A DNA stretch of 64,000 bases, from positions 4,680,643-4,744,642 of the forward strand of contig CBDCTK010000002.1 of the NCBI GenBank assembly GCA_965222225.1, in the 5' to 3' direction. Origin of the DNA: Candidatus Poribacteria bacterium. Its GTDB lineage: Bacteria; Poribacteria; WGA-4E; JAJDTR01. A model generated the notes under the pieces. The model did no database searches and was not told the DNA's origin. It was given only the letters and a program-made list of their open reading frames with translations. Positions 1 through 64,000 of this stretch are shown here, one piece after another. The position numbers and the translations under genes are program-made. Numbering within the stretch: the first letter of the stretch is position 1; every line of letters starts with the position of its first letter.

Positions 1-331
1 CAAAAGGAAGGGATGGGCTGTTGGGCGCTACGGAATCGTCCTACGCACGACCAATGGCGGATTTAAGTGGGAAGCCGAACCGAGTGGCGTAACCTCCAAC
101 CTTTACGACATTGCGGCAGTCTCCAAACAGGATATTTATGCGGTAGGAGCCAAAGGGATGATTCTTCACTCTGCCGACGGTGGAGAAACCTGGAAGCAGC
201 AACATACGGATATTGACAACGACCTTTACACAATTGTTCGCCCGCAAGATAGTGATACTCTTTGGGTTGTTGGTCAGTGGGGAGTAGTGTTGCGCCAAAG
301 AGTTGGCAGTGTTAAAATGTCAATGCGGTGA
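1..331 (+). CDS. C-terminal fragment of a BNR/Ycf48-like beta-propeller repeat protein (5' end outside the window)
   Basis: Reading frame from nt 2 is open to TGA at 329-331. Its translation (…GMILHSADGGETWKQQHTDIDNDLYTIVRPQDSDTLWVVGQWGVVLRQ…) shows the repeated 'hydrophobic-x-S/T-x-DGG-x-TW' BNR/Ycf48-type motif. The antisense ORF 41..298 is judged spurious. Confidence 0.45.
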   Translation, partial: KRKGWAVGRYGIVLRTTNGGFKWEAEPSGVTSNLYDIAAVSKQDIYAVGAKGMILHSADGGETWKQQHTDIDNDLYTIVRPQDSDTLWVVGQWGVVLRQRVGSVKMSMR

Positions 332-590
332 AGAATCAGCACGCATGTGCTGTTATTACCATTGAAGGTTGTTTGCTTAAATGGGTGCCATGAAAGACAG
401 CTTCTTGCATTCACGCAATCGGAGAGCGATTTTCCACTTCACGATATTACAGGGACGATCGTGATGTTGAATTCAACTGGCGTACGCCTAGAGTTGGGTG
501 AGGATGTGAGAAACTCCCGCTGATTGTCCGGGAATACCCATAAGACGCGGAGCACCGTTCAACCCAACCTACGCACTAGGATTCAGAACC

Positions 591-1421
591 GTGGACAAAG
601 AGCAAGCACTTCCCGCCAAACCTCTACCTCGCGATGTCTTGAATGTTGTTTTGAAGGATTTTTGTCAAAACGGCGCAACGATTATCCGAAATGTGCTCTC
701 ACGAGAAGAGTGCGAACGGATAGTCGCGCGTGTTGACGAAATCTTTTCCGAGCCTTACTTCATGCGGATGCGTAATGTCAAAGACACTCGGCAAGATGAC
801 AAAGTTCCTATCGTCGTGCATCGCCTCTTTGAATGCGACCTCATGTTTCGCGATTTGCTGGTGCGTGAGCCGATTATTAGTATTGCCGAAAGCGTTTTAG
901 GTGAGCACTGCCACTGTATTGCTCAAGGTTGTATCCTCAACCGAAAAGACTTAGGTATCAACCGATTTCATGTTGACGATGGTATAGAATTTCCTATCAC
1001 ACCTGAGATGGAACGGCACGACCCAAGGCTGCGGATGCCTGTGCTCCGTATGTCCGTGCAAATTGCCCTGACCGATCAGGATGATGTCAAATACGGTCCA
1101 TCCCAATTCGTTCCGGGTAGCCACTACTCCGGAAGGCAACCCGATGGGCCGGAGTTTCCAACCTTTGATGGCAAAGAGCCTATCTCACTCCTCATGAAAG
1201 CTGGGGACCTTTATCTGCTCAATGGACAAACATGGCATCGAGGCGCGCCAAACCAGACCAATCGGGTTCGCTATCTGTTCCACCAAGTCTATGGACAACG
1301 CTTCGTCGCGCAGCGGTTTTGGCCCTACTTAAATTACCGTATGTCCGACCACGTCTTGGAAGGTGCCGATGAACGTCTGCTGCGTGTCCTTGGAAAACAT
1401 CCGGAAATGGCTTATGGTTGA
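591..1421 (+). CDS. Phytanoyl-CoA dioxygenase (PhyH) family Fe(II)/2-oxoglutarate-dependent dioxygenase
   Basis: 276-aa ORF whose length and motif arrangement match the PhyH family as I recall it. It has His/Asp metal-ligand context (…FHVDDGIEF…) and a C-terminal …TWHRGAPNQTNRVRYLFHQVY… block (distal His plus Arg for 2OG). The start is probably GTG at 591. Confidence 0.75.
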   Translation: MDKEQALPAKPLPRDVLNVVLKDFCQNGATIIRNVLSREECERIVARVDEIFSEPYFMRMRNVKDTRQDDKVPIVVHRLFECDLMFRDLLVREPIISIAESVLGEHCHCIAQGCILNRKDLGINRFHVDDGIEFPITPEMERHDPRLRMPVLRMSVQIALTDQDDVKYGPSQFVPGSHYSGRQPDGPEFPTFDGKEPISLLMKAGDLYLLNGQTWHRGAPNQTNRVRYLFHQVYGQRFVAQRFWPYLNYRMSDHVLEGADERLLRVLGKHPEMAYG

Positions 1422-1610
1422 TATACGCTGTCGTTCGCGGCGAATCTGATAAATTCAATTAAAACCTCCCCGCAATTTCGTACATGTACGGAGCATACAG
1501 GTGTAGGTCTTCTACTATTAATTTCACAAGAAATCTAAGATGAATCGTGAAGTTGTCTAGTGTTGAGCGTTAAACCGAGCAAAATCTTAGAGTAATCTGC
1601 ATACCCGAGA

Positions 1611-2582
1611 ATGAAATCAAGAGCCAAATTGAGCGGAGCACTAATAGTTTCGATACTGTTGCATGCAATTGTTGGCGCAATAGGATTTTACTTTTGGATT
1701 GATTCAGGCCCTGCCAATCAGCAAGACTCCATCAGCGCGGTCTTTATGAAGGTTGATAAGCCGAAACTTAAGCGCAAGACCGCCCCAAAACGAGCGCGCA
1801 TTCGCAAGAGAACCTCCGACCAAACTAACTCACCTAGACTCAAGGTGCTGACTAGCAATGCCCCAGTGACCTCGCGCGGGGTTGTTTCAGCAACAACGCC
1901 GACAGAATTTAGCGCAACAGGATCGTTAGACCTCAGTGACGGCATGGGTTTAGACACAAACAGTGTTGAATTCAATCAGGGTACACCACAGATTGGACGA
2001 GTGATCGAGAATTCGGTTGGGCGAATGCCGAACAAAGATGCCCGTCTTAAGAGCCGCCTAGTCAAATTTATCGAAAGACAAGAAGGGCCTCAACAGATCG
2101 CATATTGCGTGGATTTATCGTCTAGTATGCTGGGATTGACGCCACGAAAACTGAAAAAGATACTGTCTATCATGCAGGATTCGCTCACATTTCTTGAACC
2201 TCATGACCGATTCAACATCATCACATTCGGCAGCGAAATTAACTTCCTTCGTGATGAGTTCATACCTGTAACCGACGATGGGGTTTTGGAAGGAACATCT
2301 TACTTCGAGACGCTATCACCCAGAAAAAGTGACACGTATGCCGACAAGGATATGATTGAGGCAATTCAAGAGATTCAGAAAATACCCCACACCGTTGTTG
2401 TTCTATTTAGTGACGGAATCTTGACTTCCGGTGTTCCAGATCCGAATAAGATTCGGCAAACAGCGGCTGCGAGTGCACGAATCTTTACGATGGGAATCGA
2501 AATGCCGGAAGACTTTCCGGGTGCCGTTATGCTTTCCATGCTCGCAGCTGACAGTGACGGAGAATTCTGGTTGGTTGACTAA
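1611..2582 (+). CDS. Membrane-anchored von Willebrand factor A (vWA) domain protein
   Basis: N-terminal single transmembrane helix (LSGALIVSILLHAIVGAIGFYFWI). It is followed by a Lys/Arg/Pro-rich linker and then a vWA fold with the MIDAS motif D-x-S-x-S (CVDLSSSM) and a downstream conserved T/D (…IITFGSE…, …VLFSDGILT…). Confidence 0.7.
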   Translation: MKSRAKLSGALIVSILLHAIVGAIGFYFWIDSGPANQQDSISAVFMKVDKPKLKRKTAPKRARIRKRTSDQTNSPRLKVLTSNAPVTSRGVVSATTPTEFSATGSLDLSDGMGLDTNSVEFNQGTPQIGRVIENSVGRMPNKDARLKSRLVKFIERQEGPQQIAYCVDLSSSMLGLTPRKLKKILSIMQDSLTFLEPHDRFNIITFGSEINFLRDEFIPVTDDGVLEGTSYFETLSPRKSDTYADKDMIEAIQEIQKIPHTVVVLFSDGILTSGVPDPNKIRQTAAASARIFTMGIEMPEDFPGAVMLSMLAADSDGEFWLVD

Positions 2583-2968
2583 AAACCGAACTGCTACTTG
2601 TCCTTTGATGATTGTATAATCATCCGCCTTCAAAATCCGTCAGACGCCAAATCCTCCTAGTTCATATTTATCATGCGAACACCGTTCATATCCGCTTGAA
2701 CGCTTGAACCGAGGATTTCCTTTCTACTGAGCGTCAGCTGCACATTGTATGACTCCAATACCGAGTTTCGCGACCGCAGCTATGTGTAAAGTACCGCTTG
2801 CCTTCTGACACGAGATGCGTTATACTTTCAAACGTAGGAGAAAGCCCGCTAAAATGGCAGTCTACAAACGAGCATACGCACCGTCAGTACAAGTTTCAAT
2901 AATCTCTAGATGCGCGTTGACATCGCCTACCTACATATGTCGGCACATATTTAATAAGGAGAGTGAAA

Positions 2969-3628
2969 ATGCCACTAAGAATCAACGGCGAAGCCCCGAA
3001 CTTTACAGCCAAGACCACTCAAGGCACTATAGATTTTCATGAATGGATTGGGGACGGTTGGGCAGTGCTGTTTTCCCATCCGAAAGACTTTACCCCGGTT
3101 TGCACAACCGAGTTGGGATATATGGCGGGTCTGGCGTCTGAATTCGCAAAGCGTAACTGCAAGATTATCGGTCTTAGCGTCGACCCCGTGGAAGACCACG
3201 TAGAATGGTCAAAGGACATTGAAGAAACACAAGGACACGCCGTCACCTATCCAATGATTGGGGACACGGATTTGGCAGTAGCTAAACTGTATAATATGTT
3301 ACCTGCCGATGAACCTGGGACATCAGAAGGACGCACGGCTGTCAACAATGCGACGGTGCGCTCCGTATTTGTGATTGGCCCGGACAAAACAATCAAACTC
3401 ATGCTGACGTATCCAATGACCACCGGGCGTAACTTTGACGAAATCCTCCGTGTCCTTGACTCAATGCAGTTAACGGCGAATCGTAAAGTTGCAACGCCGG
3501 CGAACTGGGAAATGGGTGACGATGTGATTATCGTGCCGGCTGTATCCGACGAGGAAGCAAAGGAAGTATATCCCGATGGGTGGAAGACTGTTAAGCCTTA
3601 TTTGCGTATGGTTTCTCAACCTGATTAG
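2969..3628 (+). CDS. Peroxiredoxin (1-Cys/Prx6-like thiol peroxidase)
   Basis: Peroxidatic Cys motif DFTPVCTTELG and the conserved W/R context (…VDPVEDHVEWSKDI…). The AAGGAG RBS sits 8 nt upstream of ATG 2969; the ORF track starts 6 nt earlier at a GTG. Confidence 0.85.
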   Translation: MPLRINGEAPNFTAKTTQGTIDFHEWIGDGWAVLFSHPKDFTPVCTTELGYMAGLASEFAKRNCKIIGLSVDPVEDHVEWSKDIEETQGHAVTYPMIGDTDLAVAKLYNMLPADEPGTSEGRTAVNNATVRSVFVIGPDKTIKLMLTYPMTTGRNFDEILRVLDSMQLTANRKVATPANWEMGDDVIIVPAVSDEEAKEVYPDGWKTVKPYLRMVSQPD

Positions 3629-3836
3629 ACAAACCAGCTAATACGCTTTCTTGCGAATTGAATGTGTTTCAATTGCGTCGGACCATACGCTAAAACTTGT
3701 CCATGGGTTAGTCAAGAAAAGGGGACGAAGAGTTGATTGTCCTCTTTTCGCCTAGCCGATGATTTAGCTCATCCTCAATGCCAAGTTTTGCACCGAAATT
3801 CTTGATGTTTCAATTTAAGGCAAAGCTTTTTATTGC

Positions 3837-4679
3837 ATGCACTATCTCACCCGCCAAGTAGCATTCGAGGCCTCACACGCTCTTCGCATCCCCGAACTTA
3901 GCGATAAAGAAAATTACGAGTTGTTTGGCCCCGCCGCCAACGACCATGGCCACAACTATGTTGTGGAAGTGACGATCAAGGGAATGGTTTCTGACAATGA
4001 TGGGATGGTCATCAATCTCGCGGATCTTGACCAACTCCTTAGGGATAAGGTTCTCACTCATTACGATCATAAATATATAAACCTCCAACATCCGGTATTT
4101 GCAAACGATTCGCATCTACAACCTACTGCCGAAAACATAGCAATTGAGGTATGGAACACGTTTGAGTCACGTTCACAATCGACTAACTTGCACCGCGTTC
4201 GAATCTACGAAGATACGGCTCTGTTTGCCGACTATTTTGGAGAGAAACGGATGGTTTATCTCACCAAAGTTTATGAATTTAGCGCATCGCATCGTTTACA
4301 CAGCCAACTCCTGAGTGATGACGAGAATCGGAAAACATTTGGCAAGTGTAACAATCCACATGGGCATGGCCACAACTATGTTCTTGAGGTCATGATTAAG
4401 GGAGAGGCTCACCCCAAAACAGGAATGGTTGTTGACTCCGGATTCCTTGATGAATTTGTTAAAAAACAGATTCATGCGCGATTCGACCATAGACATCTGA
4501 ACCTTGACACACCCGAATTCGAGGCTCTTAATCCAACCTCCGAGAACTTTGTGAAGGTGATTTGGAATCTTCTTGAAGAACCCTTAAAACCCATTATCTT
4601 GCATAGGCTTCGATTGAAAGAAACGCCTAGGAATCATTTTGACTATTACGGCGAATCGCCAGAGGTTGATTGTCCATGA
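3837..4679 (+). CDS. Tandem-duplicated 6-pyruvoyl-tetrahydropterin synthase (PTPS/QueD fold), two domains in one 280-aa protein
   Basis: Second half carries the eukaryote-type PTPS active-site block [18 protein letters not shown] (Cys plus Zn-binding His triad). The first half has a degenerate copy, [13 protein letters not shown], where the Cys is replaced by Ala. Both halves share the N-terminal …F-x-A-[AS]-H-x-L motif (FEASHALR / FSASHRLH). Confidence 0.8.
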
Positions 4680-5371
4680 ATGATACTACAGAAACAGAAT
4701 TCACGTCGGAACCTGAAGCCCTTGATGCTAAGGAGGCTGCGTCACAAGCCGCCGAACATCGGGCAATGCACCACCCGTATGCCAGCGCATCGGTCGAAGA
4801 TGAATTCGCTTTGGCGAATCCCCAACTGGAAAACATTTACGCAAATATCTTGATGCAGATCGGCGAGGATCCCTCGCGAGGTGGGCTCATCAGAACTCCC
4901 CGTCGCGCATCTACGGCACTTTCCTTTCTGACCCAGGGGTATCATCAAGATTTTAAGGAGATTTTGAATGGCGCCATTTTCAATGAAGACTACGACGACA
5001 TGGTCATCGTAAAAAACATTGAGTTCTACAGTTTGTGCGAACACCATATACTTCCGTTTTTTGGCAACTGCCATGTGGGCTATATCCCCAGCGGAAAGAT
5101 TATCGGTCTAAGCAAAATACCTCGAATTGTGGATATGTTTGCTCGCCGGTTGCAGGTACAAGAACGTTTGACTGACCAGATTGCCAAGACGTTAGATGAA
5201 GCACTTCAACCGCTCGGAGTTGCAGTAGTCATTGAGGCGCAACATATGTGTATGATGATTCGTGGTGTCGAGAAACAGAATTCCAAGACAATAACAAACG
5301 TTATGTTAGGGGCATTCAGAGATAAAGATTCAACACGGTCAGAATTTATGCAAAGCTGCCAGTCGACATGA
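4676..5371 (+). CDS. folE: GTP cyclohydrolase I
   Basis: Conserved FolE core (…[57 protein letters not shown]…, Zn-binding CEHH…C). ATG 4676 overlaps the PTPS stop (ATGA), implying translational coupling. The ORF track starts at an upstream TTG. Confidence 0.9.
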
Positions 5372-5522
5372 ATTCTAGCCGAAATCCTTGAGGCGAACTC
5401 GTACCCCTTAATATTGCGCCGAATACGGTATCGCGATGAATTCAACTACGCGAAGATGGGCTGGCGAACACACTTGATTTCACGAATCATGACGCGTAGT
5501 ATGCGCGGCAAGTCGATCGTCC

Positions 5523-6248
5523 ATGGATGAACAGACACTAAAGAATCAAGTTGCAATTGTTACCGGCGCATCCCGCGGTATTGGTGCCGAGACCGCGATT
5601 GCATTTGGCAAAGTTGGGGCGAAAGTTATATTGGCTGCACGGACAAAGCCTGATGTAGAAGCGATTGCTCACCGCATCCGCGAGAATGGGGGTGAGGCGC
5701 TGGCAGTGACTGTTGATGTTACTCAGTCAAAACAGGTTGAGCGGTTAATACACTCAGCTGTCGAACGTTACGGTCAAATTGATATTTTGGTGAATAATGC
5801 CGGGCAGGGTAAGTTTGGGAAGGTTATGGAGTTCGAGTTGGCTAGCTGGGACACCGTGATTGAGTCAAATCTCACTAGTCTCTTTCTCTGCTCGAAATGT
5901 GTTCTTGGACCGATGCTCAGCCGCAAATCCGGGCAAATTATCAATGTTTTGTCCGTGGCTGCAAAAATCACCTTTAGCGCTGCAGGTGCTTATTGTGCGG
6001 CTAAAGCAGGTGCCTTGGCTTTGACTAGAGTCTTATCGGAAGAAGTGCGCGGGGAAAACATCCGGGTGACAGCAGTGTTACCGGGAGCCACTCACACGTC
6101 GTTTTGGGACGGGATGGATCAACATCCGGATTTCGACCAGATGTTGAAGCCAACGCACATAGCAGCGGCAATTCTGTCAGTTGCGAAGCAACCCTTGGGT
6201 ATGGTTATCGAGGAAATAAAAGTAACGCCACCGCTCGGCATCTTGTAA
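5523..6248 (+). CDS. Classical short-chain dehydrogenase/reductase (SDR); candidate sepiapterin/pterin reductase given its neighbours
   Basis: TGASRGIG cofactor motif, NNAG, and the catalytic Y-x-x-x-K (…AYCAAK…). It sits immediately downstream of PTPS-folE on the same strand. Confidence 0.8.
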   Translation: MDEQTLKNQVAIVTGASRGIGAETAIAFGKVGAKVILAARTKPDVEAIAHRIRENGGEALAVTVDVTQSKQVERLIHSAVERYGQIDILVNNAGQGKFGKVMEFELASWDTVIESNLTSLFLCSKCVLGPMLSRKSGQIINVLSVAAKITFSAAGAYCAAKAGALALTRVLSEEVRGENIRVTAVLPGATHTSFWDGMDQHPDFDQMLKPTHIAAAILSVAKQPLGMVIEEIKVTPPLGIL

Positions 6249-6288
6249 TTATGGCCGTTTGTGCGCTGAGCACAACTTGCCCTAAACC

Positions 6289-7713
6289 TTATCTCTGGGA
6301 TTCAGATTTCCCGAAGTTTCCCGCTTTGCAGCGTATCCGAACTTTCCGGATGCGACGTGAGTCAGCGTCCGAAATCGTGATAACCAAATCATCCGATTCG
6401 ATTTTGACACCCGGTTTTGGAATGCTCCCCGTTCGATCAAGAATGTAACCCGCTACGGTCTCGTAATCTCCTGGCGGGATTGGCACCCCATACTGGTCCG
6501 ACAGAACACCAATTTCTGTTCGCCCATCGCATTCCAATAGACGCGGGCTAATCACGTGGAGAATCTCGGGTTCGTCCCGTTGGTCGCGTTCATCGAACAT
6601 TTCGCCTACGATTTCCTCGACCAAATCTTCCACGGTGCTTAATCCCACAATCCCTCCATATTCATCCACGACGAACACCATAGTATGATGGCTCTGCTGA
6701 ATTTCCTTAAGAAGGACATTTGTAGGCTTTGATGCCGGAACAAATTGGAGATCGGGTCGAATAAACGATTCAAGTTTTTGGGAGTTGTCATTCGAATAAA
6801 TAACGTCGAGCAGGTGAACAATCCCGATAATGTTGTTGACTTGATCTTCATAAACGGGTATACGAGAAAAGCCCGCTTCTGCCGCGATTTTCAAGAAGGT
6901 GTCAACGTCTATGTCTTTATCAACGGCAACAATGTCAACCAAAGGTACCATTACCTGCTCCACAGTGCGATTGTGAAGATTGAGAACACTGTGAATCATT
7001 CGTCGTTGGTCTTCCAAGATTCCACCGGATTGTTCTCCCATCGATGCTAACAGTCGCAATTCGTCACGTTGGGCATCGGGTGAAGCCGGAGCCGTTTGTC
7101 TTTCCCCCATTCGGACAAGGAAGCTAGTCAGGTACGTTATCCCATTAACGATTGGACGTAAGATGATATTGGACATTCTCAACGGAACTGCATAGCGTAG
7201 CGCGAGGGAGTTGGCTTTCACCCGAGAAATTGTCTTCGGTAGAAGTTCGCCGAATACCAAGATTATCGCGGTGGTAATTAAGGTTGCCGCTGCCTGTTCG
7301 TTTGTCCGCAATTTCGTTACTACTGTCTGGGTTATTGTAGACATCTGCAGCAGTGCAATTACAAATAACAACCCCATCTGAGATGCCAATACATTCGCGA
7401 TATTAGTGCCGACCAACGTCATCCCAAGAGTCTTCTCAGGTGTATCAACCAGTTTCTTCACAATCTGGGCTCTCTTATTCCCCTGTTCGGCGAGCTGATA
7501 TATCTTAAGTCTATCAAGAGAAACTGTCGCCGTCTCTGAACCCGAATAGAAAGCTGATAGAACAACAAAAAATATCAGACCACCCAAGAGAAAAACGAAT
7601 CGGAGGAGGTTATTTTCCAATGCCGCCTCTAGCCCGCCAGGACCAGTCGCGCCAGCCAGAAATAAGCAACAAACCAAGATGAAGGCAATTCTAAAAATAT
7701 TAACTCGACTCAT
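6289..7713 (-). CDS. CNNM/CorC-HlyC family transporter (DUF21 membrane domain + CBS pair + CorC_HlyC C-terminal domain)
   Basis: Four predicted N-terminal TM helices typical of DUF21, a central CBS-pair region, and a C-terminal CorC_HlyC-like block (…GDYETVAGYILDRTGSIPKPGVKIESDDLVITISDADSRRIRKVRIR…). Confidence 0.8.
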   Translation of the reverse strand: MSRVNIFRIAFILVCCLFLAGATGPGGLEAALENNLLRFVFLLGGLIFFVVLSAFYSGSETATVSLDRLKIYQLAEQGNKRAQIVKKLVDTPEKTLGMTLVGTNIANVLASQMGLLFVIALLQMSTITQTVVTKLRTNEQAAATLITTAIILVFGELLPKTISRVKANSLALRYAVPLRMSNIILRPIVNGITYLTSFLVRMGERQTAPASPDAQRDELRLLASMGEQSGGILEDQRRMIHSVLNLHNRTVEQVMVPLVDIVAVDKDIDVDTFLKIAAEAGFSRIPVYEDQVNNIIGIVHLLDVIYSNDNSQKLESFIRPDLQFVPASKPTNVLLKEIQQSHHTMVFVVDEYGGIVGLSTVEDLVEEIVGEMFDERDQRDEPEILHVISPRLLECDGRTEIGVLSDQYGVPIPPGDYETVAGYILDRTGSIPKPGVKIESDDLVITISDADSRRIRKVRIRCKAGNFGKSESQR

Positions 7714-7822
7714 AGTAGTAACATCTTCGGTGCGGCCAATTCACTCTCTGTGCAAGGACTCTTGAAATCGAATCGTCATAGATATGACAAACGCCGATAT
7801 TGCGTTGGCGTTAATGTTCCGC

Positions 7823-9211
7823 CTACTCGGTGGTTTCTAAAACAGGTTCAGTTTGTTGTGGTAGCGTCATAATTACAACACCAACGAAGTTTCCTTCCAT
7901 CGCGGCAATCTCAAATTGGATACCGTTTTCATCCTGCTCAGACTCTCCAACCGCCGGCACACGACCAAAAAGAGCAAGAACATATCCTCCAATGGTGTCG
8001 GCGATGTCTTCGTCAAGCGTTAGTCGCAATTGTTGGTTTGTAGACTTTACGCTGACTCTGCCGGAAACCTCAATGAGCGAAGGGTCGTCCGGACTTGAGA
8101 TTATGTTAGGAGACTTTAGCGCGGTGTCATGTTCATCGACAATGTCGCCAACCAACTGTTCGAGGATGTCTTCGATTGTGGCAATACCAGAAACACCGCC
8201 GTATTCATCCAAAAGGATTGCCATTTTCGTCTTCTGCCGCGTAAGCTCCAGCAGAAGATCGGCGAGTTTCATCGTTTCAAGAACAAAAACGGGTTGACGT
8301 ACAAGTGTGTTTTCTACCTCAGAACCTGCGAGAAGATGACGTCGGATGAGGAATGTCTCTAAAGTCATCCTCCGGATGTCCACACGCCGCCACAGGGGTA
8401 TGTCCTTGACCTGAAAAACTCCGCATACGTCGTCTATCTGCTTCCGGTAGACCGGGATTCGGGAGAATCCAAACTCTTGGGCTTTCGCCAACGCTTCTTG
8501 GATTGTCGCCGAGATCTCAAGTGCAATCATCTCTGTTCGCGGCTCCATAATTTCTTTAGCTTCGATTGCCCGCAATTCAAGGACATTGCTAAGGATTGTC
8601 CGTTCATCAGCTTGTAGTCCCTTGACATGGTCCATGTCAAGAATGGTCTTGAAGTCGCCAGTGGTCAAGCGTTCTGTTTTTGGGGTATGGCTAGCGCCAA
8701 ACAAAGGCGTTAAGAAATCGACGATAATGCGCAGAAAAGCGCGCAAGGGTGAGATCACTATGGACAAACTCCATAGTGGTCGCGCGATGATGCGGGCAAA
8801 GAACTCCGGATGTCTGATGGCGTGAGTTTTGGGAACAATCTCTCCGAAAATCAATAATGGTGGGACAATCAATACCGTGCCAACAATAAACTCAGCTACA
8901 TGTTGAAGGGTGTGATTGTTGAGTTTCTGGAGGTGTTCAAAAAACGGCAAATCACGAATTAGCCAATAAGCTATCGTTGCAAACGCTACATTGACAAGAG
9001 TGTTGCCGAGTAAGAGAGTGATGAATAAGCGGCGGGGATTATCGACGAAATTGACAATAGCAATGCTATTCTTCCTCTTTTCGGTCCGAAGACGTTCTAC
9101 CTGAACTTTCGTCAGTGCGCATAAAGCGGTCTCTGACCCCGAGAAAAAGCCGGAAAGAAAAAGAAGCAGCCCCAATCCTATCAACTGGGGCAAGGGTTGG
9201 TCAATTTCCAT
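7823..9211 (-). CDS. CNNM/CorC-HlyC family transporter, tandem paralog of the upstream gene
   Basis: Same DUF21 + CBS + CorC_HlyC architecture (…GEIVPKTHAIRHPE…; C-terminal …DTIGGYVLALFGRVPAVGESEQDENGIQFEIAAMEGNFVGVVIMTL…). Confidence 0.8.
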   Translation of the reverse strand: MEIDQPLPQLIGLGLLLFLSGFFSGSETALCALTKVQVERLRTEKRKNSIAIVNFVDNPRRLFITLLLGNTLVNVAFATIAYWLIRDLPFFEHLQKLNNHTLQHVAEFIVGTVLIVPPLLIFGEIVPKTHAIRHPEFFARIIARPLWSLSIVISPLRAFLRIIVDFLTPLFGASHTPKTERLTTGDFKTILDMDHVKGLQADERTILSNVLELRAIEAKEIMEPRTEMIALEISATIQEALAKAQEFGFSRIPVYRKQIDDVCGVFQVKDIPLWRRVDIRRMTLETFLIRRHLLAGSEVENTLVRQPVFVLETMKLADLLLELTRQKTKMAILLDEYGGVSGIATIEDILEQLVGDIVDEHDTALKSPNIISSPDDPSLIEVSGRVSVKSTNQQLRLTLDEDIADTIGGYVLALFGRVPAVGESEQDENGIQFEIAAMEGNFVGVVIMTLPQQTEPVLETTE

Positions 9212-9445
9212 GTTTGATGGATGTCAAAAATGGGCCGGCATATAGAAATGCCGATGATTTGCACGTTCCATGCGGCAGGAATCCCGCGTGCGTCTTAGCG
9301 GAGGACAATCGGGTGCTTGAGGACGCGAATACACGACGTATTCAAACTTGTGAATCCCCAGAGGCACACCCCTCGATTTCGGCAAATCCGCGCTAATTGT
9401 AGCACATCGCCCTGCCAATAACAACAATAATTCGATTATTTAGCA

Positions 9446-9474
9446 TTGACAGTAAAGTAATTTTGTGTTACCCT
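9446..9474 (+). promoter_or_regulatory. Putative sigma-70-type promoter for the Ser/Thr kinase gene (TTGACA-N17-TACCCT)
   Basis: TTGACA at 9446-9451, a 17-nt spacer, and TACCCT at 9469-9474, about 55 nt upstream of ATG 9531. Sequence inspection only. Confidence 0.35.
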
Positions 9475-9530
9475 CTCCTTCGCACGAGAAGAAAATCCGA
9501 GTGCATTCAGTCGGACGAGGAGATATAACT

Positions 9531-11597
9531 ATGCAAATCAACGGATTGGTCCTGGGAAAATATCGGATTGAAAATTTAATCAACAACGGCAGTTTCGCCT
9601 CCGTTTTCCGCGCAAAGGAAGAACTTACAAATCGTATTGTAGCTATCAAGGCATTACCCAAATCCGTTTATCCGTCGGGACGATTGCGCTATTTGTTGGC
9701 TGAACTGAGGTCCATGACGTTGAATTGGGGACATGAAAACATTGTCTCCATTCATACAGTCGAACCGGGTGAAGATGAATATATCGCTTTTATCGTTATG
9801 GAGTACATAGACGGCTCCACACTGCATGAGCGAATGACCGCCGAGTCGTTTTCCCCAAGTCGTGCAGTCAATATTGCCTTAGATATTTGTCGAGGGCTTA
9901 CCGCTGTGCATGCACAGAACATCATCCACCGAGATATCAAACCTCAGAACATCCTCTTGACGTCCGATGGCACAGCGAAACTCGGCGATTTCGGTGTGGC
10001 ATGTATACTTGAAGCAACGGACGACATTGCGGCAACGGTCACAGGCACTCGGAAATACATGGCGCCTGAGCAGTATGACGGAGAATACGATTCTCGCGTA
10101 GATCTCTATTCGTTAGGATTGGTTCTCTATGAGATGCTGACCGGGCGATATCCATTCCGAGGACGAAATCATGATGAAATAAAGATAAAAAAAATTGATG
10201 CAGTAATTGAGTTCGATCATGAAGTGCCCGAGGAATTGCACGGTTTTCTACAGAAGGTATTGCACAGAAATGTCAACTCGCGCTATCAGAGCGCTACGGA
10301 AATGTATCACGATTTGGATGCCATTCGTGCCACGTGGTATGCAAAGATAGTGCGCGAAGAGTTGGCCCAATCGCCGAATGCAAATACGTCCAATGAAATA
10401 CTTTTCAGAATGCGAGAGGACCTACGACTTTCGCCTGATTTGGCGCGTTGGATTGAACTAGAAATTCATTACCAGCACCGAATTGAAGAGGAGCGGAAAA
10501 AACGACACCAGCTTGAACAGGAGACTAGCGCATGCTATGAACGTGCTATATATTATATCCATCAACACAATCCGGTCGATGCGTTACGAGAACTACAAGA
10601 AGCGCATAGTCATTACTTGACGGAAATCGGACTTTCAAATCAAGTAAAGAAAATCTTCAGGTCATTAGTGGACGCATTCACGATTGCCAAAGTTCCTTCC
10701 AAGGCAGATGAAATAGTGCGTATAGTTGAACAGTTGCCTGCCAATGAGGTGGAGGAACTTAAAACTTGGTTCTCTCAACGAATGCTCCCTAACCACGTTG
10801 ACCAATCTGACGATATACCGGTTTCGACAGGAAGCGACATAGAGGACGACAGTTCGGATCTTCCGCTGGCGCCTCCTGCCGATTCCTCCCCAACGCAACC
10901 ACTTCTCGCAGAGTCTGTATTGCGGTCGCTACATGAGAAGACAAAATATCCTCACGAGAGAGCGGCCGCTCAAATTTGCCGCATGGCTGAAAACTTTACG
11001 CGACAGAAAAACAAACGCGCACGTTCCGAATATAAGAAACTTGCAGAATTTTACGTCCAGTCTGCTATGCACTTTATCGACACGGACGATTGGGAATTGG
11101 CTGCGGACTGTTACGCGCGCGCGCGGTTGGCTTATGTTGCGGCTAAGCGCACTGGAAGTGCTAGAACAATGGCAAACAAGGCAGGGGACTGCTATGCCAA
11201 ACTTGCTGAGGCAATGAGCAGACGACAACTTTGGGAAGAGGCTGCAACTCAATGCGTCCTATCAGCCGACCATTTTAAACATGGAGAGTCCGAGGAGACG
11301 GCTGAAGAAGGCTGGTCAAATGCAACGATTTATTATTTGAATGCCGCTGAAAACGCCTGTTCGGCTGGAGACGTTGAGCGTGTCAATATCTATTGTCAGA
11401 AAATCTTCGTAATCGCCGAGAGCATCAAGCGACCTTCAAAAGCCGCAGCGGCGGCACGGAGACTAATGGGTGAGATAGAGAGATCTATTACAAACCCGCT
11501 CCACACCAGCCTCCAGGATTCCGAGCGTAATCCTTCGAAGTCGGTAGTAATGCACGGAGAAATCTTGCCAGTGAACCAGTGGCAAGCAAGAGGATAA
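9531..11597 (+). CDS. Hanks-type serine/threonine protein kinase with a long C-terminal helical (TPR-like) domain
   Basis: Kinase subdomain motifs: VAIKAL (VAIK), HRDIKPQNILL (catalytic loop), DFGVA, APE. An acidic linker (DDIPVSTGSDIEDDSSDLPLAPPADSSP) precedes ~250 aa of predicted helical repeats. The probable start is ATG 9531 (MQINGLVLGKYRIE…); the longer 9465 ORF is not needed. Confidence 0.8.
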   Translation: MQINGLVLGKYRIENLINNGSFASVFRAKEELTNRIVAIKALPKSVYPSGRLRYLLAELRSMTLNWGHENIVSIHTVEPGEDEYIAFIVMEYIDGSTLHERMTAESFSPSRAVNIALDICRGLTAVHAQNIIHRDIKPQNILLTSDGTAKLGDFGVACILEATDDIAATVTGTRKYMAPEQYDGEYDSRVDLYSLGLVLYEMLTGRYPFRGRNHDEIKIKKIDAVIEFDHEVPEELHGFLQKVLHRNVNSRYQSATEMYHDLDAIRATWYAKIVREELAQSPNANTSNEILFRMREDLRLSPDLARWIELEIHYQHRIEEERKKRHQLEQETSACYERAIYYIHQHNPVDALRELQEAHSHYLTEIGLSNQVKKIFRSLVDAFTIAKVPSKADEIVRIVEQLPANEVEELKTWFSQRMLPNHVDQSDDIPVSTGSDIEDDSSDLPLAPPADSSPTQPLLAESVLRSLHEKTKYPHERAAAQICRMAENFTRQKNKRARSEYKKLAEFYVQSAMHFIDTDDWELAADCYARARLAYVAAKRTGSARTMANKAGDCYAKLAEAMSRRQLWEEAATQCVLSADHFKHGESEETAEEGWSNATIYYLNAAENACSAGDVERVNIYCQKIFVIAESIKRPSKAAAAARRLMGEIERSITNPLHTSLQDSERNPSKSVVMHGEILPVNQWQARG

Positions 11598-12013
11598 TGT
11601 GGCGGGCATGTAACAATCATATACTTAATGGCTCCGCTCGGGCCGAGAGTTATATTGAAGGATAGTGCCCCCAGTAGTTGCGAATCTGAACTACCTCCCC
11701 ATGAGGCATACGTGTTACTTCTCAGCCGGTATACCAGTTTCTCAAACTATGCACTAGCGACGACGATTAATGGATATTCTTGCGCTTCACGTATAGCTCT
11801 TTTTGCTCGGTGTCAAACTTTTCCGGCTTACCTGCCTTTTTGACTTCTCTCCTTATACCTTGCGTATCAATCTGTGTCTTTTGCCACTTGCATACACATG
11901 TCTTCGTCAATGATGTCGCCAATTCGCGTAATCATGAAAATGGATTAGCCGATTCTCGATTAGTGTCCAGTGTGAAGACACGGGGACATCCAGAAATCCG
12001 AAAAAGAGCCACT

Positions 12014-12607
12014 TCAGCCGGAAGTCTTTGCCCATAGTTCTTCGGAGAACATGCTCTTAAGCGTATTGGATTGATCCGGCATGATAGGCAAACCTAGCTT
12101 GGGGAAAATTCTGCTCCAACGCTCAGGATGATCAACATCAATGTACACGGGAACGAAGTCGAGATTCAAATAGGTCTTGATAGCAGGCAAACGGAAATCG
12201 TCTGTACCAAGAATTGCACACTTGAAATTGCGGTGTTGGAAAAAGTGCAAAACGCAGAGCGTCACGGATTTGCCCAGTCGCTGTCCGGTGTGCTCAGGAG
12301 TCACGGCGACCATGTGCACCGAACCCATCTCGGATTCTCCGGGGACAAGGATACGCGAATACGTAGTGCCTACCGGTGTACCTTGGCAAGTCACAAAGTA
12401 AAGACCGTCAGGATCGAATAACGATTTACGGCCAATGTCTTTGTAAAAATCAGCGGTTGTGAATGTTATACCGAACGATGCGTTAATCACATTGACCCAA
12501 TGGGCATCATCACCCTCCTCGTAAGTTCGTATTTCGTACCCGTCCGGGACTTTGATTTCCGGCAACCCATTGAGGTTTGGTCGAACCATCCTGAGTTGTT
12601 TTGGCAT
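12014..12607 (-). CDS. GNAT family N-acetyltransferase
   Basis: Acetyl-CoA binding motif A (…VAVTPEHTGQRLGKSV…). ATG at 12607 is preceded by a GGAGG RBS (…AAAGGAGGATTGCGAATG). The longer 280-aa ORF upstream of it has no RBS and no coding-like composition. Confidence 0.7.
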   Translation of the reverse strand: MPKQLRMVRPNLNGLPEIKVPDGYEIRTYEEGDDAHWVNVINASFGITFTTADFYKDIGRKSLFDPDGLYFVTCQGTPVGTTYSRILVPGESEMGSVHMVAVTPEHTGQRLGKSVTLCVLHFFQHRNFKCAILGTDDFRLPAIKTYLNLDFVPVYIDVDHPERWSRIFPKLGLPIMPDQSNTLKSMFSEELWAKTSG

Positions 12608-12920
12608 TCGCAATCCTCCTTTATAGTCATTTGCATTCATATTTACACATATTGTCGATTGTATGTTAACCCAAGTTGCCAGTAGTAGGCATACTCCGTA
12701 TGCTGTACCCCTTGAGTAAGGAAAGTCGGGAACGCAGATCTGCGTTCCCGACAATCTGAAGTACGTAAGTCGTAAGTCAATTACATTCATGTTCCAACAT
12801 TTTGTGTAATTCTTAGTTGCAATGGCTATAAGAGCTGAGTTCCTAGTTTCACGCACAATTATACAACACTCATGCCTGTAAAGTTAAGGCAAAGCTTGGG
12901 GTTCAAGTAGAGCTTAAAAT

Positions 12921-13439
12921 ATGCCGAATATCATTTTAGTTGGATTCATGGGTACAGGTAAAACGTCTGTAGGACGGCGACTGTCTCAGTGTTTGGGGAT
13001 GCCTTACCTTGATACTGACGAGATTATTGAACAAAGTGCCGGACGGCGTATCACCGACATCTTCGCTCAACATGGTGAATCGTATTTTCGTGAACTGGAA
13101 AGCGAGGCGGTTCATAAGATTTCGGGTTTGGACAAGCACGTAATCTCGACCGGCGGAGGAATTGTGCTTCGGACTGAAAATCTGGCGATTCTTATGCGCA
13201 ATGGGCTAGTTTTCTGCCTTACGGCAACGTCAGAGGAAATTTGGGCACGGGTGAAGAACGAAACACATCGACCATTGCTAAGAGCACCGGATCCCGTAGA
13301 AAAGATACGCGAGATGCTTAAAGCCCGCGAGGCATATTATGCTTTAGCCGATTACACAATTCAGACTGACGGCGTACCAATTGAGCAAGTCACGGATGAA
13401 GTTATAGAGGTGTTCCAAAATGCCATCAATTCGCGTTGA
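12921..13439 (+). CDS. aroK: Shikimate kinase
   Basis: Walker A GFMGTGKTSVGRRL, LID/shikimate-binding region, ~170 aa. Overlaps aroB by 20 nt. Confidence 0.85.
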   Translation: MPNIILVGFMGTGKTSVGRRLSQCLGMPYLDTDEIIEQSAGRRITDIFAQHGESYFRELESEAVHKISGLDKHVISTGGGIVLRTENLAILMRNGLVFCLTATSEEIWARVKNETHRPLLRAPDPVEKIREMLKAREAYYALADYTIQTDGVPIEQVTDEVIEVFQNAINSR

Positions 13440-14511
13440 ACTACGCGAGAACAGTTATCCTATTATTGTCGATCAGGAAATTTTAGGCAAGACAGGTGAA
13501 CTACTACGATCGCAAACGAAATCGGAAAAAGCTATCGTGATTGCGGATGCCTTCGTGAGCCGCCGATACGGGGGCGAGGTCCTAGAGGGCTTATCGAATG
13601 CCGGTTTTGATTCTCGCATGACGGAGGTTCCCTCAGGCGAAGAGCATAAGTCGCTCGAATGGTTCGGCAGATTGCATGATCAGCTTGTCAGCCATCGCAT
13701 GGACCGCACATCAACACTTATCGCGCTCGGCGGCGGCGTCATTGGTGACCTTGCCGGATTCGTCGCTGCTACATACATGCGCGGTATTTCGTATGTCCAG
13801 ATTCCAACGACATTGCAGGCTCAGGTCGATGCGAGCGTGGGAGGCAAAACCGGCATCAATCACCCGAACGGAAAAAACCTTATCGGTGCGTTTTATCAAC
13901 CGAAACTCGTGCTAATTGATGTAGCAACGCTGAGAACGTTATCTTCTCGCGATGTTCGTGCGGGATTAATCGAAGTCATCAAACATGGCGTAATTATGGA
14001 TGTGCCGTTATTCGATCAGATTGAAGAGAACCTTGATGCCATTCTTAATCTCGACTCAGATATCATTATCAGCGTAATCGCCAGATCGTGTGCGGACAAG
14101 GCCGAAGTTGTCGCAGGCGATGAGAAGGAAAACCACTTGCGAATGACGCTCAATTATGGCCACACCTTTGGCCATGCGCTTGAATCCATCACGAATTACA
14201 ATGTATATCGGCACGGCGAGGCGGTTGCAATCGGCATGAACTGTGCCGCTCAACTCGCTTGTAACCTTGGCATGTTGTCACTATCCGATTTGGAACGTCA
14301 AAAACGGCTCATCCAACGTACCGGACTTCCCACGGGTTTCCCAGAAGAAATACGATCGGACACACTGCTTGACGCCATGTATCTTGACAAGAAAGCGAAG
14401 CGCGGAAAACTGAACCTCGTGCTTCCAACAAGAATTGGCGAAGTAGATATCCGCGATGACATCAATGATTCAGATGTTCTACACGCAATTTCACAGTGCA
14501 TAGAAGATTAG
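13420..14511 (+). CDS. aroB: 3-dehydroquinate synthase
   Basis: NAD-binding GGGVIGDLAGF, and metal/substrate residues in …QIPTTLQAQVDASVGGKTGINHPNGKNLIGAFYQP… and …NYGHTFGHALE… . Confidence 0.9.
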   Translation: MPSIRVELRENSYPIIVDQEILGKTGELLRSQTKSEKAIVIADAFVSRRYGGEVLEGLSNAGFDSRMTEVPSGEEHKSLEWFGRLHDQLVSHRMDRTSTLIALGGGVIGDLAGFVAATYMRGISYVQIPTTLQAQVDASVGGKTGINHPNGKNLIGAFYQPKLVLIDVATLRTLSSRDVRAGLIEVIKHGVIMDVPLFDQIEENLDAILNLDSDIIISVIARSCADKAEVVAGDEKENHLRMTLNYGHTFGHALESITNYNVYRHGEAVAIGMNCAAQLACNLGMLSLSDLERQKRLIQRTGLPTGFPEEIRSDTLLDAMYLDKKAKRGKLNLVLPTRIGEVDIRDDINDSDVLHAISQCIED

Positions 14512-14568
14512 TGGTGCTGTCGCTACGTGAGAGGCGAAAGTAGTAACAGGTAATTATGCTGCGAAGGT

Positions 14569-15193
14569 TCAACTATCGTCTAGTCCAAGTTCAACTGCGA
14601 TTCCTTTCATGGCATCAATAACAAATTCGATGTGTTCCTTAAGCGGGATACCAACATCCTCTGCACCGTTGTGGATGTCTCCTCGATTCACGGTGCGCGC
14701 AAACGCTTTGTCTTTAAGTTTTTTCTGCACCGAGGAAATCTTTACTTCGGCAATCCTTCTGTTTGGGCGAACGAGTGCTACGGCAGTTACAAATCCAGCC
14801 AACTCATCGACAGCATAGAGGGTTTTGTCCATCAAGCTCTTTCGTTCAAGTCCAAGGTAATCGGCATGTGAGCGGATTGCATATATCACGTCAGGCGGAT
14901 AACCCTTTTCCTTGAGGATTTTCGCTCCTATCTCTGGGTGTTGGTCGGGACGGGTACATCTCATAGTCGAAATCGTGCAAAAGCCCGACAATCCCCCATT
15001 TTTCTTCATCTTCACCCCATTTCCGGGCATAAACCCTCATGCATGCTTCAACAGCTAAGGCGTGTTTGATTAATCTGTCCTTTTGAGTATATTCATGAAG
15101 AAGTTCTAAGGCACTATCTCTATTCATCAGCCAATTTCCTTGATAACGCGTTCTTGCATGGCGAACAATCATCTGTTTTCTCGACACCAACAA
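14569..15193 (-). pseudogene. HD-domain phosphohydrolase (HDIG-like) split into two overlapping ORFs by an apparent frameshift
   Basis: ORF 14891..15193 has the N-terminal HD motif (…GIVGLLHDFDYEMYP…). ORF 14569..15030 in another frame continues the same family (…HPEIGAKILKEKGYPPDVIYAIRSHADYLG…). They overlap by ~140 nt, with the switch near 14930-14950. Confidence 0.5.
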
Positions 15194-15230
15194 GCCCTAA
15201 CGGTTAACCAACCGACAGTTCTTACCCGCA

Positions 15231-16835
15231 TCAACTCACCATTCTAGGCTGCTTATCCCGGCAAAGTACGACGTGTTTTTTCCAGTTAACATCGTCGCGC
15301 TCGGGGTAGTCTTCCCGATAGTGCGCACCTCGACTCTCCCTCCGAATAATTGCGGCTTCGGTAATCAAATTCGCAACGTCAAGCATGTTTTGAAATTCAA
15401 ACGTCGCCACACTGGACCACGAATGTGCCTGATCCATCTCTCGCAAAACGTCACGTGCGACTTTAAGGTTCGCTTCCAATCTCAGAATACCAACGTCTTC
15501 CCACATCAATTGACGAATCTTTTCCTTGCCGGATTCCACGTCAAACGAGTTGGTAGTACCGTAGCTATTCTCCGTTCGAACCTGAACTTTCTCAAGGATT
15601 CTATTGTCAAGTCGTTGGGCGTAATCGACTGCGGATTCTGCCGCGCGCGATCCAAATACTATACACTCCAGCAAGGAATTGCTTGCGAGCCGATTTGCAC
15701 CGTGGACTCCTGTACATGCCACTTCACCACACGCGTATAGCCCGTTAATATTTGTCTCTGCATCCAGATTGGTTCGGATGCCGCCCATCATGAAATGCGC
15801 GCCTGATCGGACAGGGATGAGGTCCTTGGTGATTTCGAGTCCGTAATGTTGGCAAGTGTGGGAGATTGTCGGAAAGCGTCTCTGAATGAAGTCGGGCGAT
15901 AGATGTGTAATATCAAGGTAGACACACGGAAAACCTGTTGACTGCATTTCATTCAGGATCGCCCGGCTGACAACATCGCGGGGACCGAGTTCCGCATTTT
16001 CATGATATCTTCGCATGAATTGTTCACCGCGAATGTTCACCAGAACTCCTCCTTCACCGCGAACCGCTTCCGAGATTAAGAAATGAGGTGCGCCATCCAG
16101 AAAAAGGGTTGTCGGATGAAATTGAACGAACTCCATGTCCATCATCTCGCAGCCCGCACGCCACGCGGCAGCGAAACCATCCCCTGTCGCCACTTCGGGA
16201 TTCGACGTGCATTGATAAACGCACCCTAGTCCTCCGGCTGCGAGAATCGTGACTTTGGCACGGATCCAATGTACCACGTTATTAACAAGCGCAAGCACAC
16301 CATAGCAAGTTTCTTCCTCCGTGACGAAGTCGATGGCAAACGCGTTTTCAACCACCTTTACATGTTTCTGTTTCCGGAGATGGTTGACCAAGACATCAGT
16401 TGTCTCTATGCCGGTAGCATCACCTCGATGGACAACACGGCGCCGTTGATGAGCTCCCTCCCTGGTAAAGCCAAGAGTGTCACCCTCTTTGTCAAACTTT
16501 GCGCCCCATTTAATCAATTCCGAAACCCGTTCAATGCCCTCCTCTACCATGACTTGAACGGCCGATGGATTGCATATACCTACCCCCGATTTGAGAGTGT
16601 CCTCAACGTGGGAGTCGATTGTGTCGTCGACATTCATCGCAACGGCAATGCCACCTTGGGCATAGCGCGTGCTACTCTCCTTCAGTGCGCTCTTGGTCAT
16701 CAGAAGCACACTGCCATGTTGGTTGGCTTGAATCGCTGCTCGCAGCCCGGCACTCCCACTTCCGATTACCAAGAAATCGGTGTCGATTATGGGTAGTGCC
16801 GAGGTGTCAAATTGAAGTATATGTCGGCTATTCAT
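15231..16835 (-). CDS. nadB: L-aspartate oxidase (FAD flavoprotein of the succinate dehydrogenase/fumarate reductase family)
   Basis: N-terminal FAD motif DFLVIGSGSAGLRAA. Length of 534 aa and the C-terminal …RESRGAHYREDYPERDD… block are typical of NadB rather than SdhA/FrdA. Confidence 0.7.
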   Translation of the reverse strand: MNSRHILQFDTSALPIIDTDFLVIGSGSAGLRAAIQANQHGSVLLMTKSALKESSTRYAQGGIAVAMNVDDTIDSHVEDTLKSGVGICNPSAVQVMVEEGIERVSELIKWGAKFDKEGDTLGFTREGAHQRRRVVHRGDATGIETTDVLVNHLRKQKHVKVVENAFAIDFVTEEETCYGVLALVNNVVHWIRAKVTILAAGGLGCVYQCTSNPEVATGDGFAAAWRAGCEMMDMEFVQFHPTTLFLDGAPHFLISEAVRGEGGVLVNIRGEQFMRRYHENAELGPRDVVSRAILNEMQSTGFPCVYLDITHLSPDFIQRRFPTISHTCQHYGLEITKDLIPVRSGAHFMMGGIRTNLDAETNINGLYACGEVACTGVHGANRLASNSLLECIVFGSRAAESAVDYAQRLDNRILEKVQVRTENSYGTTNSFDVESGKEKIRQLMWEDVGILRLEANLKVARDVLREMDQAHSWSSVATFEFQNMLDVANLITEAAIIRRESRGAHYREDYPERDDVNWKKHVVLCRDKQPRMVS

Positions 16836-16895
16836 AAGTGTTTTATCGGAGAGAAATGAAACCTGTATGAACTCGAATCTCCTCTATTTCTAAAC

Positions 16896-17306
16896 TCATA
16901 GTCCTTTTCCCACCTTTACCACTTTGCCGCTTCCGTCGGCGACTAGCGTTCCATCTTCCAACGTGATGTCCGCCGCAGCTTCGATGAGTCGTTTAGTGTT
17001 CCTAACCCGTCTTGCGTTGATGAATAGCTTTTTCCCCGTGGGCGCTGGGCTCTTGAATCGAATCTCAAGTTGGGCGGTCACAGCCGGGCTACCGAAACTG
17101 GCAATCCCTACGTAAGTAATTGCTTCATCCAATAGAGTGCTAAGTATTCCGCCGTGCATCACACTCGCCCATCCTTGGAAGTGATTGGGCGGCGTACACA
17201 CAATCTGTACGGTTTCACCATCTTGTGAGATGTTTGGAGTAACTTGCAAGCCGAAAGGATTATGTTTCCCACAAACAAAGCAACGATCATTATTTTCAAT
17301 TTCCAT
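16896..17306 (-). CDS. PaaI/YbgC-type hotdog-fold thioesterase
   Basis: …HFQGWASVMHGGILSTLLDEAITYVGIA… signature of the PaaI/4HBT family; 136 aa. Confidence 0.75.
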   Translation of the reverse strand: MEIENNDRCFVCGKHNPFGLQVTPNISQDGETVQIVCTPPNHFQGWASVMHGGILSTLLDEAITYVGIASFGSPAVTAQLEIRFKSPAPTGKKLFINARRVRNTKRLIEAAADITLEDGTLVADGSGKVVKVGKGL

Positions 17307-17360
17307 TCGATGCGTCCTGTATTTGGTAACTACATATTTACTTAAGGTAGTGAATCTAGC

Positions 17361-20006
17361 TCATTCTAGCATATTGAGGTTTGACTCTAGTTTTTCCGTT
17401 TCCGATTCAAACCTGTTGAGCAAGTCCTGTTTCTGCATCACGACTGCCTTGGGCGCACGTTCAATGAATTTCGGATTATCGAGTGTTTTTTGTGTGGCAG
17501 CCAGATCTGCGGTCAACTTACTAAGGCGCTTCTGTAGACGATTTCTTTCCGCGTCAATGTCAATCACCCCAGCCAGCGGGACGTAAATAATCAAATCATC
17601 CACTACTGCTGTAGCGCAAGCAGCCGGTTTTTCTAGGGACTCGGCAATTGAGAAGCTTGAGATTCGCGTGAATGAGGGAAGGTAATCTTCAAGGTGCGTC
17701 TCAAGCAGATTGCGATTTTCGGCGTTGGAGGCTTTAATCAGGATTTCCACTTCGCTAGATGGAGCCACATTCATCTCACCACGAATGCTACGAATACTGT
17801 CGATGACGTTCATGATCGTCTGCATTGCGTTTTCCGACGCCGGGTCTTCCCATGTAGGGTTCGGAACGGGCCAAGGCGCAACCATGATGCTGTCTCCCTC
17901 GTGTGGCAAGCGTTGCCAAATCTCTTCAGTAAGGAACGGCATGATTGGATGCGACAAACGCATTGTGCGTTCGAGAATATCAGATGCAATGGACTGAACC
18001 GTCTGCTTGGAGCTTAAATCATCGGTATAGTATAACCGTTGCTTAATCAGTTCGATATACCAATCGCAGAACTCATGCCAGAGAAATTCATAGAGAGTAT
18101 GCGCGGCATCACTGAAACGGAACTCCTCAAGATACGCCGTCATATTCTTCGTTGTAGCGTTGAAGCGACTACGAATCCAACGATCGCATAAGTACAGATT
18201 ATCATTTGAAATCTCGGTTCTTGACTGATCGAAGTCGTCAAGATTCATCAACAGGAAACGTGAGGCGTTCCAAATTTTGTTGGCGAAACGCTTTCCTGCC
18301 TCAATTTGTGATTCTGGTAGCGGCATGTACGGATTTGGAAGCGTACAAAATACCAGAGCGAAACGAAAAGCATCGGCACCGTATTTGTAGATTGTTTCAA
18401 TCGGATCGATGGTGTTGCCGCGAGACTTGCTCATTTTCTGCCCATGCTCATCGGCAACGAGAGCGTGAATATAGACCTCCCGAAACGGGACTTCGCCGTG
18501 GCATTTCAAGCCCAGCATAATCATTCGCGCCACCCAGAAGAAAAGAATGTCCCAACCGGTAACCAGTACAGAGGTCGGATAAAATGACTTTAGGAGGGAG
18601 GTTGATTCGGGCCAACCCATTGTCGAAAACGGCCATAGCCCGGAACTGAACCATGTGTCCAACACGTCTTCTTCTTGGCGCAAGTCTCGACAGCCGCAGG
18701 TACACTCTTGAGGCGTTTCGACCGCTGCAATGACCTCTCCGCAATCGCCGCAATACCAAATTGGCAGTCGGTGTCCCCACCAGCGCTGGCGCGAAACTGG
18801 CCACGGCAGAATGTTTTCCATCCAGTGATAAAACCGTTTCTCCTCACGTTCGGGAATGAATACAACCTCGCGGTTTCGGACGGCTTCAATTGCGCGTTCC
18901 GCGAGTGATTTGACGTTGATGAACCATTGCAGTGAAAGGTACGGCTCGACGATAGTGTCACAACGGTCATGATGTCCAACGGAATGTGGGTGTGGAACGA
19001 CCTTCATGAGTAGACCGCTATCACGTAGATTTTCAACTAATGCTTGTCGGCAGTCAAATCTGTCCATTCCCTGATATTCCGAGCCTGCAAACTGATTGAG
19101 TGTTCCGTCGGGATTGAAGATATTGATTTGAGGGAGATTGTGCCTAAGACCAAGTTCGTAATCATTCGGATCGTGGGCAGGTGTCACTTTGAGCGCACCT
19201 GTCCCAAATTCCCGGTCCACATATTCATCTGCAATGACAGGAATTTCGCGCTGGACGAGCGGCAGAAGCACTGTTTTGCCGATGGCGTGCTGATAGCGCT
19301 TGTCCTCCGGGTGAACCGCGACCGCTGTATCACCTAGCATCGTCTCCGGACGAGTCGTCGCGATTTCCAAAAACTCCTCCGAATCCTTAATCGGGTACTC
19401 AATGTGATAGAAGTTGCCATCTATCTCAATTGATTCGACCTCCAGATCGGAAATTACAGTTTGACAGTTGGGGCACCAGTTTGCCAAGTACGTGTCGCGA
19501 TAAACCAACCCATCGTCGTAGAGCCTGACAAATGCCGTTCGAACGGCTTTGGACAGGCCTTCGTCAAGCGTGAAACGTTCGCGTTCCCAATCGCAAGAGC
19601 AGCCGATTTGGCGTAGTTGCTCAATAATTGTCCCGCGCGATTCATTTTTCCAGTTCCACATTCGATCGATAAATTTCTCACGTCCAAGAGCTTCCCGAGA
19701 GGTTCCCCAATCCGCCAGTTTCTGCTCCATGATAATCTCGGTAACGATTCCCGCATGATCGGTGCCCGGCATCCAAAGAGCATTGTAACCTTGCATCCGT
19801 TTCCAGCGAATCAGCACATCTTGCAGTGTGTTGTCGAGTGCGTGTCCAACGTGAAGATTTCCAGTGATGTTGGGAGGAGGAATTACGATGGAGAACGACG
19901 GCTTGTCGGATGTATCGGCGGCATGGAAGTAGTTTTCATTCAGCCAAAACTGATACCATTTCGCCTCGATTTCCTGCGGAGAATAGGTTGTCGGGATATC
20001 CGTCAT
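17361..20006 (-). CDS. valS: Valine--tRNA ligase
   Basis: HIGH-class motif PPPNITGNLHVGHAL, KMSKS (KMSKSRGN), editing domain, and a C-terminal coiled-coil; 881 aa. Confidence 0.95.
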   Translation of the reverse strand: MTDIPTTYSPQEIEAKWYQFWLNENYFHAADTSDKPSFSIVIPPPNITGNLHVGHALDNTLQDVLIRWKRMQGYNALWMPGTDHAGIVTEIIMEQKLADWGTSREALGREKFIDRMWNWKNESRGTIIEQLRQIGCSCDWERERFTLDEGLSKAVRTAFVRLYDDGLVYRDTYLANWCPNCQTVISDLEVESIEIDGNFYHIEYPIKDSEEFLEIATTRPETMLGDTAVAVHPEDKRYQHAIGKTVLLPLVQREIPVIADEYVDREFGTGALKVTPAHDPNDYELGLRHNLPQINIFNPDGTLNQFAGSEYQGMDRFDCRQALVENLRDSGLLMKVVPHPHSVGHHDRCDTIVEPYLSLQWFINVKSLAERAIEAVRNREVVFIPEREEKRFYHWMENILPWPVSRQRWWGHRLPIWYCGDCGEVIAAVETPQECTCGCRDLRQEEDVLDTWFSSGLWPFSTMGWPESTSLLKSFYPTSVLVTGWDILFFWVARMIMLGLKCHGEVPFREVYIHALVADEHGQKMSKSRGNTIDPIETIYKYGADAFRFALVFCTLPNPYMPLPESQIEAGKRFANKIWNASRFLLMNLDDFDQSRTEISNDNLYLCDRWIRSRFNATTKNMTAYLEEFRFSDAAHTLYEFLWHEFCDWYIELIKQRLYYTDDLSSKQTVQSIASDILERTMRLSHPIMPFLTEEIWQRLPHEGDSIMVAPWPVPNPTWEDPASENAMQTIMNVIDSIRSIRGEMNVAPSSEVEILIKASNAENRNLLETHLEDYLPSFTRISSFSIAESLEKPAACATAVVDDLIIYVPLAGVIDIDAERNRLQKRLSKLTADLAATQKTLDNPKFIERAPKAVVMQKQDLLNRFESETEKLESNLNMLE

Positions 20007-20117
20007 CAGCGGGTATGATGCCTCCTATCGGTATACGATAAATTCGTGAGTATGAGATCTGTCGGTCCAGGTGGTGGTCTTGATTAAACACGGCACACGT
20101 CCATTTTACCATCTTAA

Positions 20118-21890
20118 TTAGACCCAGTTTAACAATTCCGGGAAACGATCCATTGCTTCCCGCCAAATATAGGTTTCAATCTCTCCTGCTGTGGAAAGTT
20201 TCATGATTTCGGCGACGAGGTATTGTGCGTCTTGAAGGGAAATTGAGCTTATGACCTTTTTAATCTCGGGAATTACCGTCGGGCTCATGCTGAGTTGTTC
20301 GTATCCCATGCCGATTAGCAGCACGCTCAACACAGGATCGCCCGCCATTTCTCCACAAACAGTAATGTCAATTCCCGCGTCTAACGCAACATGAAGAACA
20401 TTTTGGATTAAGCGAAGGACAGCTGGATGCAGAGGTTCATAAAGCGGCAGCGTTTCCTCGTTGCGCCGATCAATCGCTATCGTGTACTGAATGAGATCGT
20501 TTGTCCCGATACTGAAGAAGTCGACTTCCTTGGCAAGAAGATCGGCGCTAATCGCCGCGGCGGGGAGTTCAATCATCGCGCCGATTTCAATCTGGGGATC
20601 AAAAGGGATTCGCTCTTCTGCCAACTGTGCCCGCGCTTTCTCAAGATGCCATTTTGCCTCACGCAATTCGTCTAACCCGGAAATCATCGGAAACATTATC
20701 TTGACGTTTCCGTAATCGCTAGCTCTCAGTATAGCGCGTAGTTGATTCATGAAGATATCGGGATATTTCAAACAAAGACGAATTGAACGCAAACCCATCA
20801 AGGAATCCATGCTGCTCCCGAGATTTAGATGTGGGACCAGTTTGTCGCCTCCAATGTCTAGGGTGCGGATTGTTGCCGCTTCAGGACTGACCTGTTCTAC
20901 CATGTGTCGGTAATCTTCAAACAACTCTTCCTCTGAAGGCAAGTCTTCCCGGTCCATATAAAAGTATTCCGTTCGATACAGTCCAACGCCCTTGGCGCCA
21001 TATTTCCGAATCAGTTCAATTTCCTCAAGGAATTCAATGTTAGCAGCTATTTCGATTTGTCTGCCATCGGTCGTCTGAAGATCGACGGCGCGTAGCGCGG
21101 AAAGATCGACCTCAACCTTGTCATACTTTGCTCGCTCAGTTCGGTACTCGTTAATTTGCTCTTCATCCGGCCACATGATGATGCGCCCATGTGTGCCGTC
21201 AACCACCATTTGGTCGCCGGTTTCGGCTTTTGTGATAGCGGATCCAACGCCGACGATGGCGGGAATGCCTAATGAGCGTGCCAAGATCGCTGTGTGAGAG
21301 ACGCGCGTGCCAGCCTCAGTCACAAACGCAAGAACTTTGGTTTTGCGCATTAGCACGGTATCTGAAGGCGTAAGATTGTGTGCGACAACAATAACTTCGT
21401 TTTCTTGATTGAAGAGATCCAACCGCTCCTCTCCCATCAGGAGGGATACAATCTGTTGCACGAGATCGTATAGGTCCACAGACCTTTCACGAAAATACGG
21501 GCTCTCTGATTGAGAGAAGACATCTATGAATTCGGCGCCGACATCTACAACAGCGGCTTCCGCGTTGACGTGGTGGGTTGCTATATGGCTTCGAATATGC
21601 TCCACCATCGTTGGATCTTCAAGCATCATGATATGAGCTTGGAAGATATCTGCACCGTCGCTATGCGCATCCAAGTGAAGACGTTGACGAATTGCTCGGA
21701 GGTCCTTTTTGACCTGCTTTACGGCATGGAGAAAGCGGTGTATTTCAGCCGGAACACCGTTGGCAGGGATGCTATGACGAGGGATGTCCACGCGGTCGTG
21801 GATGCGGAAAACCTCTCCGATAACGACGCCGGGTGAAGCTGCGAGTCCAGAAAGGACGGTAGAATTGCCTTCTGCTGATTGGGATGTCAT
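20118..21890 (-). CDS. ptsI: Phosphoenolpyruvate-protein phosphotransferase (PTS Enzyme I)
   Basis: Phosphohistidine region …EAGTRVSHTAILARSLGIPAIVG…, PEP-utilising C-terminal TIM barrel (…LGLYRTEYFYM…, …MIELPAAA…); 590 aa. Confidence 0.9.
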   Translation of the reverse strand: MTSQSAEGNSTVLSGLAASPGVVIGEVFRIHDRVDIPRHSIPANGVPAEIHRFLHAVKQVKKDLRAIRQRLHLDAHSDGADIFQAHIMMLEDPTMVEHIRSHIATHHVNAEAAVVDVGAEFIDVFSQSESPYFRERSVDLYDLVQQIVSLLMGEERLDLFNQENEVIVVAHNLTPSDTVLMRKTKVLAFVTEAGTRVSHTAILARSLGIPAIVGVGSAITKAETGDQMVVDGTHGRIIMWPDEEQINEYRTERAKYDKVEVDLSALRAVDLQTTDGRQIEIAANIEFLEEIELIRKYGAKGVGLYRTEYFYMDREDLPSEEELFEDYRHMVEQVSPEAATIRTLDIGGDKLVPHLNLGSSMDSLMGLRSIRLCLKYPDIFMNQLRAILRASDYGNVKIMFPMISGLDELREAKWHLEKARAQLAEERIPFDPQIEIGAMIELPAAAISADLLAKEVDFFSIGTNDLIQYTIAIDRRNEETLPLYEPLHPAVLRLIQNVLHVALDAGIDITVCGEMAGDPVLSVLLIGMGYEQLSMSPTVIPEIKKVISSISLQDAQYLVAEIMKLSTAGEIETYIWREAMDRFPELLNWV

Positions 21891-22105
21891 AGCCTTTTAG
21901 CCGGGGAAAAGATTAGTCGTGTTGGTTGAAACGGGTTTGAGACTATACCGGGATGGTATTATCCGTTACCGATGAACGTCGAATCCGAAACACGTTCAAG
22001 GCATTGCCGTAGGCAGCTTGCTTCTGGAGATTGGCTCGCATCCAACGGTCAATTGCGGTTTGATTTCATTACGAATCGGAAATTACTAAACCAAGGGTGG
22101 GACAA

Positions 22106-22372
22106 TCATGTTTCAATGAATCCACTTTCAATCAGCGCTGCCAGTTCTTCAATGGCTTCCTCTTCATCGGTGCCGTCGGTAGTAATGGTTAGCTCCGTTC
22201 TTTCCCCTGCCGCCAACATCATTATGCCCATGATGCTCTTCGCATTCACCTTCATCAAACCTTTTTGAAGATAGATGTTAGACACAAAGCGACTGGATGT
22301 TTGAGCAAGCATTCCGGCTGTTCGCAGATGTAAACCGAGTGAATTCCGAACGGTAACCACTTTTTCGCGCAT
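22106..22372 (-). CDS. ptsH: Phosphocarrier protein HPr
   Basis: 88 aa. Active-site His15 region (NSLGLHLRTAG) and the regulatory Ser46 context (NAKSIMGIM) that HprK recognises. Confidence 0.75.
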   Translation of the reverse strand: MREKVVTVRNSLGLHLRTAGMLAQTSSRFVSNIYLQKGLMKVNAKSIMGIMMLAAGERTELTITTDGTDEEEAIEELAALIESGFIET

Positions 22373-22565
22373 GAATAAACCCCATGAAACACTAGGAATC
22401 AGAGATGTCCGTCGTCATTGACCTATCTAATAGTGTGTTCCATCCTCCTTACAGTTTCGACTGCGACAAGTTGAGCGAGAATTGGGAGGAAACCACACAT
22501 AAGGCAGCAGCGGTCTTGTACACTGTCGGATCATCTCGTGACATTCCAATATTAAGTTGGAATTG

Positions 22566-22967
22566 TCAAACCGCAGTTGGATCCAATCCACAATCAATGA
22601 TACCTGCTTTGCCGCTTTCACATGCGGATGCCGCAAGCGCATTGAGATTGAGTTCGGATCGGTGTGCCAGCACTTTCAGCAACATCGGCAAATTTAGACC
22701 GGTGACAACTCGAACCCCATTACCACGAAACAGAGAAAGACTCATTTGACAATCGCTCTCCCCAAAGATACCGGCAAGAATTAGCACACCGTCTTGTTGC
22801 TGAACACGAGAGACGGCTTGCGTAAGGTGTTGCAAGATTTCCTCTTTGCCCTCTTGCGGCATAACATCAACTGCAACGACCGCTTCTTGCTTGCCAAGAA
22901 CGCTTTCTGCAGCATCCAAAAAAGTTGTTGCGAGTTTTCCGTGAGTGGTAATTATGATACTAACCAT
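22566..22967 (-). CDS. PTS EIIA component, mannose/fructose/sorbose (EIIA-Man) family
   Basis: N-terminal IIITTHG phosphohistidine motif and overall similarity to the ManX IIA domain (…VLILAGIFGESD…, …NLPMLLKVL…). Confidence 0.7.
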   Translation of the reverse strand: MVSIIITTHGKLATTFLDAAESVLGKQEAVVAVDVMPQEGKEEILQHLTQAVSRVQQQDGVLILAGIFGESDCQMSLSLFRGNGVRVVTGLNLPMLLKVLAHRSELNLNALAASACESGKAGIIDCGLDPTAV

Positions 22968-23069
22968 TTACTCCCGATGTGCCTCGGGTAAACATTTCCC
23001 ATACCATGATGAGCTAGGAGCAGAGGTTGTCTCAATCGTAACATTTTCGGATGCAGACGCGACGGAGAC

Positions 23070-24083
23070 TTATCGTTTTCCATCTGACGGATGAACAATC
23101 TCGCGATGGAGGGTTTCATGTCGCCATTGATCGAGCACAACTTCGTCATTCTTATCCTGTGTCATTTCTACGAGGGCACTGTCAAATTCTTTTGCTGCGT
23201 CCAAGCCTAATTTATCGCCCCAGAAACTCATGGCAGCAACCTCGATCAGGTTCGCCAAATTTCTTCCGGGACGCACGGGTATTACGACATGTGGCAGTCT
23301 CTCATTATGAAATATGTACTCATCATCTCTAACTCCAGTTCGATTGTACGCCTTCTCTTTGTTCCAAGGTTCAAGAGTGGCGACAAGCTCAACTTGTTTG
23401 CGATCGCCCACCGCCGTTACGCCAAAAAGTGCGACAACATCAATAATTCCTATTCCCCGAACTTCGATGTAGTGCTTGAATGGTCGAGGACGAATACCAA
23501 AGACGCGATGCTCCGACACTTTCTTCAGTAGCACGGTATCGTCAGCAATAACACGATGACCACTCTGCAGGAGTCCAAGTGTGCATTCGCTCTTGCCAAT
23601 GCCACTCTGACCTAAAATCAACACGCCGACGCCGAAAACATCAACCAGATTCCCGTGTACATACTCCGAAGGCCCAAATTCGTCTTCAAAGAAAAGGAGC
23701 AGGCGCGTCGTGAACGTTGAGGACGCAAGGACTGTTGTCAAAACCGTAATCTGATTTCGATTGGCAAGGTCAATCAACTCTTCTGGCGGACACAATCCGC
23801 TCGTAACAACAATACAAGGAAGGGGATATGAAAGTAATTGATTTAACACATCGAAACGGGCTGTAGCGGAAAGACTTTCTAAATATCCGACTTCACCGTG
23901 TCCGAAAATCTGAACGCGATCGTGCCCGAAGTGTTCGTAATAACCACAAAGTGCCAAGCCGGGGCGATTGGATTCTGCGGTCTTAATCTGCCTATCTAAC
24001 CCTGCCTCACCAGCCACGACATCCGTTTGTAGTTCATGCCCTGCATATTTGATTAGATTGCGTACCGTTACATGCTGTTTCAT
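23070..24083 (-). CDS. hprK: HPr kinase/phosphorylase
   Basis: Walker A/P-loop GVGVLILGQSGIGKSECTLGL, and the downstream HprK signature …RGIGIIDV…; 337 aa. Confidence 0.9.
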   Translation of the reverse strand: MKQHVTVRNLIKYAGHELQTDVVAGEAGLDRQIKTAESNRPGLALCGYYEHFGHDRVQIFGHGEVGYLESLSATARFDVLNQLLSYPLPCIVVTSGLCPPEELIDLANRNQITVLTTVLASSTFTTRLLLFFEDEFGPSEYVHGNLVDVFGVGVLILGQSGIGKSECTLGLLQSGHRVIADDTVLLKKVSEHRVFGIRPRPFKHYIEVRGIGIIDVVALFGVTAVGDRKQVELVATLEPWNKEKAYNRTGVRDDEYIFHNERLPHVVIPVRPGRNLANLIEVAAMSFWGDKLGLDAAKEFDSALVEMTQDKNDEVVLDQWRHETLHREIVHPSDGKR

Positions 24084-24101
24084 TGAAGCGATTCCAGGAG
24101 G

Positions 24102-24671
24102 TCATGAAAATTCGGGTTCCACCCACCCGTATTCCCCACCATCTGTTTCGTAGAGTAGATTCACTTGTGATGTTTCCGCGTTCACAAAAAGTAGCAGCGA
24201 ATCTTCGGAAACCTGCAACTCCATTGCCGCGTCTTCAACCGTTAGCGGCTTGGATGCAAATTTGTCCGTAACCTTTACAATCGGTGCAGATGCAGTAGGC
24301 GAATCGTCGCTTGCTGCCGCTGCAGACGATGTCGCCGCGTCTTCGTTCAATTGGGCCGCGACATCGCGATGTGATTGGCGATGTCGCCAATCCTTCATCC
24401 GTTCCTTATGACGTCTCACTTGCGATTCAACACGATTTAGGGCAGTGTCAAGCGATTCAAAAACGTCGTGCGTCTCAATCCGCGCATGAAATGTCGTTTT
24501 TCGGGCGAATAAAGTCAATTCCGTGCAATATCGAGATTTTTCCTGTTCAATGACGACCTGTAACTCATCAAGAAAGTTGAAAACCCCTTCGAGTTTACTC
24601 GCCCGTTTCTCTACAAAACTCCGCACGTCATCTGTGATTTGGACGTGACGGCCGGTAAAAGTTATCTGCAT
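24102..24671 (-). CDS. hpf: Ribosome hibernation promoting factor, long form (RaiA/HPF with C-terminal dimerisation domain)
   Basis: N-terminal MQITFTGRHVQITDDVRSFVEKRASKLE… (S30AE fold) plus a linker and C-terminal domain; 189 aa. Confidence 0.85.
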   Translation of the reverse strand: MQITFTGRHVQITDDVRSFVEKRASKLEGVFNFLDELQVVIEQEKSRYCTELTLFARKTTFHARIETHDVFESLDTALNRVESQVRRHKERMKDWRHRQSHRDVAAQLNEDAATSSAAAASDDSPTASAPIVKVTDKFASKPLTVEDAAMELQVSEDSLLLFVNAETSQVNLLYETDGGEYGWVEPEFS

Positions 24672-24746
24672 ACCAAGAACCTCGTTAACTGATTGTGATT
24701 CTAATTAAATAATTTGATGATGACTACAGTGTCAAAATCTATGCTG

Positions 24747-26474
24747 TTACCACGCCTGTTTTCTTTTGCTTGTCGAGAGTATATTAAGTTCCTCTCGGTA
24801 CTTCTGGACCGTGCGTCTAGCAACATGAATTCCTTGTTTTCCTAGCGCATTGGCGATTGCTTGATCGCTGAGTGGCTTTGCCGTGTTTTCTCCATCGATC
24901 ATTTCCTTAATTTTATCCTTGACTATTGTTGAGGAAACACTCTCTCCCGAGTCGGTCGGCAAGTACGTGCTAAAAAAGAATTTCAGTTTATATATTCCTT
25001 GTGGTGTCTCGACATATTTGTTTGATGTGACTCGGCTGACCGTGGATTCATGAACGCCTGCCATTGCCGCAATCTCCTTGAGCGTTAAGGGCTTTAATCC
25101 TGCAGTCCCCTGATCCAGAAAATCCGCCTGAATCTTAAAAATAGCTTCAGTCACACTTACTATCGTCCTGCGACGTTGATTGATACTGCTAATAAAATCA
25201 ATCGCCGAACTACGATGCTGTTCTAGCCACTTCTTTGTTTCGCCATTAACCTTCCCATTTTGGCCGCGCAGCATATTTACATAAAACGGGTTCAGTCGTA
25301 GCCGAGGCATTCCATCGTCATTCGTAAGGAATTGGTATTCCCCACTGATTTTTTTGATGGAAACCTCCGGGATGATGAGACGAGAGGGGTTATTACCGTT
25401 TCTTAGATACTTGCCCGTAGGGTCTGAAAAATAGCGACCCGGATATGGCGCAAGGTGGCCAATGAACTCCTTTGCTTTAATTACTTCCTTAATGTCCACC
25501 TCAAGCCGCTGCGCAATTCGTGGAATCTGGTTGTTCATGAAGTCTTCAAAGTGGTTCCTGAGGATTGCTTCGGCGACGGGATTGTGCGTTTCGTTCACCT
25601 TCATTTGGATCAGCATTGTTTCAGGGACTGTCCGAAACGCAATACCAATCGGTTCAAAATTCTCTTGAATATACTCAAGCACTTCCTCTACATGTTCAAC
25701 ATCACAACCGATAGCACCGGCAATCTCCTCAAACGTGAGATTATAGACTTCTAGTCGGCCATTCTCATGTCTTACCGTGTATGTCTGTTTGTTCTCCTCA
25801 TCGACTATCTTCCATTTGCCTTCCTCTTTTCCTAGTACAATTGTGGAGTTAGTAGACAGCGAAATTTCGTCACTTGACAACTCTTGGCGGAGGTGACGTT
25901 CGAGAACCTTACGTAAACCGTCGGAGAGGTACGCATCATCCAGGTCGTTCTTGTATTTGGAACTTATTACGAAGAGGGGCATCTTCAGCTGCCCGTCATC
26001 GTTCAAGTTGCCGATAATCTGCTCACCGATAGCTTTTTCAATGTCCGACATCAGTGTGACGCTAAGTTGGGCAAGCAAGAATTCGTGCAACGATTGTGTC
26101 CCAGCAACATCGGATTGTGGTCCATCTTCATCGTCCGCCTGTTGGAATGAGGTTTGCTCGCTGACGTTCGCGATATCATCAAAGACGGCATCCCAGTCAA
26201 TGTCCGGCTCCTTATCTTCCTGATCCAAACTTTTTTCCGGTTCGTTCCATTCGGTATCCGGATCCAACTCTGTTGTCCCAACAAGGTCTTCAATATCTAG
26301 TTCCTCGGTTTGAATTTCATCTTCTTCTAGCAGAGGGTTTTGTTCCAACTGTTGCGTCATGAACTGGTTAAGTTCCAGTTGCGGCATAAGCAGCACTTTG
26401 ATCGCCTGCTGCAACTTCGGTGTCATAATTAATTGCTGTTTCAGGGTTGCAACCTGTCGTAATCCAAGGTTCAT
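24747..26474 (-). CDS. rpoN: RNA polymerase sigma-54 factor
   Basis: Gln/Leu-rich region I (…LKQQLIMTPKLQQAIKVLLMPQLEL…), an acidic region II, and the C-terminal RpoN box (…HVARRTVQKYRE…) with HTH. Confidence 0.95.
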   Translation of the reverse strand: MNLGLRQVATLKQQLIMTPKLQQAIKVLLMPQLELNQFMTQQLEQNPLLEEDEIQTEELDIEDLVGTTELDPDTEWNEPEKSLDQEDKEPDIDWDAVFDDIANVSEQTSFQQADDEDGPQSDVAGTQSLHEFLLAQLSVTLMSDIEKAIGEQIIGNLNDDGQLKMPLFVISSKYKNDLDDAYLSDGLRKVLERHLRQELSSDEISLSTNSTIVLGKEEGKWKIVDEENKQTYTVRHENGRLEVYNLTFEEIAGAIGCDVEHVEEVLEYIQENFEPIGIAFRTVPETMLIQMKVNETHNPVAEAILRNHFEDFMNNQIPRIAQRLEVDIKEVIKAKEFIGHLAPYPGRYFSDPTGKYLRNGNNPSRLIIPEVSIKKISGEYQFLTNDDGMPRLRLNPFYVNMLRGQNGKVNGETKKWLEQHRSSAIDFISSINQRRRTIVSVTEAIFKIQADFLDQGTAGLKPLTLKEIAAMAGVHESTVSRVTSNKYVETPQGIYKLKFFFSTYLPTDSGESVSSTIVKDKIKEMIDGENTAKPLSDQAIANALGKQGIHVARRTVQKYREELNILSTSKRKQAW

Positions 26475-26490
26475 GATTCGCTCCTCAAGA

Positions 26491-27243
26491 TCATCGGTTC
26501 AAGGGGCCGCTTCTGAGTTCGAAATTATGTCCGAAGTATAAATCTCGCGCCAACTGGTTACCAACCAACTCCTCGGGAGTACCGGTCAGCGTGATTTTAC
26601 CATCAGCAATCAAGTAAGCTCTATCGACAATTCCAAGTGTTTCTTCCGCATTGTGATCGGTAATCAAGATTCCAAGGTCCCGACTGCGCAGGTGCAAGAT
26701 GAGTTGCTGAATATCTTGTACGGCAATCGGGTCGATTCCCGAAAACGGTTCGTCTAGCAAGATAAAGGACGGAGAAGCCGCCAAGGCTCGCGCAATTTCT
26801 GCCCGTCGACATTCTCCGCCTGAAAGCGTATACGCCTTGCGATTCGCCAAGTCAGAGATGCCGAGTTCCTCCATAAGCTGTCCCGCACGTCGTTTGCGCT
26901 CGTCTTTGGGGATATCAAGCACCTCAAGAATTGACATTAGATTTTGTTCAATCGTCAACTTGCGAAAGATGGATGTTTCCTGCGCGAGGTACCCTATTCC
27001 AAGCCTTGCTCTTTTGTACATGGGCAAGAAAGTGATATCTCGATCGTCGTAGATAACCTGTCCGGCGTTGGGACGAATCAGCCCGACCACCATATAGAAT
27101 GTGGTGGATTTCCCGGCGCCGTTTGGTCCAAGCAAGCCAACTATCTCTCCGGTTTCAACATCAAGATCCACCTGATTGACAACAATCGGTCCTGTACGCG
27201 AATATCTTTTTATAAGTCCCCGAGCTTGAAGTCGGCTCGACAT
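26491..27243 (-). CDS. lptB: LPS export ABC transporter ATP-binding protein
   Basis: Walker A GPNGAGKST, ABC signature LSGGECRRAEIARALA, Walker B ILLDEP. It sits immediately downstream of LptC/LptA-like genes and upstream of rpoN, the canonical arrangement. Confidence 0.9.
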   Translation of the reverse strand: MSSRLQARGLIKRYSRTGPIVVNQVDLDVETGEIVGLLGPNGAGKSTTFYMVVGLIRPNAGQVIYDDRDITFLPMYKRARLGIGYLAQETSIFRKLTIEQNLMSILEVLDIPKDERKRRAGQLMEELGISDLANRKAYTLSGGECRRAEIARALAASPSFILLDEPFSGIDPIAVQDIQQLILHLRSRDLGILITDHNAEETLGIVDRAYLIADGKITLTGTPEELVGNQLARDLYFGHNFELRSGPLNR

Positions 27244-27303
27244 ATATGTTTTACCCCAATTCGTGTTGCGCCGATACGTTGAATCAAAACCGTGCTGCCG
27301 CAG

Positions 27304-27975
27304 CTAGTTTTGCTTTGGTAACTCTTCGTCTTTCGTCGTCGATTCCGCACTTTTCTTTTCTCGCTTCATTCTAACCTTGAATTTGACGCCACCGTCCGCT
27401 GTTTGCTTTCCGGTGCGTCTATTGAAGGTAAAATGTTTGGCTTCCAATCGATCGGCGTTTTGAAGAACGACGACATTGTCCCGGAGATCGACAGTATCAT
27501 CAGTGTGGTTTATGATTGCGTGTTCGCATGTGGCAAAAATATCCTCGTCGCGGATTTCAACGTTTCGCTCTGCAACCGTTTTGGAATATTCGCCGGTCCC
27601 AATGTCTTCATGCATGGTTACCTTATCTGCGTTTAGAAAACCGTTAGGTCGCTTCATCCTAACGTTCCCAGTCCAGATGGAAATGCCTTTCTTCTCATCG
27701 CGATTAAAGTTTTCGGCGAATATCTCGATCATCTCCTCATCATCCGATGTGTCAACCGAATCAGACTCAACTTGCTCTTGTGCGGCGGTAGTCGTTTCGA
27801 GTTCCTCCGCGTATGCTTCGTGTGAGAATGCGAAGAGACTGAGGCAAAAACCAAGAGCCCAAACAAGTGCTATCATCCCTCCCGCGGTCCAAGCGCGAAA
27901 ACCGAGACGGGCTCTGCACATGGTGGCTGATGTTGTTTTCCGTATTTCACCGATTTGATTCATTGACCTTTTCAT
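27304..27975 (-). CDS. lptA: LptA/OstA-family periplasmic LPS transport protein
   Basis: Signal peptide, then an OstA-like beta-jellyroll sequence (…FKVRMKREKK… is the C-terminal tail). Assignment rests on position between lptC-like and lptB. Confidence 0.55.
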   Translation of the reverse strand: MKRSMNQIGEIRKTTSATMCRARLGFRAWTAGGMIALVWALGFCLSLFAFSHEAYAEELETTTAAQEQVESDSVDTSDDEEMIEIFAENFNRDEKKGISIWTGNVRMKRPNGFLNADKVTMHEDIGTGEYSKTVAERNVEIRDEDIFATCEHAIINHTDDTVDLRDNVVVLQNADRLEAKHFTFNRRTGKQTADGGVKFKVRMKREKKSAESTTKDEELPKQN

Positions 27976-28573
27976 CCTTCGGATTAATCCTGAACAGCGT
28001 ATTCTTCATCGTGAGTTTCTCTAGTGATGGACTAGCTTCCAGCTCATTCCCGGTTGCGGTTGAATCCCCACGCACGATTTTTGACATGTTAGGCGCATAT
28101 AATTTGCCGTCTTGATCTCTCCAATGGAGTTCGTCCGTATATAGTTTCCCATCTTGGCTTTCACCAACAACTTGGCCGAACAGTTGGATATCATTCGACC
28201 TCTTGATGATTTCGCCACGATTACCTGTAAGTGTAATCTTCAGTTCACCGTCTTCAAAAATTTCGACAGTTGGCTCTTTTACTGCTATTATCTTCTTTAA
28301 GATTGTCGCCTCAGAGCCAACAAGCACCCATTTTACAACCCCCGCCTCGGTATGGCTTGTCGAAAACCCGTGGAGTGTTTGTTGGGGAATCTCCTCCGCG
28401 AATTGCGCGACATCCCCTTGTCCAGTGTCACACCCTAGCCCACAGAATGTGAGGGTGGTTATTAAAAGGGGCAAGAACCCCCAGCTCCAGTGTCTGGTTT
28501 CAGTTAAATGAGTTGAAATCAAGAAACGACTAGGAATCAATGAAATCTCCGAGCTGCCTTTTCCATCGCTCAT
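27947..28573 (-). CDS. lptC: LptC-like membrane-anchored LPS export protein
   Basis: Single N-terminal TM anchor, ~200 aa, and it lies directly upstream of lptA-lptB. Family assignment is mostly by context and size. Confidence 0.45.
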   Translation of the reverse strand: MSDGKGSSEISLIPSRFLISTHLTETRHWSWGFLPLLITTLTFCGLGCDTGQGDVAQFAEEIPQQTLHGFSTSHTEAGVVKWVLVGSEATILKKIIAVKEPTVEIFEDGELKITLTGNRGEIIKRSNDIQLFGQVVGESQDGKLYTDELHWRDQDGKLYAPNMSKIVRGDSTATGNELEASPSLEKLTMKNTLFRINPKDEKVNESNR

Positions 28574-29507
28574 GCATCCAGATCCACTGTTCGGGATAGC
28601 GCCTCACATAGGATTCGATTATCTTGGTGAACATCTGAGTGTTGATCAGGAAGTCTTGGTCTCGATTGCCGGTACTCTTTAGATCCAGCGGAGGCCCAAC
28701 AATCACGCGATGTGTATCATCAGGTTGCCGAATAATGAAAGTTGGCAAAATCGCCGCGCCGGTTTTGAGAGCAATCGCTACGGGACTGTACGGTGTATGG
28801 GCGGAACGCCCGAAAAAATCAACAAAGACGCCGTTTACGCTTGTATCCACATCCGCCAGAACACCAATCAGTTCATTGCGTTTCAGGCAACGCAGAATGT
28901 CGCGGGCTGTGCTGTCGCGGTCAATGGTGGAGTAACCGGCGGCTTGCCGCCAACCACGAACCAGACCATCTAAGCGTTGTGACCTAAGTCGTCGAGCTAT
29001 CGGCGTCAAAGGCGCTACTTGTTCCACGAGGCTAGCCGCCAAAAGTTCCCAATTACCGAAATGCCCGGTAAGGATTATTGCTCCCTTGCCTTGCGCCAAT
29101 GCGCCGTCAATATGGGCTTTGCCCTCGAAAGTAACAATCTCTCGATTCTTCTTGCTCGAAGTATGCGGAAAACGGATAAACTCAATGAGATTCTTCCCCA
29201 GATTTTGGAAACTGCGGCGGACAATGCGTTTGGTGGAAGCTCCACCCTTTAACTTAAGGCTGAGATTGATGTGTTTCTCGGCGAGCGCTCTTTGTTTGGA
29301 GGCAAACCGATAAGCAACAGATCCGAGAAAAGCCCCGAAGGATAGCGCAATTTTGCGAGGAAACACGACAGCACATGCGCAAACCAGTTTCGCAGTGAAC
29401 CTATAACTGGAATCCTTCAAAAAACGCCGCATACCCCGGTTGTGCGAGAATATGCATCGCACGCTGGCAATCAAATCTTGGTCTACGTTTTTCCAAAGCC
29501 CTAGCAA
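28530..29507 (-). CDS. Lipid A biosynthesis (Kdo2-lipid IVA) acyltransferase, LpxL/HtrB lysophospholipid acyltransferase family
   Basis: Catalytic H-x4-D/E variant motif in …ILTGHFGNWELLAASL… and the downstream …IGVLADVD… block; N-terminal membrane anchor. Confidence 0.75.
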   Translation of the reverse strand: MLGLWKNVDQDLIASVRCIFSHNRGMRRFLKDSSYRFTAKLVCACAVVFPRKIALSFGAFLGSVAYRFASKQRALAEKHINLSLKLKGGASTKRIVRRSFQNLGKNLIEFIRFPHTSSKKNREIVTFEGKAHIDGALAQGKGAIILTGHFGNWELLAASLVEQVAPLTPIARRLRSQRLDGLVRGWRQAAGYSTIDRDSTARDILRCLKRNELIGVLADVDTSVNGVFVDFFGRSAHTPYSPVAIALKTGAAILPTFIIRQPDDTHRVIVGPPLDLKSTGNRDQDFLINTQMFTKIIESYVRRYPEQWIWMHERWKRQLGDFIDS

Positions 29508-29884
29508 AAGCTATACCATATATCGGCGTGTATTATAGCAGATAGTAAGATTGAATAACAAGCTGATTTGAGTCATCTACCATCAGGGCAATCGCATCTA
29601 ACTTTGCGGCATAGGGGCATCGAAAACGAGAGAACGAGATACGTGAAAATGCCAAATCTAGGCGTGGAAAGGGTGAGATTGAATTAAATTAAAGAGATAT
29701 AGAGAAGGGAAATCAGGGATTTAATGATTGAAGATTGTTGCGATAAACCAACCGTAGGAGATCGAGCGAACGATCAACTGAGTGGATGGCGAAGGCGATA
29801 GCTTTTCTCCGAAATTCACGCCATTGATACACTACCATTTTAGAGAAATGGTATTAGTTGCAATGACTATAAAATCGGGTGGGA

Positions 29885-30514
29885 TTAATTGGAATTGTGG
29901 GCGGAGTTGGAGTCCTCAAAAAGCAACTCCCGCCGTATCCACGACACAACGTCATGGATACCGGCTCCATCACGCAAATTGGTAAAGACAAAGGGCTTGT
30001 CACCGCGCATCCGTTTCGTGTCTCTCTCCATGACGCCGAGATCCGCCCCCACGTATATCGCCAGGTCAATCTTGTTGATAACCAGTAGATCGGAGCGTGT
30101 TAGGCCCGGACCGCCCTTTCGCGGAATTTTGTCTCCTCCGGCGACATCTATGACGTAAATTGCGGCATCCACGAGTTCCGGGCTGAAAAAGGCGGCGAGA
30201 TTATCCCCGCCGCTTTCGAGAAATAGAATATCCAGATTGGGAAAATCGCTACTCATCTGATCGACCGCCTCAAGATTGGCAGAAATGTCCTCGCGGATAG
30301 CCGTGTGCGGGCAGCCGCCGGTTTCTACGCCGAGAATTCGTTCCTTTGGCAACGCTTCAAGGCGTGTGAGTATCTCCGCGTCTTCGCGTGTGAAGATGTC
30401 ATTCGTTATTGCCGCCAACTCATAGGTATCACGCATGGTCTTGCACAACTTTTCTATGAGCGCGGTCTTGCCCGATCCGACGGGGCCTCCGATGCCGATT
30501 TTCAGCGGTTTCAT
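29885..30514 (-). CDS. ureG: Urease accessory GTPase UreG
   Basis: [18 protein letters not shown]-loop, the UreG-specific ESGGDNL motif, and NKIDL (NKxD). Confidence 0.9.
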
Positions 30515-30575
30515 TACGGTTTTGCCTTTACGGTTTCAGTCTAGTGGTTCGCTTAACGTAGGTGTCAGGACTAAA

Positions 30576-31274
30576 TTAGGAAATGAAGAGCCTCGAATAT
30601 AGACCTTCGTGCCGCATACTCTGAATATCAAGTCCGGGTGTAAAGCCGCCTAGATTACCTATGTCCGCGGTCTGTGCGAACCGAGAAATCTCTAGGAGAT
30701 TGGCGCGAAGGTGCTGGATGACCCGCTGTCCATCCGTTGGTTTGAGTGGAATCAACCGTACCGCAGCAGACACCTGGCTTACGACGAAAGCGTGAAGATA
30801 GCCAAGCAGTGTCGAGCGCAGGTCAATCTTCGCAGCGGACGCGACCAAGCCGTACGCGATGGCATGGTGCCCGGCGCATTTTCCCGATTGAATCCGTTTC
30901 ACATATTCGTCCAACATCTCACTCTCTGCAAGTGTTGCGGCGTTGCGGAGAAACTGTTTTCCAATTTTGACACTCGCCTCTCGCAATTCACGAGAAATCG
31001 TCATCGCCGTTAGGCGTTGGTCAAGGTCGACAATCTGCTCAATCTCAGTCGCGTTATACGTTAACGAAACCGCAAGAGCATCGCCAGTTTGCATTCCCTG
31101 AAAGAGGATAGAGCGGAGAAAGCACTCAAGCGTTTCGCGATCGTGGACGTGCCCATCTTGGACATAGGTTTCCAACCCGAAGGAGTGGGCAAACGCGCCT
31201 ATCGGGAAAAAACTGTCTGTGAACTGAAGGAGAGCCAACAGGGACTCGCTCGTTATCGACGTATCAGTGGACAT
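30576..31274 (-). CDS. ureF: Urease accessory protein UreF
   Basis: …LLALLQFTDSFFPIGAFAHSFGLETYVQ… UreF signature. The start is placed at ATG 31274 (MSTDTS…), overlapping the ureE stop. Confidence 0.75.
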   Translation of the reverse strand: MSTDTSITSESLLALLQFTDSFFPIGAFAHSFGLETYVQDGHVHDRETLECFLRSILFQGMQTGDALAVSLTYNATEIEQIVDLDQRLTAMTISRELREASVKIGKQFLRNAATLAESEMLDEYVKRIQSGKCAGHHAIAYGLVASAAKIDLRSTLLGYLHAFVVSQVSAAVRLIPLKPTDGQRVIQHLRANLLEISRFAQTADIGNLGGFTPGLDIQSMRHEGLYSRLFIS

Positions 31275-31713
31275 GGGCGTGGGGAGCGGATTGGCGGGCA
31301 ACGTGTGTGAAGACACGCTCCTCAATAGTGTAATGGAATCCTAACCGGAGGAATTGATTCTCAAGGACGGGTTCATAAGGAACGAGAATCGCGCCGTCAT
31401 CGAATCCGACGGGACGATGCAGGTTTCCCATCTGGTAGCAGACAAGACCGTAATTCTCGGTCGTTTCAGGACGAAGAACAAACACTTTTTCGGGCAGCCC
31501 TTCAACGACAATTTCAACTTCGGCATCCCGATACAAGATATCTCCGGGAGATAATACCGTCCCGGTGGGAAGTGCGAGACCTACCTCTCGTCCGGCTTCG
31601 GTTCTGAGTCGCTGGCGGCATTTTTGCCGGGCTTCCCAATCCAACCTTACGACATCGCGCTCTGGCGACGGGAATTTGACAACTTGTGTGACAATCTTTT
31701 GGACGAGGAGCAT
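31264..31713 (-). CDS. ureE: Urease accessory metallochaperone UreE
   Basis: UreE N/C domain pattern and a His-rich C-terminus (…QSAPHAHVH). Confidence 0.7.
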   Translation of the reverse strand: MLLVQKIVTQVVKFPSPERDVVRLDWEARQKCRQRLRTEAGREVGLALPTGTVLSPGDILYRDAEVEIVVEGLPEKVFVLRPETTENYGLVCYQMGNLHRPVGFDDGAILVPYEPVLENQFLRLGFHYTIEERVFTHVARQSAPHAHVH

Positions 31714-31725
31714 TGACCTTCTGGT

Positions 31726-32217
31726 TTATGATAATTCAAGGATTAGATTGTGAATTGAGAACCCGCGTTCTTCATCCACCGTTCGCTGCTCATAATCGAT
31801 CCATACTTGGGTTGGATACCCCAACTCGGAGTGATATTCTGCCGAGATAGTATGGGAATTTGCGTCGATTGCCGACTGTAGAAGATTGAACAGCCCATCC
31901 ATCGTATGGTAGCGTTCAATAGCGACGTCAAGAGGTATTGGAACATCGTCTTCGACAAAAGCGGCGCTGTGAATCCGATTTTCGCGCACCGTGATATTGA
32001 CTTGGGCGACAAAGTCAATACTGCAGAAGCAGAACCATTGGAAATTAAATTGATAGTTGGACGCCATTTCCGAGTCCCACTTCTTTCGATTGCTATCTAG
32101 CTGTGATTGGGTATCAACATGTCGGTCGTCGCCTAGTTTAAGAATATCACATCCACACAGCGGCGCGAGCATAAAGTATAACACGATTATGCGAAACAAC
32201 ACGTGCCTATTCTTCAT
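31726..32217 (-). CDS. Hypothetical lipoprotein
   Basis: Signal peptide with lipobox (…FMLAPLCGCDIL…), 163 aa, no recognisable catalytic motif. Confidence 0.4.
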   Translation of the reverse strand: MKNRHVLFRIIVLYFMLAPLCGCDILKLGDDRHVDTQSQLDSNRKKWDSEMASNYQFNFQWFCFCSIDFVAQVNITVRENRIHSAAFVEDDVPIPLDVAIERYHTMDGLFNLLQSAIDANSHTISAEYHSELGYPTQVWIDYEQRTVDEERGFSIHNLILELS

Positions 32218-33097
32218 TCCGGATTTCCTCCCTGCCTAGTCACGTTGGGGGGGGTAGACTTTACCCTTTCCCGCAAGCTGTACCAATTCCCTTCAGGGTC
32301 CAAGAAGATGGCGAACTTGCCCCAAGGCATTTCTTTAGGTTCTTGAGAAAATTCTACTCCTCGCCCAGCCATTGACTCGTGGGTTACTGTAATATCTTCG
32401 CATTCAAACCCGAGAGACGGCTTCCGTTCATCCCAATCTTCCATCATGCTTTTCGCGTAGATGACGATGCAGGAATCGGCGCCCGGCGGAGCCATTTCAA
32501 TCCATCGGGCTTCAGGACCCATAGGCAGATCTCTTCGGACTTCAATTCCCACCTGTTCTCCCAAAACTGGATGGCTGCCTCCTGATCTGTCACATAGACG
32601 GCAGTTGTAGCTATTTTTTCAATTGGTGTACCATAATCCAAGTACGACATGGGTGTTTCGTTCAAGCGAAACGAAACTTCAAATGGAGATAGACCGCCTT
32701 CTGTTAGATAGAACTTCGCCTGCAATATGAAATCGTTTATTGAGCCGGTTACCGATCGGTTAAGCGCCTTCGAAAAACGGACGATATCCACTGATGGAAC
32801 GATGAACTTCTCAAATATCGATTCATTTCCGGCCGAACGAATGACATCACTCATATAGTCTGTAACCCCCTCCAGGAACATACGATCGTCCCTCAGTCCT
32901 CGACCGAACATCACCATAGAATAGAGCGAGATTGTGTTGGTAATGGGCACGTATTGGGTACGGTCGGCGGTGAACAGATGTACGGACCAATCCGCAAATG
33001 GATTAAGATCAACCGGCAAAATCTGGTCAGGAGTCACGTGTATCTTCTTGCCCAGTTTGGTTGAAATTCGAAATATCACGCTCTCGTCCCTTCGCAA
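32214..33097 (-). CDS. Unknown N-terminal domain fused to a VOC/glyoxalase-bleomycin-resistance fold domain; split by an apparent frameshift
   Basis: ORF 32444..33097 ends with the first beta-alpha-beta-beta-beta module of a VOC fold (…IATTAVYVTDQEAAIQFWENRWELK…). ORF 32214..32564 in another frame carries the second module (…CIVIYAKSMMEDWDER…GFECEDITVTHESMAGRGVEF…GNWYSLRER). They overlap by ~120 nt. Confidence 0.4.
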
Positions 33098-33351
33098 TGT
33101 TCCGTCATTGGCATCGCTGATTGGCGTACATTTTCCAATGACGTTTCAGTGCCCTAATGTTGCGCAAACAATATCGCCAAGCACTCCGCCTTAATGAAGC
33201 CCTTGATTTCCAAATATGTATAATCTATGTATTTACAGGATTTCATTCTGTCTAGACCGCATATTATCCACTGTTAAACCCCTCGCGAAACGTAAATTCG
33301 GTCAAGCTAATGTTGCCGATACTGCACGGTTCTGTGTTCACCACTGTCCGA

Positions 33352-33930
33352 TTATGAGGCATCCTGAACCATGTTGGCAAGCTCTGCGGCGAGTGATGAC
33401 CACCACGACTCACCGGCTTGAATACGCAACAGATGTGTGTTGCCCGGTACGTCGTTTGCTCCCAACCCGCGCTCGATAATCTGCGTGTGTGAATCCAGCT
33501 CCAGCCACTTGGCAAGGCTACCTTCCAATCGTTCAGGCGAGCGAATGATGTAAAGACCCACAATCTCCGCCGCATCCAAGTCCAAGAGGAAATCAATATT
33601 CCAGAACAAGGTCTTGCCCTGTTTCGGGAGCAGATTCCCATGTCCCAAACTGCACTTGGCAAACTGTTCCAACATTATTCCTCGGATCCGGTGCGGCTGG
33701 CTGTCGCCACTGCGCGTTGCGTGCCGAATAAGCCGCCTAGCCAATGAAGTCGCGCCTTTCTCCGAGAGTGCGGAGCCGACGTAGGCATAGTCCCCGGCGG
33801 GCAGTGAAATTAGTTTCCCTTTCTTGAAGCGTCCGAATTGTAATGAGGTGTCTTCTTTGAGGTGAATCCGCAGGACATACGTTCCTGCCTGTGATTCATC
33901 GCCGATGAGAACGATAGGAGGGATTTTCAT
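33352..33930 (-). CDS. DUF123 (GIY-YIG-like, 'Uri superfamily') domain protein
   Basis: …GTYVLRIHLKEDTSLQFGRFKKGKLISLPAGDYAYVGSA… and …TLFWNIDFLL… match the DUF123 signature as I remember it (GxYxL… YVGSA… HWHIDYLL). Confidence 0.55.
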   Translation of the reverse strand: MKIPPIVLIGDESQAGTYVLRIHLKEDTSLQFGRFKKGKLISLPAGDYAYVGSALSEKGATSLARRLIRHATRSGDSQPHRIRGIMLEQFAKCSLGHGNLLPKQGKTLFWNIDFLLDLDAAEIVGLYIIRSPERLEGSLAKWLELDSHTQIIERGLGANDVPGNTHLLRIQAGESWWSSLAAELANMVQDAS

Positions 33931-33954
33931 TGAATCACCGAATCCGTGATAGAT

Positions 33955-34784
33955 TCATTTTCTTCTATGCACCTCAATCCAATCCACAGCAAAATCTACC
34001 ACCTCACGCTGTGGCATGAGTTGGCAATCTGCTAGACCAACCCTCCCTTGGTGAACCACGTTTCCTGCATCGGAATTCACAAAGGCGTCGCCGATGCGCT
34101 CAAAATCAGAAGCGTCCAAGTCTACATTGTCGAAGGTGGTCCAAGTCCTCACACCCGACGTGAAAATTGGCGCGCCTTCCTGCACGATGTGTTTGGTTGG
34201 ATAAGTCGCCCGATATTCTGCGAGGTGCAGAGACGAATTGCGTTCATGGCCGACGCCGAGGAGAAGCACATGGCCGCCCAAATCGTAGACTCTGGCAAGT
34301 GGTGATCCTTCGCCCATGCCAAATGTCAGGGAATGATTGTCCGTGATTTCCTTCGCGTTGGCTCCAAACGCACAGAACGAAACATGCGGGTGCGCGCTGC
34401 GGAGGACTCCGCTTTGCTTTCGGAAGGTTTCAGCAATAATCCCCATTGAGCGAGTCGGGGTCAAATCCGGACGGTAGGCTGGCATCGTCTCACGTATGAT
34501 GCGCCACCATGACTCGGAGACTGGCGGGCTCTCCCATCGTCCCGGATCGCTTAGGCCTGTTGAGTGGGCAGGCATCACAAGCGTTCCGGCGGAGCCCACA
34601 AAACGTGCTGAAGGGCAATGATGACGGCTACTGGTCCGCCACACACCCACCCCATGGCGCTCAGGGAGGAATGAACCAACAGCACCATCCCCGCTTCAAC
34701 GCCAAGGGCGCTGAAATCCGTCTGCAGCGAATCGGCCGTCGCGGGCACCTCTGTTTTCTGGATAGCCGCATGTTCAGTTGTCAC
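33955..34784 (-). CDS. Aminoglycoside N3-acetyltransferase (AAC(3)) family protein; split by an apparent frameshift
   Basis: N-terminal piece 34575..34784 (…LGVEAGMVLLVHSSLSAMGWVCGGPVAVIIAL…) and C-terminal piece 33955..34650 (…GTLVMPAHS…PPVSESWWRIIRETMPAYRPDLTPTRSMGIIAETF…SPLARVYDLGGHVLLLGVGHERNSSLHLAEYRA…) together cover the whole AAC(3) fold. The frame switches near 34610-34650. Confidence 0.6.
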
Positions 34785-35821
34785 GGCGTTCGGAACACAT
34801 AACTCACAATCATTACAGCGAGATAAGTGGCAATCAGCACAACTCCGAAAGGTCGTTTCAGTGTATCACCGGAGGTGAAGATACCGACCCGAAAGACGAC
34901 CAAGATAAACAACATTGCTGGGAAAAGGATGCGGAAGAAGTGACCTGAAGCTACCAGGCCTCCACTCGTCACAGCGGCTGATGCCCCGGCGACAAAGAGC
35001 ACATTGAGAATGTCGGCACCGATGACATTTCCGACTGCCAATTCACCGTGCCCACTTCTGGCGGCAGTAACCGCAGTAACGAGCTCGGGAAGTGAGGTCC
35101 CAAACGCCACAATCGTCGCCGCGATAATACTTGGGGGAACGTGAAGTTGTATGGCAGTTTCTTTCGCGGTGGGTATAAGAATCCATGAGGACGCCACGAC
35201 GACTGCAATGGCAAACACCAGCTTGGCGAGCACGAAAAACGCGTTGGAATTGCTTTCGGCTGATTCTACCTCCTCGGCGACCGAATCTTGATTCGCATTG
35301 CGAGCCCATCGAATCGACTGCCACAGGTAGGCGACTAGGAGTATCAAAAACGCGAAACCCATGAATTGCGGGAGATGCCTTCCGTCTGTGCCGACAAAAA
35401 GGCAGGAAACAACCAGAAGAACACCTGCACTGAGTTGCAGCCAACCTTGACGGTTCACAATCGTTCGGTTAAGCGTCAGGGGAGCGATTAAGGCGGCGGT
35501 ACCAAGTATCAGTCCCGTGTCGCAGATGATTGAACCAACCGCGTTTCCCAAGGCGAGATCTGGCGTACCCTTGATTGCCGCAAGAACCGAGACAGAGGCT
35601 TCGGGAGTTGTTGTTCCCAAACTGACGATAGTCGCACCAATCAGTACTTTGGGAATTCCCCAGCGCACGGACAAGATTACGGCTTCCTCAACGAGCCAGT
35701 CCGCCCCTTTGCTTAGAGTGTAGAGGGTAACGGCGATGACAATGAAGAGAGCGTACAAAGGCAGGTTTTCTATGATGCGGTGAATCATCTCTTCCATCAC
35801 GCACCTCCATTCACATGACAA
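34781..35821 (-). CDS. Ca2+/cation antiporter (CaCA family, YrbG-like Na+/Ca2+ exchanger)
   Basis: Two internally repeated membrane halves each with an alpha-repeat (…GATIVSLGTTTPEASVSVLAA… and …GTSLPELVTAVTAARSGHGELAVGNVIGADILNV…). The true start may be an internal Met (MEEMIHRII…). Confidence 0.75.
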   Translation of the reverse strand: MSCEWRCVMEEMIHRIIENLPLYALFIVIAVTLYTLSKGADWLVEEAVILSVRWGIPKVLIGATIVSLGTTTPEASVSVLAAIKGTPDLALGNAVGSIICDTGLILGTAALIAPLTLNRTIVNRQGWLQLSAGVLLVVSCLFVGTDGRHLPQFMGFAFLILLVAYLWQSIRWARNANQDSVAEEVESAESNSNAFFVLAKLVFAIAVVVASSWILIPTAKETAIQLHVPPSIIAATIVAFGTSLPELVTAVTAARSGHGELAVGNVIGADILNVLFVAGASAAVTSGGLVASGHFFRILFPAMLFILVVFRVGIFTSGDTLKRPFGVVLIATYLAVMIVSYVFRTP

Positions 35822-37299
35822 ATCGCACGGTCTAGTCTATGCAACACCTTGTCTCTGCCTAGTAAGGCGATAATTTCAAATAGACCTGGCCCATAAGAAA
35901 CCCCGGTAAGAGCGATTCGCAAAGGCTGCATGGCTTGGACACGCTTGACGCCGTTATTGTCTGTATATTTCCAGATTGCGGATTCAACCTCTTCAAGGTT
36001 GAGCGTCTTGAGGGACTCCATCACATCGCGCAAGCCTTGCAGTATGCCAAGCACCGAATCCTTCTTCCACCATTTCTTAACCGCCTTCGGGTCATACTCA
36101 AAGCTGTCGACAAAGAAATAACTCGTCTGCGCAACGATGTCTGCTAATGTCGTGAGCCGATCCCCTACCGATTCAACAATGTTCTCTAGCCAAGCCCTGC
36201 GGGTTGGCGTAAGGTCAGTCTTCAATAATAATCCCTCCTGTTGTAAGAAAGGAATCACGGCATCGGTCCGTGTCGCTATATCCATGTCCATAATGTAGTG
36301 TCCATTTAACCATTGTAATTTCTGGATGTCGAAGACACTGTTGGTCTTTCCAACCCGTCCCAAGTCAAACTTCTCTATTAGCCCATCAATTGAGAAGATT
36401 TCCGTCTTATCATCATAAGACCAGCCTAGCCGCACCAAAAAATTGATTACTGCCTCCGGAAGATATCCATCCTGCCGGTACTTTCCCACAGAGACAAGAT
36501 CTCCGTGACGCCGCTTGCTGAGTTTTTCACCCTTTGCGCTATTGAGCACAAGCGGGACATGCGCGAATTGAGGCGGCTTCATACCCAGCGCCCGAAAGAT
36601 TAAAACCTGCTTCGGCATATTGTTGACGTGATCCGCGCCTCGGATAACATGCGTAATCCCCATTTCCAGATCATCAACCGTCGATGTCAGATTGTATAGC
36701 GGTGATCCGTTCGATTTCACAATCACTTCATCTTGGAGTGCGTCCGCTTCAACTCTAATATCGCCAAGAATCAAGTCTTCCACCGTAATCGGCTCAGGGG
36801 GAACTTTGAGTCGTACAACCGGTCTGCGTCCCTCTGCTTCCAATCTCTGACAATCTGCGGGCGTCAAGTTGCGGCATTTGCCCGTATAGGTCTGATCTCG
36901 CTTTTCAGCCCTTGCCTGTTCGCGCATCTCCGCCAATTCTTCCGGCGAACAGTAACAACGATAGGCGTTGCCGTTATCCAGCAGTTGTCTCACATATTCC
37001 TGGTAAATCACATTTCGCTCAGATTGAACGTAAGGCGCATGCGATCCTCCGACAGTTGCACCTTCATCCCACTCAAGGCCAAGCCACTTTAGCGATTCGT
37101 AGATTTCTTGCATCGATTCTTTGGTCGATCGCTGTTCGTCCGTATCATCGATTCTAAGGACGAACGTGCCTCCATGATGCCTTGCAAAAAGCCAGTTGAA
37201 TAGCGCTGTTCTCGCCGAGCCAATGTGGAGAAATCCTGTTGGCGAGGGTGCGAATCGCACCCGGACTGGTGAATCTTCCATCATAGTAATCGAAATCAA
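35797..37299 (-). CDS. gltX: Glutamate--tRNA ligase
   Basis: HIGH-region variant FAPSPTGFLHIGSARTALFNWLFAR, KMSKS-equivalent (KLSKR), and an anticodon-binding C-terminal domain; 500 aa. Confidence 0.9.
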   Translation of the reverse strand: MISITMMEDSPVRVRFAPSPTGFLHIGSARTALFNWLFARHHGGTFVLRIDDTDEQRSTKESMQEIYESLKWLGLEWDEGATVGGSHAPYVQSERNVIYQEYVRQLLDNGNAYRCYCSPEELAEMREQARAEKRDQTYTGKCRNLTPADCQRLEAEGRRPVVRLKVPPEPITVEDLILGDIRVEADALQDEVIVKSNGSPLYNLTSTVDDLEMGITHVIRGADHVNNMPKQVLIFRALGMKPPQFAHVPLVLNSAKGEKLSKRRHGDLVSVGKYRQDGYLPEAVINFLVRLGWSYDDKTEIFSIDGLIEKFDLGRVGKTNSVFDIQKLQWLNGHYIMDMDIATRTDAVIPFLQQEGLLLKTDLTPTRRAWLENIVESVGDRLTTLADIVAQTSYFFVDSFEYDPKAVKKWWKKDSVLGILQGLRDVMESLKTLNLEEVESAIWKYTDNNGVKRVQAMQPLRIALTGVSYGPGLFEIIALLGRDKVLHRLDRAICHVNGGA

Positions 37300-37347
37300 C
37301 TCCCTTTGTATTGTATGTACGTATCCTAAACCACCAGAATTTTAATT

Positions 37348-39102
37348 TTATGAAGTGTGCTTCTGTGTTTTCTGAATCTTCGCCCACGTATCTCGAAGTG
37401 TTACCGTCCGATTGAACACCGGCTTGTTGTCAGAAGAGTCGAGATCTACACAGAAATAACCCCTCCGAAGGAATTGGTAGTAGCTGCCAAGTTTTGCGTC
37501 AGCAAGGCTTGGCTCAACTCTAGCTGAATCCAGTATCTGCAACGAATTGAGGTTGAGATAATCAGTAAAATCGCGTCCCTCCTCAACGTCGTTAGGATTT
37601 TCCTTGCTGAATAGGTGTTCATACAGGCGCACTTCAGCCTCAATAGCGTGGGGAGCAGAGACCCAATGTAACGTGCCGCGGACTTTACGGCCGTCTTCAG
37701 ACCAACCCCCGTGAGTCGTCGGATCGTAGGTGCAGTGGACTTCGACGATCTCACCGGTATTTTCATCCTTAACGACACGCTCGCATTTGACGTAATAGGC
37801 GTGTTTGAGACGCACCTCACGTCCCGGCGCCAGACGAAAATACTTCTTTGGCGGATCTTCCATAAAGTCCTCGCGTTCAATATAGAGTTCCCGCGAGAAA
37901 GGGATTTTACGCGATCCCATCGTCGCATCTTCCGGATTGTTTTCAGCCTCTAGAAATTCGACCTCTCCTTCCGGGTAGTTGTCAATAACGACTTTAAGCG
38001 GATCTAACACTGCCATGACACGCAGTGCACGCTTGTTGAGATCTTGACGGAGGCAATATTCGAGTAATGAAATTTCGACTAGATTATCGGCTTTTGCAAT
38101 TCCAATCCGTCTGCAAAAGTCTCGGATAGCCTCCGCGGTGTAGCCACCTCGGCGTAAGCCCGCTAACGTAGGCATCCGGGGATCATCCCACCCGTTAACA
38201 TACCCATCTTCCACTAATTGAATCAGTTTTCGTTTACCGAGTACGGTATGGGTAAGATATAATTTCGCAAACTCAATCTGTTGCGGGTGATAGATATCCA
38301 ACTGATTGAGGAACCAGTCGTATAGAGGACGATTGATTTCAAATTCAAGAGAGCACAAAGAATGCGTAATACCCTCAATAGAGTCTGAAATACAGTGCGT
38401 AAAGTCGTACATGGGGTAAATGCACCACTCATCGCCTGTATTGTGATGCGTCGCGTAAAGAATTCGATACATCACGGGATCACGCATGACCAAATTGGGG
38501 GATGCCATGTTAATTTTTGCTCTGAGAGTGCGAGTCCCCTCTTCAAATTCTCCTTTTCTCATGCGCTCAAACAGGTCAAGGTTTTCTTCTACGGAGCGGT
38601 TACGAAACGGACTATCCACTCCCGGCTCGGTCAATGTCCCCCGATATTTGCCGTAGCTAATCTCTACTGCCGTTAGGTCACAAACATAAGCTACGCCCTT
38701 TTTGATTAACTGCACGGCATACTGGTAGAGTTGCTTGAAGTAATCTGACGCATAGAACTCGCGATCTGCCCAATCGAAGCCAAGCCACCGAATGTCCTCT
38801 TTGATCGACTCCACGTACTCAACATCTTCCTTGGTGGGATTCGTGTCATCGAATCGTAGGTTGTAGAGTCCACTGTAGTCTTCTGCGATTCCGAAGTTGA
38901 TGCAAATGGCTTTTGCGCTTCCAAGGTGTATATAGCCGTTCGGCTCGGGCGGGAACCGCGTATGCACTTGACCGCCGTGTTTATCCGTCTTTAGATCTTC
39001 CTTAATTATTTGTCGGATAAAGTCAGTGGGCGCCGCAGAAGAACCAACAGAGTTGTCTTTGTTGTCAACCCCGCCTTCTTTTGCGGTCGTTTCATGTGTC
39101 AT
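37348..39102 (-). CDS. glnS: Glutamine--tRNA ligase
   Basis: …[44 protein letters not shown]… GlnRS signature; 584 aa. Tandem with gltX. Confidence 0.9.
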
Positions 39103-39466
39103 TGATTCTCTCCTCTAGATGGCGAAAAGCGTTCCGTTCAAGCCTTTCAATTGACCAAGCCGCTGTCAAGAGATTGATTGGGATTCATACAGCCCGGTCT
39201 GTTTTTTATACGTTTGTTGGTGACACTAGGTGATATAACATTATACCACAGGCATTGCGGGAAGTCACGCAAGACCTTTGGGGAATCCCAAGTAGAGCTA
39301 TCGGGAGGATACGAATCGTACCTGTACAGAGATTCATTTGCACCAAACACAGCGCTTGATAGATTGGGGCGGGTGTGTTATAATCCGCGGCGATTACCTC
39401 GCCTAGTCTAATCACATGATGTCATCGCGCGTCTAACAGAAACCTTTTTGCGGAGAAACATTCCTT

Positions 39467-42400
39467 ATGTCACGAAAATTAATTATTGTATTTTTCATCA
39501 TCATAGGCACAATCTGCAGTTTTGAGAGTATTGCCCAGTTTTTTCCGGACGCGGCAGTCCAAACCTCGCTTCACAAACTAGACTCCGTATTAAAACCGCT
39601 TGTCATGAGACACCCAAGCACTCCTCAGAAAGGGTATGCCTCCCCGTTCATACATTACTCTGAATGGTATGGTACGGATGTAATCAAAGTGATGCTATTA
39701 ATGTCGGACTCGCCGCACACACTTCGCACTCTCGGTGTGGAGTTGCAATCGGTTATTCGATTGAACTATCATTCGCACGGTTTCTTGGTCACAGCGGATC
39801 TCCCTGTTGATTTACTACCCGAAGTTGCAAATATGCGGAATGTAACCTATATTCACGCTGCCCGGCAGGCTAAATTGGCTGCTCCTACCTTAGATATAAG
39901 TGCTCTCGCTACCGGCGCGAATCAGGTATGGGAAAGCAATCCCACCTATACCGGGAAGAATGTCGTCGTCGGCATCATTGATACGGGCATTGATTGGTCC
40001 CACGAAGATTTTAAGAATCCGGACGGTAGTTCGAGAATCTTGTGGATCTGGGATCAGACCCAGACAGCAACAGGTCAAGTCCCTCAAGATTTTGGATATG
40101 GGACAGAATGGACGCAAATGCAGATTAACGAGGGAACACCGAATCAGAACGACTATGATGGACACGGCACTCACATCGCTTCGATTGCCGCCGGTAACGG
40201 CAGAGGTACGGGCGTGCAACGCTCCGCTCCGAGATTTGTGGGGATGGCGCCCGAGGCAGACATCATCGTGGTGAAATCCTACCTATTCGAGAATGAGGTG
40301 TTGGATGCAGCGCGCTATATCTTTGAAAAAGCGGATTCGCTTGGAAAACCGGCGGTGGTAAACATGAGTTTCGCATACCAGATAGGACCGCACGATGGGC
40401 GGACGCTTTTGGAACAGGGGTTGAATCAACTTGTTGAAGAAACGTCCGGCAGGGCAATTGTTGCGAGCGCGGGGAACAGAGGGGAGAGTACAATCCATGC
40501 CGGAGCAGTTCTATTGCCTCCGGATGGAGAAAACTATCCAAAGCTAATTCCGGTGCCAGATTTTAATGACTCTAGCACGTATGTGAACATCTGGTATTCA
40601 TCCAAGGATTCCATTTCCGTGCGGGTGAAAGTCCCGGGAACCAATCGGGGAGAAACAGTCGATTTTGAGTGGGTGCCGCCCGGACAGGTGGATACTTTTG
40701 ATATCCCGAAAGGCCCGTGGGAAGGCGCGACGTTGATTGTCGATTCTCAACAGCAACATCCCCTCTATCCGGATCTCTCCTTCATCGTCATTTGGCTTTG
40801 GAATGGCGGTGACATAAGCCTGCCACTCGATCGGTACGAAATGACGATCGAGCTTGATGGACCAGAAGTCGCATTCGACGCTTACTATTTTTCCGGCCAA
40901 ATCGACGGCGGGTTCAGAACAGACAGTCCTGACACATGGCTAATCCCGGGCGATGCCAATAAAACCATCGCCATGCCGTCCACGGCAAGAGGTGTCATCA
41001 GTGTCACCTCCTTTGTCACACGAAACGACTGGGTGGACAGATTTGGCTTCAGTAGGGTGGTTGATGCAACTGTGGGCGAAATTTCTAGCATATCCAGTAT
41101 CGGACCAAGTCGTGATGAGGAAAAAAAGCCCAATCTCGCTGCACCGGGAGAGATGATTGTTGGAGCTCTCGCCGGACGGAGTTGGGGATATCCGCCATTG
41201 GTTATTGAAGATCAAAGTCATATCGCGCTCCGCGGATCAAGCGTTGCTGCTGCACATGTCACAGGTGCGGTGGCACTCATGCTGCAGCAAGAACCGGGGA
41301 GAACGGTGGGAGAGTTACAACGGCTTCTGATTGAACGTGCTGTCGATCGCGGCGATCCGGGCTGGGACAGACATTGGGGGGCGGGGCAACTGAATATCCT
41401 GGCATCATTGGACGTTCCTGCAGTCCCACAGGGCTTTACCGCTGTTGCTGAAGATGGATCGGTGCGTTTAAGTTGGATGGCAAATTTTGAATCCAACATC
41501 GCCGGGTATAGGCTTTACATCTCTGACCAGATACTTGACCTTGGTAATGTCGAGACCTTTAGGTTAACAGACCTCCAGAACGGTGTACCAATCGTAGTTT
41601 CGTTAAGCGTATTTAACACTGCTGGGAATGAGAGCGCCAAGACCAGGGCTCTGATTGTTATCCCAACAGCGAATCCGTCCGGAGAAGACACCACTTCTCC
41701 AACTCCCCCCACGGGTTTGATTGCGACACCTGCGGATGGAGTGGTTGGACTAAGCTGGACAGCGAACCCGGAGCCGGACGTTGCCGGTTATATAGTTTTG
41801 TTTGGTGGTACTCCCGGAGAGTATTTTGCGCTCTTTGAGGCGCAAGATCAAACCTTTATTCAAGTAACGGGAGCAGACAATGATGTGCCCCTCTATGCTG
41901 CCGTTGCTGCTTTTGATTCGGCCGGAAATTTGAGCGAACCCTCTGAAGAAGTAGAAGTCACTCCCACGGCGCAAGATTTCACATTTATTCCCGACCAAGA
42001 AGGATGGCCGCTTCAAACAGAGAGCGAGGTGTTTTCCTCACCGGTGCTCGTCGACCTTGATGGAGACGGCACGCTTGAGATTATTGTAGGTTCTAAGGAT
42101 GGCTTGCTCCAAGTTTGGAATCATGACGGCTCACCAGTTGCCGGTTGGCCGCAAGATACCGATGGCGAACTGATAGCCACTCCATCGGTGGGCGACCTAG
42201 ACGCAGATGGCAGTCTCGAAATTGTGCTACCGGTCGAGCAACGAGTTTATATCTTTCGCGCCGATGGCACACCTTTCAACGCGGAATGGCCAAAACGCTT
42301 CAGGAGTCGCATTGTCGCCGCGGCTACCCTCACTGATCTCGACAAAGATTTTGACAAAGAAATAATTATTGTTACCAAAACGGATGGCGTGCATGTACTT

Positions 42401-43918
42401 CATCATGACGGAGACGACCTTGACGGGTGGCCACAGGAAATAGAGGATTACGGCTTATCCCCGGCGGCAGTAGGCGATCTAAACCGAGACGCTTCGCTAG
42501 AGCTTGTTGTCACGACGAGTGGTGCCAATGTATACGCATGGGAAGCCGATGGTACCGCATTGGAGGGATGGCCAATTGAACCACGGCCAGGAACCGGAGC
42601 TAACGCGCCGCCGGTTCTGGCAGACATGAACTCCGATGGACTTTTGGAAATTATCGTGATGTTCAGGAACGGGAGTATCTATGTTCTTTCTCAGAAAGGT
42701 GAAGTCCGAGACGGATGGCCCCAGCGGATAGGATATACACCATATGCGGCACCGGCGGTCGGCGATTTGAACAGTGATGGGCAGCTTGAGATCATCGCTG
42801 GCGATTTGGGTACTTCAAGCATAGTCGCTTTTAATGAAGACGGTACATTGGCGCCGGGATGGCCAATTTCAATTTTCGGATCGACGGTTACATCGATTCC
42901 TGTACTAGGAGACATAAACGGTGATGACGAAATTGAGGTCGTCGTTGCAACCAACTGGGGAAGTTTCTTTGGACAATTACACGCCTTCAGTTCCGGCGGT
43001 GTCGAACTGGACGGTTGGCCCCTGATTACCACGGGAAATCTGCAATCGTCACCAGCCATCGGCGACCTTGACAATGACGGTGATATCGAACTATGCATCG
43101 GCTCTCTGCGCGCGCCCGACGAGGATGCATTTATTCCTGGCGCGGTGTACATCTGGGATTTGGAAGGGCAATCCGCGGATGCGCCGATTGAGTGGGGCAT
43201 GTTTCAGGCAAATCCGGAACACACCGGTGTTTACGTCAACAACCTCCCGCCGCCAAACGTGTTCGCGGCGTTTACGGGTAAGCGTGAATTCAATCAGATT
43301 CGTCTGAACTGGACAACTCAGGGAGAATACGGCAATCTGGGCTGGCGAATCTACCGCGGCGAGATGCCGGACGGGGAGTTTAAACCCCTCATTGACGCAT
43401 ACCGGTCAACAATTGACCGCCCGGTTGAGGTGTTGGTAAAAGGCAGAGGATACAGTAACTCCGAACGCGATTATGTCTTCTTTGACGAGGACACATCTCC
43501 GCTTAAATCCTATTCCTATTATCTGGAGAACAGAGGGCTATTGGGCAGAATCAGCCTTTCACCGATTGTCACAATTGAGGGCTTGAAAGCCGTCACCATT
43601 GGTGGACTCAAGACCGAACTTTATCAGAGTTTCCCCAATCCCGGCAACCCCGAAACGTGGCTTCCCTTTGCACTTGGAGCCACCGCGAACGTTTCGGTTG
43701 CCATACGCAGCACTTCAGGCGAGTTAGTAAGGAAACTGGATTTGGGAGAGAGGCCCGCAGGACTGTATTCCACCAAGTCAAACGCGGGGCATTGGGACGG
43801 TCAAAACGAGCTAGGTGAAACAGTCGCCAGTGGTATCTACTACTACACATTTACGATTTCCGACCGCGACGCCTCCCACGCGCAGGAGATGACGCGGCGG
43901 TTAGTAATTCTGAAATAG
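39467..43918 (+). CDS. Giant secreted subtilisin-like (S8) serine peptidase with FN3 domains, an FG-GAP/VCBS beta-propeller and a T9SS (Por) C-terminal sorting domain
   Basis: Signal peptide (MSRKLIIVFFIIIGTICSFESIAQ). S8 catalytic triad blocks: Asp (VVVGIIDTGID), His (HGTHIASIAAGNG), Ser (GSSVAAAHVTGAVALM). There are at least two FN3-like modules (…VRLSWMANFESNIAGYRLY…, …LSWTANPEPDVAGYIVLF…) and about 8 FG-GAP repeats (DLDGDGTLEIIVGS, DLDADGSLEIV, DMNSDGLLEIIV, DLNSDGQLEIIAG, DINGDDEIEVVVAT, DLDNDGDIELCIGS…). The C-terminal ~80 aa fit the T9SS sorting-domain pattern (…LYQSFPNPGNPETWLPF…VAIRSTSGELVRKL…AGHWDGQNELGETVASGIYYYTF…LVILK). Confidence 0.85.
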   Translation: MSRKLIIVFFIIIGTICSFESIAQFFPDAAVQTSLHKLDSVLKPLVMRHPSTPQKGYASPFIHYSEWYGTDVIKVMLLMSDSPHTLRTLGVELQSVIRLNYHSHGFLVTADLPVDLLPEVANMRNVTYIHAARQAKLAAPTLDISALATGANQVWESNPTYTGKNVVVGIIDTGIDWSHEDFKNPDGSSRILWIWDQTQTATGQVPQDFGYGTEWTQMQINEGTPNQNDYDGHGTHIASIAAGNGRGTGVQRSAPRFVGMAPEADIIVVKSYLFENEVLDAARYIFEKADSLGKPAVVNMSFAYQIGPHDGRTLLEQGLNQLVEETSGRAIVASAGNRGESTIHAGAVLLPPDGENYPKLIPVPDFNDSSTYVNIWYSSKDSISVRVKVPGTNRGETVDFEWVPPGQVDTFDIPKGPWEGATLIVDSQQQHPLYPDLSFIVIWLWNGGDISLPLDRYEMTIELDGPEVAFDAYYFSGQIDGGFRTDSPDTWLIPGDANKTIAMPSTARGVISVTSFVTRNDWVDRFGFSRVVDATVGEISSISSIGPSRDEEKKPNLAAPGEMIVGALAGRSWGYPPLVIEDQSHIALRGSSVAAAHVTGAVALMLQQEPGRTVGELQRLLIERAVDRGDPGWDRHWGAGQLNILASLDVPAVPQGFTAVAEDGSVRLSWMANFESNIAGYRLYISDQILDLGNVETFRLTDLQNGVPIVVSLSVFNTAGNESAKTRALIVIPTANPSGEDTTSPTPPTGLIATPADGVVGLSWTANPEPDVAGYIVLFGGTPGEYFALFEAQDQTFIQVTGADNDVPLYAAVAAFDSAGNLSEPSEEVEVTPTAQDFTFIPDQEGWPLQTESEVFSSPVLVDLDGDGTLEIIVGSKDGLLQVWNHDGSPVAGWPQDTDGELIATPSVGDLDADGSLEIVLPVEQRVYIFRADGTPFNAEWPKRFRSRIVAAATLTDLDKDFDKEIIIVTKTDGVHVLHHDGDDLDGWPQEIEDYGLSPAAVGDLNRDASLELVVTTSGANVYAWEADGTALEGWPIEPRPGTGANAPPVLADMNSDGLLEIIVMFRNGSIYVLSQKGEVRDGWPQRIGYTPYAAPAVGDLNSDGQLEIIAGDLGTSSIVAFNEDGTLAPGWPISIFGSTVTSIPVLGDINGDDEIEVVVATNWGSFFGQLHAFSSGGVELDGWPLITTGNLQSSPAIGDLDNDGDIELCIGSLRAPDEDAFIPGAVYIWDLEGQSADAPIEWGMFQANPEHTGVYVNNLPPPNVFAAFTGKREFNQIRLNWTTQGEYGNLGWRIYRGEMPDGEFKPLIDAYRSTIDRPVEVLVKGRGYSNSERDYVFFDEDTSPLKSYSYYLENRGLLGRISLSPIVTIEGLKAVTIGGLKTELYQSFPNPGNPETWLPFALGATANVSVAIRSTSGELVRKLDLGERPAGLYSTKSNAGHWDGQNELGETVASGIYYYTFTISDRDASHAQEMTRRLVILK

Positions 43919-43964
43919 TCTAATGGTCAGGCAGATGGAAGACACTCATAGCTGTTTCCCGATC

Positions 43965-43988
43965 GGCTTGGATTGCCACATCCAAGCC
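43965..43988 (+). terminator. Putative hairpin terminator downstream of the protease gene (9-bp stem GGCTTGGAT / ATCCAAGCC, 6-nt loop)
   Basis: Perfect inverted repeat 43965-43973 / 43980-43988 lying 47 nt after the stop. It is followed by only a short TT, so it is weak as a rho-independent terminator. Confidence 0.3.
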
Positions 43989-44192
43989 TTGACCGATGAA
44001 CTCCTCAATCCGCGGGAGCGGTACGTCGTGCACACTATCTCGTTGACTAATACAGTAATTCTGAACTAGTGAGTTGAGGACGCAGATATTCTGGGATACA
44101 GCACCATCTAGAGAACCAAGTTCAGAGAAACACTCACTTTCTTTGCACGCGTAGCCAAGTCACACTGTCGGACGACTCTCACGGCTCGTCAG

Positions 44193-45059
44193 CTAATGGT
44201 CGTTGCGCAATCTGGACGGTTCCCCATAGTTCCCGTCAGGCAGGCGAGAGGGGAAGTTGTATTGGGGATTCGTCAACAATGCGTAAATCTGCGGATCTCG
44301 CTCCCGCACCAATTCCGTCGTGTACAGACGCCATTCATCGCCAATTTCACCTGCCCGTCCAGGGAAATTCTGTCCACCCAAAATTGATGTTAACGCCCAA
44401 TAAATATACTCGGTAATTTGACAACCGTAGTCGCATGTTTCGTCGTAATAGGTAAACCACGCACTTTTGGGATAGGAACGGGGGACTTGCCTGAAATGTC
44501 CGCCTCTAGCGATGTCCATCGCCTCGCCAACGGCTGTATTTGCCCTCTCGCCGAAGACAGTGGGATAGACATCGGCGTAACCCGCGCTAGTAATTAAGTG
44601 CAGTATTTCCTCCAAAGCGGCATCGAATCTCCCCTCTGAGGCCCCGTTGGGGTGTGTTTCCTCGCCGTACAAATCCTGTAAACTCATCGCGTCCAGCACA
44701 TGCTCCGGAATGTAAGCTTCTAGCTCCGTTTCCTCCCGGTCACGCTCGGTAGCAAACATGATAATTGAGGCGCGGTTTCGCCGCATCTGTGCTACCACTA
44801 TTGGATTGTCGGGCACACCATCTTCGTCGTTATCCAGATATTGAGCTAACACATGCGCCGCGTGCAGCACTTTCTCATTGGGAGTCTCCGCCGTGGCATA
44901 CACCCTAATCCCAAACACGGATACTTGTATCTTGAAAACGTGTAAAAACCCGCTGGGCGCATCATTACTAAGAGGCAGAATTTTCAAAGGCGTGGTCATC
45001 TTGTCTTGGGGGCCATTACTCATGTAGATCAGAGCGCTAACTAGAAACATGTATCTCAT
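44193..45059 (-). CDS. Hypothetical exported protein
   Basis: 288-aa ORF with a hydrophobic N-terminus (MRYMFLVSALIYM…) and an acidic DNDEDGVPDNP segment. I recognise no family motif. Confidence 0.35.
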   Translation of the reverse strand: MRYMFLVSALIYMSNGPQDKMTTPLKILPLSNDAPSGFLHVFKIQVSVFGIRVYATAETPNEKVLHAAHVLAQYLDNDEDGVPDNPIVVAQMRRNRASIIMFATERDREETELEAYIPEHVLDAMSLQDLYGEETHPNGASEGRFDAALEEILHLITSAGYADVYPTVFGERANTAVGEAMDIARGGHFRQVPRSYPKSAWFTYYDETCDYGCQITEYIYWALTSILGGQNFPGRAGEIGDEWRLYTTELVRERDPQIYALLTNPQYNFPSRLPDGNYGEPSRLRNDH

Positions 45060-45186
45060 ACGATTGTTAATGGACAGGATTTAGAAGGTGGGTACAATTC
45101 AGCCGAATAGAGGTATCTCTGCTTCATCCACGTTTTCTTGTTAACAGTCGGAGAACGATTTCGCTCTCACCACATATGCTCCCGAC

Positions 45187-45203
45187 GGTGGGCAGTGCCC
45201 ACC
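45187..45203. promoter_or_regulatory. Perfect 17-bp palindrome GGTGGGCAGTGCCCACC in a divergent intergenic region (candidate operator)
   Basis: 8-bp arms around a single central base, located between the divergently oriented 44193..45059 gene and the Gfo/Idh/MocA gene (start 45327). Confidence 0.3.
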
Positions 45204-45326
45204 CTACAAGAGTGATAGAACAAAAGCCACGATCCATGGCTCCACGAAAATATCGTTGAAAGTTTTCTCCAAAGCGGTTTATAATGGTCGAATTAAGCAA
45301 AACAGGCAAATGAAGAAAGGATAGCC

Positions 45327-46352
45327 ATGTCTGGCACATCTGCTACACCAGCTTACCAGGTCGGTATCGTGGGGACAGGCGGAATCGCAAAGGCACACGG
45401 CAGAGCATGTAAGGAACTCGAATGCGCGGAACTCTCTGCCATTTGTGACATTTCCGAGGAGGCCTTGCATCGTTACGCCGAAGCATTTGGCGTGACGCGT
45501 CTTTATCCCGACCTCGATCAAATGCTGACTAGCGAAGAACTCGATGTCGTAATCATCGCCAACTGGGGAGCTTTTCATGCAGAAACCGGCATTCAGATTG
45601 CCAAGTCACGCCATGTCAAAGCCATACTATGTGAAAAGCCGTTTACATCAACGGCAGCGGAGGCGGAGCAGTTCGTAAAAGCGGCGAAAGCAAATGGCGT
45701 GCTCGTTGCCGAAGCTTTCAAGTTCCGTCATCATCCGATGCATCTAAAAGCGAAGGAACTCATTGATGCAGGGGAAATTGGAGAAGTAAAGACAATGCGC
45801 AGTACGTTCTGCACCGGCGGCAAGGGCGGGGGACCTGAAACTCGCCGTCCGGAAATGAACTGGCGCTTCAACAAGGCAAAGGGCGGTGGTAGCATCTATG
45901 ACCTGGGTTGCTACTGTATTCATCATGCACGCTTTATTTTCGACGCGGATCCTGTTACGGTCTTTGCGATTCAGCAGCCGGGAATTGAGGTTGATGATGC
46001 TATGTATATATTACTCGCCTTCCCGGGTGAACGAACCGCACAGATTTCCGTCGGATTCAATTCGTCAGGGGCACAATACGCCGAAATATGCGGAACAAAG
46101 GGAATGTTGCGGCTTGACAGAATCTGGAACAACGAGAAACGACCCGTGTCAATCGAGAAACAGACAGTTGATGGATCAGAATCCATTGAATTTGCCCCGG
46201 TGTTTCAGTTCACGAATCAACTCCGACACCTCTGCGACTGTTTGACAACGGGACAGCCGCATCGTATTTCACCCGAAAACAGCATTCATCAGATGAAAGT
46301 GATTGATGCGGTTCTCGAATCAGTAGAGACCGGGAACGTGGTGGCGATTTGA
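45327..46352 (+). CDS. Gfo/Idh/MocA family NAD(P)-dependent oxidoreductase
   Basis: N-terminal Rossmann VGIVGTGGIAKAHGRA, the EKP motif (…ILCEKPFTS…), and a C-terminal alpha/beta domain; 341 aa. Confidence 0.85.
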   Translation: MSGTSATPAYQVGIVGTGGIAKAHGRACKELECAELSAICDISEEALHRYAEAFGVTRLYPDLDQMLTSEELDVVIIANWGAFHAETGIQIAKSRHVKAILCEKPFTSTAAEAEQFVKAAKANGVLVAEAFKFRHHPMHLKAKELIDAGEIGEVKTMRSTFCTGGKGGGPETRRPEMNWRFNKAKGGGSIYDLGCYCIHHARFIFDADPVTVFAIQQPGIEVDDAMYILLAFPGERTAQISVGFNSSGAQYAEICGTKGMLRLDRIWNNEKRPVSIEKQTVDGSESIEFAPVFQFTNQLRHLCDCLTTGQPHRISPENSIHQMKVIDAVLESVETGNVVAI

Positions 46353-46415
46353 GAAACCGGTGGACAGCGCCACTCTGGCTAAGGTTCTTCAATAGGTACA
46401 CCCCGTGATTGGTCC

Positions 46416-48278
46416 CTACCGGGTCGCATGTGCCATAATCTCGGTCATGCGTGCGACAAACTCGGTCGGAGAGTCCATATTCCCGTCAATCAATAGCGCC
46501 CCTTCATAAACCTGCAGAATACAACTCTTGAGGAGCGACTCATCACCATTGTTTTCGTGAATGTGAGCCAGGTTCTTAATCAGCGGGTGAGAGGGATTAA
46601 TCTCAAGAATCTTCTTGGAGCCGGGGATATCTTGGTTCATCATTTTCATCATCCGTTCCATTTCTCGATCCATTCCGCTGGCTCCGACCACGAGGGTTGC
46701 CGCCGAATCGACAAGCCGCTTAGACTCGACCACATCCTCTACCTTATCACCAAGTGTTTCTTTGAATAGCGAAAAAAGCGACTTGGATTCATCCTCGGTT
46801 AAGCTATCCGCCTTGCTCTCTTCATCGGACTTAAGGTCAAGATCTGCGGTCTCGATTCCTTTTATCGGTTTTTCGTCGTAATCATGCAACTGCGGAATAT
46901 TAAAGATATCGGCTGGGTCAATGAAGAACAAGACTTCAATTCCCCTTTTCCTGAAATATTCCAGATTTGGATTTAGTTCCACCGCCGCTCTGCTCTCGCC
47001 AGTCAGGTAGTAAATCTCCGTCTGATCTTCCTGCATGCCAGCCACATAGTCCTTGAGCGAAGTGAGTTTCCCTTTTTCGGTTTTTGTGGATTCAAATCGC
47101 AAGAGGTCGATCAGTCGATCCCGGTTTCCAAAATCTGTGCTGAGTCCGGTTTTGAACAGCAACCCAAAGTTGGTGAAAAATTTGTCATACTTCTCTTGGT
47201 CATTCTTTGCCCAATCCTCCAGAAGCGACAAAATTCTTCCGGTAAGCACATTTTTGATTTTCCCCATTATCGGGCTGACTTGGGTAACTTCACGAGAAAC
47301 GTTTAACGGCAAATCTTCTGTATCCACTACCCCCGCGACGAAGCGCAAATACTCAGGCAGTAATTCCTTGCAGTCGTCTTGGATGAAGATTCTATTTGCA
47401 TAAAGTTGCAATGACTTCAGTTCCTCTCCCCTCAAAAAATCGAACGGGGCGGTTTCGGGCACGAAAACCATCGCCTTGAAATTAACCTGCCCCTCAATCG
47501 ACAAATGCAGATGTCCGAGTATCGGGTTGAAGTCGTTGGATATGAACTTATAAAATTCTTCTAAGTCTTCATCGGTCACTTCGTTTTTGTTTTTCTGCCA
47601 CAGTGCGCTTATGGTGTTTACCTGCTCGCCGTTGACATGAATTGAGAAGTCTGCGAAGTTGGAGTATTTCTTAATAATCTCGTTTACCCGGTATTCTTCA
47701 CTGAACTCCTTCGCATCGTCCTTTAGTTTGAACGAGATTTTCGTTCCTCGCTCCTCACGCGGGAATTCTTCAACGGTGAATTTGCTCGCTCCCGTCGATT
47801 CCCACCGATACCCCTTTGACCCTGGATCCGCATGTCGGGTTTCGATGACCACCTGATCAGTCACCATGAACACGGAATAAAAACCTATGCCGAATTGACC
47901 TATCATGTTCGCGTCGAAGGGTTTGCCCTCCTCTTTCAATCTCTCCAAAAATGCCACTGTGCCGGAACTTGCAATGGTGCCGATTCTGGAGACGAGATCT
48001 TCTTTCGTCATGCCGATGCCGGTGTCGGCAATCGAAAAGGTTTGTGTCTTCGAGTCAACACTGATGCTGATTCGCAAAGGGGCATTGGGACTTACAATGT
48101 TTTTATCCGTTAACTGTCTGAAACGCACCAGATTTAGAGCATCGGAAGCGTTGGAAATCACTTCGCGGAGAAAGACTTCGCTATGGCTGTAGAGAGAATG
48201 AACGATCAGATGAAGAAGTTGCTTCATCTCCGCTTGGTATTCAAATTCCTCTAACGCTTCAAGTTTGTCACTGGACAT
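46416..48278 (-). CDS. htpG: Molecular chaperone HtpG (Hsp90)
   Basis: GHKL Bergerat motifs (…VFLREVISNASDALNLVRF…, …IADTGIGMT…, …GQFGIGFYS…). The start is placed at ATG 48278 (MSSDKLEALEEFEYQAEMKQLL…), preceded by a GGAGGA RBS. The longer ORF to 48377 is not needed. Confidence 0.9.
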   Translation of the reverse strand: MSSDKLEALEEFEYQAEMKQLLHLIVHSLYSHSEVFLREVISNASDALNLVRFRQLTDKNIVSPNAPLRISISVDSKTQTFSIADTGIGMTKEDLVSRIGTIASSGTVAFLERLKEEGKPFDANMIGQFGIGFYSVFMVTDQVVIETRHADPGSKGYRWESTGASKFTVEEFPREERGTKISFKLKDDAKEFSEEYRVNEIIKKYSNFADFSIHVNGEQVNTISALWQKNKNEVTDEDLEEFYKFISNDFNPILGHLHLSIEGQVNFKAMVFVPETAPFDFLRGEELKSLQLYANRIFIQDDCKELLPEYLRFVAGVVDTEDLPLNVSREVTQVSPIMGKIKNVLTGRILSLLEDWAKNDQEKYDKFFTNFGLLFKTGLSTDFGNRDRLIDLLRFESTKTEKGKLTSLKDYVAGMQEDQTEIYYLTGESRAAVELNPNLEYFRKRGIEVLFFIDPADIFNIPQLHDYDEKPIKGIETADLDLKSDEESKADSLTEDESKSLFSLFKETLGDKVEDVVESKRLVDSAATLVVGASGMDREMERMMKMMNQDIPGSKKILEINPSHPLIKNLAHIHENNGDESLLKSCILQVYEGALLIDGNMDSPTEFVARMTEIMAHATR

Positions 48279-48905
48279 AATCGGAAAGATCCTCCTATTG
48301 TTGATGAAGTTATAGTTTATGCATGATTGTTGATTTTGAACACATACAATATACTGCCTTGGAAGCAGAATCGGCAATCAAATTGTTGGCGTCGGAAGGT
48401 AATTTAAAAGAATTGGCATCTACCCCACCGCAATCACAGAACATGAATCCTCGTAGAAGGCTTATCGTTACTCGACACTCACGGTCAGCGCGGAAAACCG
48501 TATCGTGAAGAAGCGTCCGCCTTCTGTTTCCTCTATGTGAATAGGACTTCCGTAGGGTACACCGTCAGTCTATCGTGTTCCGTCCGTGAGGACACATCAT
48601 TGGCAGCAGGTCGAACGCTTCGCATCAATCCTGGCAGGAATGTGGCGAACCAGGCGTTGTCAGACCAATTTCAGATAACTCGGACAAATCATCCCAGTCA
48701 CAGTCCAAGCAGAATAACTGGTTGTCGCCAATGGATTTAATTGAATTGCGTTCACAATTTGGACATAGCATTTTTTGACCTCCCGCCCAAGAAACGATGC
48801 GAATCTTATTGAGGTTGCAAGAGTTGAACTTGCAACGGCAGCAAGCAATTGAATCCACCCCGGCGCGAAATGGGGCATTGGGTGTAATGGAACGCCGTCA
48901 GTGAA

Positions 48906-50426
48906 TCATAGACTATCGAGTTCTTTAACAGCCTGGATGCCGCTATCTAACGCTTCAAAAAGCAGTGGTAATCGGCTATTGTCTACCCCGGCGTAGACTA
49001 GATTAGGTTCAGATCGACGCGGGTTCTTATCCCTGAATAGGTAATGAGGTTTAGGAACCGGCATTGCGTGTCCAAGCACCTTTATGAAAACCCGATCCAC
49101 CAAACTGCTAACCTTTCGATTAAAAAATAGGTCGATCGTCTCTACCGTCTTATGGACAATCTCCTGAGCGTTGTGCCGAATATTCGTAAGATACGGTCTC
49201 TGGTTGGGCTGGAAGCAGTAGTATGCCGTAAACACCCGTGAATCACCTACGCGAAGTTGAGAGGCGCTATCCACGAATCCCATGAAGGTCGCATCTTGGC
49301 TCAAGAACTCGTTCTGCCAAAACGCCTCCGCCCGGAGATTCTCCTTAAGAACGATGTTAAGCACCAACCAAGGCGCATATATGTTATCTTGAAAAAGATG
49401 GGCGTCGGGCGGAAACACATATTTTAGCGCATGTTTCCCTCCGGCGTAGATTACATTTCGTGCAAGGTAACGGTCAATCCGAGAGTTCTCAATATTTATT
49501 ACGGTAACTTCGAAGCCGTTCTCAACTCTCTGAATACGCCGCACCAAGCGATTTGTCTTGATATTATCGCTGGGCAACACCGCCGCCATCTTGTTGACAA
49601 AGTAAGTGTTCCCCGCCGCCGGCGAAAACAGTTCCACGGATTGCGTGTAGTAAGGTCTACAAGCATAGTAGTGGATTCCGGCGAGTGCAGAGACCGTCTC
49701 CGCGCCGGCGCCGTAGTCGTCCCTCATCTGGTAGTCAACCCCCTGTTTGAAGGATGGAGTTAATCTCAAAGTACGCTCAAGAAAGTCAAGAAAGCTTATT
49801 TCATCAAGCGACCATAAATCCTCCCGAATGATTCGCGTCGGCAGCTTCATCTCGCCCAGATAGGGAAGCACTAACTCCAAGAAATCAGTTTTGAGTTGCC
49901 CCGGTTCAAGGAGTTCCTCTCTTAATCCATTTGAGGTAAGGGTTTGGCCCTCCCGCTCGGCATTAATCAGATACTGTCGGTCGACAAAATTCCACGCCTC
50001 AACCAATTTATTGTAACGAATTACTCCCAGTTCTTCAAGGAAGTTTAAGGTTTCGCTGCCGTAATAGTTTGGGTAGGCTAACTCGTAATGCGCACCTTGT
50101 GAAAACACTTCACCGGCGTGAGATTCGCTCGCCGAAGTGCCGCCGAGTTGCGTGGATAATTCGCAGAGGACGAAGTCCCTGTCCCGGAGTTGGCATGCCG
50201 CCGATAGCCCGGAGATGCCGCCGCCCACGATAAGATAATCCGTAGAGAACGTGTTCCCTGTTGGCAACGCGGCGCTATCCAAGATTAAATGTCCCGCCCG
50301 CATGTCCGATTTGATGGATATCTCATACGCTTGCCGATTGGGCTTATCGGATGTTGAATCGCATGATTGACTGAGGATTCCTGCGAGGGCGAGTGAGGAA
50401 AGCTTAATGAACGTTCGACGGTTCAT
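48906..50426 (-). CDS. Tat-exported FAD-dependent oxidoreductase (amine-oxidase/phytoene-desaturase-like fold)
   Basis: Twin-arginine signal MNRRTFIKLSSLALAGILSQSC, then the dinucleotide motif DYLIVGGGISGLSAACQL and a second FAD contact near the C-terminus (…VYAGVDNS…). Confidence 0.6.
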   Translation of the reverse strand: MNRRTFIKLSSLALAGILSQSCDSTSDKPNRQAYEISIKSDMRAGHLILDSAALPTGNTFSTDYLIVGGGISGLSAACQLRDRDFVLCELSTQLGGTSASESHAGEVFSQGAHYELAYPNYYGSETLNFLEELGVIRYNKLVEAWNFVDRQYLINAEREGQTLTSNGLREELLEPGQLKTDFLELVLPYLGEMKLPTRIIREDLWSLDEISFLDFLERTLRLTPSFKQGVDYQMRDDYGAGAETVSALAGIHYYACRPYYTQSVELFSPAAGNTYFVNKMAAVLPSDNIKTNRLVRRIQRVENGFEVTVINIENSRIDRYLARNVIYAGGKHALKYVFPPDAHLFQDNIYAPWLVLNIVLKENLRAEAFWQNEFLSQDATFMGFVDSASQLRVGDSRVFTAYYCFQPNQRPYLTNIRHNAQEIVHKTVETIDLFFNRKVSSLVDRVFIKVLGHAMPVPKPHYLFRDKNPRRSEPNLVYAGVDNSRLPLLFEALDSGIQAVKELDSL

Positions 50427-50536
50427 GGTAGGAGCGACATGCTTGTCGGGATTGTCAAAGTAGGACTAATACATCGGAGATTGTAGGGAAACAAGAACAA
50501 TGGAACGATTTTTCTCACCGTAACCGGACTAGCACC

Positions 50537-53500
50537 TTATGCTGCCCAACGCTCCGACAAAACTTCGGCTTGCTCCAAGACGGTTTCAGCGGCTTTAGCT
50601 TGTTTATCGGGTGGATAGCCGTATTTCCGCAGAATTCGCTTCACCAATCGGCGCAGGTTGGCGCGGACGCTCTCCTTCATCGTCCAGTCGATGGTCACGT
50701 TGTTTCGGACAGTTTTCACAAGTTCAGCCGCAATAGTGCACAAGGTCTCATCTCCCAACACTTGCACGGCGCTGTCGTTGGTCTCAAGTGCGTCGTAGAA
50801 CGCCAATTCATCGCTCGAAAGCCCCAACTCCTCGCCGCGCTCTACCGCCTCACGCAACTCCCTTGCTGTTTGGATAAGCTCCTCAATCACCTGCGCGGCT
50901 TCTATTGTCCGGTTTTGATAAGCGCGAATTGATTGTTCCAACATCTCCGCGAATGACCGCGATCTTACGACATTCTGCCGTGAATGCGTCTTGATTTCAT
51001 CGTTGAGCAACTTATCCAAGAGTTCGACTGCCAGGTTCCTTTGCGGTAAGTCCCGCACCTCCGCGAGGAATTCGTCGGAAAGAACTGAGATATCGGGCTT
51101 CTCCAATCCGGCGGCGGCAAAGATGTCAACCACCCCTTCGGGAACGACAGCTCTTGATACCAACTGCTTGATTGCCAGGTCCGCCGCCTCGGACTGCGTT
51201 TCTTCTCTAGCCGTCAGCTTTTCCAAGACACCGCGCACCGCTTGGAAAAAGGCGACATCGTCGCGGATTTCAATTGCCCTTTCGTGCGGCACTACTAGCG
51301 AAAAGGCTTTGGAGAGCGCAGTGACCTCATTCAGTAGGCGGGTTTTGCCATCTTCCAAGCCCAAGATATGCTCTTGAGCGGCGGGCAGTAGCCTGAGGCG
51401 TTCCTCGGTGTTTCCGTCATCCCACGACGACCAATCTAATCCGTGGAACAGCCCACAGCAGATTTCGTGTTTTTCCATCATTACGGCAATGGCTTCGGCT
51501 TTATCAATGGATGGCTCCCCTTTTCCTCCGCTGTCAGTGTAGTCCGCCAATGCTCGCTTGAGATGGTAGCCAATCCCGATATAGTCCACAATAAGACCAC
51601 CGGGCTTTTCGCCGAAGACGCGATTGACGCGCGCGATGGCTTGCATAAGGGTGTGACCTCGCATCGGCTTGTCAACATACATCGTGTGAAGGCTAGGCGC
51701 ATCAAATCCGGTCAGCCACATGTCGCGGACAATCACAAACTTCAACGCATCATCGGGATTCTTGAACCGAACCGCCAGCTCTTCGCGCCGCGCTTTGTTG
51801 CGGATATGCGGTTGCCACGACTCGTCCTCCGACGCTTCGCCCGTCATTACAACCTTAATAATCCCCTGCGTGTCCTCCTCATCATGCCAACCCGGACGCC
51901 TTTCCACAATGGCGTTGTAGAGATCGACGCAGATACGGCGGCTCATGCAGACCACCATCGCTTTGCCGTCCATCGCATCCAACCGCTCCTCGAAATGCGT
52001 GATGATGTCATCGGCAACCAGAGCCAGACGCTTCTCCGTTCCGACCAGTGCCTCAAGTTGAGCCCATTTGGATTTGAGTCGCTCCTTGTGCCTTTCCTCC
52101 TCCCCTTCGGTCACCTCCTCAAATTCCGGGTCAACATGGGGCTTCTCGTTCTCGTCCAGCTCAATTTTGGCGAGTCGGCTCTCGTAGTAGATTCGGACAG
52201 TGGCACCGTCATCAACCGCTTGTTGGATATCATAGATGCTGATGTAGTCTCCGAATACGTTTCGGGTGTTGCGGTCCGTTCCCTCAATCGGGGTGCCGGT
52301 AAAACCGATAAATGAGGCGTTCGGAAGCGCGTCGCGCATGTGACGGGCAAATCCGTCAATAAAATCATACTGGCTGCGGTGGGCTTCGTCCGCAATGACC
52401 ACAATGTTCCGTCGATCGGGCAGTTCAGGCAAGCGGAGTTCTTCATCTTCGGGAAAGAACTTCTGCACCGTGGTAAAAACTACACCGCCCGAAGCAACTC
52501 TCAAGAGTTCGCGCAAATGTCCCCTGTCTCGCGCTTGTTCCGGCGTTTGTCGCAAGAGTTGGCTGCACCGAGCGAACGTACCGAACAGTTGATCGTCCAA
52601 ATCGTTGCGGTCGGTAATGACGACCAGTGTCGGGTTTCGCATCTCCGGGCGCCGGATGATACCCCCGGCGTAGAATGCCATAGTCAGGCTTTTGCCCGAA
52701 CCTTGCGTGTGCCAGATAACGCCGCAGCGTTTGTCCCCGTCTGGGCGCGACGCCTTCACGGTAGCATCGACCGCCGCTCTAACGGCGTGGAATTGGTGAT
52801 AACCGGCAATCTTCTTGGCAATCGTATCGCCTCCCGTTTCCTCAAAGACAATGAAATGACTAAGATAGTTTAGGAACCGCTCCTTGTCAAAGAGGCCCTT
52901 GATTGTTACCTCAATTTCCGGATCTGTTGATGCGGCTTCCGTTTCTCCCTCAATTGTTCGCCACGGCATGAACCGCTCCCGATCCGCCGTCAAAGAGCCG
53001 ACGCGGGCCTCCACCCCGTCGGAAACAACAAGCGCCTCGTTATACGTGAACAGCCGCGGAATTTCCCGCTTGTAGGTCTGAAGTTGGCGAAAAGCGGACC
53101 ACACGGTGGCGTTCTCGTCGGTCGGATTTTTGAGTTCAATCACGCCTAACGGGAGTCCGTTTACAAACAACACGATATCCGGTCGGCGTTCACTATTTTC
53201 CACGACGGTGAACTGGTTAACCGCCAGCCAGTCGTTGTTTTCGGGACTATCGAAATCCAACAACTGCACACGGTCACCGTGCATTGTGCCGTCGGAATCC
53301 CGATATTCGACCTCTATGCCATCAACCAACATGAGGTGAAATGTCCGATTGTTTTGAAACAATGAGGGGGAGTTTGGAGAATGGACTTTTTGAACGGCTT
53401 CCTCTTGCGATACGGCGGGGATGTTCGGATTCAGGCGGCCAACCGCATCGCGCAAACGACGCTCTAGCACCACGTCCTCGTATCTTGAGCGTTCAGCATC

Positions 53501-53605
53501 GGAAGTGTCCGGGCCGATGTCGGGACCGTGCAAGACGGAATAACCCATACCAGCGAGCCAATTCAGTGCGGCTGTTTCGATGTCGGATTCGGTGATGCTA
53601 TTCAT
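50537..53605 (-). CDS. hsdR: Type I restriction enzyme R subunit (endonuclease/helicase)
   Basis: N-terminal PD-(D/E)xK nuclease region, SF2 helicase motifs (GSGKSLTM Walker A; DEAH in …[10 protein letters not shown]…), 1022 aa, and the typical HsdR C-terminal helical domain. Confidence 0.9.
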
Positions 53606-53655
53606 TGATTCTTGACGTTCAGTATTATTGCTAACGGTTTATTTTTGTAAGAGGG

Positions 53656-54893
53656 TTAATGTGACGAGTTAACATGAAGGCTTTCACCCTGTATTGGACC
53701 ACCTGAATTGGTCAACGGATCCCCAACCTCAAAGAAACCCTCCATCCAGAGGTGTCCTAACTTCCCTCCTGTCTCCATGAATTGATGAATTCCGCGCATG
53801 TCCACCGTGCGTTTGCAAACCGTAAACCCCTCCTCATCTCGATACAGTACCCACACCTCGTCGGCGTGGAGCTCGTTGATAAAATAAGGAAATGGGTAGT
53901 AATCATGAGTTGAGACGAGGCTGACGCCCCACGGCACTCGTCTGTCAAACTAGGCAACAACCGTGGATGTAAGTGATTTTCAGGTTCTCCAATACCGATA
54001 AAGGGGGCAGGCTCTGGATCATGTAGCAGCGTGAGATACGAAAGCAACTTTAACGTGCCCTCCGAGGTAAACTTCGCCAAGATGGATTGCTCAAACGGTG
54101 CATCTTTTATCTGCAACAACAAGCGACCATCCGCCATCAGTTCTGCGTCTACCTTTTCTAGTCGTGGCACCTGATTTGACATAATTGAGAGAATCTTTCG
54201 CAAACGGCTTGGGTGCTGTTCTTTCAAATACTGGATAACGTTCGCCAGATTGTCTCCTGTTTCTGAAAGCTGCTCTCGCGGCCCCGTTGCTTCAACTCCG
54301 CGTGTGGCATCAATGGAAAGATGGGAGAGATGCCAGCCAGTAATGAAACGACGAAGGGGCCCAAGACGTGGGTAGCGCGACAATTGGCCAAGAGTGCTCG
54401 CAGCAAGTGTTGACGAATCATCAAACTGTTCATCGGTTTGCTCCGCTTCCTCATCTGGCATTTCACCCGCGATGACTCGTCCTGCGCCGTGACGAAAATC
54501 AAGAAAACGAAACGGCTTCCCCCGATTGCCGCGCCGCCAACTCATCCATTCGGATTCCACAAAGGGGCCCTGTACTCCTTCATCAATGGCTAGATGATAG
54601 GTGATAATTGGCATTCCCGGTTTCTCACGATATTTCAAATCAAATTCAATTGCTCCATCACTTCCCCGTGTTCGCAGATGCTTAAACCGCCCTCTTTTAT
54701 CCCAGGCACGGCGCAATCCGATTGTGAAACATTCGGAGAGAAACGCAAATACATCAAGTAGCGTGGACTTTCCACTGCCATTGGGACCCGAGAAGACTGA
54801 AAGCGGCGTTATTTTTCGTAATTGCACATCCCGCAGAGAGCGGTAATCTTTCACGCGTAATGACTCAATGCGGGGAACGGTTTGTTGCAGCAT
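53656..54893 (-). CDS. ABC-type AAA ATPase (AAA_15/AAA_21-like, OLD/abortive-infection-type); split by an apparent frameshift near 53890
   Basis: Start ATG 54893 (MLQQTVPRIESLRVKDYRSLRDV…). Walker A SGPNGSGKST, Walker B/D-loop …FIGIGEPENHLHP…, and the H-loop …SQLMITTH. The sequence then continues in another frame as (S)PYFINELHADEVWVLYRDEEG… (ORF 53656..53937), matching the usual TTHSPxLL…EVWVL continuation of this family. Confidence 0.6.
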
Positions 54894-54936
54894 CTGAATT
54901 GCCTCTATGGCTACCCTGACATGGCGACTATTTGTT

Positions 54937-56052
54937 TTACCCCTGTTGCGGCGTAGTATAGCGAGCAACAAATTTGCTACTGTCAATATCCGGCTGTCCT
55001 TGTCGGGCATAGAAGGAGGAGAAGCGCGCGACAATATCCTTTACAAAGAAAGGCGAAATCTGGATTGAGGGTTTTTCAAACTTTTCGTCGAATTCGTTTT
55101 TAGTCAGCGCGTTCATTTTTCTGAAATTAAGAAACCCACCGTCAAAAAAATCTGTTTTCGGCAACCAGTGGTAGTAAAATGTGTAATTGTTGTTGAATAC
55201 CGCCTTGAGTGTTTCTTTCGTCTTCTCCCTTTTCCTCTTCTCGTCGCGCATCCTCTTAACACTAACCAATGCCTTGTCTACAATATGATTTTCTTTTTCA
55301 ATCTCAACGAGGAGAATACGATCTGTCCTGAATTCACCGTTACTTTTGAAAACGAGATCGCACGCCGGACTCAACACCACGAAAGGCTGATCGCTCGTCT
55401 CGTCTTTCACAATACTCCCGGTTGTGATATTGCTCGACAACGGTGGATGGAGGTAGACCTCTTCTGGAAAACACCGTTCGTCACCTTCCTCAAGCAGTTG
55501 AAATAAGTGATTCAAGGTGTATCGGAGAAGAGCCTTTTCGGTTCGCTCTGAATCTTCTTTTCCATAAGAAATCCAGGTTTGTATCTGTGACCGAAGGTTT
55601 TTGAGAAAAACTTCATTTAGTCGCTGTTCGATTAGTCCTCTGCCACCCATGATGTGGGTTAATCCCGTATCAAAAATCTCCCAAAATCGGTCTAGAAGTT
55701 CGTCATACCGAGTTTTCCCTTTTTGGAAAACGCTAAGGAGCATGATTTTTTTATTCAAAGTGTAATCTGAATTGCCCGGGTTTGCCGTAAATATGGCAAT
55801 TGGAATGCGGAAAAACGACTCTTCGATCTTTTTGATAACCTGATTCCCCTCATCACCTTCATTCGCTAGTTTTAAATCGATAATCGCACCATCAAAAGAG
55901 TTGTCCAACAGTTCTAATGCTTTATCAAGAGTTTTGCATCCAACCGGTTCAATATCTCGATTCTTTTCATCAACGTATCTTTCCACAGAATCCTTGCACG
56001 CCTCAAGATCTTGTTCGTCGTCTTCCACGATTAGCAACCGTAACTTGCTCAT
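54937..56052 (-). CDS. Receiver (REC) domain protein with an uncharacterised ~250-aa C-terminal domain (candidate effector)
   Basis: N-terminal CheY-like receiver: acidic pocket LLIVEDDE, phospho-acceptor Asp in …DGAIIDLKL…, and a conserved T/K (…IAIFTANPG…). Residues ~120-371 carry no motif I recognise. The start ATG overlaps the upstream kinase stop (ATGA). Confidence 0.6.
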   Translation of the reverse strand: MSKLRLLIVEDDEQDLEACKDSVERYVDEKNRDIEPVGCKTLDKALELLDNSFDGAIIDLKLANEGDEGNQVIKKIEESFFRIPIAIFTANPGNSDYTLNKKIMLLSVFQKGKTRYDELLDRFWEIFDTGLTHIMGGRGLIEQRLNEVFLKNLRSQIQTWISYGKEDSERTEKALLRYTLNHLFQLLEEGDERCFPEEVYLHPPLSSNITTGSIVKDETSDQPFVVLSPACDLVFKSNGEFRTDRILLVEIEKENHIVDKALVSVKRMRDEKRKREKTKETLKAVFNNNYTFYYHWLPKTDFFDGGFLNFRKMNALTKNEFDEKFEKPSIQISPFFVKDIVARFSSFYARQGQPDIDSSKFVARYTTPQQG

Positions 56053-58226
56053 TTACCATTCTCCATCTTGGGCTGAAGTCTGAAATAGGCGCCTTCATCG
56101 GACTCAAAGGCTTTCAACTCAAGACCGTTTCGCTCTGCGGCTTCAGAGGCTATCGCCAGCCCAAGCCCCGTTCCGTCCGGTTTGGTGGAAAACTCAGGTT
56201 CAAAGATGACTTCATTTTCGATGAGGCTCGGTTCAATTCCCGGTCCGCTATCTCGATAGTCAATATGGGACAGAGAGTTACCATCGGTCACGAGTTCGAT
56301 TTTAATTTGCCGTTTGGTTCCTTTCTTTTGGCTCATCCAATAAAGACTGTTGTCGATAAGATTTGTGAAAACCACGTAGATGTCTTGAGACCAAGCGGAG
56401 AATTTAAAGCTGTCAGTACCTCTGATTTCGGTAGATACATCTTCGGATTTCATCTCGTTTTCAAAAACTGAGAGAGTATTCTCTATTGTCTTCTTCAACT
56501 CCAGTGGTTTTTTGGCGGCACGTTTTCCCGCGGCTAGTGGATTAAGTCTTCCGAAGAGTTTCACGAAAATCTCCATATTTTCCTCAACACCATCGGCAAT
56601 CGACAGCATTTTTTCAAGTTTTCCCAGATCCCCGGTTTCCTGAAATCTTTCTCTCCAGTATCTGAGATTCGGTATTTGGTTCCGAAAGTAGCTGAGCGGT
56701 TGGCTGCCTTCATGGACTATGACATTAAGGATTTTCCCTAGAGTGGCTTGCCCTTGGTAAACCCTAAGAGCTTGCCTGATTTCATTAGCATCCCTGCCCT
56801 TATCTTTTTCTACCTGGCCAACGATTTCAATAATTCGATCGATGGTTGGTTGATTGCACCCATCTTCGGTGAGTTGCCTCCGTATGTTCCGTTTCAACGC
56901 ATCAAAGGAGAAAAGCCGTCCCAGCTCCCGTTCCACCTTGATAGCAGGCCGACTCAATCCTGCTTTTCTTCTGTACTCATAACGCCGCCTTTCCAGTTGC
57001 CTGATGACCGCCAGTGTGACTTCCTTCAGCCGATTGAACGCCTCATTCTCTTTAAGCCCGTCCCGAGCGCTTTTTTCCTCCAAGCCGGACCACTCGACCG
57101 AATCAATGTGCACATATCCTATGACTTGATTGTTAGCAATACAGAGTGACGGATTCTGTACGCGTCTCGCGTTCAGTTTCAACCAGTCAAAATCGGCATC
57201 GCCAAGCGGTCGGATGCGGAAGCCGTTCCGATAAACGCCGATACCGTTGTATGCATTCAGAAGCTGTCTCGCCTGATTTTTCCCGACATAGTTGCCCGAT
57301 TCCTCCTTTAGTCCTCGTCCAATCAAAGATTCAATGGCATCGTTGTCGCGGTCATACACACAGATTTCAATTTGAAACTCGCCGCAGCCAGTAGAATTTT
57401 CAAAATCAAATGACACTTCCTCCCTTATATCAAAGTCGATCTGTACGTCGGGAACGTTACGGGCTTTCTGTGATGAGTACGTCAGAAAACCTTTACCATT
57501 TTTTCCGATGTTCCCCGAGATCCTGTAGTCATAGAGATCGAAAAGTAAATAGGGTTCGATCTCTTTCTCAAAGTCCTCCACGCCCGGAAAACCCCGAACT
57601 TTCAAGTTTATACGAAATTCATCATCCTTAAAGACGCTACTCACAGGTGATTTTAGTTTCTTCAACTCAAACTGGAGCTCCTCAAACCGTTTCTGATCCC
57701 ATTCGGCGAGAAGCTGATTATTTCCATTGATGGTCAGTCGTGTGCCTGGTGACTCCGATACCTTCGTTGTTTCAATGGGAATTCCCACGTCATCTAGATA
57801 TTCAGCAGACTCGAATTTGTTCCATTCAAAAGATGCCGTAGTTTTCTCTCCTTCTGGAGTCACAGTTTCGAAAAACAAATCTGTGCCGAGAATGGATGCC
57901 GCATACCGTCCCACACCCTTATTTCCTTGCATTACCCTTCCCCCACGACTGATGCGTTTGTCAAATTTGTCCCGCGTTGACGGCACCATCCATTTGTCGA
58001 TGACATCGTCCCTCGACATCCCGTGACCGTGATCTGAGATAATGATAGAATATCCACTGCGAGTAGGAGATTTCTTGAATTCCACCTGCACATCCGGAGA
58101 GTCTGCATCATACGCGTTTTTTACGAGTTCGACAACAGCCGCAGAATTGTCGTGAATTAGGTCTTTTCCGATAGTCAGAACGTGCCGCCCCGCGGGCCTA
58201 ATTTTATGAGTTGTATTGGCGTTCAT
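56049..58226 (-). CDS. Cytoplasmic histidine-kinase-like protein with an additional N-terminal Hsp90/MutL/MORC-type GHKL ATPase module
   Basis: N-terminus (start ATG 58226, GAGGAGG RBS): GHKL N-box/G-boxes …AVVELVKNAYDA…, …IIISDHGHGMS…, …GNKGVGRYAAS…. The middle has an H-box-like VHEGSQPLSYF. The C-terminus is a canonical HATPase_c: N-box NLIDNSLYW, G1 DSGPGI, G2 GTGLGLAI. No TM helices. Confidence 0.6.
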   Translation of the reverse strand: MNANTTHKIRPAGRHVLTIGKDLIHDNSAAVVELVKNAYDADSPDVQVEFKKSPTRSGYSIIISDHGHGMSRDDVIDKWMVPSTRDKFDKRISRGGRVMQGNKGVGRYAASILGTDLFFETVTPEGEKTTASFEWNKFESAEYLDDVGIPIETTKVSESPGTRLTINGNNQLLAEWDQKRFEELQFELKKLKSPVSSVFKDDEFRINLKVRGFPGVEDFEKEIEPYLLFDLYDYRISGNIGKNGKGFLTYSSQKARNVPDVQIDFDIREEVSFDFENSTGCGEFQIEICVYDRDNDAIESLIGRGLKEESGNYVGKNQARQLLNAYNGIGVYRNGFRIRPLGDADFDWLKLNARRVQNPSLCIANNQVIGYVHIDSVEWSGLEEKSARDGLKENEAFNRLKEVTLAVIRQLERRRYEYRRKAGLSRPAIKVERELGRLFSFDALKRNIRRQLTEDGCNQPTIDRIIEIVGQVEKDKGRDANEIRQALRVYQGQATLGKILNVIVHEGSQPLSYFRNQIPNLRYWRERFQETGDLGKLEKMLSIADGVEENMEIFVKLFGRLNPLAAGKRAAKKPLELKKTIENTLSVFENEMKSEDVSTEIRGTDSFKFSAWSQDIYVVFTNLIDNSLYWMSQKKGTKRQIKIELVTDGNSLSHIDYRDSGPGIEPSLIENEVIFEPEFSTKPDGTGLGLAIASEAAERNGLELKAFESDEGAYFRLQPKMENGK

Positions 58227-58389
58227 AACTGATTGCCTCCTCTTTTCCGCGGTGTTTAATCCCATGAGGTTTAGTCCGTAGCACAAACGATTGAAAAGTC
58301 AATTTGCTTGAATGCCGGCTGAATCATACCGTGAACGTATCTAGAGATTAAGAAATGATGCAGGGACTAGATACACCAAACAGCGGAGA

Positions 58390-59403
58390 TTATATCAAGT
58401 CAAAGAGATGCTGATGCGTAATTTCCGTATGGAACCAAGCTCCATAGGCACTGCGCAACCAGATTTCGGACGTACGAATCCAATCTCTCCAAGCATGCTC
58501 CATTTGTGCACGTTCCACATTCAAGACGCTCCAGAGCATCGGCAGCGACTGCGGCTTCTGAATTAGTAGAGAAATCGCACGTTGGTTTACTTCGGTGCCC
58601 TCAGACACAAATGTCAACGGAATCTCCAAGTAGGGATTGAAATTTGAGGGTAGACTTTCCTCATTGCCTGAAGCAATGTTTGCCGCTAGTTCATGAATAT
58701 GCAGTGCCAGATAATACGCAACTAGTGAAGCACGGTATTCAAATTCATCGCCGAATATGTGTGATAACCACTCCCATCCTGGCCTTTCATACGCTCCGGC
58801 CAAATATTTCCAACCTTTTACGCAATTTCCACCAGAATTACCACTAATCGACTCGGCGTACCCCCTTAATTCACTTCTTTGCCATAGATAAAGGTGCTTT
58901 GATGCATCTGCAACAGGAATCTTCGTTCGTGCAAGATCTAGGGCAAGGTCGAGTTGACCTGTTAACAGGCTAAGCCCTCCGTGGAGACTGTGGTAGACAT
59001 ACCCTAGTACATCAGGAATGTTAGACCATGTTGTGTTACTAGTACGGTTCCATCCCGGGATGTTCATCAAATCATAAATCAAAGACTTTTGATCCTTAAG
59101 TTCCTCTTTGCAGGATTCAACTCCCATTAAGGCAACAGAAATTAAGGGGGAGATGACATTGACGCCACCGTCTACAATCTGAAACAACTTCTCGAAATCC
59201 GGTTCTTGTCCATCCAACTCCCTTTCTCGCCATTTTACCAAGGCTTTGAGCACACTTGGTTTAATTCGTTTCATGAGTTGACGCCACCCAAGCACATCTC
59301 CCGCACGAGCAAGTTCAAATGCTACTGAATAAGCGTCGGATGCCGATTCAACGCACTCCGGGATTTCAGGTAATTGGGCGAAGATTTTAGGATATTCATC
59401 CAT
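58390..59403 (-). CDS. Hypothetical protein (337 aa) in the hsdS-hsdR insert
   Basis: Predicted all-helical protein with no recognised family. It has a C-terminal R-x4-H (…ERAQMEHAW…) reminiscent of HEPN-type signatures, but this is weak. Confidence 0.35.
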   Translation of the reverse strand: MDEYPKIFAQLPEIPECVESASDAYSVAFELARAGDVLGWRQLMKRIKPSVLKALVKWRERELDGQEPDFEKLFQIVDGGVNVISPLISVALMGVESCKEELKDQKSLIYDLMNIPGWNRTSNTTWSNIPDVLGYVYHSLHGGLSLLTGQLDLALDLARTKIPVADASKHLYLWQRSELRGYAESISGNSGGNCVKGWKYLAGAYERPGWEWLSHIFGDEFEYRASLVAYYLALHIHELAANIASGNEESLPSNFNPYLEIPLTFVSEGTEVNQRAISLLIQKPQSLPMLWSVLNVERAQMEHAWRDWIRTSEIWLRSAYGAWFHTEITHQHLFDLI

Positions 59404-59470
59404 TTTTTGTCTCCAATGTCATACGGATATAAACCGCCTAAGTTTAAACGTCATGCAAAAGCCGAAAAAG

Positions 59471-59731
59471 TCAATCAACGTGAATCTCCCCTGACAAAAG
59501 TTTCGGCAGCAGTGCCTCTCGAATTTGGGAAAGAGTGTGTGATTGATGAATGTTTTCGATAATTCTCCCAATGAGTGGTCGTATTAAATCGCTGTATTTT
59601 TGAGCGATTTCAAGTTGGGGCAGCACGAATTCATACTTTGACATGTCTCTCCAATTGGTTCGTGGCATTCTTGTACCCGTGGAATGAGCGTCAGTATAAG
59701 CAACGAATTCGTCACAGGACACAATCCCCAA
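59471..59731 (-). pseudogene. hsdS: Detached 3' fragment of hsdS (end of the second target-recognition domain plus the conserved C-terminal helix)
   Basis: …SQIREALLPKLLSGEIHVD is the conserved HsdS C-terminal coiled-coil motif. It is in a different frame from the main hsdS ORF and separated from it by ~185 nt. Confidence 0.5.
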
Positions 59732-59916
59732 AACAACATCGAACCATTCTGATTTAATCGGCTGGACAACTAGAATGTCGGTTGAGCAAACCCCATCGGT
59801 CGGCGCAACGCCGACCTTGTGAAAATAAGGTCGAAGTTTCCCAAAGAGGATTTCACCCTTTCTGAATCGAGATTTATTGCTGCCGATTCCGTCGGCAGTT
59901 TGCCATTCAGAGAGAG

Positions 59917-61131
59917 CTATACTCCGCTTGACATATGCTCTAATCCGATATAAACGTCGCTTGAGTCGATTTGGTTAACGTTTGCACTACGTCGAACATT
60001 TTGTGCAATTTCTCCGAGTGTTCCAACCTCCCACCCCTCCGGAATCTTCCCCAACGGCGAATCTTGAAAAGCAGAAGGGAATATGGTGGCGGTTTCCGCG
60101 TCCATGCCAACGGGCTCCCGCCCCTCCATCTTTGCCCGCACGGGATCTAAATCCACAAACCACGACTTGAAGATTGCCTTTGCCATCGCCTCCAGCGTCT
60201 CGTTCATCTGCCGATTAAGTTCGATCTTGTCGTCAAGTGAGCCTAGGATGTTGGCAATCCGGCGTTGCTCAGGAAGAGGTGGTAATGCAACAAGAAAAGA
60301 TTCAATGTGCGCTTTGGTAAGCGCTTTTCTTGTCCCTCCAGAATCGTGACCTAGCACGTAGGCTTTAACCCGCGGAGCACTCAAGTATTTTTGAAGGAAA
60401 GTGCTATTTAACCTATCAGAAGTTCGTATAACGGCAACATGTTGATTCACTCTCGCTGGTAGGGTCCATTTTGGAACAACGCAGCAACGAGCAACTGAAT
60501 CTCCTGTGATGTTCAAAAGCACATCATCTTCTTGTATATCTACCCGCCGTAATTTATATGCTGCAGATTCATCAATGTGGGCTAATCCATCTCTACTGAA
60601 TTCATGATCGTAGACGTTTTGGCTACGGATCAAACTCACTCCTTCCGATTTATAGACGTTCTTCCCGCCTCTAGGCGTCGCGCCAGTGCTTATAAATGAC
60701 GTTACGTCCGCTAAACGAACAACCTCCCAACCGGTAGGCGGCGCTCCTAGGGGTAGTGATTTTAACAATAGCTCATTTATTTTGGCACTTTGATTCTGGG
60801 TATTTTTTGAATTCGTGCATTCACCTGCAGTCTTCGCTTGGCGTATTACCTCATATTCCTCAGCAATCACGTGCTTGAACCCATCTGATAGCACATGCCA
60901 ATCTAACACATCAACCCGAATTGGAAGGTCGGATTCCTCGAATGCCTCTTTCAACTGACGCATGCGCCTTAGGCTGAACGGCTCACTACCGACAACTGCA
61001 AGATCTAGGTCTGAATAATCCTTTGCTGTCCATGTCATCCGTGATCCATAGGCGCGAACCTCGCATTCGGGGGCATGTTCCGTCAGTATGCGTTGAACTG
61101 TTTCAAGATATTTGGGATTAAGGTCAATCAT
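59917..61131 (-). CDS. hsdS: Type I R-M specificity subunit HsdS (truncated in TRD2) with an in-frame N-terminal MNT-type nucleotidyltransferase domain
   Basis: aa 1-98 are a minimal nucleotidyltransferase (…[24 protein letters not shown]…VDVLDWH…). From ~aa 120 it is HsdS (…[18 protein letters not shown]…, central conserved …[44 protein letters not shown]…). It ends ~45 aa into the second TRD. The start overlaps the hsdM stop (ATGA). Confidence 0.65.
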
Positions 61132-62738
61132 TGTGTGCTTTTATGCCCGAACATTCTCAGACTATGCCCAATTGCCTCGTCCTGTCGTCTTGCCTCTGCC
61201 ATCTGATCCGCCAGTCGTTCCGTCAAGAGGGCTATTTTCTCCTCAAACGGCTCGTCATCGTCCTCCTGAGCCTCGGCGCCGACGTAACGTCCGGGGGTCA
61301 ACACATTTCCGTGCTCGTGTATCTCTTCCAAGCTGGTGCTCTTGCAGAAACCCGGGATGTCCGAATATTCACCCGCTCCCTCGTCGCTGCGCCAAGCGTG
61401 ATAGGTGCTGGCAATGCGGGTTACGTCTTCTTCACTGAGTTCCCGGTGCACACGGTCAATCATGGCGCCGAGTTTCCGGGCGTCAATGAACAGCGTTTCC
61501 TTCCTCCGCTTTCGAAAACGAGAATCCTCTTTATTTCGAGCGAGAAACCAAAGGCACACGGGTATCTGCGTCGAATAGAACAGTTGCCCCGGCATCGCGA
61601 CCATGCAATCGACCAAGTCGGCTTCAATGATATTCTTGCGGATTTCGCCCTCGCTGGTAGTGTTGGAACTCATCGAACCGTTTGCCAGCACGAATCCGGC
61701 GATGCCATCGGGCGCGAGGTGATGGATGAAGTGTTGTACCCACGCAAAGTTGGCGTTTCCTGTTGGAGGCACCCCGTAAACCCAGCGCCTGTCCTCACGC
61801 AGTCGCTCGCCTCCCCAGTCGCTGCTATTGAACGGCGGATTGGCGAGGATGTAATCAACTTTCAGGTCGGGATGAAGTTCGCGGTGAAAACTATCGGCGT
61901 GCTCAACCCCAAGATTGGCGTCAATGCCGCGAATGGCGAGGTTCATCTGCGCCAGTTGCCAAGTGGTCGGGTTGGACTCCTGTCCGAAGATTGAGATATC
62001 GTCGCGTCCTCCGCCGTGCGCTTCAACAAAGGCTTCACTTTGGACGAACATGCCGCCCGACCCACAGCACGGGTCGTGCACTCGTCCTTTGTAGGGCGCA
62101 AGCATCTCCACCAGCACCCCCACCACGCAGCGTGGCGTGTAGAACTGGCCGCCTCTCTTGCCTTCTGCGCTGGCAAATTGTGAGAGAAAGTATTCGTAAA
62201 CCCTACCCAAGATGTCCTTCGATCGATTCTCCTCCTCTCCCAAACCGATTGTGCCAATCAGGTCAACTAGCTCGCCAAAGCGACGTTTGTCAAGCATCGG
62301 GCGGGCGAAGTTCTTTGGCAGAACACCTTTAAGACGAGGGTTCTCTCCTTCAATGGCACCCATGGCTTTGTCAACTAGCGTGCCTATTTCCGGTGTTTTG
62401 GCGCGGGCTTGCAGATAGGACCAGCGTGCTTCTGTCGGGACGTAGAAGATGTTTTCCGCAAGGTATTCATCTCGGTCTTCCACAAACTCGTAACGAAAGG
62501 ATTCTTCTTCAAGATAATATTCACTCTCAGAATTAGCGGATTGTTTAAGTAGAAAAGCGTGTCGTTCCTCAAAACGGTCCGAGATGTACTTGAGGAAAAT
62601 CAACCCCAATACGACGTGTTTGTATTCCGCGGCATCAAGATTGTTGCGGAGCTTGTCGGCGGCTTGCCACAAGGTGGCTTCAAAACCGAGCGTCGCCCCG
62701 TTTCCGTTTGGTTTTGACTTTCTCTTGTTTCTTGCCAT
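61128..62738 (-). CDS. hsdM: Type I R-M N6-adenine DNA methyltransferase subunit
   Basis: HsdM N-terminal helical domain, SAM motif I (…[13 protein letters not shown]…), and catalytic motif IV NPPF (…[14 protein letters not shown]…); 536 aa. Confidence 0.9.
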
Positions 62739-62958
62739 TCAGTTATCCTCGTGCACAATTTGTGACGCCGGACGGGTGTCTCCCGTTGAAGTCATGCTAC
62801 CGCCAACTCTACCCTTTCACCGTACCACGACACCTTCCTAGAAATGGAGGCACACTTCACAACACTTAGAGCCTGTTTGAATAATCGGTGGCAAAGCCAT
62901 TTTGGTCATTTGTAGAAAGTTTCTTCATGTTTTCATTGTTGGCTGCTACATACCTATG

Positions 62959-63099
62959 GGATCCCTATCGCACTCGCTATCCACTCGCTTGAGCGCTGCT
63001 GGCGCTTTCAAAGGCTGGTAGGATTTCTATCGCGCTCATTATTCATTCGCTTGATCGCAGGGGATCTCTATCGCAGTCATTATTCATTCCTTTGATCGC
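62959..63099. repeat. Three imperfect direct copies of a ~38-bp unit (GGATCYCTATCGCRSTC…CGCTTGATCGC) upstream of hsdM
   Basis: Copies at 62959-62996, 63021-63058 and 63062-63099; the last two are separated by only 3 nt. A separate short duplication CACATAATGT-CACATAATGT lies at ~63172-63192. Confidence 0.6.
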
Positions 63100-63302
63100 A
63101 CCCTACAAACTATGTCATCGTCCGCGGCGGTTAGAAACCAGCAATCTTTACGCTTCCATTGCCATATTTCCTCACATAATGTCACATAATGTCACAATTT
63201 TTTAATTTATCTTATCGCGCTAAGATCCTGTTTGAAAAAGAAGAAAGTTGTCTGAAGGGTTGATGATTACGTTTACTCATTGGAGCAGTTCATTCTGAAC
63301 CA

Positions 63303-64000
63303 ATGAAAGGAGTAAACATCAACCGCACGAGTTATCCCAGTGATTTGACCGATACACAGTGGGAGAAACTGTTACCATTTCTGCCAACACCTCAACCCTT
63401 AGGCAGACCTCTCAAGTGGGAGATGTGTTTAATCATCAACGCCATCTTTTATGTCGTCAAGTCCGGTTGTCAGTGGCGAATGCTACCCCATGATATGCCA
63501 CCGTGGCAAACCGTCTACTACCGTTTCAGAAAGTGGAAAGCCGACGATACATGGCTCTTGATTCATCAGGCACTTCACGAACAAACACGTTGCGATGCTG
63601 GCAAAGAACCATCACCGACAGCAGCTATCATCGACAGCCAATCCGTTAAGACGACGGAATTAGCGGCGACTAGAGGATTTGATGGTCACAAGAGAGTCAA
63701 AGGACGCAAACGACATCTAGTAACTGATACGATAGGTGTTCCATTGATAGTCAAAGTCACTGACGCCAATGTCAGTGACAATCAGATAGCTATTGAATTA
63801 CTAACAGAAGTGTTTAGCTGGTACATAACAATTCAGTTGGTGTGTGCCGATGCTGCCTATCGCGGAGAATTAGAAGACTGGTTATATCTAGCTCATCAGT
63901 GTCAACTGGAGATTGCATCTACGCTAGGGCAGCAGGGGTTTGAAGTTGTCCCGTTACGATGGATTGTTGAACGCACATTTTCTTGGCTTGGCTGGTTTCG
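63303..64000 (+). mobile_element. IS5-family DDE transposase gene (3' end outside the window)
   Basis: Translation from ATG 63303: MKGVNINRTSYPSDLTDTQWEKLLPFLPTPQPLGRPLKWEMCLIINAIFYVVKSGCQWRMLPHDMPPWQTVYYRFRKWKADDTWLL…. This is the characteristic IS5/IS427-group N-terminal region, and it continues to the DDE region (…IIDSQSVKTTE…). Confidence 0.8.

Follow-up and report, generated by a model that had tools for sequence, protein, structure and literature searches.

The 64,000-nucleotide stretch of Poribacteria DNA analyzed here (the window) carries on its minus strand a two-gene operon (54937-58226) encoding a soluble histidine kinase (HK)-like protein and a receiver protein with a predicted toxin-type effector domain, and this pair is probably an immune module. 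The explanation we favor, to which we assign a probability of about one in two, is that the kinase senses DNA or the status of a restriction-modification (R-M) system and controls the toxin-like effector by phosphotransfer from His505 of the kinase to Asp59 of the receiver. The module had initially been annotated as undescribed. However, a pair of the same architecture and context, HEF_HK/Response_reg_2, was reported computationally by Bellieny-Rabelo, Pretorius and Moleleki (2021, Genome Biol Evol, PMC8011034), and the window pair belongs to this widespread kind.

A Two-Gene Unit in a Type I R-M Locus

The minus-strand order of the locus is hsdM, MNT::hsdS, hsdS 3' fragment, 337-aa open reading frame, kinase, receiver, ABC ATPase and hsdR (Table 1). 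The coordinates agree with the initial annotation in this order and in its gaps of 43 to 185 nt (185, 67, 163, 43 and 50 nt), and they place the pair between hsdS and hsdR, the site that carries cargo in this Type I R-M locus. Domain assignments of the locus genes were confirmed with Pfam, PADLOC and NCBIfam. The hsdR gene had a dN/dS of 0.08-0.10 against its orthologues, and hsdS is broken, its second target-recognition domain being gone and its 3' piece lying in a different frame.

As had been noted from the sequence, the kinase stop overlaps the receiver start as ATGA at 56052-56049 (GGT AAA TGA / ATG AGC). Homologous kinase and receiver genes co-occur: of 76 related loci, sampled as one genome per species from many phyla, 73 have the kinase gene immediately upstream of the receiver gene, a pairing far beyond chance, and these relatives almost always adjoin R-M genes. 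The functional unit is thus the two-gene operon and not four genes. Copies of the pair were found in many bacterial phyla and in one Methanoperedenaceae archaeon. Based on this spread, and on a GC content of 0.42-0.47 for the element versus 0.54-0.55 for hsdR and hsdM, the element is mobile. The dN/dS of the receiver gene against Poribacteria orthologues was 0.16-0.20 and that of the pair 0.13-0.20, showing that the pair is under purifying selection in a Poribacteria lineage that lacks the methyltransferase and Vsr genes described below.

Table 1. Features of the kinase-receiver pair and its host locus (window positions).
Feature	Positions	Strand	Source
hsdM (Type I N6-adenine methyltransferase), intact	61128-62738	minus	Pfam, PADLOC
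hsdS, N-terminal nucleotidyltransferase fusion (MNT::hsdS), 404-aa part	59917-61131	minus	
hsdS 3' fragment, 86 aa	59471-59731	minus	
337-aa protein, C-terminal domain of SEFIR/TIR protein without TIR	58390-59403	minus	
Core gene 1, soluble kinase-like protein, 725 aa from Met21	56049-58226	minus	Pfam, NCBIfam
GHKL (paraMORC-type) ATPase head, kinase residues ~25-175	57702-58154	minus	
Bergerat motif ELVKNAYD, GHKL head	58107-58130	minus	
Bergerat motif DHGHG, GHKL head	58020-58034	minus	
DHp + catalytic ATPase core, kinase residues ~480-722	56061-56789	minus	
Phospho-accepting His505-Glu506, DHp	56709-56714	minus	
N box NLIDN, kinase	56349-56363	minus	
G1 box DSGPG, kinase	56238-56252	minus	
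Core gene 2, receiver-effector protein, 371 aa	54937-56052	minus	
REC domain, receiver residues 1-128	55669-56052	minus	
Acidic pair Glu10-Asp11, receiver	56020-56025	minus	
Phospho-acceptor Asp59, receiver	55876-55878	minus	
Thr89, receiver	55786-55788	minus	
Lys111, receiver	55720-55722	minus	
Helical linker, receiver residues 129-190	55483-55668	minus	AF2 secondary structure
Effector domain, receiver residues ~191-371, predicted MazF/Kid/CcdB-like barrel	54940-55482	minus	
Invariant PACDL, effector domain	55354-55368	minus	
Invariant His295, effector domain	55168-55170	minus	
Invariant NFRK, effector domain	55117-55128	minus	
Invariant RFSSFYARQGQP, effector domain	54991-55026	minus	
ABC-type ATPase, PADLOC HEC-01A homologue, frameshifted	53656-54893	minus	PADLOC
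hsdR (Type I restriction subunit), intact	50537-53605	minus	Pfam, PADLOC

Architecture of the Kinase and the Receiver-Effector

The kinase open reading frame extends upstream to a TTG at 58286 (56049-58286), but translation probably begins at Met21 (58226), which is where a 100%-identical 725-aa database protein (P0121) starts. The protein consists of an N-terminal MORC/paraMORC-type GHKL ATPase, a conserved middle region, a DHp domain and a C-terminal HK catalytic ATPase. Pfam matches to HATPase_c_3 (66.6 bits) and HATPase_c (68.6 bits) support the extra GHKL module of the initial annotation, and the predicted cytoplasmic location is also supported, as the kinase has no transmembrane segment (maximum Kyte-Doolittle(19) of 0.78). 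The C-terminal core matched the AtoS/ZraS-type HK core of NCBIfam, and the kinase profile matched solved class-I HKs (E 4e-13) as well as the N-domains of HtpG, MORC and MutL. PADLOC REase_II models also matched the head. An NCBIfam model of the BbrUII/HgiDII restriction-enzyme N-terminus did so with 49.5 bits against a cut-off of 550, and membership of the kinase in that family was rejected. Motif conservation was traced over 72 kinase homologues; His505-Glu506 is invariant, and the window kinase retains all the invariant residues of both ATPase sites and of this dyad.

The phosphotransfer residues Glu10/Asp11, Asp59, Thr89 and Lys111 are all intact in the window receiver, which, with His505-Glu506, upholds the initial view of an intact phosphorelay pair formed by a cytoplasmic kinase and a receiver-effector. 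The receiver-effector protein has 1631 homologues at E<=0.001. AF2 secondary structure gave the linker as two long helices behind an invariant TGLT..GG motif, and the invariant linker residues are T129, G130, T132, G136, E142, W160, R177 and H182. The receiver output (residues ~125-371) had been described as matching no recognized DNA-binding or enzymatic family, and indeed none of the Pfam, NCBIfam and PADLOC models matched it, even with the threshold relaxed to E<=10.

The fold of the effector domain, in contrast, had been considered unrecognizable, and two structure-comparison methods placed the predicted domain in the MazF/Kid/CcdB toxin fold; the best 31 PDB matches of the effector model were all MazF/Kid/CcdB-type families (Foldseek). 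The AF2 models behind this assignment are of moderate confidence (pLDDT 76-82, with 81.8 for the full-length protein), and PACDL, the most conserved effector loop, has a pLDDT <50. At the sequence level, the searches returned no PemK/CcdB Pfam match, no PDB profile match and an hhalign P of 0.13, and the window effector has no significant similarity to MazF/PemK/Kid or CcdB toxins (or to ToxN/CptN). It also differs from these toxins in its inserted helical hairpin, its ~65-residue helical linker and the lack of an antitoxin gene, such that control would run via the fused receiver domain, and the catalytic Arg/Thr positions of MazF are not conserved in the effector family. Neither the conventional HTH output that had been named beforehand as speaking against a defense reading, nor any other DNA-binding or RNA polymerase-binding output, was found in the receiver at the sequence or fold level. 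Among the homologues, the effector domain was never seen without REC or joined to other regulator-typical outputs. Based on the models, we predict that the receiver output is a toxin-type effector with a MazF/CcdB fold and not a DNA-binding output.

We propose that the kinase is a soluble dimeric protein whose sensor is formed by the GHKL head together with the conserved middle region and probably works by ATP-dependent engagement of DNA. A DNA-engaging sensor is suggested by analogy because HgiDII/BbrUII-type enzymes and other paraMORC restriction and Shedu proteins have a homologous head. We infer that the kinase senses infection. On sensing, the C-terminal catalytic domain would phosphorylate His505 of the kinase itself and the phosphate would then pass to Asp59 of the receiver, a chemistry for which the residues are conserved. 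Phosphorylation may rearrange or dimerize the receiver and so switch the MazF/Kid/CcdB-fold domain, either activating or silencing it. The effector would attack RNA or some conserved component of the cell, and the outcome would be arrest of the cell or of the invader.

The paraMORC/GHKL-headed restriction enzymes and Shedu nucleases (HgiDII/BbrUII; paraMORC3/VcSduA) likewise begin with a MORC-like GHKL ATPase whose motifs are intact. These restriction enzymes are also associated with C5 methylases and Vsr (PMC2292703), and VcSduA, a GHKL-headed Shedu, is an experimentally shown defense protein (PMC12137116). In such nucleases the head is fused directly to the nuclease, whereas in the window it sits on an HK core and the output is on a separate receiver.

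Genomic Context and Competing Explanations

The commonest arrangement of the pair was C5-methyltransferase – kinase – receiver – Vsr. Among the 76 loci, 54 had a C5 methyltransferase gene, which lay at offset -2 in 50 of them, and 36 had Vsr-like genes (27 of the 32 scanned were Pfam Vsr); Type I genes occurred in 19, Type III-like methyltransferase genes in 17 and Type III-like helicase genes in 10, and no other recurrent nuclease was found around the pair in these loci. The methyltransferase is highly conserved (62-70% identity across phyla). On Campylobacter conjugative plasmids, a pair of 26% identity is accompanied by a dcm gene in convergent orientation, and some pairs on conjugative plasmids and islands adjoin HicAB/VapD-type genes. 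This context is defense-like. The cassette of most genomes contains no candidate restriction activity other than the pair, and therefore its C5 methyltransferase most likely marks self DNA. Both the C5 methyltransferase and Vsr are absent from the 64-kb window, and in its Poribacteria lineage the pair is instead nested between hsdS and hsdR. Canonical self-marking thus cannot work there, unless an unlinked methyltransferase exists. Even so, the pair has been kept by selection in this lineage while other cargo of the Type I locus has decayed.

In PMC8011034, the kinase-like gene was described as having HATPase_c_3, a DHp (His then Glu) and HATPase_c with no transmembrane segment, and the receiver-like gene as having canonical Asp/Thr/Lys residues and no further known domain; its C-terminal domain was given no fold. 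A C5 methylase was reported upstream, Vsr downstream, and an enrichment of Type I/II R-M genes. The kinase architecture, receiver residues and R-M context are common to the window family, as are taxa (Yersinia, Geobacter, Campylobacter-type plasmids and the family Chlorobiaceae). The window copy differs in lacking the C5 methylase and Vsr and in lying inside a Type I locus. The likeness rests on architecture and context, as the Pfam models named in that paper matched none of the homologues. Neither the kinase nor the receiver matched any PADLOC system model, and our literature search found no experimental evidence of defense, toxicity or phosphotransfer for the family.

Detocs consists of the kinase DtcA, the buffer receiver DtcB and the receiver-PNP effector DtcC. 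Taken by this general description, it resembles the window pair in having a cytoplasmic kinase and a defense logic in which a His-Asp phosphorelay leads to an effector fused to a receiver. However, Detocs has three genes including the stand-alone buffer receiver, a TPR-repeat sensor, a nucleoside phosphorylase-fold effector and no known link to DNA methyltransferases, whereas the window has two genes, a GHKL ATPase sensor and a predicted MazF/CcdB-like effector. The initial distinction from Detocs therefore holds.

The slot between hsdS and hsdR is the classical position of PrrC. PrrC/RloC share this position with the window pair, although they have no domains in common with its kinase or receiver. 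The position would fit a guard with PrrC/RloC-like logic, in which the kinase monitors the adjacent methyltransferase or restriction complex (C5, Type I or Type III) and a phage anti-restriction protein that disables the complex fires the toxin-like effector. Such a guard would also account for some R-M system nearly always adjoining the pair while its type varies, and for pairs without a C5 methyltransferase (among them the window, L039 and L084) being within or beside Type I loci. We nevertheless consider it unlikely: the dominant form is a tight operon with one particular C5 methyltransferase, in which there is no restriction enzyme that could be guarded, the homologues of the sensor head are GHKL modules that handle DNA and not a known protein-binding sensor, and the Type I system of the window has a broken hsdS.

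A clearly less probable explanation is addiction, in which constitutive phosphorylation by the kinase would hold the receiver-toxin silent (or active) and so stabilize a mobile R-M island; island loss or ATP depletion would free the toxin, and invaders would not be sensed. The predicted toxin-type fold, the plasmid and island copies beside HicAB/VapD-type genes and the persistence of the pair in the window amid decaying cargo are consistent with this. But a 725-aa sensor with two ATPases is more complex than an antitoxin would need to be, the pair has no partner resembling a labile antitoxin, and the strict linkage to the methyltransferase and Vsr would be left unexplained. An ordinary two-component system regulating adjacent R-M genes, as suggested in PMC8011034, is very unlikely. 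The kinase core and receiver are canonical and R-M genes are enriched around the pair both in that study and in the present loci, but the output described above has toxins as its best fold matches and none of the partners or binding domains of a regulator, and the pair is retained where the surrounding R-M genes differ or decay.

Cargo Flanking the Pair

In the initial annotation, the kinase and receiver had formed a 3-4 gene cassette together with the ABC ATPase and the 337-aa protein, which we regard as highly improbable. The genes are co-directional with short gaps, the ATPase gene comes next after the receiver gene in the window, L001/L006, L002, L035, L080 and L090 (at ~43-50 nt where measured, in the window, L001/L006 and L002) and every Type I-embedded locus of Poribacteria has a SEFIR/TIR gene upstream of the kinase. 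These loci, however, are orthologous and share their flanks, which reduces the co-occurrence to one event. The ATPase is missing from the orthologous loci L007, L015 and L049 and from at least 70 others, and outside Poribacteria neither gene family accompanies the pair.

Both genes are separate from the pair and decayed. The proposal that the ATPase is of an ABC-type defense family was correct, in that its N-terminal part scored 426 bits and its 93-aa C-terminal open reading frame 71 bits against PADLOC HEC-01A, but it is not a member of the pair's system. HEC-01 is a separate candidate system of an ATPase and a TOPRIM protein, and it conferred no protection when tested. The window copy is a true HEC-01A homologue reduced to a frameshifted remnant: nucleotide alignment with L090 revealed a 1-nt deletion near 53890/53891, separating the N-terminal part (54893-~53895) from a C-terminal part within the 93-aa frame (53656-53937), with the frame change at residue ~330-365 by tblastn. 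No TOPRIM/DUF4276 partner gene is beside it, whereas L002 and L035 have the TOPRIM partner.

The 337-aa protein had no Pfam, PADLOC or NCBIfam match. It is 69.5% identical to residues 180-502 of a SEFIR/TIR protein (L001:6149-7657) and corresponds to the C-terminal two thirds of it, with no TIR remnant upstream of the gene. It is thus a remnant that has lost TIR, and it lies in a slot whose cargo varies, at the position where L090 carries an intact 505-aa SEFIR/TIR gene.

The kinase–receiver pair and the extent of the unit

The gene order on the minus strand at 50.5–62.7 kb was as the initial annotation had listed it, and the domain assignments were upheld by Pfam, PADLOC and NCBIfam searches. 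The histidine kinase and receiver-effector genes are translationally coupled, with an ATGA at 56052–56049 common to the kinase stop and the receiver start, also as previously listed. The kinase start is probably Met21 of the ORF (position 58226), based on an identical 725-aa database protein. GC content over the kinase and receiver genes is 0.42–0.47, below the 0.54–0.55 of hsdR and hsdM, and the two genes therefore fit acquired cargo.

Genes of the Type I locus in the window and the searches that support their domains
Feature	Position	Strand	Support
hsdM	61128-62738	-	domain searches (Pfam, PADLOC, NCBIfam)
hsdS with N-terminal nucleotidyltransferase fusion	59917-61131	-	domain searches (Pfam, PADLOC, NCBIfam)
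hsdS 3' fragment, 86 aa	59471-59731	-	
337-aa ORF (TIR-less form of the SEFIR/TIR gene)	58390-59403	-	
kinase-like ORF	56049-58286	-	domain searches (Pfam, PADLOC, NCBIfam)
receiver ORF	54937-56052	-	domain searches (Pfam, PADLOC, NCBIfam)
ABC ATPase	53656-54893	-	domain searches (Pfam, PADLOC, NCBIfam)
hsdR	50537-53605	-	domain searches (Pfam, PADLOC, NCBIfam)

Database searches identified 1631 homologues of the receiver protein (E ≤ 0.001) and 2941 of the kinase. We analysed 80 loci from one-genome-per-species contigs, with the receiver gene callable in 76, and the kinase was directly upstream of it in 73 of these. The ATPase accompanied the pair in only three analysed loci and was missing from the orthologous loci L007, L015 and L049. 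A SEFIR/TIR gene was present in five, all of them orthologous Poribacteria loci with the same flanks. The window ATPase matches PADLOC HEC-01A (426 bits), one half of HEC-01, a published ATPase plus TOPRIM candidate for which testing showed no protection (bioRxiv 10.1101/2024.01.29.577857). The TOPRIM-like DUF4276 partner (HEC-01B/DUF4276-like) is present in L002 and L035 and has no homologue anywhere in the window, so that the window ATPase, which also carries a 1-nt deletion, does not qualify as a HEC-01 system. The rare co-occurrence and the separate HEC-01 identity mark the ATPase and the 337-aa gene as cargo distinct from the pair. The reading of all four contiguous genes as one system, or of a three- to four-gene cassette as first proposed, is thus poorly supported, and the unit is two genes. 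This delimitation is new in this analysis and corrects the gene model for the window to a two-gene unit within a partly decayed cargo region.

The decay is apparent by comparison with L090, the closest relative found (receiver 93% identical), whose locus reads hsdM, a SLFN/HATPase_c_4 gene, an 81-aa ORF, hsdS, an intact SEFIR/TIR gene, kinase, receiver, an intact ATPase, hsdR, amine oxidase and HSP90. The first ~330 residues of the window ATPase that match HEC-01A are in one frame and the last ~65 are encoded in an overlapping 93-aa ORF; a single C is missing near 53890/53891 (CATTCTCC -> CATT-TCC, in alignment with the 95.6% identical L090 gene). The 337-aa protein is 69.5% identical to residues 180–502 of a relative's 502-aa SEFIR/TIR protein, and no remnant of the TIR part was found upstream of its gene. 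The window hsdS matches a relative's HsdS over residues 1–374, beyond which the second recognition domain is missing and the sequence picks up again in a different frame. In L090 hsdS is an unbroken 400-aa gene call, which differs from the window hsdS in length and partly in sequence. Based on this comparison, the window holds a decayed copy of an L090-type island, in which the only whole genes left are hsdM, kinase, receiver and hsdR.

Architecture of the kinase and the receiver protein

The absence of any hydrophobic or TM segment in the kinase sequence agrees with its earlier description as cytoplasmic. At the N-terminus, where Pfam places HATPase_c_3, is a MORC/MutL/HtpG-type GHKL ATPase whose ELVKNAYD and DHGHG motifs are intact; HATPase_c is at the C-terminus. 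The region between these two domains shows strong conservation (YRNGFRIRPLGD..DW, EKSARDG). His505-Glu506 of the H box is invariant, the N, G1 and G2 boxes have canonical form, and the HK core, DHp included, aligns to solved kinases. Across 72 kinase homologues His505-Glu506 and both ATPase motif sets are invariant, and the window protein has both ATPase sites intact. The kinase head also matches the N-terminus of the restriction enzymes BbrUII/HgiDII and PADLOC Type II REase models, with scores far below the family cut-offs. The kinase differs from BbrUII/HgiDII in that only GHKL residues 40–185 match NF050001 (49.5 bits versus a cut-off of 550), the C-terminal nuclease part of that model being unmatched.

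The receiver protein has a receiver-fold domain that retains the phosphotransfer residues (Glu10-Asp11, Asp59, Thr89 and Lys111), followed by two long helices and a C-terminal effector domain. When the effector domain was modelled on its own (pLDDT 75.8), the best 31 Foldseek matches in the PDB were all of the MazF/Kid/CcdB families (probability ≤0.99, target-normalised TM 0.58–0.66). The domain is therefore predicted to share the fold of the MazF/PemK/CcdB toxin superfamily, a model-based prediction that is new in this analysis. The effector sequence had no Pfam PemK/CcdB match and no PDB sequence-profile match, and hhalign against MazF sequences gave P=0.13. The catalytic Arg/Thr of MazF are not conserved, the position equivalent to MazF Arg29 being variable, and the invariant residues form another set: Cys231-Asp232, Thr243, His295, Asn309, Lys338 and Arg343 to Pro354. 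The PACDL loop was poorly modelled. With or without the toxin-fold call, the output of the receiver protein is of enzyme or toxin type rather than a DNA-binding regulator. It is nearly always fused to a receiver. The database protein P0271 (571 aa) has a partial C5 DNA methylase (residues 105–244) joined to the effector domain (343–566), without kinase or receiver, and could have arisen by deletion fusion or be an artefact of assembly.

Genomic context, prior description and possible function

A C5 cytosine methyltransferase adjoins the pair in 54 of the 76 loci, and in 50 of those 54 it directly precedes the kinase in the same orientation; its stop overlaps the kinase start in L003, the sole locus with checkable source gene calls. 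A Vsr-like gene is downstream in 36 loci, with Pfam Vsr matched by 27 of 32 scanned. No other recurrent nuclease family was found around the pair in the analysed loci, a new finding; in the canonical cassette (C5 methyltransferase – kinase – receiver – Vsr) the pair therefore stands where the restriction enzyme would be. The wider context is likewise mobile and centred on restriction-modification (R-M): in 19 loci of unrelated phyla the pair or the entire cassette has Type I genes on its flanks, and a Type III-like N6/N4 methyltransferase (17 loci) and a ResIII helicase (10 loci) recur nearby. These Type III-like genes (~540 aa and ~860 aa, respectively; e.g., L010:10079-14358) are directly downstream of the pair in many Poribacteria and other loci.

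The pair is common, with >1600 receiver clusters (90% identity) and ~700 effector-domain clusters (696 at 50% identity), and it ranges over many phyla, conjugative plasmids and one archaeon. Bacterial carriers include Poribacteria, Latescibacterota, Desulfobacterota, Chloroflexota, Bacteroidota, Yersinia/Serratia/Enterobacter and Chlorobaculum, and on conjugative plasmids of Campylobacter jejuni a pair of 26% identity is accompanied by a convergent dcm gene. There was no match to the pair in GenBank phages and only two among 2.9 million viral contigs. The archaeal locus (L056; Candidatus Methanoperedenaceae archaeon, PGYG01000020) has a C5 methyltransferase, kinase, receiver and a small downstream ORF of Vsr-like position and size. 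It is ~51–66% identical to bacterial versions, which indicates transfer between domains of life.

A pair of this kind has already been described computationally, and the claim that the system was undescribed is accordingly withdrawn. Bellieny-Rabelo et al. (PMC8011034) reported the HEF_HK/Response_reg_2 pair, with 91.6% gene linkage, no TM segments, a C5 methylase upstream, Vsr downstream (a frequent, not obligatory, context) and Type I/II enrichment around it. They also reported descent from paraMORC ATPases, suggested a regulatory link to R-M and assigned no fold to the C-terminal part of the receiver. Earlier, Iyer et al. 2008 (PMC2292703) had assigned paraMORC ATPases to R-M systems that include C5 methylases and Vsr; the kinase fusion was not described there. 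The window proteins resemble HEF_HK in having HATPase_c_3, a DHp helix with a His then an acidic residue and a C-terminal HATPase_c, and Response_reg_2 in having the acidic pair, phospho-acceptor Asp, Thr and Lys with no other known domain. The adjacency of the genes and the solubility of both proteins also correspond. The C5 methylase/Vsr context is that of the family at large, whereas the window lacks both genes and its R-M association is via the Type I locus. Models PF19191 (HEF_HK) and PF19192 (Response_reg_2) matched neither the window proteins nor those of Yersinia, Chlorobaculum, Enterobacter and Campylobacter, and the Pfam copy searched may omit both. Assignment to the family is based on architecture, context and the genera in common. 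Although computationally described, this kind of pair remains functionally uncharacterised, and we found no experimental study of it in the literature. The observations of the initial annotation were confirmed, and its interpretation is partly supported.

As the initial annotation had suggested checking, PADLOC was consulted, and version 2.0.0 has no model for the kinase or the receiver protein. Their PGAP names are "sensor histidine kinase" and "hypothetical protein" or "response regulator", and such loci are consequently annotated as housekeeping genes. Detocs consists of three genes, for a stand-alone buffer receiver (DtcB), a receiver fused to a PNP-type (nucleoside phosphorylase) effector and a kinase with a TPR sensor. 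The pair here differs from Detocs: the sole receiver gene is effector-fused, next to the pair lie a TIR-less remnant and an ABC ATPase, the effector best fits MazF/Kid/CcdB folds and the kinase head is a GHKL ATPase.

The window is a methyltransferase-less member of the family in a decaying Type I cargo region: tblastn of the full 64 kb identified no C5 methyltransferase, Vsr or N6/N4 methyltransferase. A C5 methyltransferase was missing from the fetched flank in 22 loci: 13 of these are from Poribacteria, several others reach a contig edge, and two (L039 and L084) lie within or next to Type I loci. Comparison of the window with Poribacteria orthologues gave dN/dS of 0.13–0.16 for the kinase, 0.16–0.20 for the receiver protein and 0.08–0.10 for hsdR, values that show purifying selection, and every invariant residue is kept in both proteins of the pair. 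These sequence data indicate that the pair is functional without a linked methyltransferase, and the evidence that the orphan pair remains under selection is new here.

In the proposed mechanism, the paraMORC head and middle region of the kinase would sense DNA, in canonical cassettes DNA without the linked methyltransferase's mark. Sensing would lead to autophosphorylation of His505 and transfer of the phosphoryl group to Asp59, which would switch the toxin-fold effector. MazF-type toxins act as dimers and receiver domains commonly dimerise upon phosphorylation, and one may speculate that this makes a simple switch. A bolder reading, to which we give a probability of about three in ten, is that the pair is the restriction arm of a signalling-type R-M system, in which a phosphorelay to a toxin-fold effector replaces DNA cutting. 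The C5 methyltransferase would mark self, the kinase would read unmarked DNA, and the effector, either MazF/CcdB-like or an unrecognised Cys-His enzyme, would halt the cell or the invader. On this reading the Poribacteria variants would have been adapted to function inside Type I loci without their own methyltransferase.

A rival to the proposed mechanism is that the pair guards the adjacent R-M system in the manner of PrrC. The location between hsd genes is shared with the anticodon nucleases PrrC and RloC, in which an ABC ATPase is fused to an anticodon-nuclease domain, but neither the kinase nor the receiver protein matched a PrrC or RloC model in PADLOC or NCBIfam. The other rival is an addiction module, given a predicted toxin-fold output. 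A plain regulatory system, in line with the regulatory link to R-M in PMC8011034, is poorly supported; the effector is not a DNA-binding domain. Should the pair prove to be an immune module, it would be the second phosphorelay-based defence architecture after Detocs and the first coupling of a MORC-like DNA ATPase to His-Asp signalling and toxin-fold output. The four-gene canonical cassette of Yersinia, Serratia and Enterobacter is clonable, so that a two-component readout of methylation state is now testable.

Variable cargo of the Poribacteria Type I island

The SEFIR/TIR proteins of this island are ~500 aa (L001:4437-5978 and 6149-7657; L090:5079-6596), and their ~325-aa conserved C-terminal domain had no Pfam, PADLOC or NCBIfam match. 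In every Poribacteria locus embedded among Type I genes, this gene directly precedes the kinase gene; in L015 an IS element (rve integrase; 6755-7531) is inserted between the two. The 337-aa TIR-less form is present in at least two assemblies.

The window HsdS has an MNT-like Pol-beta-type nucleotidyltransferase at its N-terminus (Pfam Polbeta/NTP_transf_2, residues ~8–96), a fusion also found in relatives (L001) and covered by the PADLOC Specificity_I model PDLC03138. In close relatives (L001:896-2656, L090:1788-3542) a SLFN_AlbA_2 plus HATPase_c_4 gene is between hsdM and hsdS; the window lacks it, and there the hsdM stop and the hsdS start overlap (61128–61131). With this extra gene, the variable cargo slots of the Type I locus number at least three: hsdM-hsdS, hsdS-kinase and receiver-hsdR. 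Genes for HSP90/HtpG (46416–48377) and an amine-oxidase-family protein (48906–50426), both on the minus strand, flank hsdR in the window. Their synteny is kept in the Poribacteria relatives L001, L002, L007, L015 and L090, which indicates that the Type I island occupies a fixed chromosomal site.

Follow-up and report, generated by a model that had tools for sequence, protein, structure and literature searches.

An ABC-type ATPase gene in a defence island of a Candidatus Poribacteria bacterium loses its reading frame directly after the H-loop, next to genes for a kinase and a receiver protein. Is it a dead remnant of a defence system, an intact gene damaged only in the assembly, or a subunit that serves its neighbors? 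We addressed this question by examining the gene, its surroundings, and its relatives in the window, by which we mean the whole 64-kb stretch of DNA analyzed here.

The locus and its split ATPase gene

The ATPase gene lies on the minus strand within a type I restriction–modification (R-M) operon, where the genes run in the order hsdM, hsdS, an ORF of the bSEFIR type, kinase, receiver, ATPase, and hsdR, followed by an amine oxidase gene and htpG. The features of the island are as follows.

61128..62738, minus strand: hsdM, intact, 98 per cent identical to HsdM of the related locus L089 over 531 aa
59483..61131, minus strand: hsdS, also interrupted, through loss of 1 nt (AAA to AA near 59930)
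58390..59403, minus strand: 337-aa ORF, a homolog of bSEFIR-type proteins over their C-terminal part
56049..58286, minus strand: GHKL and histidine-kinase-like protein, likely ATG at 58226 (Pfam HATPase_c_3 and HATPase_c)
54937..56052, minus strand: receiver-domain protein of 371 aa with an uncharacterized C-terminal domain, a neighbor and not part of the ATPase system
53656..54893, minus strand: probable pseudogene of a HEC-01A-type ABC ATPase, 412 aa after repair of the lost nucleotide
53606..53655, minus strand: 50-nt spacer from the ATPase stop to the hsdR ATG, the site of the DUF4276 (HEC-01B) gene in canonical loci
50537..53605, minus strand: hsdR, type I restriction subunit, intact (Pfam HSDR_N, SWI2_SNF2, and T1RH-like_C; PADLOC REase_I, E = 0)

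In hsdS, a tblastn search with HsdS of L089 switches frame at 59932/59929, and comparison of the DNA shows the change from AAA to AA. A scan for promoters and terminators gave counts no higher than the shuffle expectation and was uninformative on operon structure.

Within the ATPase gene, we distinguished two reading frames, the break between them, and the ATPase motifs, whose positions were checked by translation.

53757..55034, minus strand: frame-A ORF, likely ATG at 54893
53757..54893, minus strand: frame-A reading, a 378-aa truncated product of 334 native and 44 out-of-frame residues
53656..53937, minus strand: frame-B ORF, offset by one from frame A and overlapping the frame-A ORF
53656..53889, minus strand: frame-B remainder, the conserved C-terminal 78 residues (SPYFINEL...GDPLTNSGGP...), no longer in frame
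54762..54788, minus strand: Walker A, GPNGSGKST, intact
54042..54065, minus strand: signature, SEGTLKLL
53964..54002, minus strand: degenerate Walker B/D-loop, FIGIGEPENHLHP, with Gly302 in place of the family-invariant acidic residue
53892..53909, minus strand: H-loop, LMITTH
53889..53891, minus strand: frameshift site, where codon 335 has lost one C (TCT to T-T)

A preliminary description of this DNA had placed a one-nucleotide shift near 53890, after the H-loop, with family-typical sequence (SPYFINEL...) resuming beyond it. Both points agree with our results: the shift falls at 53890, in codon 335, and the resumed sequence belongs to the frame-B ORF. The motifs likewise lie where that description had located them, but its Walker B is not canonical, as Gly302 occupies the place of an acidic residue that is invariant in the family. 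The H-loop histidine (His334) is kept, and every residue after it is out of frame. The out-of-frame C-terminal segment holds 14 of the 117 near-invariant columns of the family, and its mean pairwise identity across the family is 68 per cent. The 378-aa frame-A product is identical to a protein (P0279) recorded from a 5,635,097-bp NCBI/ENA contig.

The repaired 412-aa sequence proved to be the AAA_15/AAA_21-like, defence-type ABC ATPase that had been proposed from the letters. In profile searches, a step that the preliminary description had suggested, it scored above the Pfam gathering cut-offs of both AAA_21 (1.2e-22; 81.8 bits, cut-off 27) and AAA_15 (2e-17; 64.3 bits, cut-off 32.1), and matched the PADLOC profile HEC-01A (PDLC04182) over its full length (2.8e-155; profile positions 2–404 of 406). 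These matches are far above chance. A protein search returned thousands of relatives, including an intact sequence (P0001) 98 per cent identical to the repaired one, and a search of solved structures yielded only remote matches in the P-loop and H-loop, to OLD and PtuA-type ATPases. The alternative of a housekeeping, RecF/SbcC-like ATPase, which had also been raised, is contradicted by the scores: only the P-loop region matches, at 28.3 bits for NCBIfam recF (cut-off 172), 18.3 bits for SbcC (cut-off 478.5), and 32.1 bits for SMC_N (cut-off 40).

The missing nucleotide at position 53890

The loci closest to the window are all from Candidatus Poribacteria. One comparison contig of 13.5 kb (L001) is collinear with positions 57341..48796 of the window at 95.7 per cent identity over 8,554 alignment columns, and carries the intact ATPase gene for P0001, 98 per cent identical to the repaired product of the window. 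L001 reads CCCATTCTCCC and the window CCCATT-TCCT; the window lacks one C at 53890, directly after His334. The deletion was placed by alignments of the window with L001, L089, and L002. It is the only uncompensated gap in the alignment with L001, as the other gaps pair off, and the frame at this site is uninterrupted in all 82 related loci examined.

The missing C could be an artifact of long-read metagenome assembly, in which case the gene would be intact in the organism; strain heterogeneity in a hypervariable defence island would possibly make such an artifact worse. The lesion is a single-base deletion, a second one lies 6 kb away in hsdS, and, the deletion aside, the window ATPase is 98 per cent identical to intact alleles. 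A relative sequenced at low coverage (L173, 4.3x) shows many clustered 1-nt indels in its kinase gene. The deleted base, however, is outside any homopolymer (TTCTCC to TTTCC), and 8.5 kb of alignment with L001 contain no other net indel. The 5.6-Mb length of the source contig implies good coverage, and two comparable assemblies with coverages of 13x and 18x have no uncompensated indels over approximately 14 kb that align at 98–99 per cent identity. In the remaining ~46 kb of the window, which include its housekeeping part, there are no split genes, and more than 40 other genes, with ORFs of up to 1,483 aa, look intact. A high general indel rate in the window was ruled out, as each of ten abutting ORFs elsewhere in it is a full-length gene or domain of its own.

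Other null alleles in close relatives also argue against an assembly error. The cluster of the window allele at 90 per cent identity has 26 member sequences, and among the 15 members listed there are eight distinct full-length sequences (412 or 443 aa), several of which occur on more than one contig. Several other members are broken. L172 (a 517-kb contig at 16x) and L173, which is from another sample, share a TGA at codon 55 and a TAG at codon 231 of the ATPase gene; these alleles are nonsense substitutions with no indels, and the kinase, receiver, and hsdR genes around the L172 ATPase are intact. Because substitution-type nonsense alleles recur in two samples, real inactivation of this gene does occur. 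Two further alleles are frameshifted: P0284 near codon 109, with a Pro-to-Leu change in Walker A (found on two contigs, the longest of 2.66 Mb), and P0287 near codon 257. The gene is thus degraded by nonsense or frameshift mutations in relatives at ≥90 per cent identity, a pattern that the preliminary description had named as one mark of a simple pseudogene. Taken with the alignments, these observations make an assembly error unlikely, and we infer that the deletion at 53890 is probably a genuine mutation.

A genuine deletion might still be bypassed if programmed ribosomal frameshifting or transcriptional slippage restored the full-length ATPase. The sole point in favor of such recoding is that the frame downstream of the lesion is still open and conserved, which we attribute to the recent origin of the lesion. 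We rejected recoding, to which we give almost no credence, as CCCATTTCCTTATTTT contains neither an X XXY YYZ slippery heptamer nor a homopolymer run, and as all 82 related loci, including alleles 98 per cent identical to that of the window, are in frame at the site. Phase variation at 53890 was also rejected, as the site has no repeat tract.

The HEC-01 family and the partners of the ATPase

HEC-01, named ‘Hma-embedded candidate 01’ in PADLOC, combines an ABC ATPase with a TOPRIM-like protein and is found embedded within further defence systems (Payne et al., bioRxiv 10.1101/2024.01.29.577857). The DUF4276 domain has been assigned to the Toprim superfamily, with conserved catalytic residues (PMC12065111), and is listed as one of the effector domains that accompany defence ATPases of the AAA15/21 type (PMC11464382). 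The HEC-01 system is itself without demonstrated function, in that the published representative gave no protection in E. coli against the phages tested (bioRxiv 10.1101/2024.01.29.577857). The window ATPase resembles HEC-01 in its full-length match to HEC-01A and in being nested in another defence operon (type I hsdM–hsdS...hsdR). It differs in the replaced acidic residue of Walker B (E302G), in the frameshift of its ORF at 53890, and in having no adjacent HEC-01B/DUF4276 gene, with only the 50 nt between its stop and the start of hsdR.

In ATPase relatives at 63–78 per cent identity, the HEC-01B/DUF4276 gene is directly downstream. A genome scan with one genome per species found 80 loci with ATPase relatives at 63–76 per cent identity in Poribacteria, cyanobacteria, Chloroflexi, Planctomycetota, Deltaproteobacteria, and the archaeon Methanothrix. 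In about 70 of these loci, no more than a few tens of bases lie between the ATPase stop and the start of a DUF4276 ORF; the gene is decayed in a few (L012, L036, L037, and L055), and DUF4276 was undetectable in six (L006, L072, L074, and L081, plus L016 and L052, which are at a contig edge). The DUF4276 proteins of L089 and L002 match the PADLOC profile HEC-01B at 1.9e-82 and 1.5e-79, respectively. At the corresponding position, 103 nt in the window stand for 711 nt in L089, and tblastn with DUF4276 found no match anywhere in the 64-kb window, in agreement with the earlier remark that the usual nuclease partner is not visible. A possible remnant of the DUF4276 start, its first ~12 nt within the ATPase tail (CATATTAACTC vs CATATTGAATTC), was considered and set aside as too short to serve as evidence.

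At the chromosomal site of this island, Poribacteria carry two arrangements. In type A, found in L002, L089, and L090, the order is hsdS, bSEFIR, a 407-aa ATPase, DUF4276, and hsdR. In type B, one or more bSEFIR-type genes are followed by kinase, receiver, a 412-aa ATPase, and hsdR, with no DUF4276. Type B is carried by the window, L001 (98 per cent ATPase identity), L086–88 (80 per cent), L091 (79 per cent), L006 (76 per cent), and L172/L173. A neighbor-joining tree groups the type B ATPases in one clade, and they have in common a distinctive C-terminal tail, LH[VI]NSSH; this shared ancestry suggests that DUF4276 was lost once, in their common ancestor.

Other systems of this ATPase class are more distant. 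PARIS, composed of AriA and the DUF4435 TOPRIM nuclease AriB, is alike in its broad AAA_15/21 ABC ATPase class and its separate TOPRIM effector. It differs in that AriA profiles match the window ATPase only partially (3.9e-23 and 5.5e-20, against 2.8e-155 for HEC-01A) and in its partner, the canonical partner of the window ATPase family being DUF4276; no AriB/DUF4435-type gene is present among the ORFs from hsdR to hsdM, all of which are accounted for. MADS (Mad3/Mad4) and AbiL (AbiLi/AbiLii) also combine AAA_15/21 ATPases with DUF4276-like (Mad4) or RloB-like TOPRIM proteins, and the window ATPase matches their profiles weakly (mad3, 7.5e-22; AbiLi, 2.1e-23). Its score against NCBIfam MAD3, however, is 96.9 bits (cut-off 420), and no other MADS genes are present. 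OLD and Gabija GajA have an ABC ATPase head of the same superfamily, to which the matches are remote (Ts OLD 6p74, 9.5e-05; GajA profile, 2e-14), but in these proteins TOPRIM is fused in one polypeptide, whereas the window ATPase has no TOPRIM domain. In location, there is a parallel with the anticodon nuclease gene prrC, between hsdS and hsdR of EcoprrI, and with the R-linked ORFs (Rlo) of Campylobacter: an ABC-type NTPase gene separates hsdS from hsdR in a type I locus. PrrC is described as having its own nuclease domain, which the window ATPase lacks. By analogy with PARIS and other systems that pair an ABC ATPase with a TOPRIM protein, the ATPase of the parent HEC-01 system would be a sensor and scaffold controlling the TOPRIM nuclease. 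PARIS guards against anti-restriction proteins (PMC11464382), and a guard role of this kind would fit the location of HEC-01 inside R-M operons.

With the nuclease gone, the kinase–receiver pair had been put forward as the functional partner of the ATPase. A survey of the pair itself did not support this proposal. A metagenome scan for the receiver protein yielded 80 loci with an alignment as the query (a single-protein query yielded none). A kinase homolog is immediately upstream of the receiver gene in 74 of them, the other six being cut by contig ends, and the kinase would on this evidence be the obligate partner of the receiver protein. A homolog of the ATPase or of DUF4276 was found in none of the 80. 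Similarly, an ABC ATPase was absent near the pair in all three genomes sampled at 60–71 per cent identity. Viewed from the ATPase side, the pair accompanies it in just one of the 80 genome loci, L006, which is the only member of the type B clade among them; outside that clade, no ATPase locus has the pair. The pair has companions of its own: a co-directional C5 DNA methylase gene lies upstream in 35 of the 51 loci whose sequence was long enough, and a gene for a Vsr endonuclease lies downstream in 43 of 65. In several loci (L108, L138, L140, and L141), it lies alone between hsdS and hsdR. The kinase matches NCBIfam HK families and has a BbrUII/HgiDII-like N-terminus; a literature search on HgiDII/BbrUII returned nothing relevant to it. 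Because co-occurrence is absent outside a single Poribacteria clade, the ATPase–DUF4276 and kinase–receiver pairs are two independent modules, both prone to nest in R-M operons, and the adjacency of the ATPase and the kinase–receiver pair reflects one historical event in that clade, not a conserved partnership.

Probable erosion of the orphan ATPase

The Walker B region of the family reads IGIEEPEN, and the 81 sequences examined from outside type B keep its EE dyad without exception. Within type B, the dyad is GE in the window, L001, L086, and L172 (E302G) and EL in L091 and L006 (E303L). In an alignment with the ABC ATPase of PDB entry 9n69, Gly302 falls on the Walker B Asp, and at the positions where catalytic ABC ATPases have DE in general and EE in this family, the window has G302-E303. 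Even if repaired, the window ATPase would therefore lack its Walker B acidic residue. Other type B changes affect the signature (D278E, N, or A), Walker A (S40G in L086 and T44A in L006), and the D-loop (N306T, L308V, and H309P). Over the 117 near-invariant columns, type B sequences have 10–13 deviations, whereas other sequences average 0.47 and reach at most 5.

Pairwise dN/dS is 0.14–0.21 within type B and has a median of 0.058 in the sister type A clade of Poribacteria, in which some pairs are saturated (dS > 1) and the pair L005/L007, at a dS of 0.5, gives 0.041. The value for the window and L001, 0.37, is calculated from only 20 differences. Constraint on the type B ATPase is about threefold relaxed, not abolished. 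As the ATPase is intact in at least four diverged lineages after the loss of DUF4276, and as dN/dS, at ~0.18, is well below 1, the orphan ATPase kept some selectable role over a long period and cannot be regarded as mere junk.

What that role might have been bears on a further alternative, exaptation. After the loss of DUF4276, the ATPase could have become a hydrolysis-deficient scaffold or sensor acting with the kinase–receiver pair, the bSEFIR-type protein, or HsdR. It might serve as a third component of the kinase–receiver module, or guard or regulate the type I restriction enzyme beside it. Such exaptation amounts to the earlier partner proposal confined to the type B clade. The window allele would then be one of several segregating null alleles of a derived system that still functions, and segregating null alleles are common in defence genes. 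The order kinase, receiver, ATPase, hsdR is kept with intact ORFs down to 76 per cent ATPase identity; the genes share one direction and lie 43 and 50 nt apart, and no convincing terminator separates them; and a dN/dS of about 0.18 indicates continued purifying selection. We nevertheless consider exaptation improbable. The association goes back to one event in a single clade, with the ATPase missing from the 80 metagenome loci and the three genomes that have the pair, and null alleles recur in relatives. Furthermore, the catalytic residues have changed differently by sub-lineage (E302G vs E303L, the three substitutions at D278, T44A, and S40G), which looks like relaxed constraint and not like a single adaptive change.

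We therefore favor, as the likely explanation, that the gene in the window is a genuine pseudogene of an orphaned, decaying HEC-01A-type ATPase. The parent would have been a two-gene candidate anti-phage module, an ABC ATPase with a DUF4276/TOPRIM nuclease, of the kind typically nested in R-M operons. In one Poribacteria lineage, the DUF4276 gene would have been deleted. A separate kinase–receiver module lies there, with the bSEFIR gene on its upstream side and the ATPase beyond it. The deletion would have deprived the ATPase of its effector and left it immediately before hsdR. Slow decay may have followed under purifying selection that is some threefold weaker than that in the sister clade, as the Walker B/catalytic Glu-Glu dyad mutated differently in each sub-lineage and many invariant residues changed. 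Outright null mutations would then have arisen in several present-day strains, in the window as the 1-nt deletion after the H-loop that costs the protein 78 residues. We infer that the protein is non-functional, and the gene most likely has no function in the window genome.

As a counterpoint to decay of the ATPase gene, the deletion in hsdS may signal either an error-prone, strain-heterogeneous region or decay of the whole island.

The window ATPase is a TOPRIM-less, catalytically degenerate, frameshifted derivative of an already known candidate defence family. For annotation, a working HEC-01 system should not be assigned to this Poribacteria defence island, and, because hsdS is also broken, a working type I R-M system may be absent too. 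The locus also serves as a warning that adjacency inside islands embedded in R-M operons is a poor guide to functional partnership. The neighboring kinase–receiver module is the more promising lead: its usual C5 methylase and Vsr companions suggest a restriction-like system wired through a phosphorelay. The ATPase itself is of modest interest for the turnover of defence systems, as a snapshot of the stepwise decay of a two-gene module with several stages in one natural population, from deletion of the effector, through parallel erosion of the catalytic site by sub-lineage, to independent nonsense and frameshift alleles.

The kinase–receiver module

Two neighbouring genes of the island encode a kinase and a receiver protein:

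54937..58286, minus strand: kinase–receiver module, comprising a GHKL/histidine-kinase protein and a receiver protein with an uncharacterised C-terminal domain

In the loci that we examined (80 metagenome loci with the receiver protein, L092–L171, and three genomes with the pair, L083–L085), these genes make up a two-gene module that is strictly conserved (74 of 80 loci). Usually, a co-directional C5 DNA methylase gene flanks it on one side (35 of 51 loci) and a Vsr endonuclease gene on the other (43 of 65 loci); in some loci, hsdS and hsdR enclose this module alone. In the window, it lacks both a methylase and a Vsr partner. A PADLOC search of the module returned nothing except a weak REase_II match at the N-terminus of the kinase, a region that is also similar to the BbrUII/HgiDII restriction enzymes. 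The module seems to supply the restriction side of a C5-methylase restriction–modification system, one that would be operated via a phosphorelay.

Mosaic divergence and sequence lesions

Compared with L001, the contig that carries an intact ATPase 98 per cent identical to the frameshifted one studied here, divergence is uneven along the island. The dS value of the ATPase gene (53656..54893) is 0.03, far below those of the flanking genes: 0.10–0.12 for the receiver gene, hsdR and the amine oxidase gene, and 0.58 for the kinase gene, within which collinearity of the two sequences ends (at 57341). Recombination has made the island a mosaic.

Comparison with other Poribacteria loci also involved the following features:

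59483..61131, minus strand: hsdS, broken by a 1-nt deletion near 59930 (comparison with L089)
within 59917..61131, minus strand: Pol-beta-type nucleotidyltransferase domain, N-terminal ~100 aa of HsdS (Pfam Polbeta, 1.9e-08; NTP_transf_2, 4.4e-05)
48536..48771, minus strand: 78-aa ORF, split in the window and called in L089 and L090

At the hsdS lesion, L089 reads ATGCCAAAGCGG and the window reads ATGTCA-AGCGG, so that the second target-recognition domain runs on in a different frame (59483..59929). Because of this deletion, the type I system of this genome may be non-functional or altered in specificity; both hsdM and hsdR are intact. The nucleotidyltransferase domain and the specificity subunit constitute one fused HsdS, and L002 and L089 have the same fusion.

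The sequence 5' of the hsd operon is variable: upstream of hsdM, a 10-bp tandem unit, TGTGACATTA (~63196), differs in copy number among the window, L089 and L090, and the window carries a 16-bp insertion at ~63630. The 78-aa ORF is split by a 2-nt insertion at ~48644, with 95–100 per cent identity on both sides, and may not be a genuine gene.

SEFIR/TIR proteins and HEC-01

In PADLOC-DB, the ATPase is matched by PDLC04144 (6.9e-111), which bears the label HEC-01B, and DUF4276 by PDLC04143 (3e-36), which bears the label HEC-01A; the A and B labels appear to be interchanged for some sub-models.

Immediately 5' of the kinase gene lies a further ORF:

58390..59403, minus strand: 337-aa ORF, related to bSEFIR-type proteins of L001 and L089

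This ORF has no Pfam match. It is homologous, at 53–58 per cent identity, to the L001 and L089 proteins (506–510 aa; PADLOC bSEFIR, 3.9e-80) over their C-terminal ~325 residues, and it lacks the SEFIR/TIR domain altogether. L091 and L172, which share the kinase–receiver–ATPase–hsdR layout, have stand-alone ORFs of 339 and 342 aa, respectively, that agree with it in size and place, immediately precede the kinase gene and likewise have no Pfam match.

In many relatives (P0007, P0008, P0014 and others; 552–556 aa), a SEFIR/TIR domain is fused to the N-terminus of the HEC-01A ATPase, and DUF4276 still follows the fusion gene in the loci checked (L010, L038, L040 and L079). In the Poribacteria type A loci, bSEFIR is a separate gene immediately upstream of the ATPase gene. 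Together, the fusions and the adjoining bSEFIR gene suggest that SEFIR/TIR effectors and HEC-01 are functionally linked.

Follow-up and report, generated by a model that had tools for sequence, protein, structure and literature searches.

In a computational study, proteins that combine a HATPase_c_3 domain, a DHp-like region and a HATPase_c domain were described as partners of REC-like proteins, encoded beside C5 methylases, Vsr and restriction-modification (R-M) genes (Bellieny-Rabelo, Pretorius and Moleleki, 2021, Genome Biol Evol; PMC8011034). [quoted passage not shown] In prokaryotic MORC and paraMORC proteins, an N-terminal GHKL domain, its motifs intact, precedes a transducer-type domain; these laterally mobile proteins are associated with R-M genes, Vsr and cytosine methylases (Iyer, Abhiman and Aravind, 2008; PMC2292703). 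The catalytic Glu of GHKL was required for defence in paraMORC3-Shedu VcSduA (PMC12137116). For Detocs (DtcA/DtcB/DtcC), it was shown experimentally that a histidine kinase and a REC-effector protein can defend, and both the acceptor His and the acceptor Asp were required (Rousset et al.; bioRxiv 10.1101/2023.01.24.525353). GHKL domains also occur in type II restriction enzymes that are linked to DNA methyltransferases (NF050001, BbrUII/HgiDII; PADLOC REase_II models PDLC03419 and PDLC03485).

A kinase gene and an overlapping downstream gene in the 64-kb window (the whole stretch of DNA analysed) were compared with these systems (Table 1). On balance, the two genes probably form a self-contained cytoplasmic phosphorelay module, with defence against foreign DNA as its most likely role. 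The first-pass annotation had presented the domain combination as one unseen in standard sensors. As a claim of an undescribed combination this did not hold: the architecture and genomic context had been published in 2021 (PMC8011034), and by sequence comparison the present clade is a sister variant. The likeness to HEF_HK/Response_reg_2 comprises the same three-part soluble kinase, a DHp-like His preceding an acidic residue, and an adjacent REC-like partner. At the family level, it extends to a C5 methylase upstream, Vsr directly after the partner and R-M genes of types I and II in enriched numbers; the window has the type I R-M setting. Yersinia, Aeromonas, Acinetobacter, Chlorobi, Geobacter relatives and Hymenobacter are among the taxa common to both. 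PF19191 and PF19192 had no match to isolated segments of the window proteins at E ≤ 10 and none in 13 other clade members (Yersinia, Acinetobacter, Holdemania and ten distant representatives); a sub-threshold PF19191 match of 18 bits occurred on an Agrobacterium relative (~23% identical). Because both families miss this clade, it was called a sister variant. It differs in that the H-box is HisKA-like (H-E-G-x-x-P-L), REC is recognisable by PF00072, and the partner has a conserved 245-aa C-terminal domain not described in PMC8011034. In contrast to the HEF_HK/Response_reg_2 pairs, the window has no C5 methylase or Vsr.

The likeness to paraMORC lies in the N-terminal GHKL and transducer-type domains, the association with cytosine methylase, Vsr and R-M genes, and lateral mobility. 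However, the described paraMORC1–5 families have no histidine-kinase core or REC signalling (PMC2292703), and their output runs through a nuclease or helicase that is fused to them or encoded nearby, whereas a phosphorelay is predicted here. With Detocs, the pair shares a soluble sensor kinase and a response regulator with an effector output, putative here, rather than a DNA-binding one. Membership in Detocs was rejected: DtcA senses via TPR repeats, whereas the window kinase has a GHKL ATPase; no counterpart of the stand-alone REC "buffer" DtcB lies next to the pair, either in the window or in relatives; and DtcC mostly has a PNP-type ATP nucleosidase as its effector, whereas neither PNP nor any other effector family was matched by the partner. 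Moreover, Detocs has no methyltransferase linkage. The N-terminal ~150 residues of the kinase align with the BbrUII/HgiDII-type enzymes at 49.6–51.5 bits, far under the family cut-off of 550 bits; this similarity is limited to GHKL, and a kinase core and a REC partner are both missing from those enzymes. No nuclease family was found in the kinase or partner by Pfam, NCBIfam, PADLOC and PDB-sequence searches, and a linked methyltransferase, as in type II R-M systems, is present in much of the family (C5-MTase immediately upstream in 29/45 loci) and absent from the window and its clade. MADS was also rejected, with matches in neighbouring genes only (MAD3, 81.8 bits, cut-off 420; MAD5, 22 bits, cut-off 400); among the families listed for the kinase and partner, there was no MADS match.

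Table 1. Window coordinates of features in the kinase/partner locus and in the type I R-M operon that hosts it.
Feature	Coordinates	Strand	Basis
hsdR of host type I R-M operon (context)	50537..53605	(-)	ORF; 2300-bit self match
Partner gene, 371 aa	54937..56052	(-)	ATGA (56049-56052) shared by its start and the kinase stop
Partner residues 126-371: conserved putative effector domain	54940..55677	(-)	alignments
Partner residues 1-125: REC domain	55678..56052	(-)	E10-D11-D12, D59 (codon 55876-55878), T89, K111
GHKL-histidine kinase fusion gene, 725 aa, soluble	56049..58226, stop codon included	(-)	ORF (ATG 58226 to stop 56049) and translation; Pfam, two GHKL domains
Kinase residues 570-722: canonical histidine-kinase CA domain (predicted)	56061..56519	(-)	Pfam HATPase_c, conservation, AF2
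Kinase residues 396-560: HisKA-like DHp after a long helical linker (predicted)	56547..57041	(-)	AtoS/ZraS models, conservation, Foldseek
Putative phospho-acceptor H505	56712-56714 (codon)	(-)	
Kinase residues 200-395: beta-rich transducer-like middle domain	57042..57629	(-)	AF2 model, Foldseek, conservation
Kinase residues 1-190: conserved strap (R10, R14, H15) and Hsp90/MutL/MORC-type GHKL ATP-binding domain	57657..58226	(-)	Pfam, NCBIfam, PDB profile, motif conservation
Shine-Dalgarno AGGAGG	58236..58241	(-)	9 nt 5' of ATG 58226; read from sequence
hsdS of host type I R-M operon (context)	59917-61131	(-)	Pfam, PADLOC; tblastn vs relative's HsdS
hsdM of host type I R-M operon (context)	61128-62738	(-)	Pfam and PADLOC

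Architecture of the kinase

The start Met of the kinase was shared by its homologs, and the homolog search recovered P0001, a protein of 100% identity, along with 3109 homologs. Conservation was counted over 116 full-length cluster representatives (30–57% identity), with figures expressed out of 117. TM-like segments were absent (highest Kyte-Doolittle 19-residue mean, 0.78), in agreement with the soluble protein of the first-pass annotation.

The GHKL motifs of the N-terminal module were E33, N37 and D40; D65xGxG69; and G101xxG104xG106. Pfam HATPase_c_3 was matched at residues 29–142 (E = 2.9e-18, 66.7 bits, cut-off 25), and the N-terminal regions of MutL, HtpG and BbrUII were matched in NCBIfam. 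A profile of residues 1–460 searched against the PDB matched the N-domains of HtpG, Hsp90, Grp94 and MutL, and no histidine kinases were among the matches. In the homolog alignment, E33, N37 and D40 were conserved in 116/117 sequences and D65 in all 117; G67, G69, G101, G104 and G106 were found in at least 115/117, and position 121 was T or S in 116/117. The middle domain, modelled with pLDDT mostly 70–90 over residues ~200–335, had no family match by sequence. It included a highly conserved block at 326–400 (R333, R337, W348, R355 and the invariant R388). If the domain supplies a basic residue to the ATP site, as an S5-like transducer does, these Arg residues would be candidates for it. With the AlphaFold model, Foldseek aligned ~450–500 columns with the whole GHKL and transducer modules of MORC2 (with DNA), SMCHD1, MORC3/4 and Hsp90, at TM-scores of 0.3–0.5. 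Residues 1 to ~400 were assigned by profile and model to an Hsp90/MutL/MORC-type GHKL and transducer-like ATPase module; the Hsp90/MutL/MORC type had been proposed for the N-terminal ~200 aa from their motifs. The conserved strap residues R10, R14 and H15 hint at ATP-dependent N-terminal dimerisation and hydrolysis.

The C-terminal domain contained conserved N (N622, N626), G1 (D659xGxG663), F (F675) and G2 (G685xGxG689) boxes, and Pfam HATPase_c was matched at residues 615–722 (E = 7.5e-19, 68.7 bits, cut-off 26.4). N622 and N626 were present in 117/117 sequences, D or N at position 659 in 117/117, G661 in 115/117, and G685, G687 and G689 in at least 111/117. The pLDDT values were 73–90 over residues ~570–660 and 77–81 over ~690–720, with 54–56 in the loop at 661–690. 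The motif V-H-E-G-S-Q-P-L, pointed out earlier as H-box-like and placed about 100 aa upstream of this domain, was located ~110 residues N-terminal to it. H505 occurred in 116/117 sequences, E or D at position 506 in 113/117 and P510 in 78/117. Pfam HisKA was not matched by the kinase; the NCBIfam AtoS and ZraS models gave an unbroken alignment over residues 483–717. Foldseek aligned the C-terminal ~250 residues with the DHp and CA cores of HK853 (HK853-RR468), YF1 and HprS, consistent with the ordinary sensor-kinase catalytic domain of the first-pass annotation. A check for a DHp hairpin ahead of the CA domain had been suggested as well; such a segment was supported by helices predicted at 459–505, 519–531 and 534–560 and by the HK853 and YF1 alignments, whereas the monomer model gave it low confidence (pLDDT 29–55). 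By these matches, residues ~480–722 are a HisKA-like DHp followed by a canonical CA domain, and kinase activity is predicted.

The two GHKL modules are distinct and not one split HATPase_c, because each has its own complete motif set; a single HATPase_c with an insertion was rejected, and all the motifs first quoted for the two modules were present. As judged from motifs and model, one polypeptide joins an Hsp90/MutL/MORC-type ATPase, a long helical linker and a class I histidine-kinase core. The same fusion was found in other genomes, with the two-GHKL architecture in 120/120 best homologs and 968 clusters (50% identity) matching the kinase at E ≤ 1e-30. The architecture therefore results from neither chance nor misassembly.

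The partner gene and the family-wide neighbourhood

The REC domain of the partner was recognised by PF00072, and the phospho-acceptor position D59 was invariant. By these features the partner carries a genuine REC domain and, from its sequence, is a cognate response regulator with a predicted acceptor Asp. The 245-aa C-terminal domain, which was kept in Campylobacter plasmid homologs, had the invariants P229-x-C231-D232, T243, H295, N309-F-R311, K338 and R343-F-S...R350-Q-G-Q-P354. It had no match in Pfam, NCBIfam, PADLOC, PHROGs or PDB sequences and no detectable similarity to a nuclease or other effector; the fold searches were dominated by the REC domain. From its position and conservation, this domain may act as the executor, and its many invariant polar residues are more typical of an enzyme.

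A partner homolog was adjacent to the kinase in 42/43 assessable loci, and a C5-MTase was directly upstream of the pair in 29/45, often with overlapping genes. Vsr was found within 6 kb in 25/46 loci, and the commonest arrangement was a C5-MTase upstream of the pair with Vsr directly downstream. Type I hsdM and hsdR were both found in 10 loci, and the cassette often sat between hsdS and hsdR. The pairwise divergence of the kinase was correlated with that of the partner (rho = 0.94) and the C5-MTase (rho = 0.89). The linked Dcm-type C5-MTase is cognate and co-diverges with the pair. Many phyla contained homologs, and conjugative plasmids carried them as well. The pair moves horizontally and is nearly always co-inherited. 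No PADLOC defence model matched the kinase or partner, apart from generic GHKL. The coupled REC-effector partner, the usual cognate methyltransferase of the family and the minus strand had not been mentioned in the first-pass annotation.

These findings bear on the reading given in PMC8011034, in which the pair acts as a two-component regulator: an intracellular cue (e.g., NTP levels) would be sensed by the kinase, and the phosphorylated partner would control the expression or activity of the neighbouring R-M genes. This reading, already in print, agrees with the canonical phosphorelay residues in the kinase and REC partner and with the consistent adjacency to methyltransferase and R-M genes, and a C-terminal fold that matches nothing leaves room for a novel DNA-binding domain. 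However, the partner matched no HTH or other DNA-binding family, even with E ≤ 10 allowed, and the invariant C231, D232, H295, N309, R311, K338, R350, Q351 and Q353 are polar, catalytic-type residues resembling those of an enzyme. Furthermore, most loci have no separate restriction nuclease inside the cassette to be controlled, and purifying selection persists where the pair is an orphan or lies in differing R-M contexts. In distant relatives, defence-type arms take the place of the partner: an MBL hydrolase that has an LmuA-like match, or an HNH gene. A regulatory role was regarded as unlikely.

The Poribacteria locus

The window hsdR had 1800–2140 bits to the hsdR genes flanking the pair in relatives. 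The window hsdS had an N-terminal nucleotidyltransferase fusion, and its reading was interrupted according to tblastn with the HsdS of a relative. The neighbouring genes included a bSEFIR remnant (without a SEFIR/TIR domain) and a HEC-01A-type ATPase, both defence genes; the neighbouring AAA ATPase had a 1-nt frameshift. The defence setting suggested at first was thus confirmed: the pair lies within a type I R-M operon, in a defence island. The GC content of the pair was lower than that of the flanking hsd genes. No C5-MTase or Vsr was present within the 64-kb window, and both were also absent from its Poribacteria clade. Since the methyltransferase is absent and the pair lies in a type I R-M operon, the pair here would act independently of an adjacent C5 methylase. 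A simple rule of cutting DNA that lacks an m5C mark therefore fails at this locus, unless a cognate methylase is encoded elsewhere in the genome.

With three neighbouring genes damaged (the bSEFIR homolog, the AAA ATPase and hsdS), the defence island may be decaying, and the pair in the window could be a remnant without function, left from a cassette (C5-MTase/HK/REC/Vsr) whose methylase and Vsr have been lost. The relative L004, in which the kinase is split and an intact partner is missing, agrees with this reading. However, both ORFs in the window are intact with every catalytic residue present, the Shine-Dalgarno sequence and ATGA coupling are kept, and six other Poribacteria loci have an intact pair at the same position. 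In this methylase-less clade, the kinase had a dN/dS of 0.14 (range against six clade members, 0.12–0.16) and the partner one of 0.21 (0.17–0.27). The clade keeps the pair under purifying selection despite the missing methylase and Vsr. Moreover, the neighbour defects are possibly long-read assembly errors, and decay of the pair itself appears improbable.

A role in very-short-patch repair, in which the MutL-like ATPase would help the linked Vsr to fix T:G mismatches from deaminated 5-methylcytosine of the linked Dcm-type methylase, is very improbable: the MutL/Hsp90-like N-terminus, the commonest gene layout and the functional MutL-Vsr interaction in E. coli (cited in PMC2292703) agree with it, but Vsr is missing from 21/46 loci, including the window and the whole Poribacteria clade, where the pair is nevertheless under selection, the presence of Vsr is explained by the methylase because Vsr often accompanies any m5C methylase, the histidine kinase, REC and 245-aa domains have no role in known repair of this type, and the module is mobile and located in defence islands.

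Proposed mechanism

For the defensive phosphorelay favoured here, the resemblance of the N-terminus to GHKL-bearing type II restriction enzymes, the Detocs precedent and the defence-gene neighbours were counted as support. The kinase would be a constitutive dimer via DHp. Its N-terminal GHKL pair would close ATP-dependently on a ligand, most plausibly DNA by analogy with MORC2, and would therefore stand in for the usual sensor domain; a role of this module as a DNA clamp or sensor is inferred from that analogy. Closure would be relayed via the helical linker, so that the CA domain autophosphorylates H505. The phosphate would then pass from H505 to D59 of the partner and release the activity of the partner C-terminal domain, which would act as executor, possibly as a nuclease or another toxic enzyme. 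The linked m5C methyltransferase of most genomes would probably provide the self mark or an antidote.

A more specific version is put forward tentatively. In this restriction-like or abortive defence, a MORC-like ATP-driven DNA clamp may serve as the kinase input, and foreign or unmodified DNA may trigger the His-to-Asp relay to an effector enzyme whose fold has not been seen before, with the m5C methyltransferase, where present, setting the self mark. If this is true, a MORC-like clamp that feeds a histidine kinase would represent a defence, restriction-like or abortive, of a new type.

Domain architecture and conservation of the kinase

The coordinates of the kinase ORF fit those of the first-pass annotation exactly. 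Its description of a protein with two different GHKL modules was correct in every particular, the minus strand being the sole addition. A TTG codon 60 nt upstream would lengthen the ORF; this start is unlikely because AGGAGG lies 9 nt before the ATG and homologs start at the equivalent Met. In the Pfam search, residues 29-142 matched HATPase_c_3 (E 2.9e-18) and residues 615-722 matched HATPase_c (E 7.5e-19). The NCBIfam models of AtoS and ZraS aligned without a break over residues 483-717, corresponding to the DHp and CA domains, in agreement with the reading of the C-terminal module as an ordinary sensor-kinase catalytic domain. The first 230 residues matched MutL, HtpG and the N-terminus of BbrUII/HgiDII-type restriction enzymes in NCBIfam. 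A Pfam search of the isolated segment 200-480 matched no family. No TM-like segment was found, as anticipated for a soluble protein. The architecture is almost certainly correct.

Features of the locus in the window
Feature	Coordinates	Strand	Length	GC	Remark
hsdR	50537-53605			~0.54	
AAA_15/AAA_21 ATPase	53659-54893	minus			between partner and hsdR; PADLOC candidate HEC-01A, 426 bits
Partner	54937-56052	minus	371 aa	0.425	next gene after kinase; overlaps kinase stop as ATGA
Kinase	56049-58226	minus	725 aa	0.466	ATG at 58226, stop at 56049
bSEFIR remnant	58390-59403	minus	337 aa	0.456	upstream of kinase; aligns to residues ~178-511 of a ~500-aa bSEFIR-type protein
hsdS	59917-61131 and 59474-59758	minus			interrupted after first target-recognition domain; C-terminal part in another frame
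hsdM	61128-62738			~0.54	

The AlphaFold2 model of the kinase had a mean pLDDT of 67.9. Three regions were modelled confidently, namely GHKL (~30-190), a middle domain rich in beta structure (~200-335) and CA (~570-720). The helical region 426-569 was poorly modelled, which was expected because a dimeric DHp four-helix bundle was modelled as a monomer. The Foldseek matches in the PDB fell into two classes. The first spanned ~450-500 columns and covered in full the ATPase modules of Hsp90, MORC2 (also in complex with DNA), SMCHD1 and MORC3/4; the second spanned ~245-250 columns and covered DHp and CA kinase cores (HK853-RR468, the LOV kinase YF1 and HprS). A profile of residues 1-460 matched HtpG, Hsp90, Grp94 and MutL among the PDB sequences and did not match histidine kinases. 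Hence, the N-terminal part represents a whole GHKL plus transducer-type ATPase module, which supports both its earlier assignment to the MutL/Hsp90/MORC type and the structural interpretation proposed with it. This module occupies the usual place of the sensor domain and is connected to the kinase core by a long helical linker (~395-500).

The kinase was searched against 1.84 billion cluster representatives, and 968 clusters (50% identity) matched at E <= 1e-30; nearly all of the best 150 matches were full-length, single-stretch proteins of about 700-750 aa. Conservation was evaluated in an alignment with 116 full-length representatives of 30-57% identity. The N-terminal GHKL motifs (E33, N37 and D40; D65xGxG; GxxGxG) were kept in at least 115 of the 117 sequences and H505 in 116. 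The N and G2 boxes of the CA domain were kept in at least 111 and the G1 box in at least 104, and position 659 was D in 107 and N in 10. The middle-domain block 326-400 (R333, R337, W348, R355, R388) was also highly conserved. The conservation of both motif sets argues that both nucleotide sites are used. A single HATPase_c split by an insertion was ruled out, since a full motif set is present in either module and kept across the alignment, and the best family differs between the two. A gene-fusion artefact was likewise ruled out, because the same domain fusion was present in other genomes, in 120 of the 120 best homologs and in the 116 divergent representatives.

Genomic setting of the kinase and its partner

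The neighbours of the kinase were mapped with phmmer in 51 loci from one-genome-per-species contigs, 46 of which had a full-length kinase. The partner was directly downstream in 42 of 43 assessable loci. In 29 of 45 loci, a C5 cytosine methyltransferase of ~420 aa directly preceded the kinase, and the genes often overlapped. Vsr was no more than 6 kb away in 25 of 46, as a rule straight after the partner. Diverged C5 methylases were present in two other loci and a type I system directly upstream in one, and a few loci were orphans. In Bacteroidales, Methylophilus and Nitrospirales genomes (loci L027, L032 and L035), the four-gene cassette was located between hsdS and hsdR. Judged by sequence, the linked methyltransferases form a cognate family, with a mean pairwise identity of 0.67 and a target-recognition region that was not hypervariable. 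The divergence of the kinase correlated with that of the methyltransferase (Spearman 0.89) and of the partner (0.94), which reflects co-inheritance as one unit and is no independent evidence for physical interaction.

Kinase relatives (46-79% identity) were found in Poribacteria, Desulfobacterota, Gamma-, Alpha- and Zetaproteobacteria, Firmicutes, Bacteroidota, Actinobacteria, Planctomycetota and others. The family is mobile: copies occurred on plasmids, including 41 from Campylobacter, of which those listed were conjugative or ~50-75 kb, and its spread includes Campylobacter pTet-like conjugative plasmids. The gene order on the Campylobacter plasmids was kinase, response regulator, then dcm. 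At the DNA level, the Enterobacter plasmid copy matched nothing in the complete E. coli genomes, and phage genomes gave two distant matches only, both in unannotated fecal contigs. The pair bore only the RefSeq names ‘sensor histidine kinase’ and ‘response regulator’ or ‘hypothetical protein’. In one MAG (L001 / L015, 1-10000), an ApeA-like HEPN, an AAA_15/21 ATPase and a SocA_Panacea/DUF5131 protein were upstream of the cassette and a second type I R-M system was downstream, which indicates a dense defence island.

In distant kinase relatives, the methylase and the effector arm are both exchanged. A Burkholderia aenigmatica plasmid (L055, NZ_CP091649.1, 2619-7788) encodes an HsdM-like MTase, the GHKL-kinase, a 228-aa RR and an MBL-fold hydrolase with an LmuA-like match. 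A Clostridiaceae element (L037, 13262-14509) has an HNH_5 gene after the partner. A Rhizobium plasmid (L057, 3530-9254) carries an 866-aa GHKL protein with the N-terminal module only; after it come a 438-aa protein of unknown kind, dcm and vsr.

The ATGA overlap couples the partner translationally to the kinase. Its REC domain, with the conserved D59, gave a weak Pfam match (E 1.6e-4). Residues 126-371 were strongly conserved in the alignments, with many invariant polar residues (P229-x-C231-D232, T243, H295, N309-F-R311, K338, R343-F-S...R350-Q-G-Q-P354), and this domain was still fused to REC as far as the Campylobacter plasmid homologs. It matched nothing in Pfam, NCBIfam, PADLOC, PHROGs or the PDB sequences, where the best profile match, RNase R (E 0.11), was not credible. 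Fold searches with the full-length partner model gave REC-like matches only and none for the C-terminal domain. The hhalign comparisons with Vsr and the HsdR N-terminal nuclease domain gave no signal, the control pair being undetectable as well. From the motif pattern only, D232...E250/E252 could be read as PD-(D/E)xK-like and C231/H295 as Cys-His; no test supported either.

The Poribacteria clade and the window locus

The nearest kinase relatives were in Candidatus Poribacteria MAGs (71-79% identity), with the order hsdM, hsdS, bSEFIR-type gene, kinase, partner, sometimes an AAA_15/21 ATPase, and hsdR. C5 methylase and Vsr were absent from the clade loci and from the whole 64-kb window. Within the clade, the kinase had a median dN/dS of 0.14 and the partner one of 0.21, denoting purifying selection. 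The GC content of the genes inserted between hsdS and hsdR (54937-59403) was 43-47%, below that of hsdR and hsdM, which agrees with their having entered the type I operon later.

The 337-aa ORF comprised only the C-terminal two-thirds of a bSEFIR-type defence protein, which was intact in related Poribacteria loci (L002, 8259-9794; L003, 6611-8152 and 8323-9831, a tandem duplicate). No SEFIR/TIR-coding sequence was left anywhere in the window. This gene was ruled out as a third component, being the remnant of an independent gene confined to the Poribacteria clade and absent from locus L008. The ATPase was also ruled out as a component, as only 5 of the 8 clade loci, and none of the other surveyed loci, contained it; a one-base deletion near 53905, in the conserved ‘TTH-SPYF’ region, splits the gene into two frames. 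The gene could be a pseudogene, or the deletion an error of assembly. At the N-terminus of hsdS, an MntA-like nucleotidyltransferase domain was fused to the specificity subunit, a fusion also found within some PADLOC Specificity_I models. The damage in these three neighbours may be real decay or assembly errors. In another Poribacteria locus (L004, 9983-13846), the kinase was split into two ORFs and the partner was either absent or joined to the ATPase ORF downstream; thus, the module does decay in some genomes.

Known systems and the proposed mechanism

The domain combination had been considered unseen in standard sensors; it is not new, because the same architecture and context were published by Bellieny-Rabelo et al. 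(2021, PMC8011034). Proteins with HATPase_c_3, HEF_HK and HATPase_c (174 of 222 sequences) were paired there with Response_reg_2 proteins (91.6% linkage); C5 methylases lay upstream, Vsr followed the RR-like gene and R-M genes were enriched. The authors related the HEF_HK proteins to paraMORCs and offered a regulatory function as speculation. [quoted passage not shown] PF19191, which was in the searched library, gave an 18-bit sub-threshold match on an Agrobacterium relative ~23% identical to the window kinase. The window family is therefore treated as a sister clade of the same kind rather than as a member of these Pfam families; it differs in its HisKA-like H-box (H-E-G-x-x-P-L) and more canonical REC. 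It may already sit within the larger orthologous groups of that study. ParaMORC1-5 occur in R-M contexts (Iyer et al., 2008, PMC2292703), but none has a kinase core. MADS was ruled out, with weak sub-threshold matches only, all in neighbouring genes. No literature on experiments with the window kinase family was found, and the module is a variant of a computationally described, experimentally untouched kind; everything functional is what we infer. The remaining interest is the proposed mechanism and the putative effector domain of the partner.

The domain anatomy, the mobility of the module and its setting in defence islands are observations, on which the following mechanism is proposed. The kinase would be a constitutive dimer through DHp. 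By analogy with MORC2, the N-terminal GHKL pair would close with ATP on a ligand, most plausibly DNA; an ATP-driven closure cycle of this kind is in keeping with the conserved strap at the N-terminus and the conserved basic residues in the middle domain. [quoted passage not shown] A working phosphorelay is probable. The C-terminal domain would be the executor: its position matches DtcC-type effectors, its invariant residues are enzyme-like, and distant relatives carry other arms there, namely a short RR with an MBL-fold hydrolase having an LmuA-like match (Burkholderia plasmid) or an HNH gene (Clostridiaceae element). Two precedents are Detocs, a defence system of kinase and REC-effector that depends on its His and Asp (bioRxiv 10.1101/2023.01.24.525353), and VcSduA, in which a GHKL ATPase can gate a defence nuclease (PMC12137116).

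A restriction-like role is attractive since the cassette has no other candidate restriction component at most loci; a nuclease activity of the effector is nevertheless a tentative suggestion. The Poribacteria clade is methylase-less yet constrained, so the pair is able to function when no C5 methylase lies next to it, and a plain ‘cleave unmethylated sites’ model is insufficient, at least in this clade. A role of the pair in defence is rather likely, and a phosphorelay-driven defence module, slightly less certain, is the best overall explanation. A regulatory two-component system is unlikely, as no DNA-binding signature was found and the composition of the cassette counts against it. That the pair is a decaying remnant in the window, like its damaged neighbours, is improbable, given that both ORFs are intact and dN/dS is low; an accessory to Vsr repair is more improbable still, as Vsr is missing from almost half of the loci.

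[quoted passage not shown] The kinase family is large and spread over many phyla and conjugative plasmids, and it is annotated as an ordinary sensor histidine kinase. If the phosphorelay-driven defence mechanism is true, it would be the first MORC/Hsp90/MutL-type ATPase acting as the sensor of a histidine kinase and, after Detocs, the second and mechanistically distinct case of a two-component phosphorelay that executes immunity instead of regulating genes. Moreover, DNA-clamp ATPases, epigenetic self-marking and phosphotransfer would be joined in one small cassette.

Follow-up and report, generated by a model that had tools for sequence, protein, structure and literature searches.

The REC-X gene and its family

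The REC-X gene (54937..56052) raises the question of what a response regulator does when its receiver domain is followed by about 255 residues that resemble no familiar output domain. The gene is an open reading frame of 371 aa and represents the response-regulator half of a two-gene module. Like all other features described below, it is located on the minus strand of the 64-kb window, the whole stretch of DNA that was analysed. The first-pass annotation had assigned the range 54940..55692 to an uncharacterised domain and considered it a candidate phosphorylation-gated effector. This range is real and corresponds to residues 121–371 of the open reading frame, and the peptides quoted from it (RYDELLDRFWEIFDTGLTHIMGGRGLIEQRLNEVF, NNNYTFYYHWLPKTDFFDGGFLNFRK and FVARYTTPQQG) are all present in the translation.

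The first 115 residues of REC-X (55708..56052) form the receiver domain with D59 as the phospho-acceptor. The domain is a cryptic (beta-alpha)5 receiver, divergent but complete, which keeps the acidic pair, the phosphorylated aspartate, the threonine and the lysine. Judged by its fold and these catalytic residues, it is predicted to be competent for phosphorylation.

At least 1631 homologues of REC-X were found at E<=1e-3, among them full-length ones of 58–93% identity, and the C-terminal part alone is matched by 699 clusters at 50% identity. The dN/dS ratio of the gene is 0.19–0.26; in comparison with the closest relatives both domains show values of 0.18–0.27, which corresponds to purifying selection. 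With 1631 homologues, 699 clusters and these ratios, the C-terminal domain is not a chance reading frame. None of the 50,697 phage genomes searched contained a homologue, and IMG/VR yielded only 2. A search of complete E. coli genomes with Yersinia or Enterobacter DNA as the query also found none. Scanning for promoters and terminators gave results at chance level (8 promoter-like sites against 8.7 expected, and 4 terminator-like sites against 6.0 expected).

The partner kinase and the linkage of the pair

The REC-X gene is preceded by the gene of its cognate cytoplasmic histidine kinase (56049..58286), which was recognised by its Pfam matches. The kinase has 745 aa by its open reading frame, and the ATG at 58226 is the likely start codon. 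The kinase gene and the start of REC-X overlap by 4 nt (ATGA), and REC-X is translationally coupled to the kinase. The kinase begins with a MORC-like GHKL domain (HATPase_c_3) and ends with a HATPase_c domain; between the two lie a conserved middle block and an H-box (VHE...PL). Kinases from the PDB align over residues 510–737. Across 68 orthologues, the H-box and the N, G1 and G2 boxes show a conservation of at least 95%. The N-terminus matches restriction-enzyme models (PADLOC REase_II, 9.5e-8; NCBIfam BbrUII/HgiDII, 2.5e-13). The kinase also shares 28% identity over 387 residues with AbrB of the Ambrosia system (BLASTP, E 9e-33; the N-terminal 399 aa of AbrB were used), and the alignment is collinear over kinase residues 27–413. 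By its sequence, the protein is predicted to be a MORC/paraMORC-like GHKL ATPase module joined to a bona fide DHp and HATPase_c core.

The kinase and REC-X genes are adjacent in 79 of 80 genome loci, which represent more than 15 named bacterial lineages and one archaeon. A C5 DNA_methylase gene is found upstream of the pair in 56 of 72 loci, and HNH_2 in only 2 of the 72. Downstream of the pair, Vsr is encoded in 23 of 75 loci, an N6_N4 methylase in 9 and HsdR in 6. The same association, with other gene orders, occurs on conjugative plasmids of Campylobacter jejuni and on a Bacillus plasmid. In many phyla, and also on plasmids, the pair is thus found together with DNA methyltransferases, Vsr and restriction-modification (R-M) loci.

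The C-terminal domain of REC-X

Residues ~116–371 of REC-X gave no significant match to Pfam, NCBIfam or PADLOC, and Pfam at E<=10 still returned nothing significant; the observation that residues 121–371 are without a recognisable output domain therefore holds for these three collections. The best Pfam match to these residues, YaeQ (E 0.02–0.03), is below the cutoff and was taken as noise, like the other marginal matches. The sole sequence-profile match in the PDB, RNase R (E 0.011), covers a beta-rich stretch and was judged not meaningful. The richness in Lys/Glu and aromatic residues noticed in the sequence is true but mild: K+E amounts to 16.7% in the C-terminal part and to 12.0% in the long open reading frames of the window, and F+W+Y to 12.7% and 8.4%, respectively.

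In the AF2 models, the C-terminal ~255 residues make up a single conserved unit, in which a helical hairpin precedes a predicted barrel of the MazF/Kid/CcdB fold. The hairpin (residues ~116–200, 55453..55707) is supported by the predicted helices (116–128, 131–135, 140–166 and 168–188) and by conservation. It carries the Gly-rich motif TGLTxIMGGRGxIE together with W160, R177 and E198xY200, and G130, G139, W160, R177 and E198 are conserved at 97–99%. The putative beta-barrel comprises residues ~201–349 (55006..55452) and contains the family-specific invariant residues P229, C231, D232, H295, P298, N/D309, F310, K338 and R343; C231 is present in 117 of 117 sequences, H295 in 107 and N/D309 in 114. 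Between barrel strands 3 and 4 lies a variable helical insert of about 35 aa, rich in Lys, Arg and Glu (residues ~253–290, 55183..55296; predicted helices 254–261, 263–266 and 271–286), the length of which differs between homologues. The protein ends with a tail (54940..55005) that bears the invariant motif R350-Q-G-Q-P354, in which R350, G352 and P354 are conserved at 100% and Q351 at 99%.

Structure prediction with a fold search had been suggested in the first-pass annotation, in which a confident match to a benign or DNA-binding output was named as the refuting outcome. The result was the opposite: the searches with the model of the C-terminal part, which was predicted separately with a mean pLDDT of 71, matched the MazF/Kid/CcdB toxins, which have an SH3-like barrel and a C-terminal helix. 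The barrel strands are modelled with a pLDDT of 78–93. The two most invariant motifs, PxCD and RQGQP, fall in low-confidence loops, and the tail has a pLDDT below 50 in both AF2 models.

The link to MazF is claimed at the level of the fold only, since hhalign of the REC-X domain against a MazF/Kid/EndoA profile (three sequences, checked against the PDB) showed no homology, with a probability of 0.5%. PemK_toxin and CcdB gave no Pfam match to REC-X at E<=10, and no MazF appeared in the PDB profile search. In a register inferred from the strand order and not from a residue-level superposition, the equivalent of MazF R29 is residue 222, which is variable (K/E/Q/S/N), and the region of T52 corresponds to E250/E252, which are conserved only at 50–55%. 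In this register, the catalytic Arg and Thr of MazF are not conserved in the REC-X family, and the chemistry is predicted not to be that of MazF. The invariant residues C231, D232, H295, N/D309, K338 and R343 and the RQGQP motif may define a different candidate active or binding site. Applied to REC-X, the label "toxin" refers to the predicted fold.

ToxN/CptN, MazF/PemK/Kid and CcdB are toxins of type II and III toxin-antitoxin systems. They share no sequence homology with REC-X, the barrel of which differs from the MazF-type toxins in its fusion to a receiver and a helical hairpin, its ~35-aa insert and its own Cys/Asp/His/RQGQP set. REC-X is also distinguished by the lack of an antitoxin gene: no small antitoxin-like open reading frame is conserved beside it, the neighbours being the kinase, a methylase or Vsr.

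Function of the C-terminal domain

We propose that REC-X serves as the response regulator in a self-contained, cytoplasmic phosphorelay of two genes and is a phosphorylation-gated effector with a toxin fold, a reading to which we assign a probability of about one half. The MazF/CcdB-like predicted fold and the DNA-sensor-like kinase neighbour in methylase and restriction loci imply that REC-X is probably the phosphorylation-switched effector of an immunity module; its toxicity and its role in defence are what we infer from them. The original proposal of a phosphorylation-gated effector thus stands in part. It agrees with the competent receiver, the coupled adjacent kinase, the R-M and defence neighbourhood and the toxin-like predicted fold; against it are the non-conserved MazF Arg/Thr, the missing sequence homology to MazF and the absence of the usual methylase from the window.

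The C-terminal domain could instead be a non-toxic regulatory output, which in its phosphorylated form binds DNA or a partner and controls the expression or activity of neighbouring genes (methylase, Vsr or restriction). The majority of response regulators act as transcription factors, and the basic K/R-rich insert of REC-X could bind nucleic acid. Control of R-M expression by two-component systems has been discussed (PMC8011034; bioRxiv 10.1101/2025.09.30.679545). However, no helix-turn-helix or other DNA-binding family was found in the domain with Pfam and NCBIfam, the fold matches are toxins and not transcription factors, and the invariant Cys, His, Asp and Arg look enzymatic. Furthermore, a self-contained module is a better explanation than a regulator of one target because the neighbours vary (C5 methyltransferase, N6/N4 methyltransferase, HsdR, TIR or none) while the pair is constant. 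A regulatory output is regarded as rather unlikely.

The invariant residues can also be read as those of a cysteine-dependent effector of the peptidase, amidase or transferase kind, which would use C231, H295 and N/D309 in a barrel that merely resembles MazF. Their Cys..His..Asn/Asp order is typical of papain-like enzymes, such as the C39, NlpC/P60 and CHAP peptidases. Nevertheless, the fold matches in this direction are much weaker than those to MazF and have a high rmsd, and the model places C231 in a loop, whereas in papain-like folds the Cys stands at the start of a helix. A cysteine enzyme appears unlikely.

It is improbable that the domain is a true DNA endonuclease, that is, the "R" subunit of a methylase-linked restriction system that is activated by phosphorylation and cuts unmodified DNA. 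The operon logic of methylase, X and Vsr does resemble type II R-M, most of the operons are without any other nuclease, and in Ambrosia a separate HNH protein is the predicted nuclease component, a slot that an in-cis nuclease would fill in the REC-X module. The window protein also contains a PD..ExE(K)-like string (PACD232...VE250IE252K). But E250 and E252 are present in 50% and 55% of the sequences, respectively, the Lys is not conserved, and no restriction-endonuclease fold is among the fold matches; a PD-(D/E)xK identity derived from the "PACD...VEIEK" string was rejected on conservation and fold. In addition, proteins with the MazF fold are known to cleave RNA or to poison gyrase, and are not known to cut double-stranded DNA.

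The locus in the window

In the window, the kinase/REC-X pair lies inside a partly decayed type I R-M island, with hsdS on one side and hsdR on the other. The hsdR gene (50537..53605), which belongs to the type I R-M locus harbouring this island, was assigned from its open reading frame and from the HsdR Pfam domains in two syntenic loci (L088 and L089), and it shares 90–91% identity with the loci L001 and L002. The next gene, encoding an AAA_15/AAA_21 ATPase of the HEC-01A type (53656..55034), is split by a frameshift; the PADLOC HEC-01A model matches its first open reading frame with E 3e-128 and its second with 2e-20, and the gene is intact at 443 aa in L088. On the other side of the pair lies unk337 (58390..59403), a derivative of a 505-aa TIR/SEFIR protein from which the TIR domain has been deleted; it is probably a separate or accessory gene. 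It is followed by hsdS, fused to a nucleotidyltransferase domain and carrying one frameshift near 59917 (59471..61131), and by hsdM (61128..62738), the two genes together spanning 59471..62738. No C5 methylase or Vsr gene is present anywhere in the 64 kb, and no HNH or XRE gene is adjacent to the pair in the window.

It is very improbable that the module in the window has lost its function as part of a decaying defence island: although three neighbours of the pair are damaged (hsdS and the HEC-01A ATPase by frameshifts, the upstream gene by loss of its TIR domain) and the methylase that R-M-like logic needs is missing together with Vsr, neither the kinase nor REC-X is truncated or has lost a motif, their dN/dS of 0.14–0.27 is similar to that of hsdR and hsdM, at least seven related Poribacteria-type loci share the arrangement without a methylase, and the frameshifts could be assembly errors.

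Proposed mechanism

For the phosphorylation-gated effector, the following sequence of events is proposed. The GHKL and middle region of the kinase would sense foreign or unmodified DNA, as is presumed for the GHKL domain in HgiDII/BbrUII-type enzymes. The kinase would then autophosphorylate on the H-box histidine, and the phosphate would pass to D59 of REC-X. MazF-type toxins act as dimers, and the phosphorylated receiver may shift the dimer geometry through the helical hairpin and in this way switch on the MazF-fold domain. The effector would most likely bind or cut nucleic acid (RNA or single-stranded DNA) or arrest growth otherwise. Such a module would be restriction-like, with His-Asp signalling to a toxin-fold effector in place of cleavage in cis, and the receiver/kinase gate would stand in for an antitoxin.

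It is possible, and suggested here tentatively, that the pair represents a new restriction-like type of immunity: a MORC-like GHKL ATPase would detect unmodified or foreign DNA and, in place of cleaving it, would start a His-Asp phosphorelay that fires a MazF-fold effector with its own, hitherto undescribed Cys/Asp/His/RQGQP active site; the gate would replace the antitoxin and a methylase would mark self. In lineages like the present one, the pair would work inside a type I R-M island without a methylase of its own.

Comparison with known systems

The REC-X family matches a two-component-like system associated with R-M loci, which was described computationally in 2021 (Bellieny-Rabelo, Pretorius & Moleleki, PMC8011034) as pairs of RR-like (Response_reg_2, PF19192) and HK-like (HEF_HK, PF19191) proteins. 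In both cases a soluble kinase with HATPase_c_3, DHp (His-Glu) and HATPase_c is encoded beside a cryptic-receiver protein with "no other known domain". Both also show a linkage above 90%, a C5 methylase upstream, Vsr directly downstream and a type I/II R-M context, and they have Yersinia, Chlorobi, Geobacter and Bacteroidetes in common. The window copy differs in that it lacks the C5 methylase and Vsr, yet its surroundings are those of a type I R-M locus. The identity of the two rests on architecture, linkage and context because PF19192 and PF19191 gave no match at E<=10 to the window proteins, seven homologues, the isolated H-box region or AbrC; the models may be absent from the Pfam copy searched. 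As only the REC-like and DHp-like parts were defined in that study, and no fold or role was given to the ~255-aa C-terminal domain, the term "uncharacterised" is correct for the domain but not for the protein family.

Ambrosia (AbrR-AbrA-AbrB-AbrC-AbrD) is a validated anti-phage system, in which mutation of the GHKL Asn and of the receiver Asp abolishes defence (bioRxiv 10.1101/2025.09.30.679545). Its AbrB has 747 aa, compared with 745 aa for the kinase, with the same domain order, and it shares with the REC-X module the neighbouring receiver partner and the link to a DNA methylase. The receiver proteins are different: AbrC has 209 aa, a receiver with a short helical tail described as a wHTH and no MazF-fold domain, and no similarity between AbrC and REC-X was detected by BLASTP. 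Ambrosia also contains a separate HNH protein, an XRE regulator and an N6 methylase, none of which is part of the REC-X module. Its authors favour transcriptional control by their response regulator, and Ambrosia reporter genes respond to infection by induction (bioRxiv 10.1101/2025.09.30.679545).

The claim that a receiver-fused unknown domain in a defence system can be the toxic effector has a precedent in Detocs (DtcA/DtcB/DtcC), where kinase-gated receiver-fused effectors can be toxic (bioRxiv 10.1101/2023.01.24.525353), and it is in line with the homology of the kinase to AbrB. The logic of Detocs, a kinase acting on a receiver-fused effector with a toxic domain in place of a DNA-binding output, is the one proposed for REC-X; in Detocs the phospho-acceptor Asp is needed and the effector domains are swappable. 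The REC-X module differs in having no DtcB "buffer" receiver (there is no second receiver gene), a GHKL and not a TPR sensor, a MazF-fold domain and not a PNP ATP nucleosidase, and a strong methylase linkage. No match to the REC-X protein came from the PADLOC models.

With the HgiDII/BbrUII-type restriction enzymes and the paraMORC ATPases (Iyer, Abhiman & Aravind 2008, PMC2292703), the kinase shares the N-terminal HATPase_c_3 GHKL domain and a cognate C5 methylase. In the kinase, however, the GHKL domain is fused to a histidine-kinase core and not to a nuclease, and the output is a separate receiver-fused protein.

Implications

The module is widespread: at least 1631 proteins and 699 C-terminal-domain clusters match, in hosts as different as Poribacteria and an archaeon and also on Campylobacter plasmids. 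With the tools now in use, its kinase is annotated as a type II restriction enzyme. The present analysis suggests in concrete terms what the "RR-like" proteins described in 2021 may do, and it invites a comparison with Ambrosia, where a sensor of the same family is combined with a different output. If the proposal is true, a toxin-fold domain with new chemistry would join the immune effectors, and methylation-based self-marking, two-component signalling and toxin-antitoxin-type effectors, themes which are usually studied apart, would be linked in one system.

REC-X gene and its partner kinase

The REC-X gene is located on the minus strand of the window (54937..56052) and encodes a protein of 371 aa. 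The first-pass annotation had described it as a receiver domain fused to an uncharacterised domain of ~250 aa, a candidate phosphorylation-gated effector. The ORF was confirmed: the interval 54940-55692 corresponds to residues 121-371, and all of the quoted peptides are present in the translation. The receiver (REC) domain comprises the N-terminal ~115 residues, and its match to Pfam Response_reg falls short of the cutoff (E 1.2e-3, 19.4 bits vs 30.2). Conservation was assessed in 117 sequences, namely REC-X of the window and 116 family representatives that share 29-57% identity with it. The residues required for phosphorylation, D11, D59, T/S89 and K/R111, are conserved in 96%, 100%, 99% and 99% of these sequences, respectively, and the REC domain is phosphorylation-competent. 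Residues ~116-371 gave no significant match in Pfam, NCBIfam or PADLOC, permissive thresholds included, in agreement with the earlier view that no output domain is recognisable there. The reported richness in Lys/Glu and aromatic residues is real but modest (K+E 16.7% vs 12.0%; F+W+Y 12.7% vs 8.4%).

Directly upstream of REC-X, a 745-aa kinase is encoded on the same strand (56049..58286), and its stop codon overlaps the REC-X start codon (ATGA). At its N-terminus the kinase has a GHKL module (HATPase_c_3) in which the motifs ELVKNAYDAD, DxGHGM and GxKGxGRYA are intact. A middle block of strong conservation (NGxGVYRNGFRIRPLGD..FDW; EKSARDGL) is accompanied by an H-box (TLGKI..V..HE...PL) and a canonical C-terminal HATPase_c domain with N, G1 and G2 boxes. 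These motifs are at least 95% conserved across 68 orthologues, and solved histidine kinases align to residues 510-737, DHp included. The gene product is a competent, coupled soluble kinase whose GHKL sensor is MORC-like, and there is hardly any doubt that it forms a two-component pair with REC-X. Restriction-enzyme models (PADLOC REase_II, 9.5e-8; NCBIfam BbrUII/HgiDII, 2.5e-13) match its N-terminal GHKL module only. Automated tools are likely to mislabel such kinases as restriction enzymes; the kinase AbrB of the Ambrosia system is flagged 'RM_Type_II REase' in the preprint table (10.1101/2025.09.30.679545).

Predicted fold of the C-terminal domain

In the predicted model of REC-X, helix alpha-5 of the REC domain is followed by a Gly-rich segment (TGLTxIMGGRGxIE), a two-helix hairpin (residues 140-188) and a beta-rich region (~205-350) with a long helix at its end; a variable K/R/E-rich helical insert spans residues ~253-290. 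Fold searches were performed with a model of the C-terminal domain only (mean pLDDT 71, barrel 81-91). Foldseek gave independent agreement on the MazF/Kid/CcdB toxin fold: its top 50 matches all belong to this toxin superfamily, 49 being MazF-type and one CptN (probability 0.99-1.00, E 1e-3 to 3e-2, TM-score by target 0.46-0.70). The structure prediction and fold search proposed by the first-pass annotation thus point to a resemblance to MazF-type toxins, and the assignment to this fold is highly probable.

The likeness to MazF is confined to the fold level. Profile-profile comparison with MazF/Kid/EndoA, for which the identity of the MazF sequences was validated against PDB, gave a probability of 0.5%, and the sole aligned strand was 'QPFVVLSPA' to 'RPAVVLSPF'. 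Where MazF has its catalytic R29, the REC-X family varies, and near the T52 equivalent the E250/E252 pair is just 50-55% conserved (n=117). MazF-like RNA cleavage in particular is an improbable activity for this domain. A non-toxic regulatory output is an alternative to be set against the toxin superfamily of the fold matches. Near-invariant residues particular to the family (n=117) are P229 and C231 (100%), D232 (97%), H295 (91%) and N/D309 (97%), further P298, F310, K338, R343 and R350-Q-G-Q-P354 (94-100%), and, in the helical part, G130, G139, W160, R177 and E198. The domain may be described as a predicted toxin fold with invariant residues of its own; with C231 among them, a cysteine-dependent enzyme is another alternative. 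The PxCD and RQGQP motifs lie in the two loops modelled with the lowest confidence, a placement that would be expected of an active site or interface.

Distribution and genomic context

A search with the whole REC-X protein found at least 1631 homologues at E<=1e-3, the best 120 of which share 58-93% identity along the full length. When the C-terminal 251 residues were searched exhaustively, 699 clusters at 50% identity were returned. In nearly all of the top 150, the match begins at residue ~115-130 and the protein is 340-390 aa long, so that fusion to REC is essentially fixed. The dN/dS values against the closest relatives are 0.18-0.27 in the REC and C-terminal parts alike, comparable to those of hsdR and hsdM of the same island. 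The C-terminal domain is a real, widespread and constrained unit. In the metagenomic protein P0151 (571 aa), a truncated C5 methylase is joined directly to this domain without kinase or REC; the protein represents a deletion chimera or else an ungated variant that is rare.

Among 185,579 species genomes scanned, 80 loci were found, in Poribacteria, Latescibacterota, Desulfobacterota, Chloroflexota, Bacteroidota, Chlorobi, Spirochaetes, Gamma- and Alphaproteobacteria, Nitrospirota, Yersinia and one Methanoperedenaceae archaeon, the nearest being poribacterial (80% identity), which makes a poribacterial origin of the window probable. The kinase gene lies directly upstream of REC-X in 79 of the 80 loci, the exception being a 3.9-kb contig. 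A C5 cytosine methylase gene, usually overlapping the kinase start, is next upstream in 56/72 loci, and downstream of REC-X are encoded Vsr (23/75 loci), an N6/N4 methylase (9) or HsdR (6). The module is linked to methylases and R-M loci, where a true DNA endonuclease would be a further candidate for the C-terminal domain; the fold matches are to toxins. Distant copies (26-47% identity) are carried by plasmids. Among these, a Bacillus copy has dcm nearby, an Enterobacter copy adjoins an AbiJ-domain gene, and 39 C. jejuni plasmid records contain a match, the one inspected being a conjugative plasmid with convergent dcm. On the C. jejuni plasmid CP120305 (26% identity, convergent dcm), the pair occupies 5017-9228 of the locus and adjoins vapD and a recombinase gene. 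The module was not found in 50,697 phage genomes and is nearly absent from IMG/VR.

Type I R-M island of the window

A type I R-M locus surrounds the pair, with the genes on the minus strand in the order hsdM (61128..62738), hsdS (59471..61131), unk337 (58390..59403), kinase, REC-X, HEC-01A-type AAA_15/AAA_21 ATPase (53656..55034; PADLOC 3e-128) and hsdR (50537..53605). At the N-terminus of the hsdS product is a nucleotidyltransferase domain (Polbeta/NTP_transf_2; Pfam 1.9e-8). Neither a C5 methylase nor Vsr is encoded within the 64-kb window. The closest relatives, L088 (93%) and L089 (88%), share the synteny with intact neighbours, L089 without the ATPase.

Several neighbours are damaged in the window. 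A single frameshift near 59917-59925 in hsdS, intact in L089 (535 aa), may be an assembly error or mark a pseudogene. A frameshift near 53900 splits the ATPase gene, intact in L088 (443 aa), into two overlapping ORFs. The unk337 gene corresponds to that of a 505-aa TIR/SEFIR protein, present in L088, L089 and a third locus, L001, with an internal stretch deleted in frame; the first 8 codons are kept and residues ~9-176, the entire TIR domain, are missing. Its C-terminal 330-aa domain gave no family match. A dead remnant is an improbable reading of the module itself, as kinase and REC-X remain intact and evolve under purifying selection.

The type I R-M locus acts as a hotspot for variable cargo. 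In three other loci (L063, L023, L070) a methylase-kinase-REC-X trio occupies the same place between hsdS and hsdR. This identifies the module as mobile cargo of the hotspot, with a methylase that can be lost. A gene for an SLFN_AlbA_2 + HATPase_c_4 protein is found between hsdM and hsdS in L088 (2788-4542) and L089 (2648-4408) and is absent at ~61130 of the window. Divergence of 50537..62738 from L088 is mosaic, with dS of 0.13 for REC-X, 0.19-0.22 for hsdM and hsdR, 0.63 for the kinase and 1.6 for unk337, which suggests recombination swapping the sensor-side genes.

Relation to known systems and proposed mechanism

Bellieny-Rabelo et al. (2021) reported two kinds of gene, 'HK-like' (HATPase_c_3 + HEF_HK + HATPase_c) and 'RR-like' (Response_reg_2), whose linkage is 91.6%; a C5 methylase lies upstream of them and Vsr downstream, and R-M is enriched. 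RR-like proteins were stated to carry no other known domain, and their C-terminal 250 residues were not addressed (PMC8011034). The kinase/REC-X pair agrees with this pair in architecture, context and taxa. [quoted passage not shown] Novelty is limited by this earlier description of the family as a two-component-like pair associated with R-M, there left unexplained; no later paper on function using these names was found.

Ambrosia was validated in P. aeruginosa in a 2025 preprint (10.1101/2025.09.30.679545). Its kinase AbrB (HATPase) and REC protein AbrC (209 aa) act together with an XRE regulator, an N6 methylase and AbrD, an HNH protein. The window kinase is collinear with the published N-terminal 399 residues of AbrB (28% identity, E 9e-33), whereas AbrC lacks a MazF-fold domain and detectable similarity to REC-X. 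The two systems thus share a sensor family and differ in output, an HNH protein in trans in Ambrosia and a predicted MazF-fold domain in cis here.

We propose that the kinase senses foreign or unmodified DNA and phosphorylates D59 of REC-X. The helical hairpin would pass on a change in dimer geometry, switching on the MazF-fold domain as an effector, most probably against nucleic acid or through another form of growth arrest. The companion methylase, where present, would mark self, and Vsr would repair 5mC deamination damage. A functional precedent is Detocs, in which a toxic effector fused to a REC domain is under the control of a kinase (10.1101/2023.01.24.525353). The reading as a phosphorylation-gated effector stands in part: the competent REC domain, coupled kinase, R-M linkage and toxin fold favour it, while the fold-level nature of the MazF likeness weakens it, and we place the probability of a defence or effector role at about 0.5-0.6. 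The output-domain fold, the sensor shared with Ambrosia and the methylase-less, type I-embedded variant appear to be new within the searchable literature. The pair on the C. jejuni plasmid could be a tractable experimental model.
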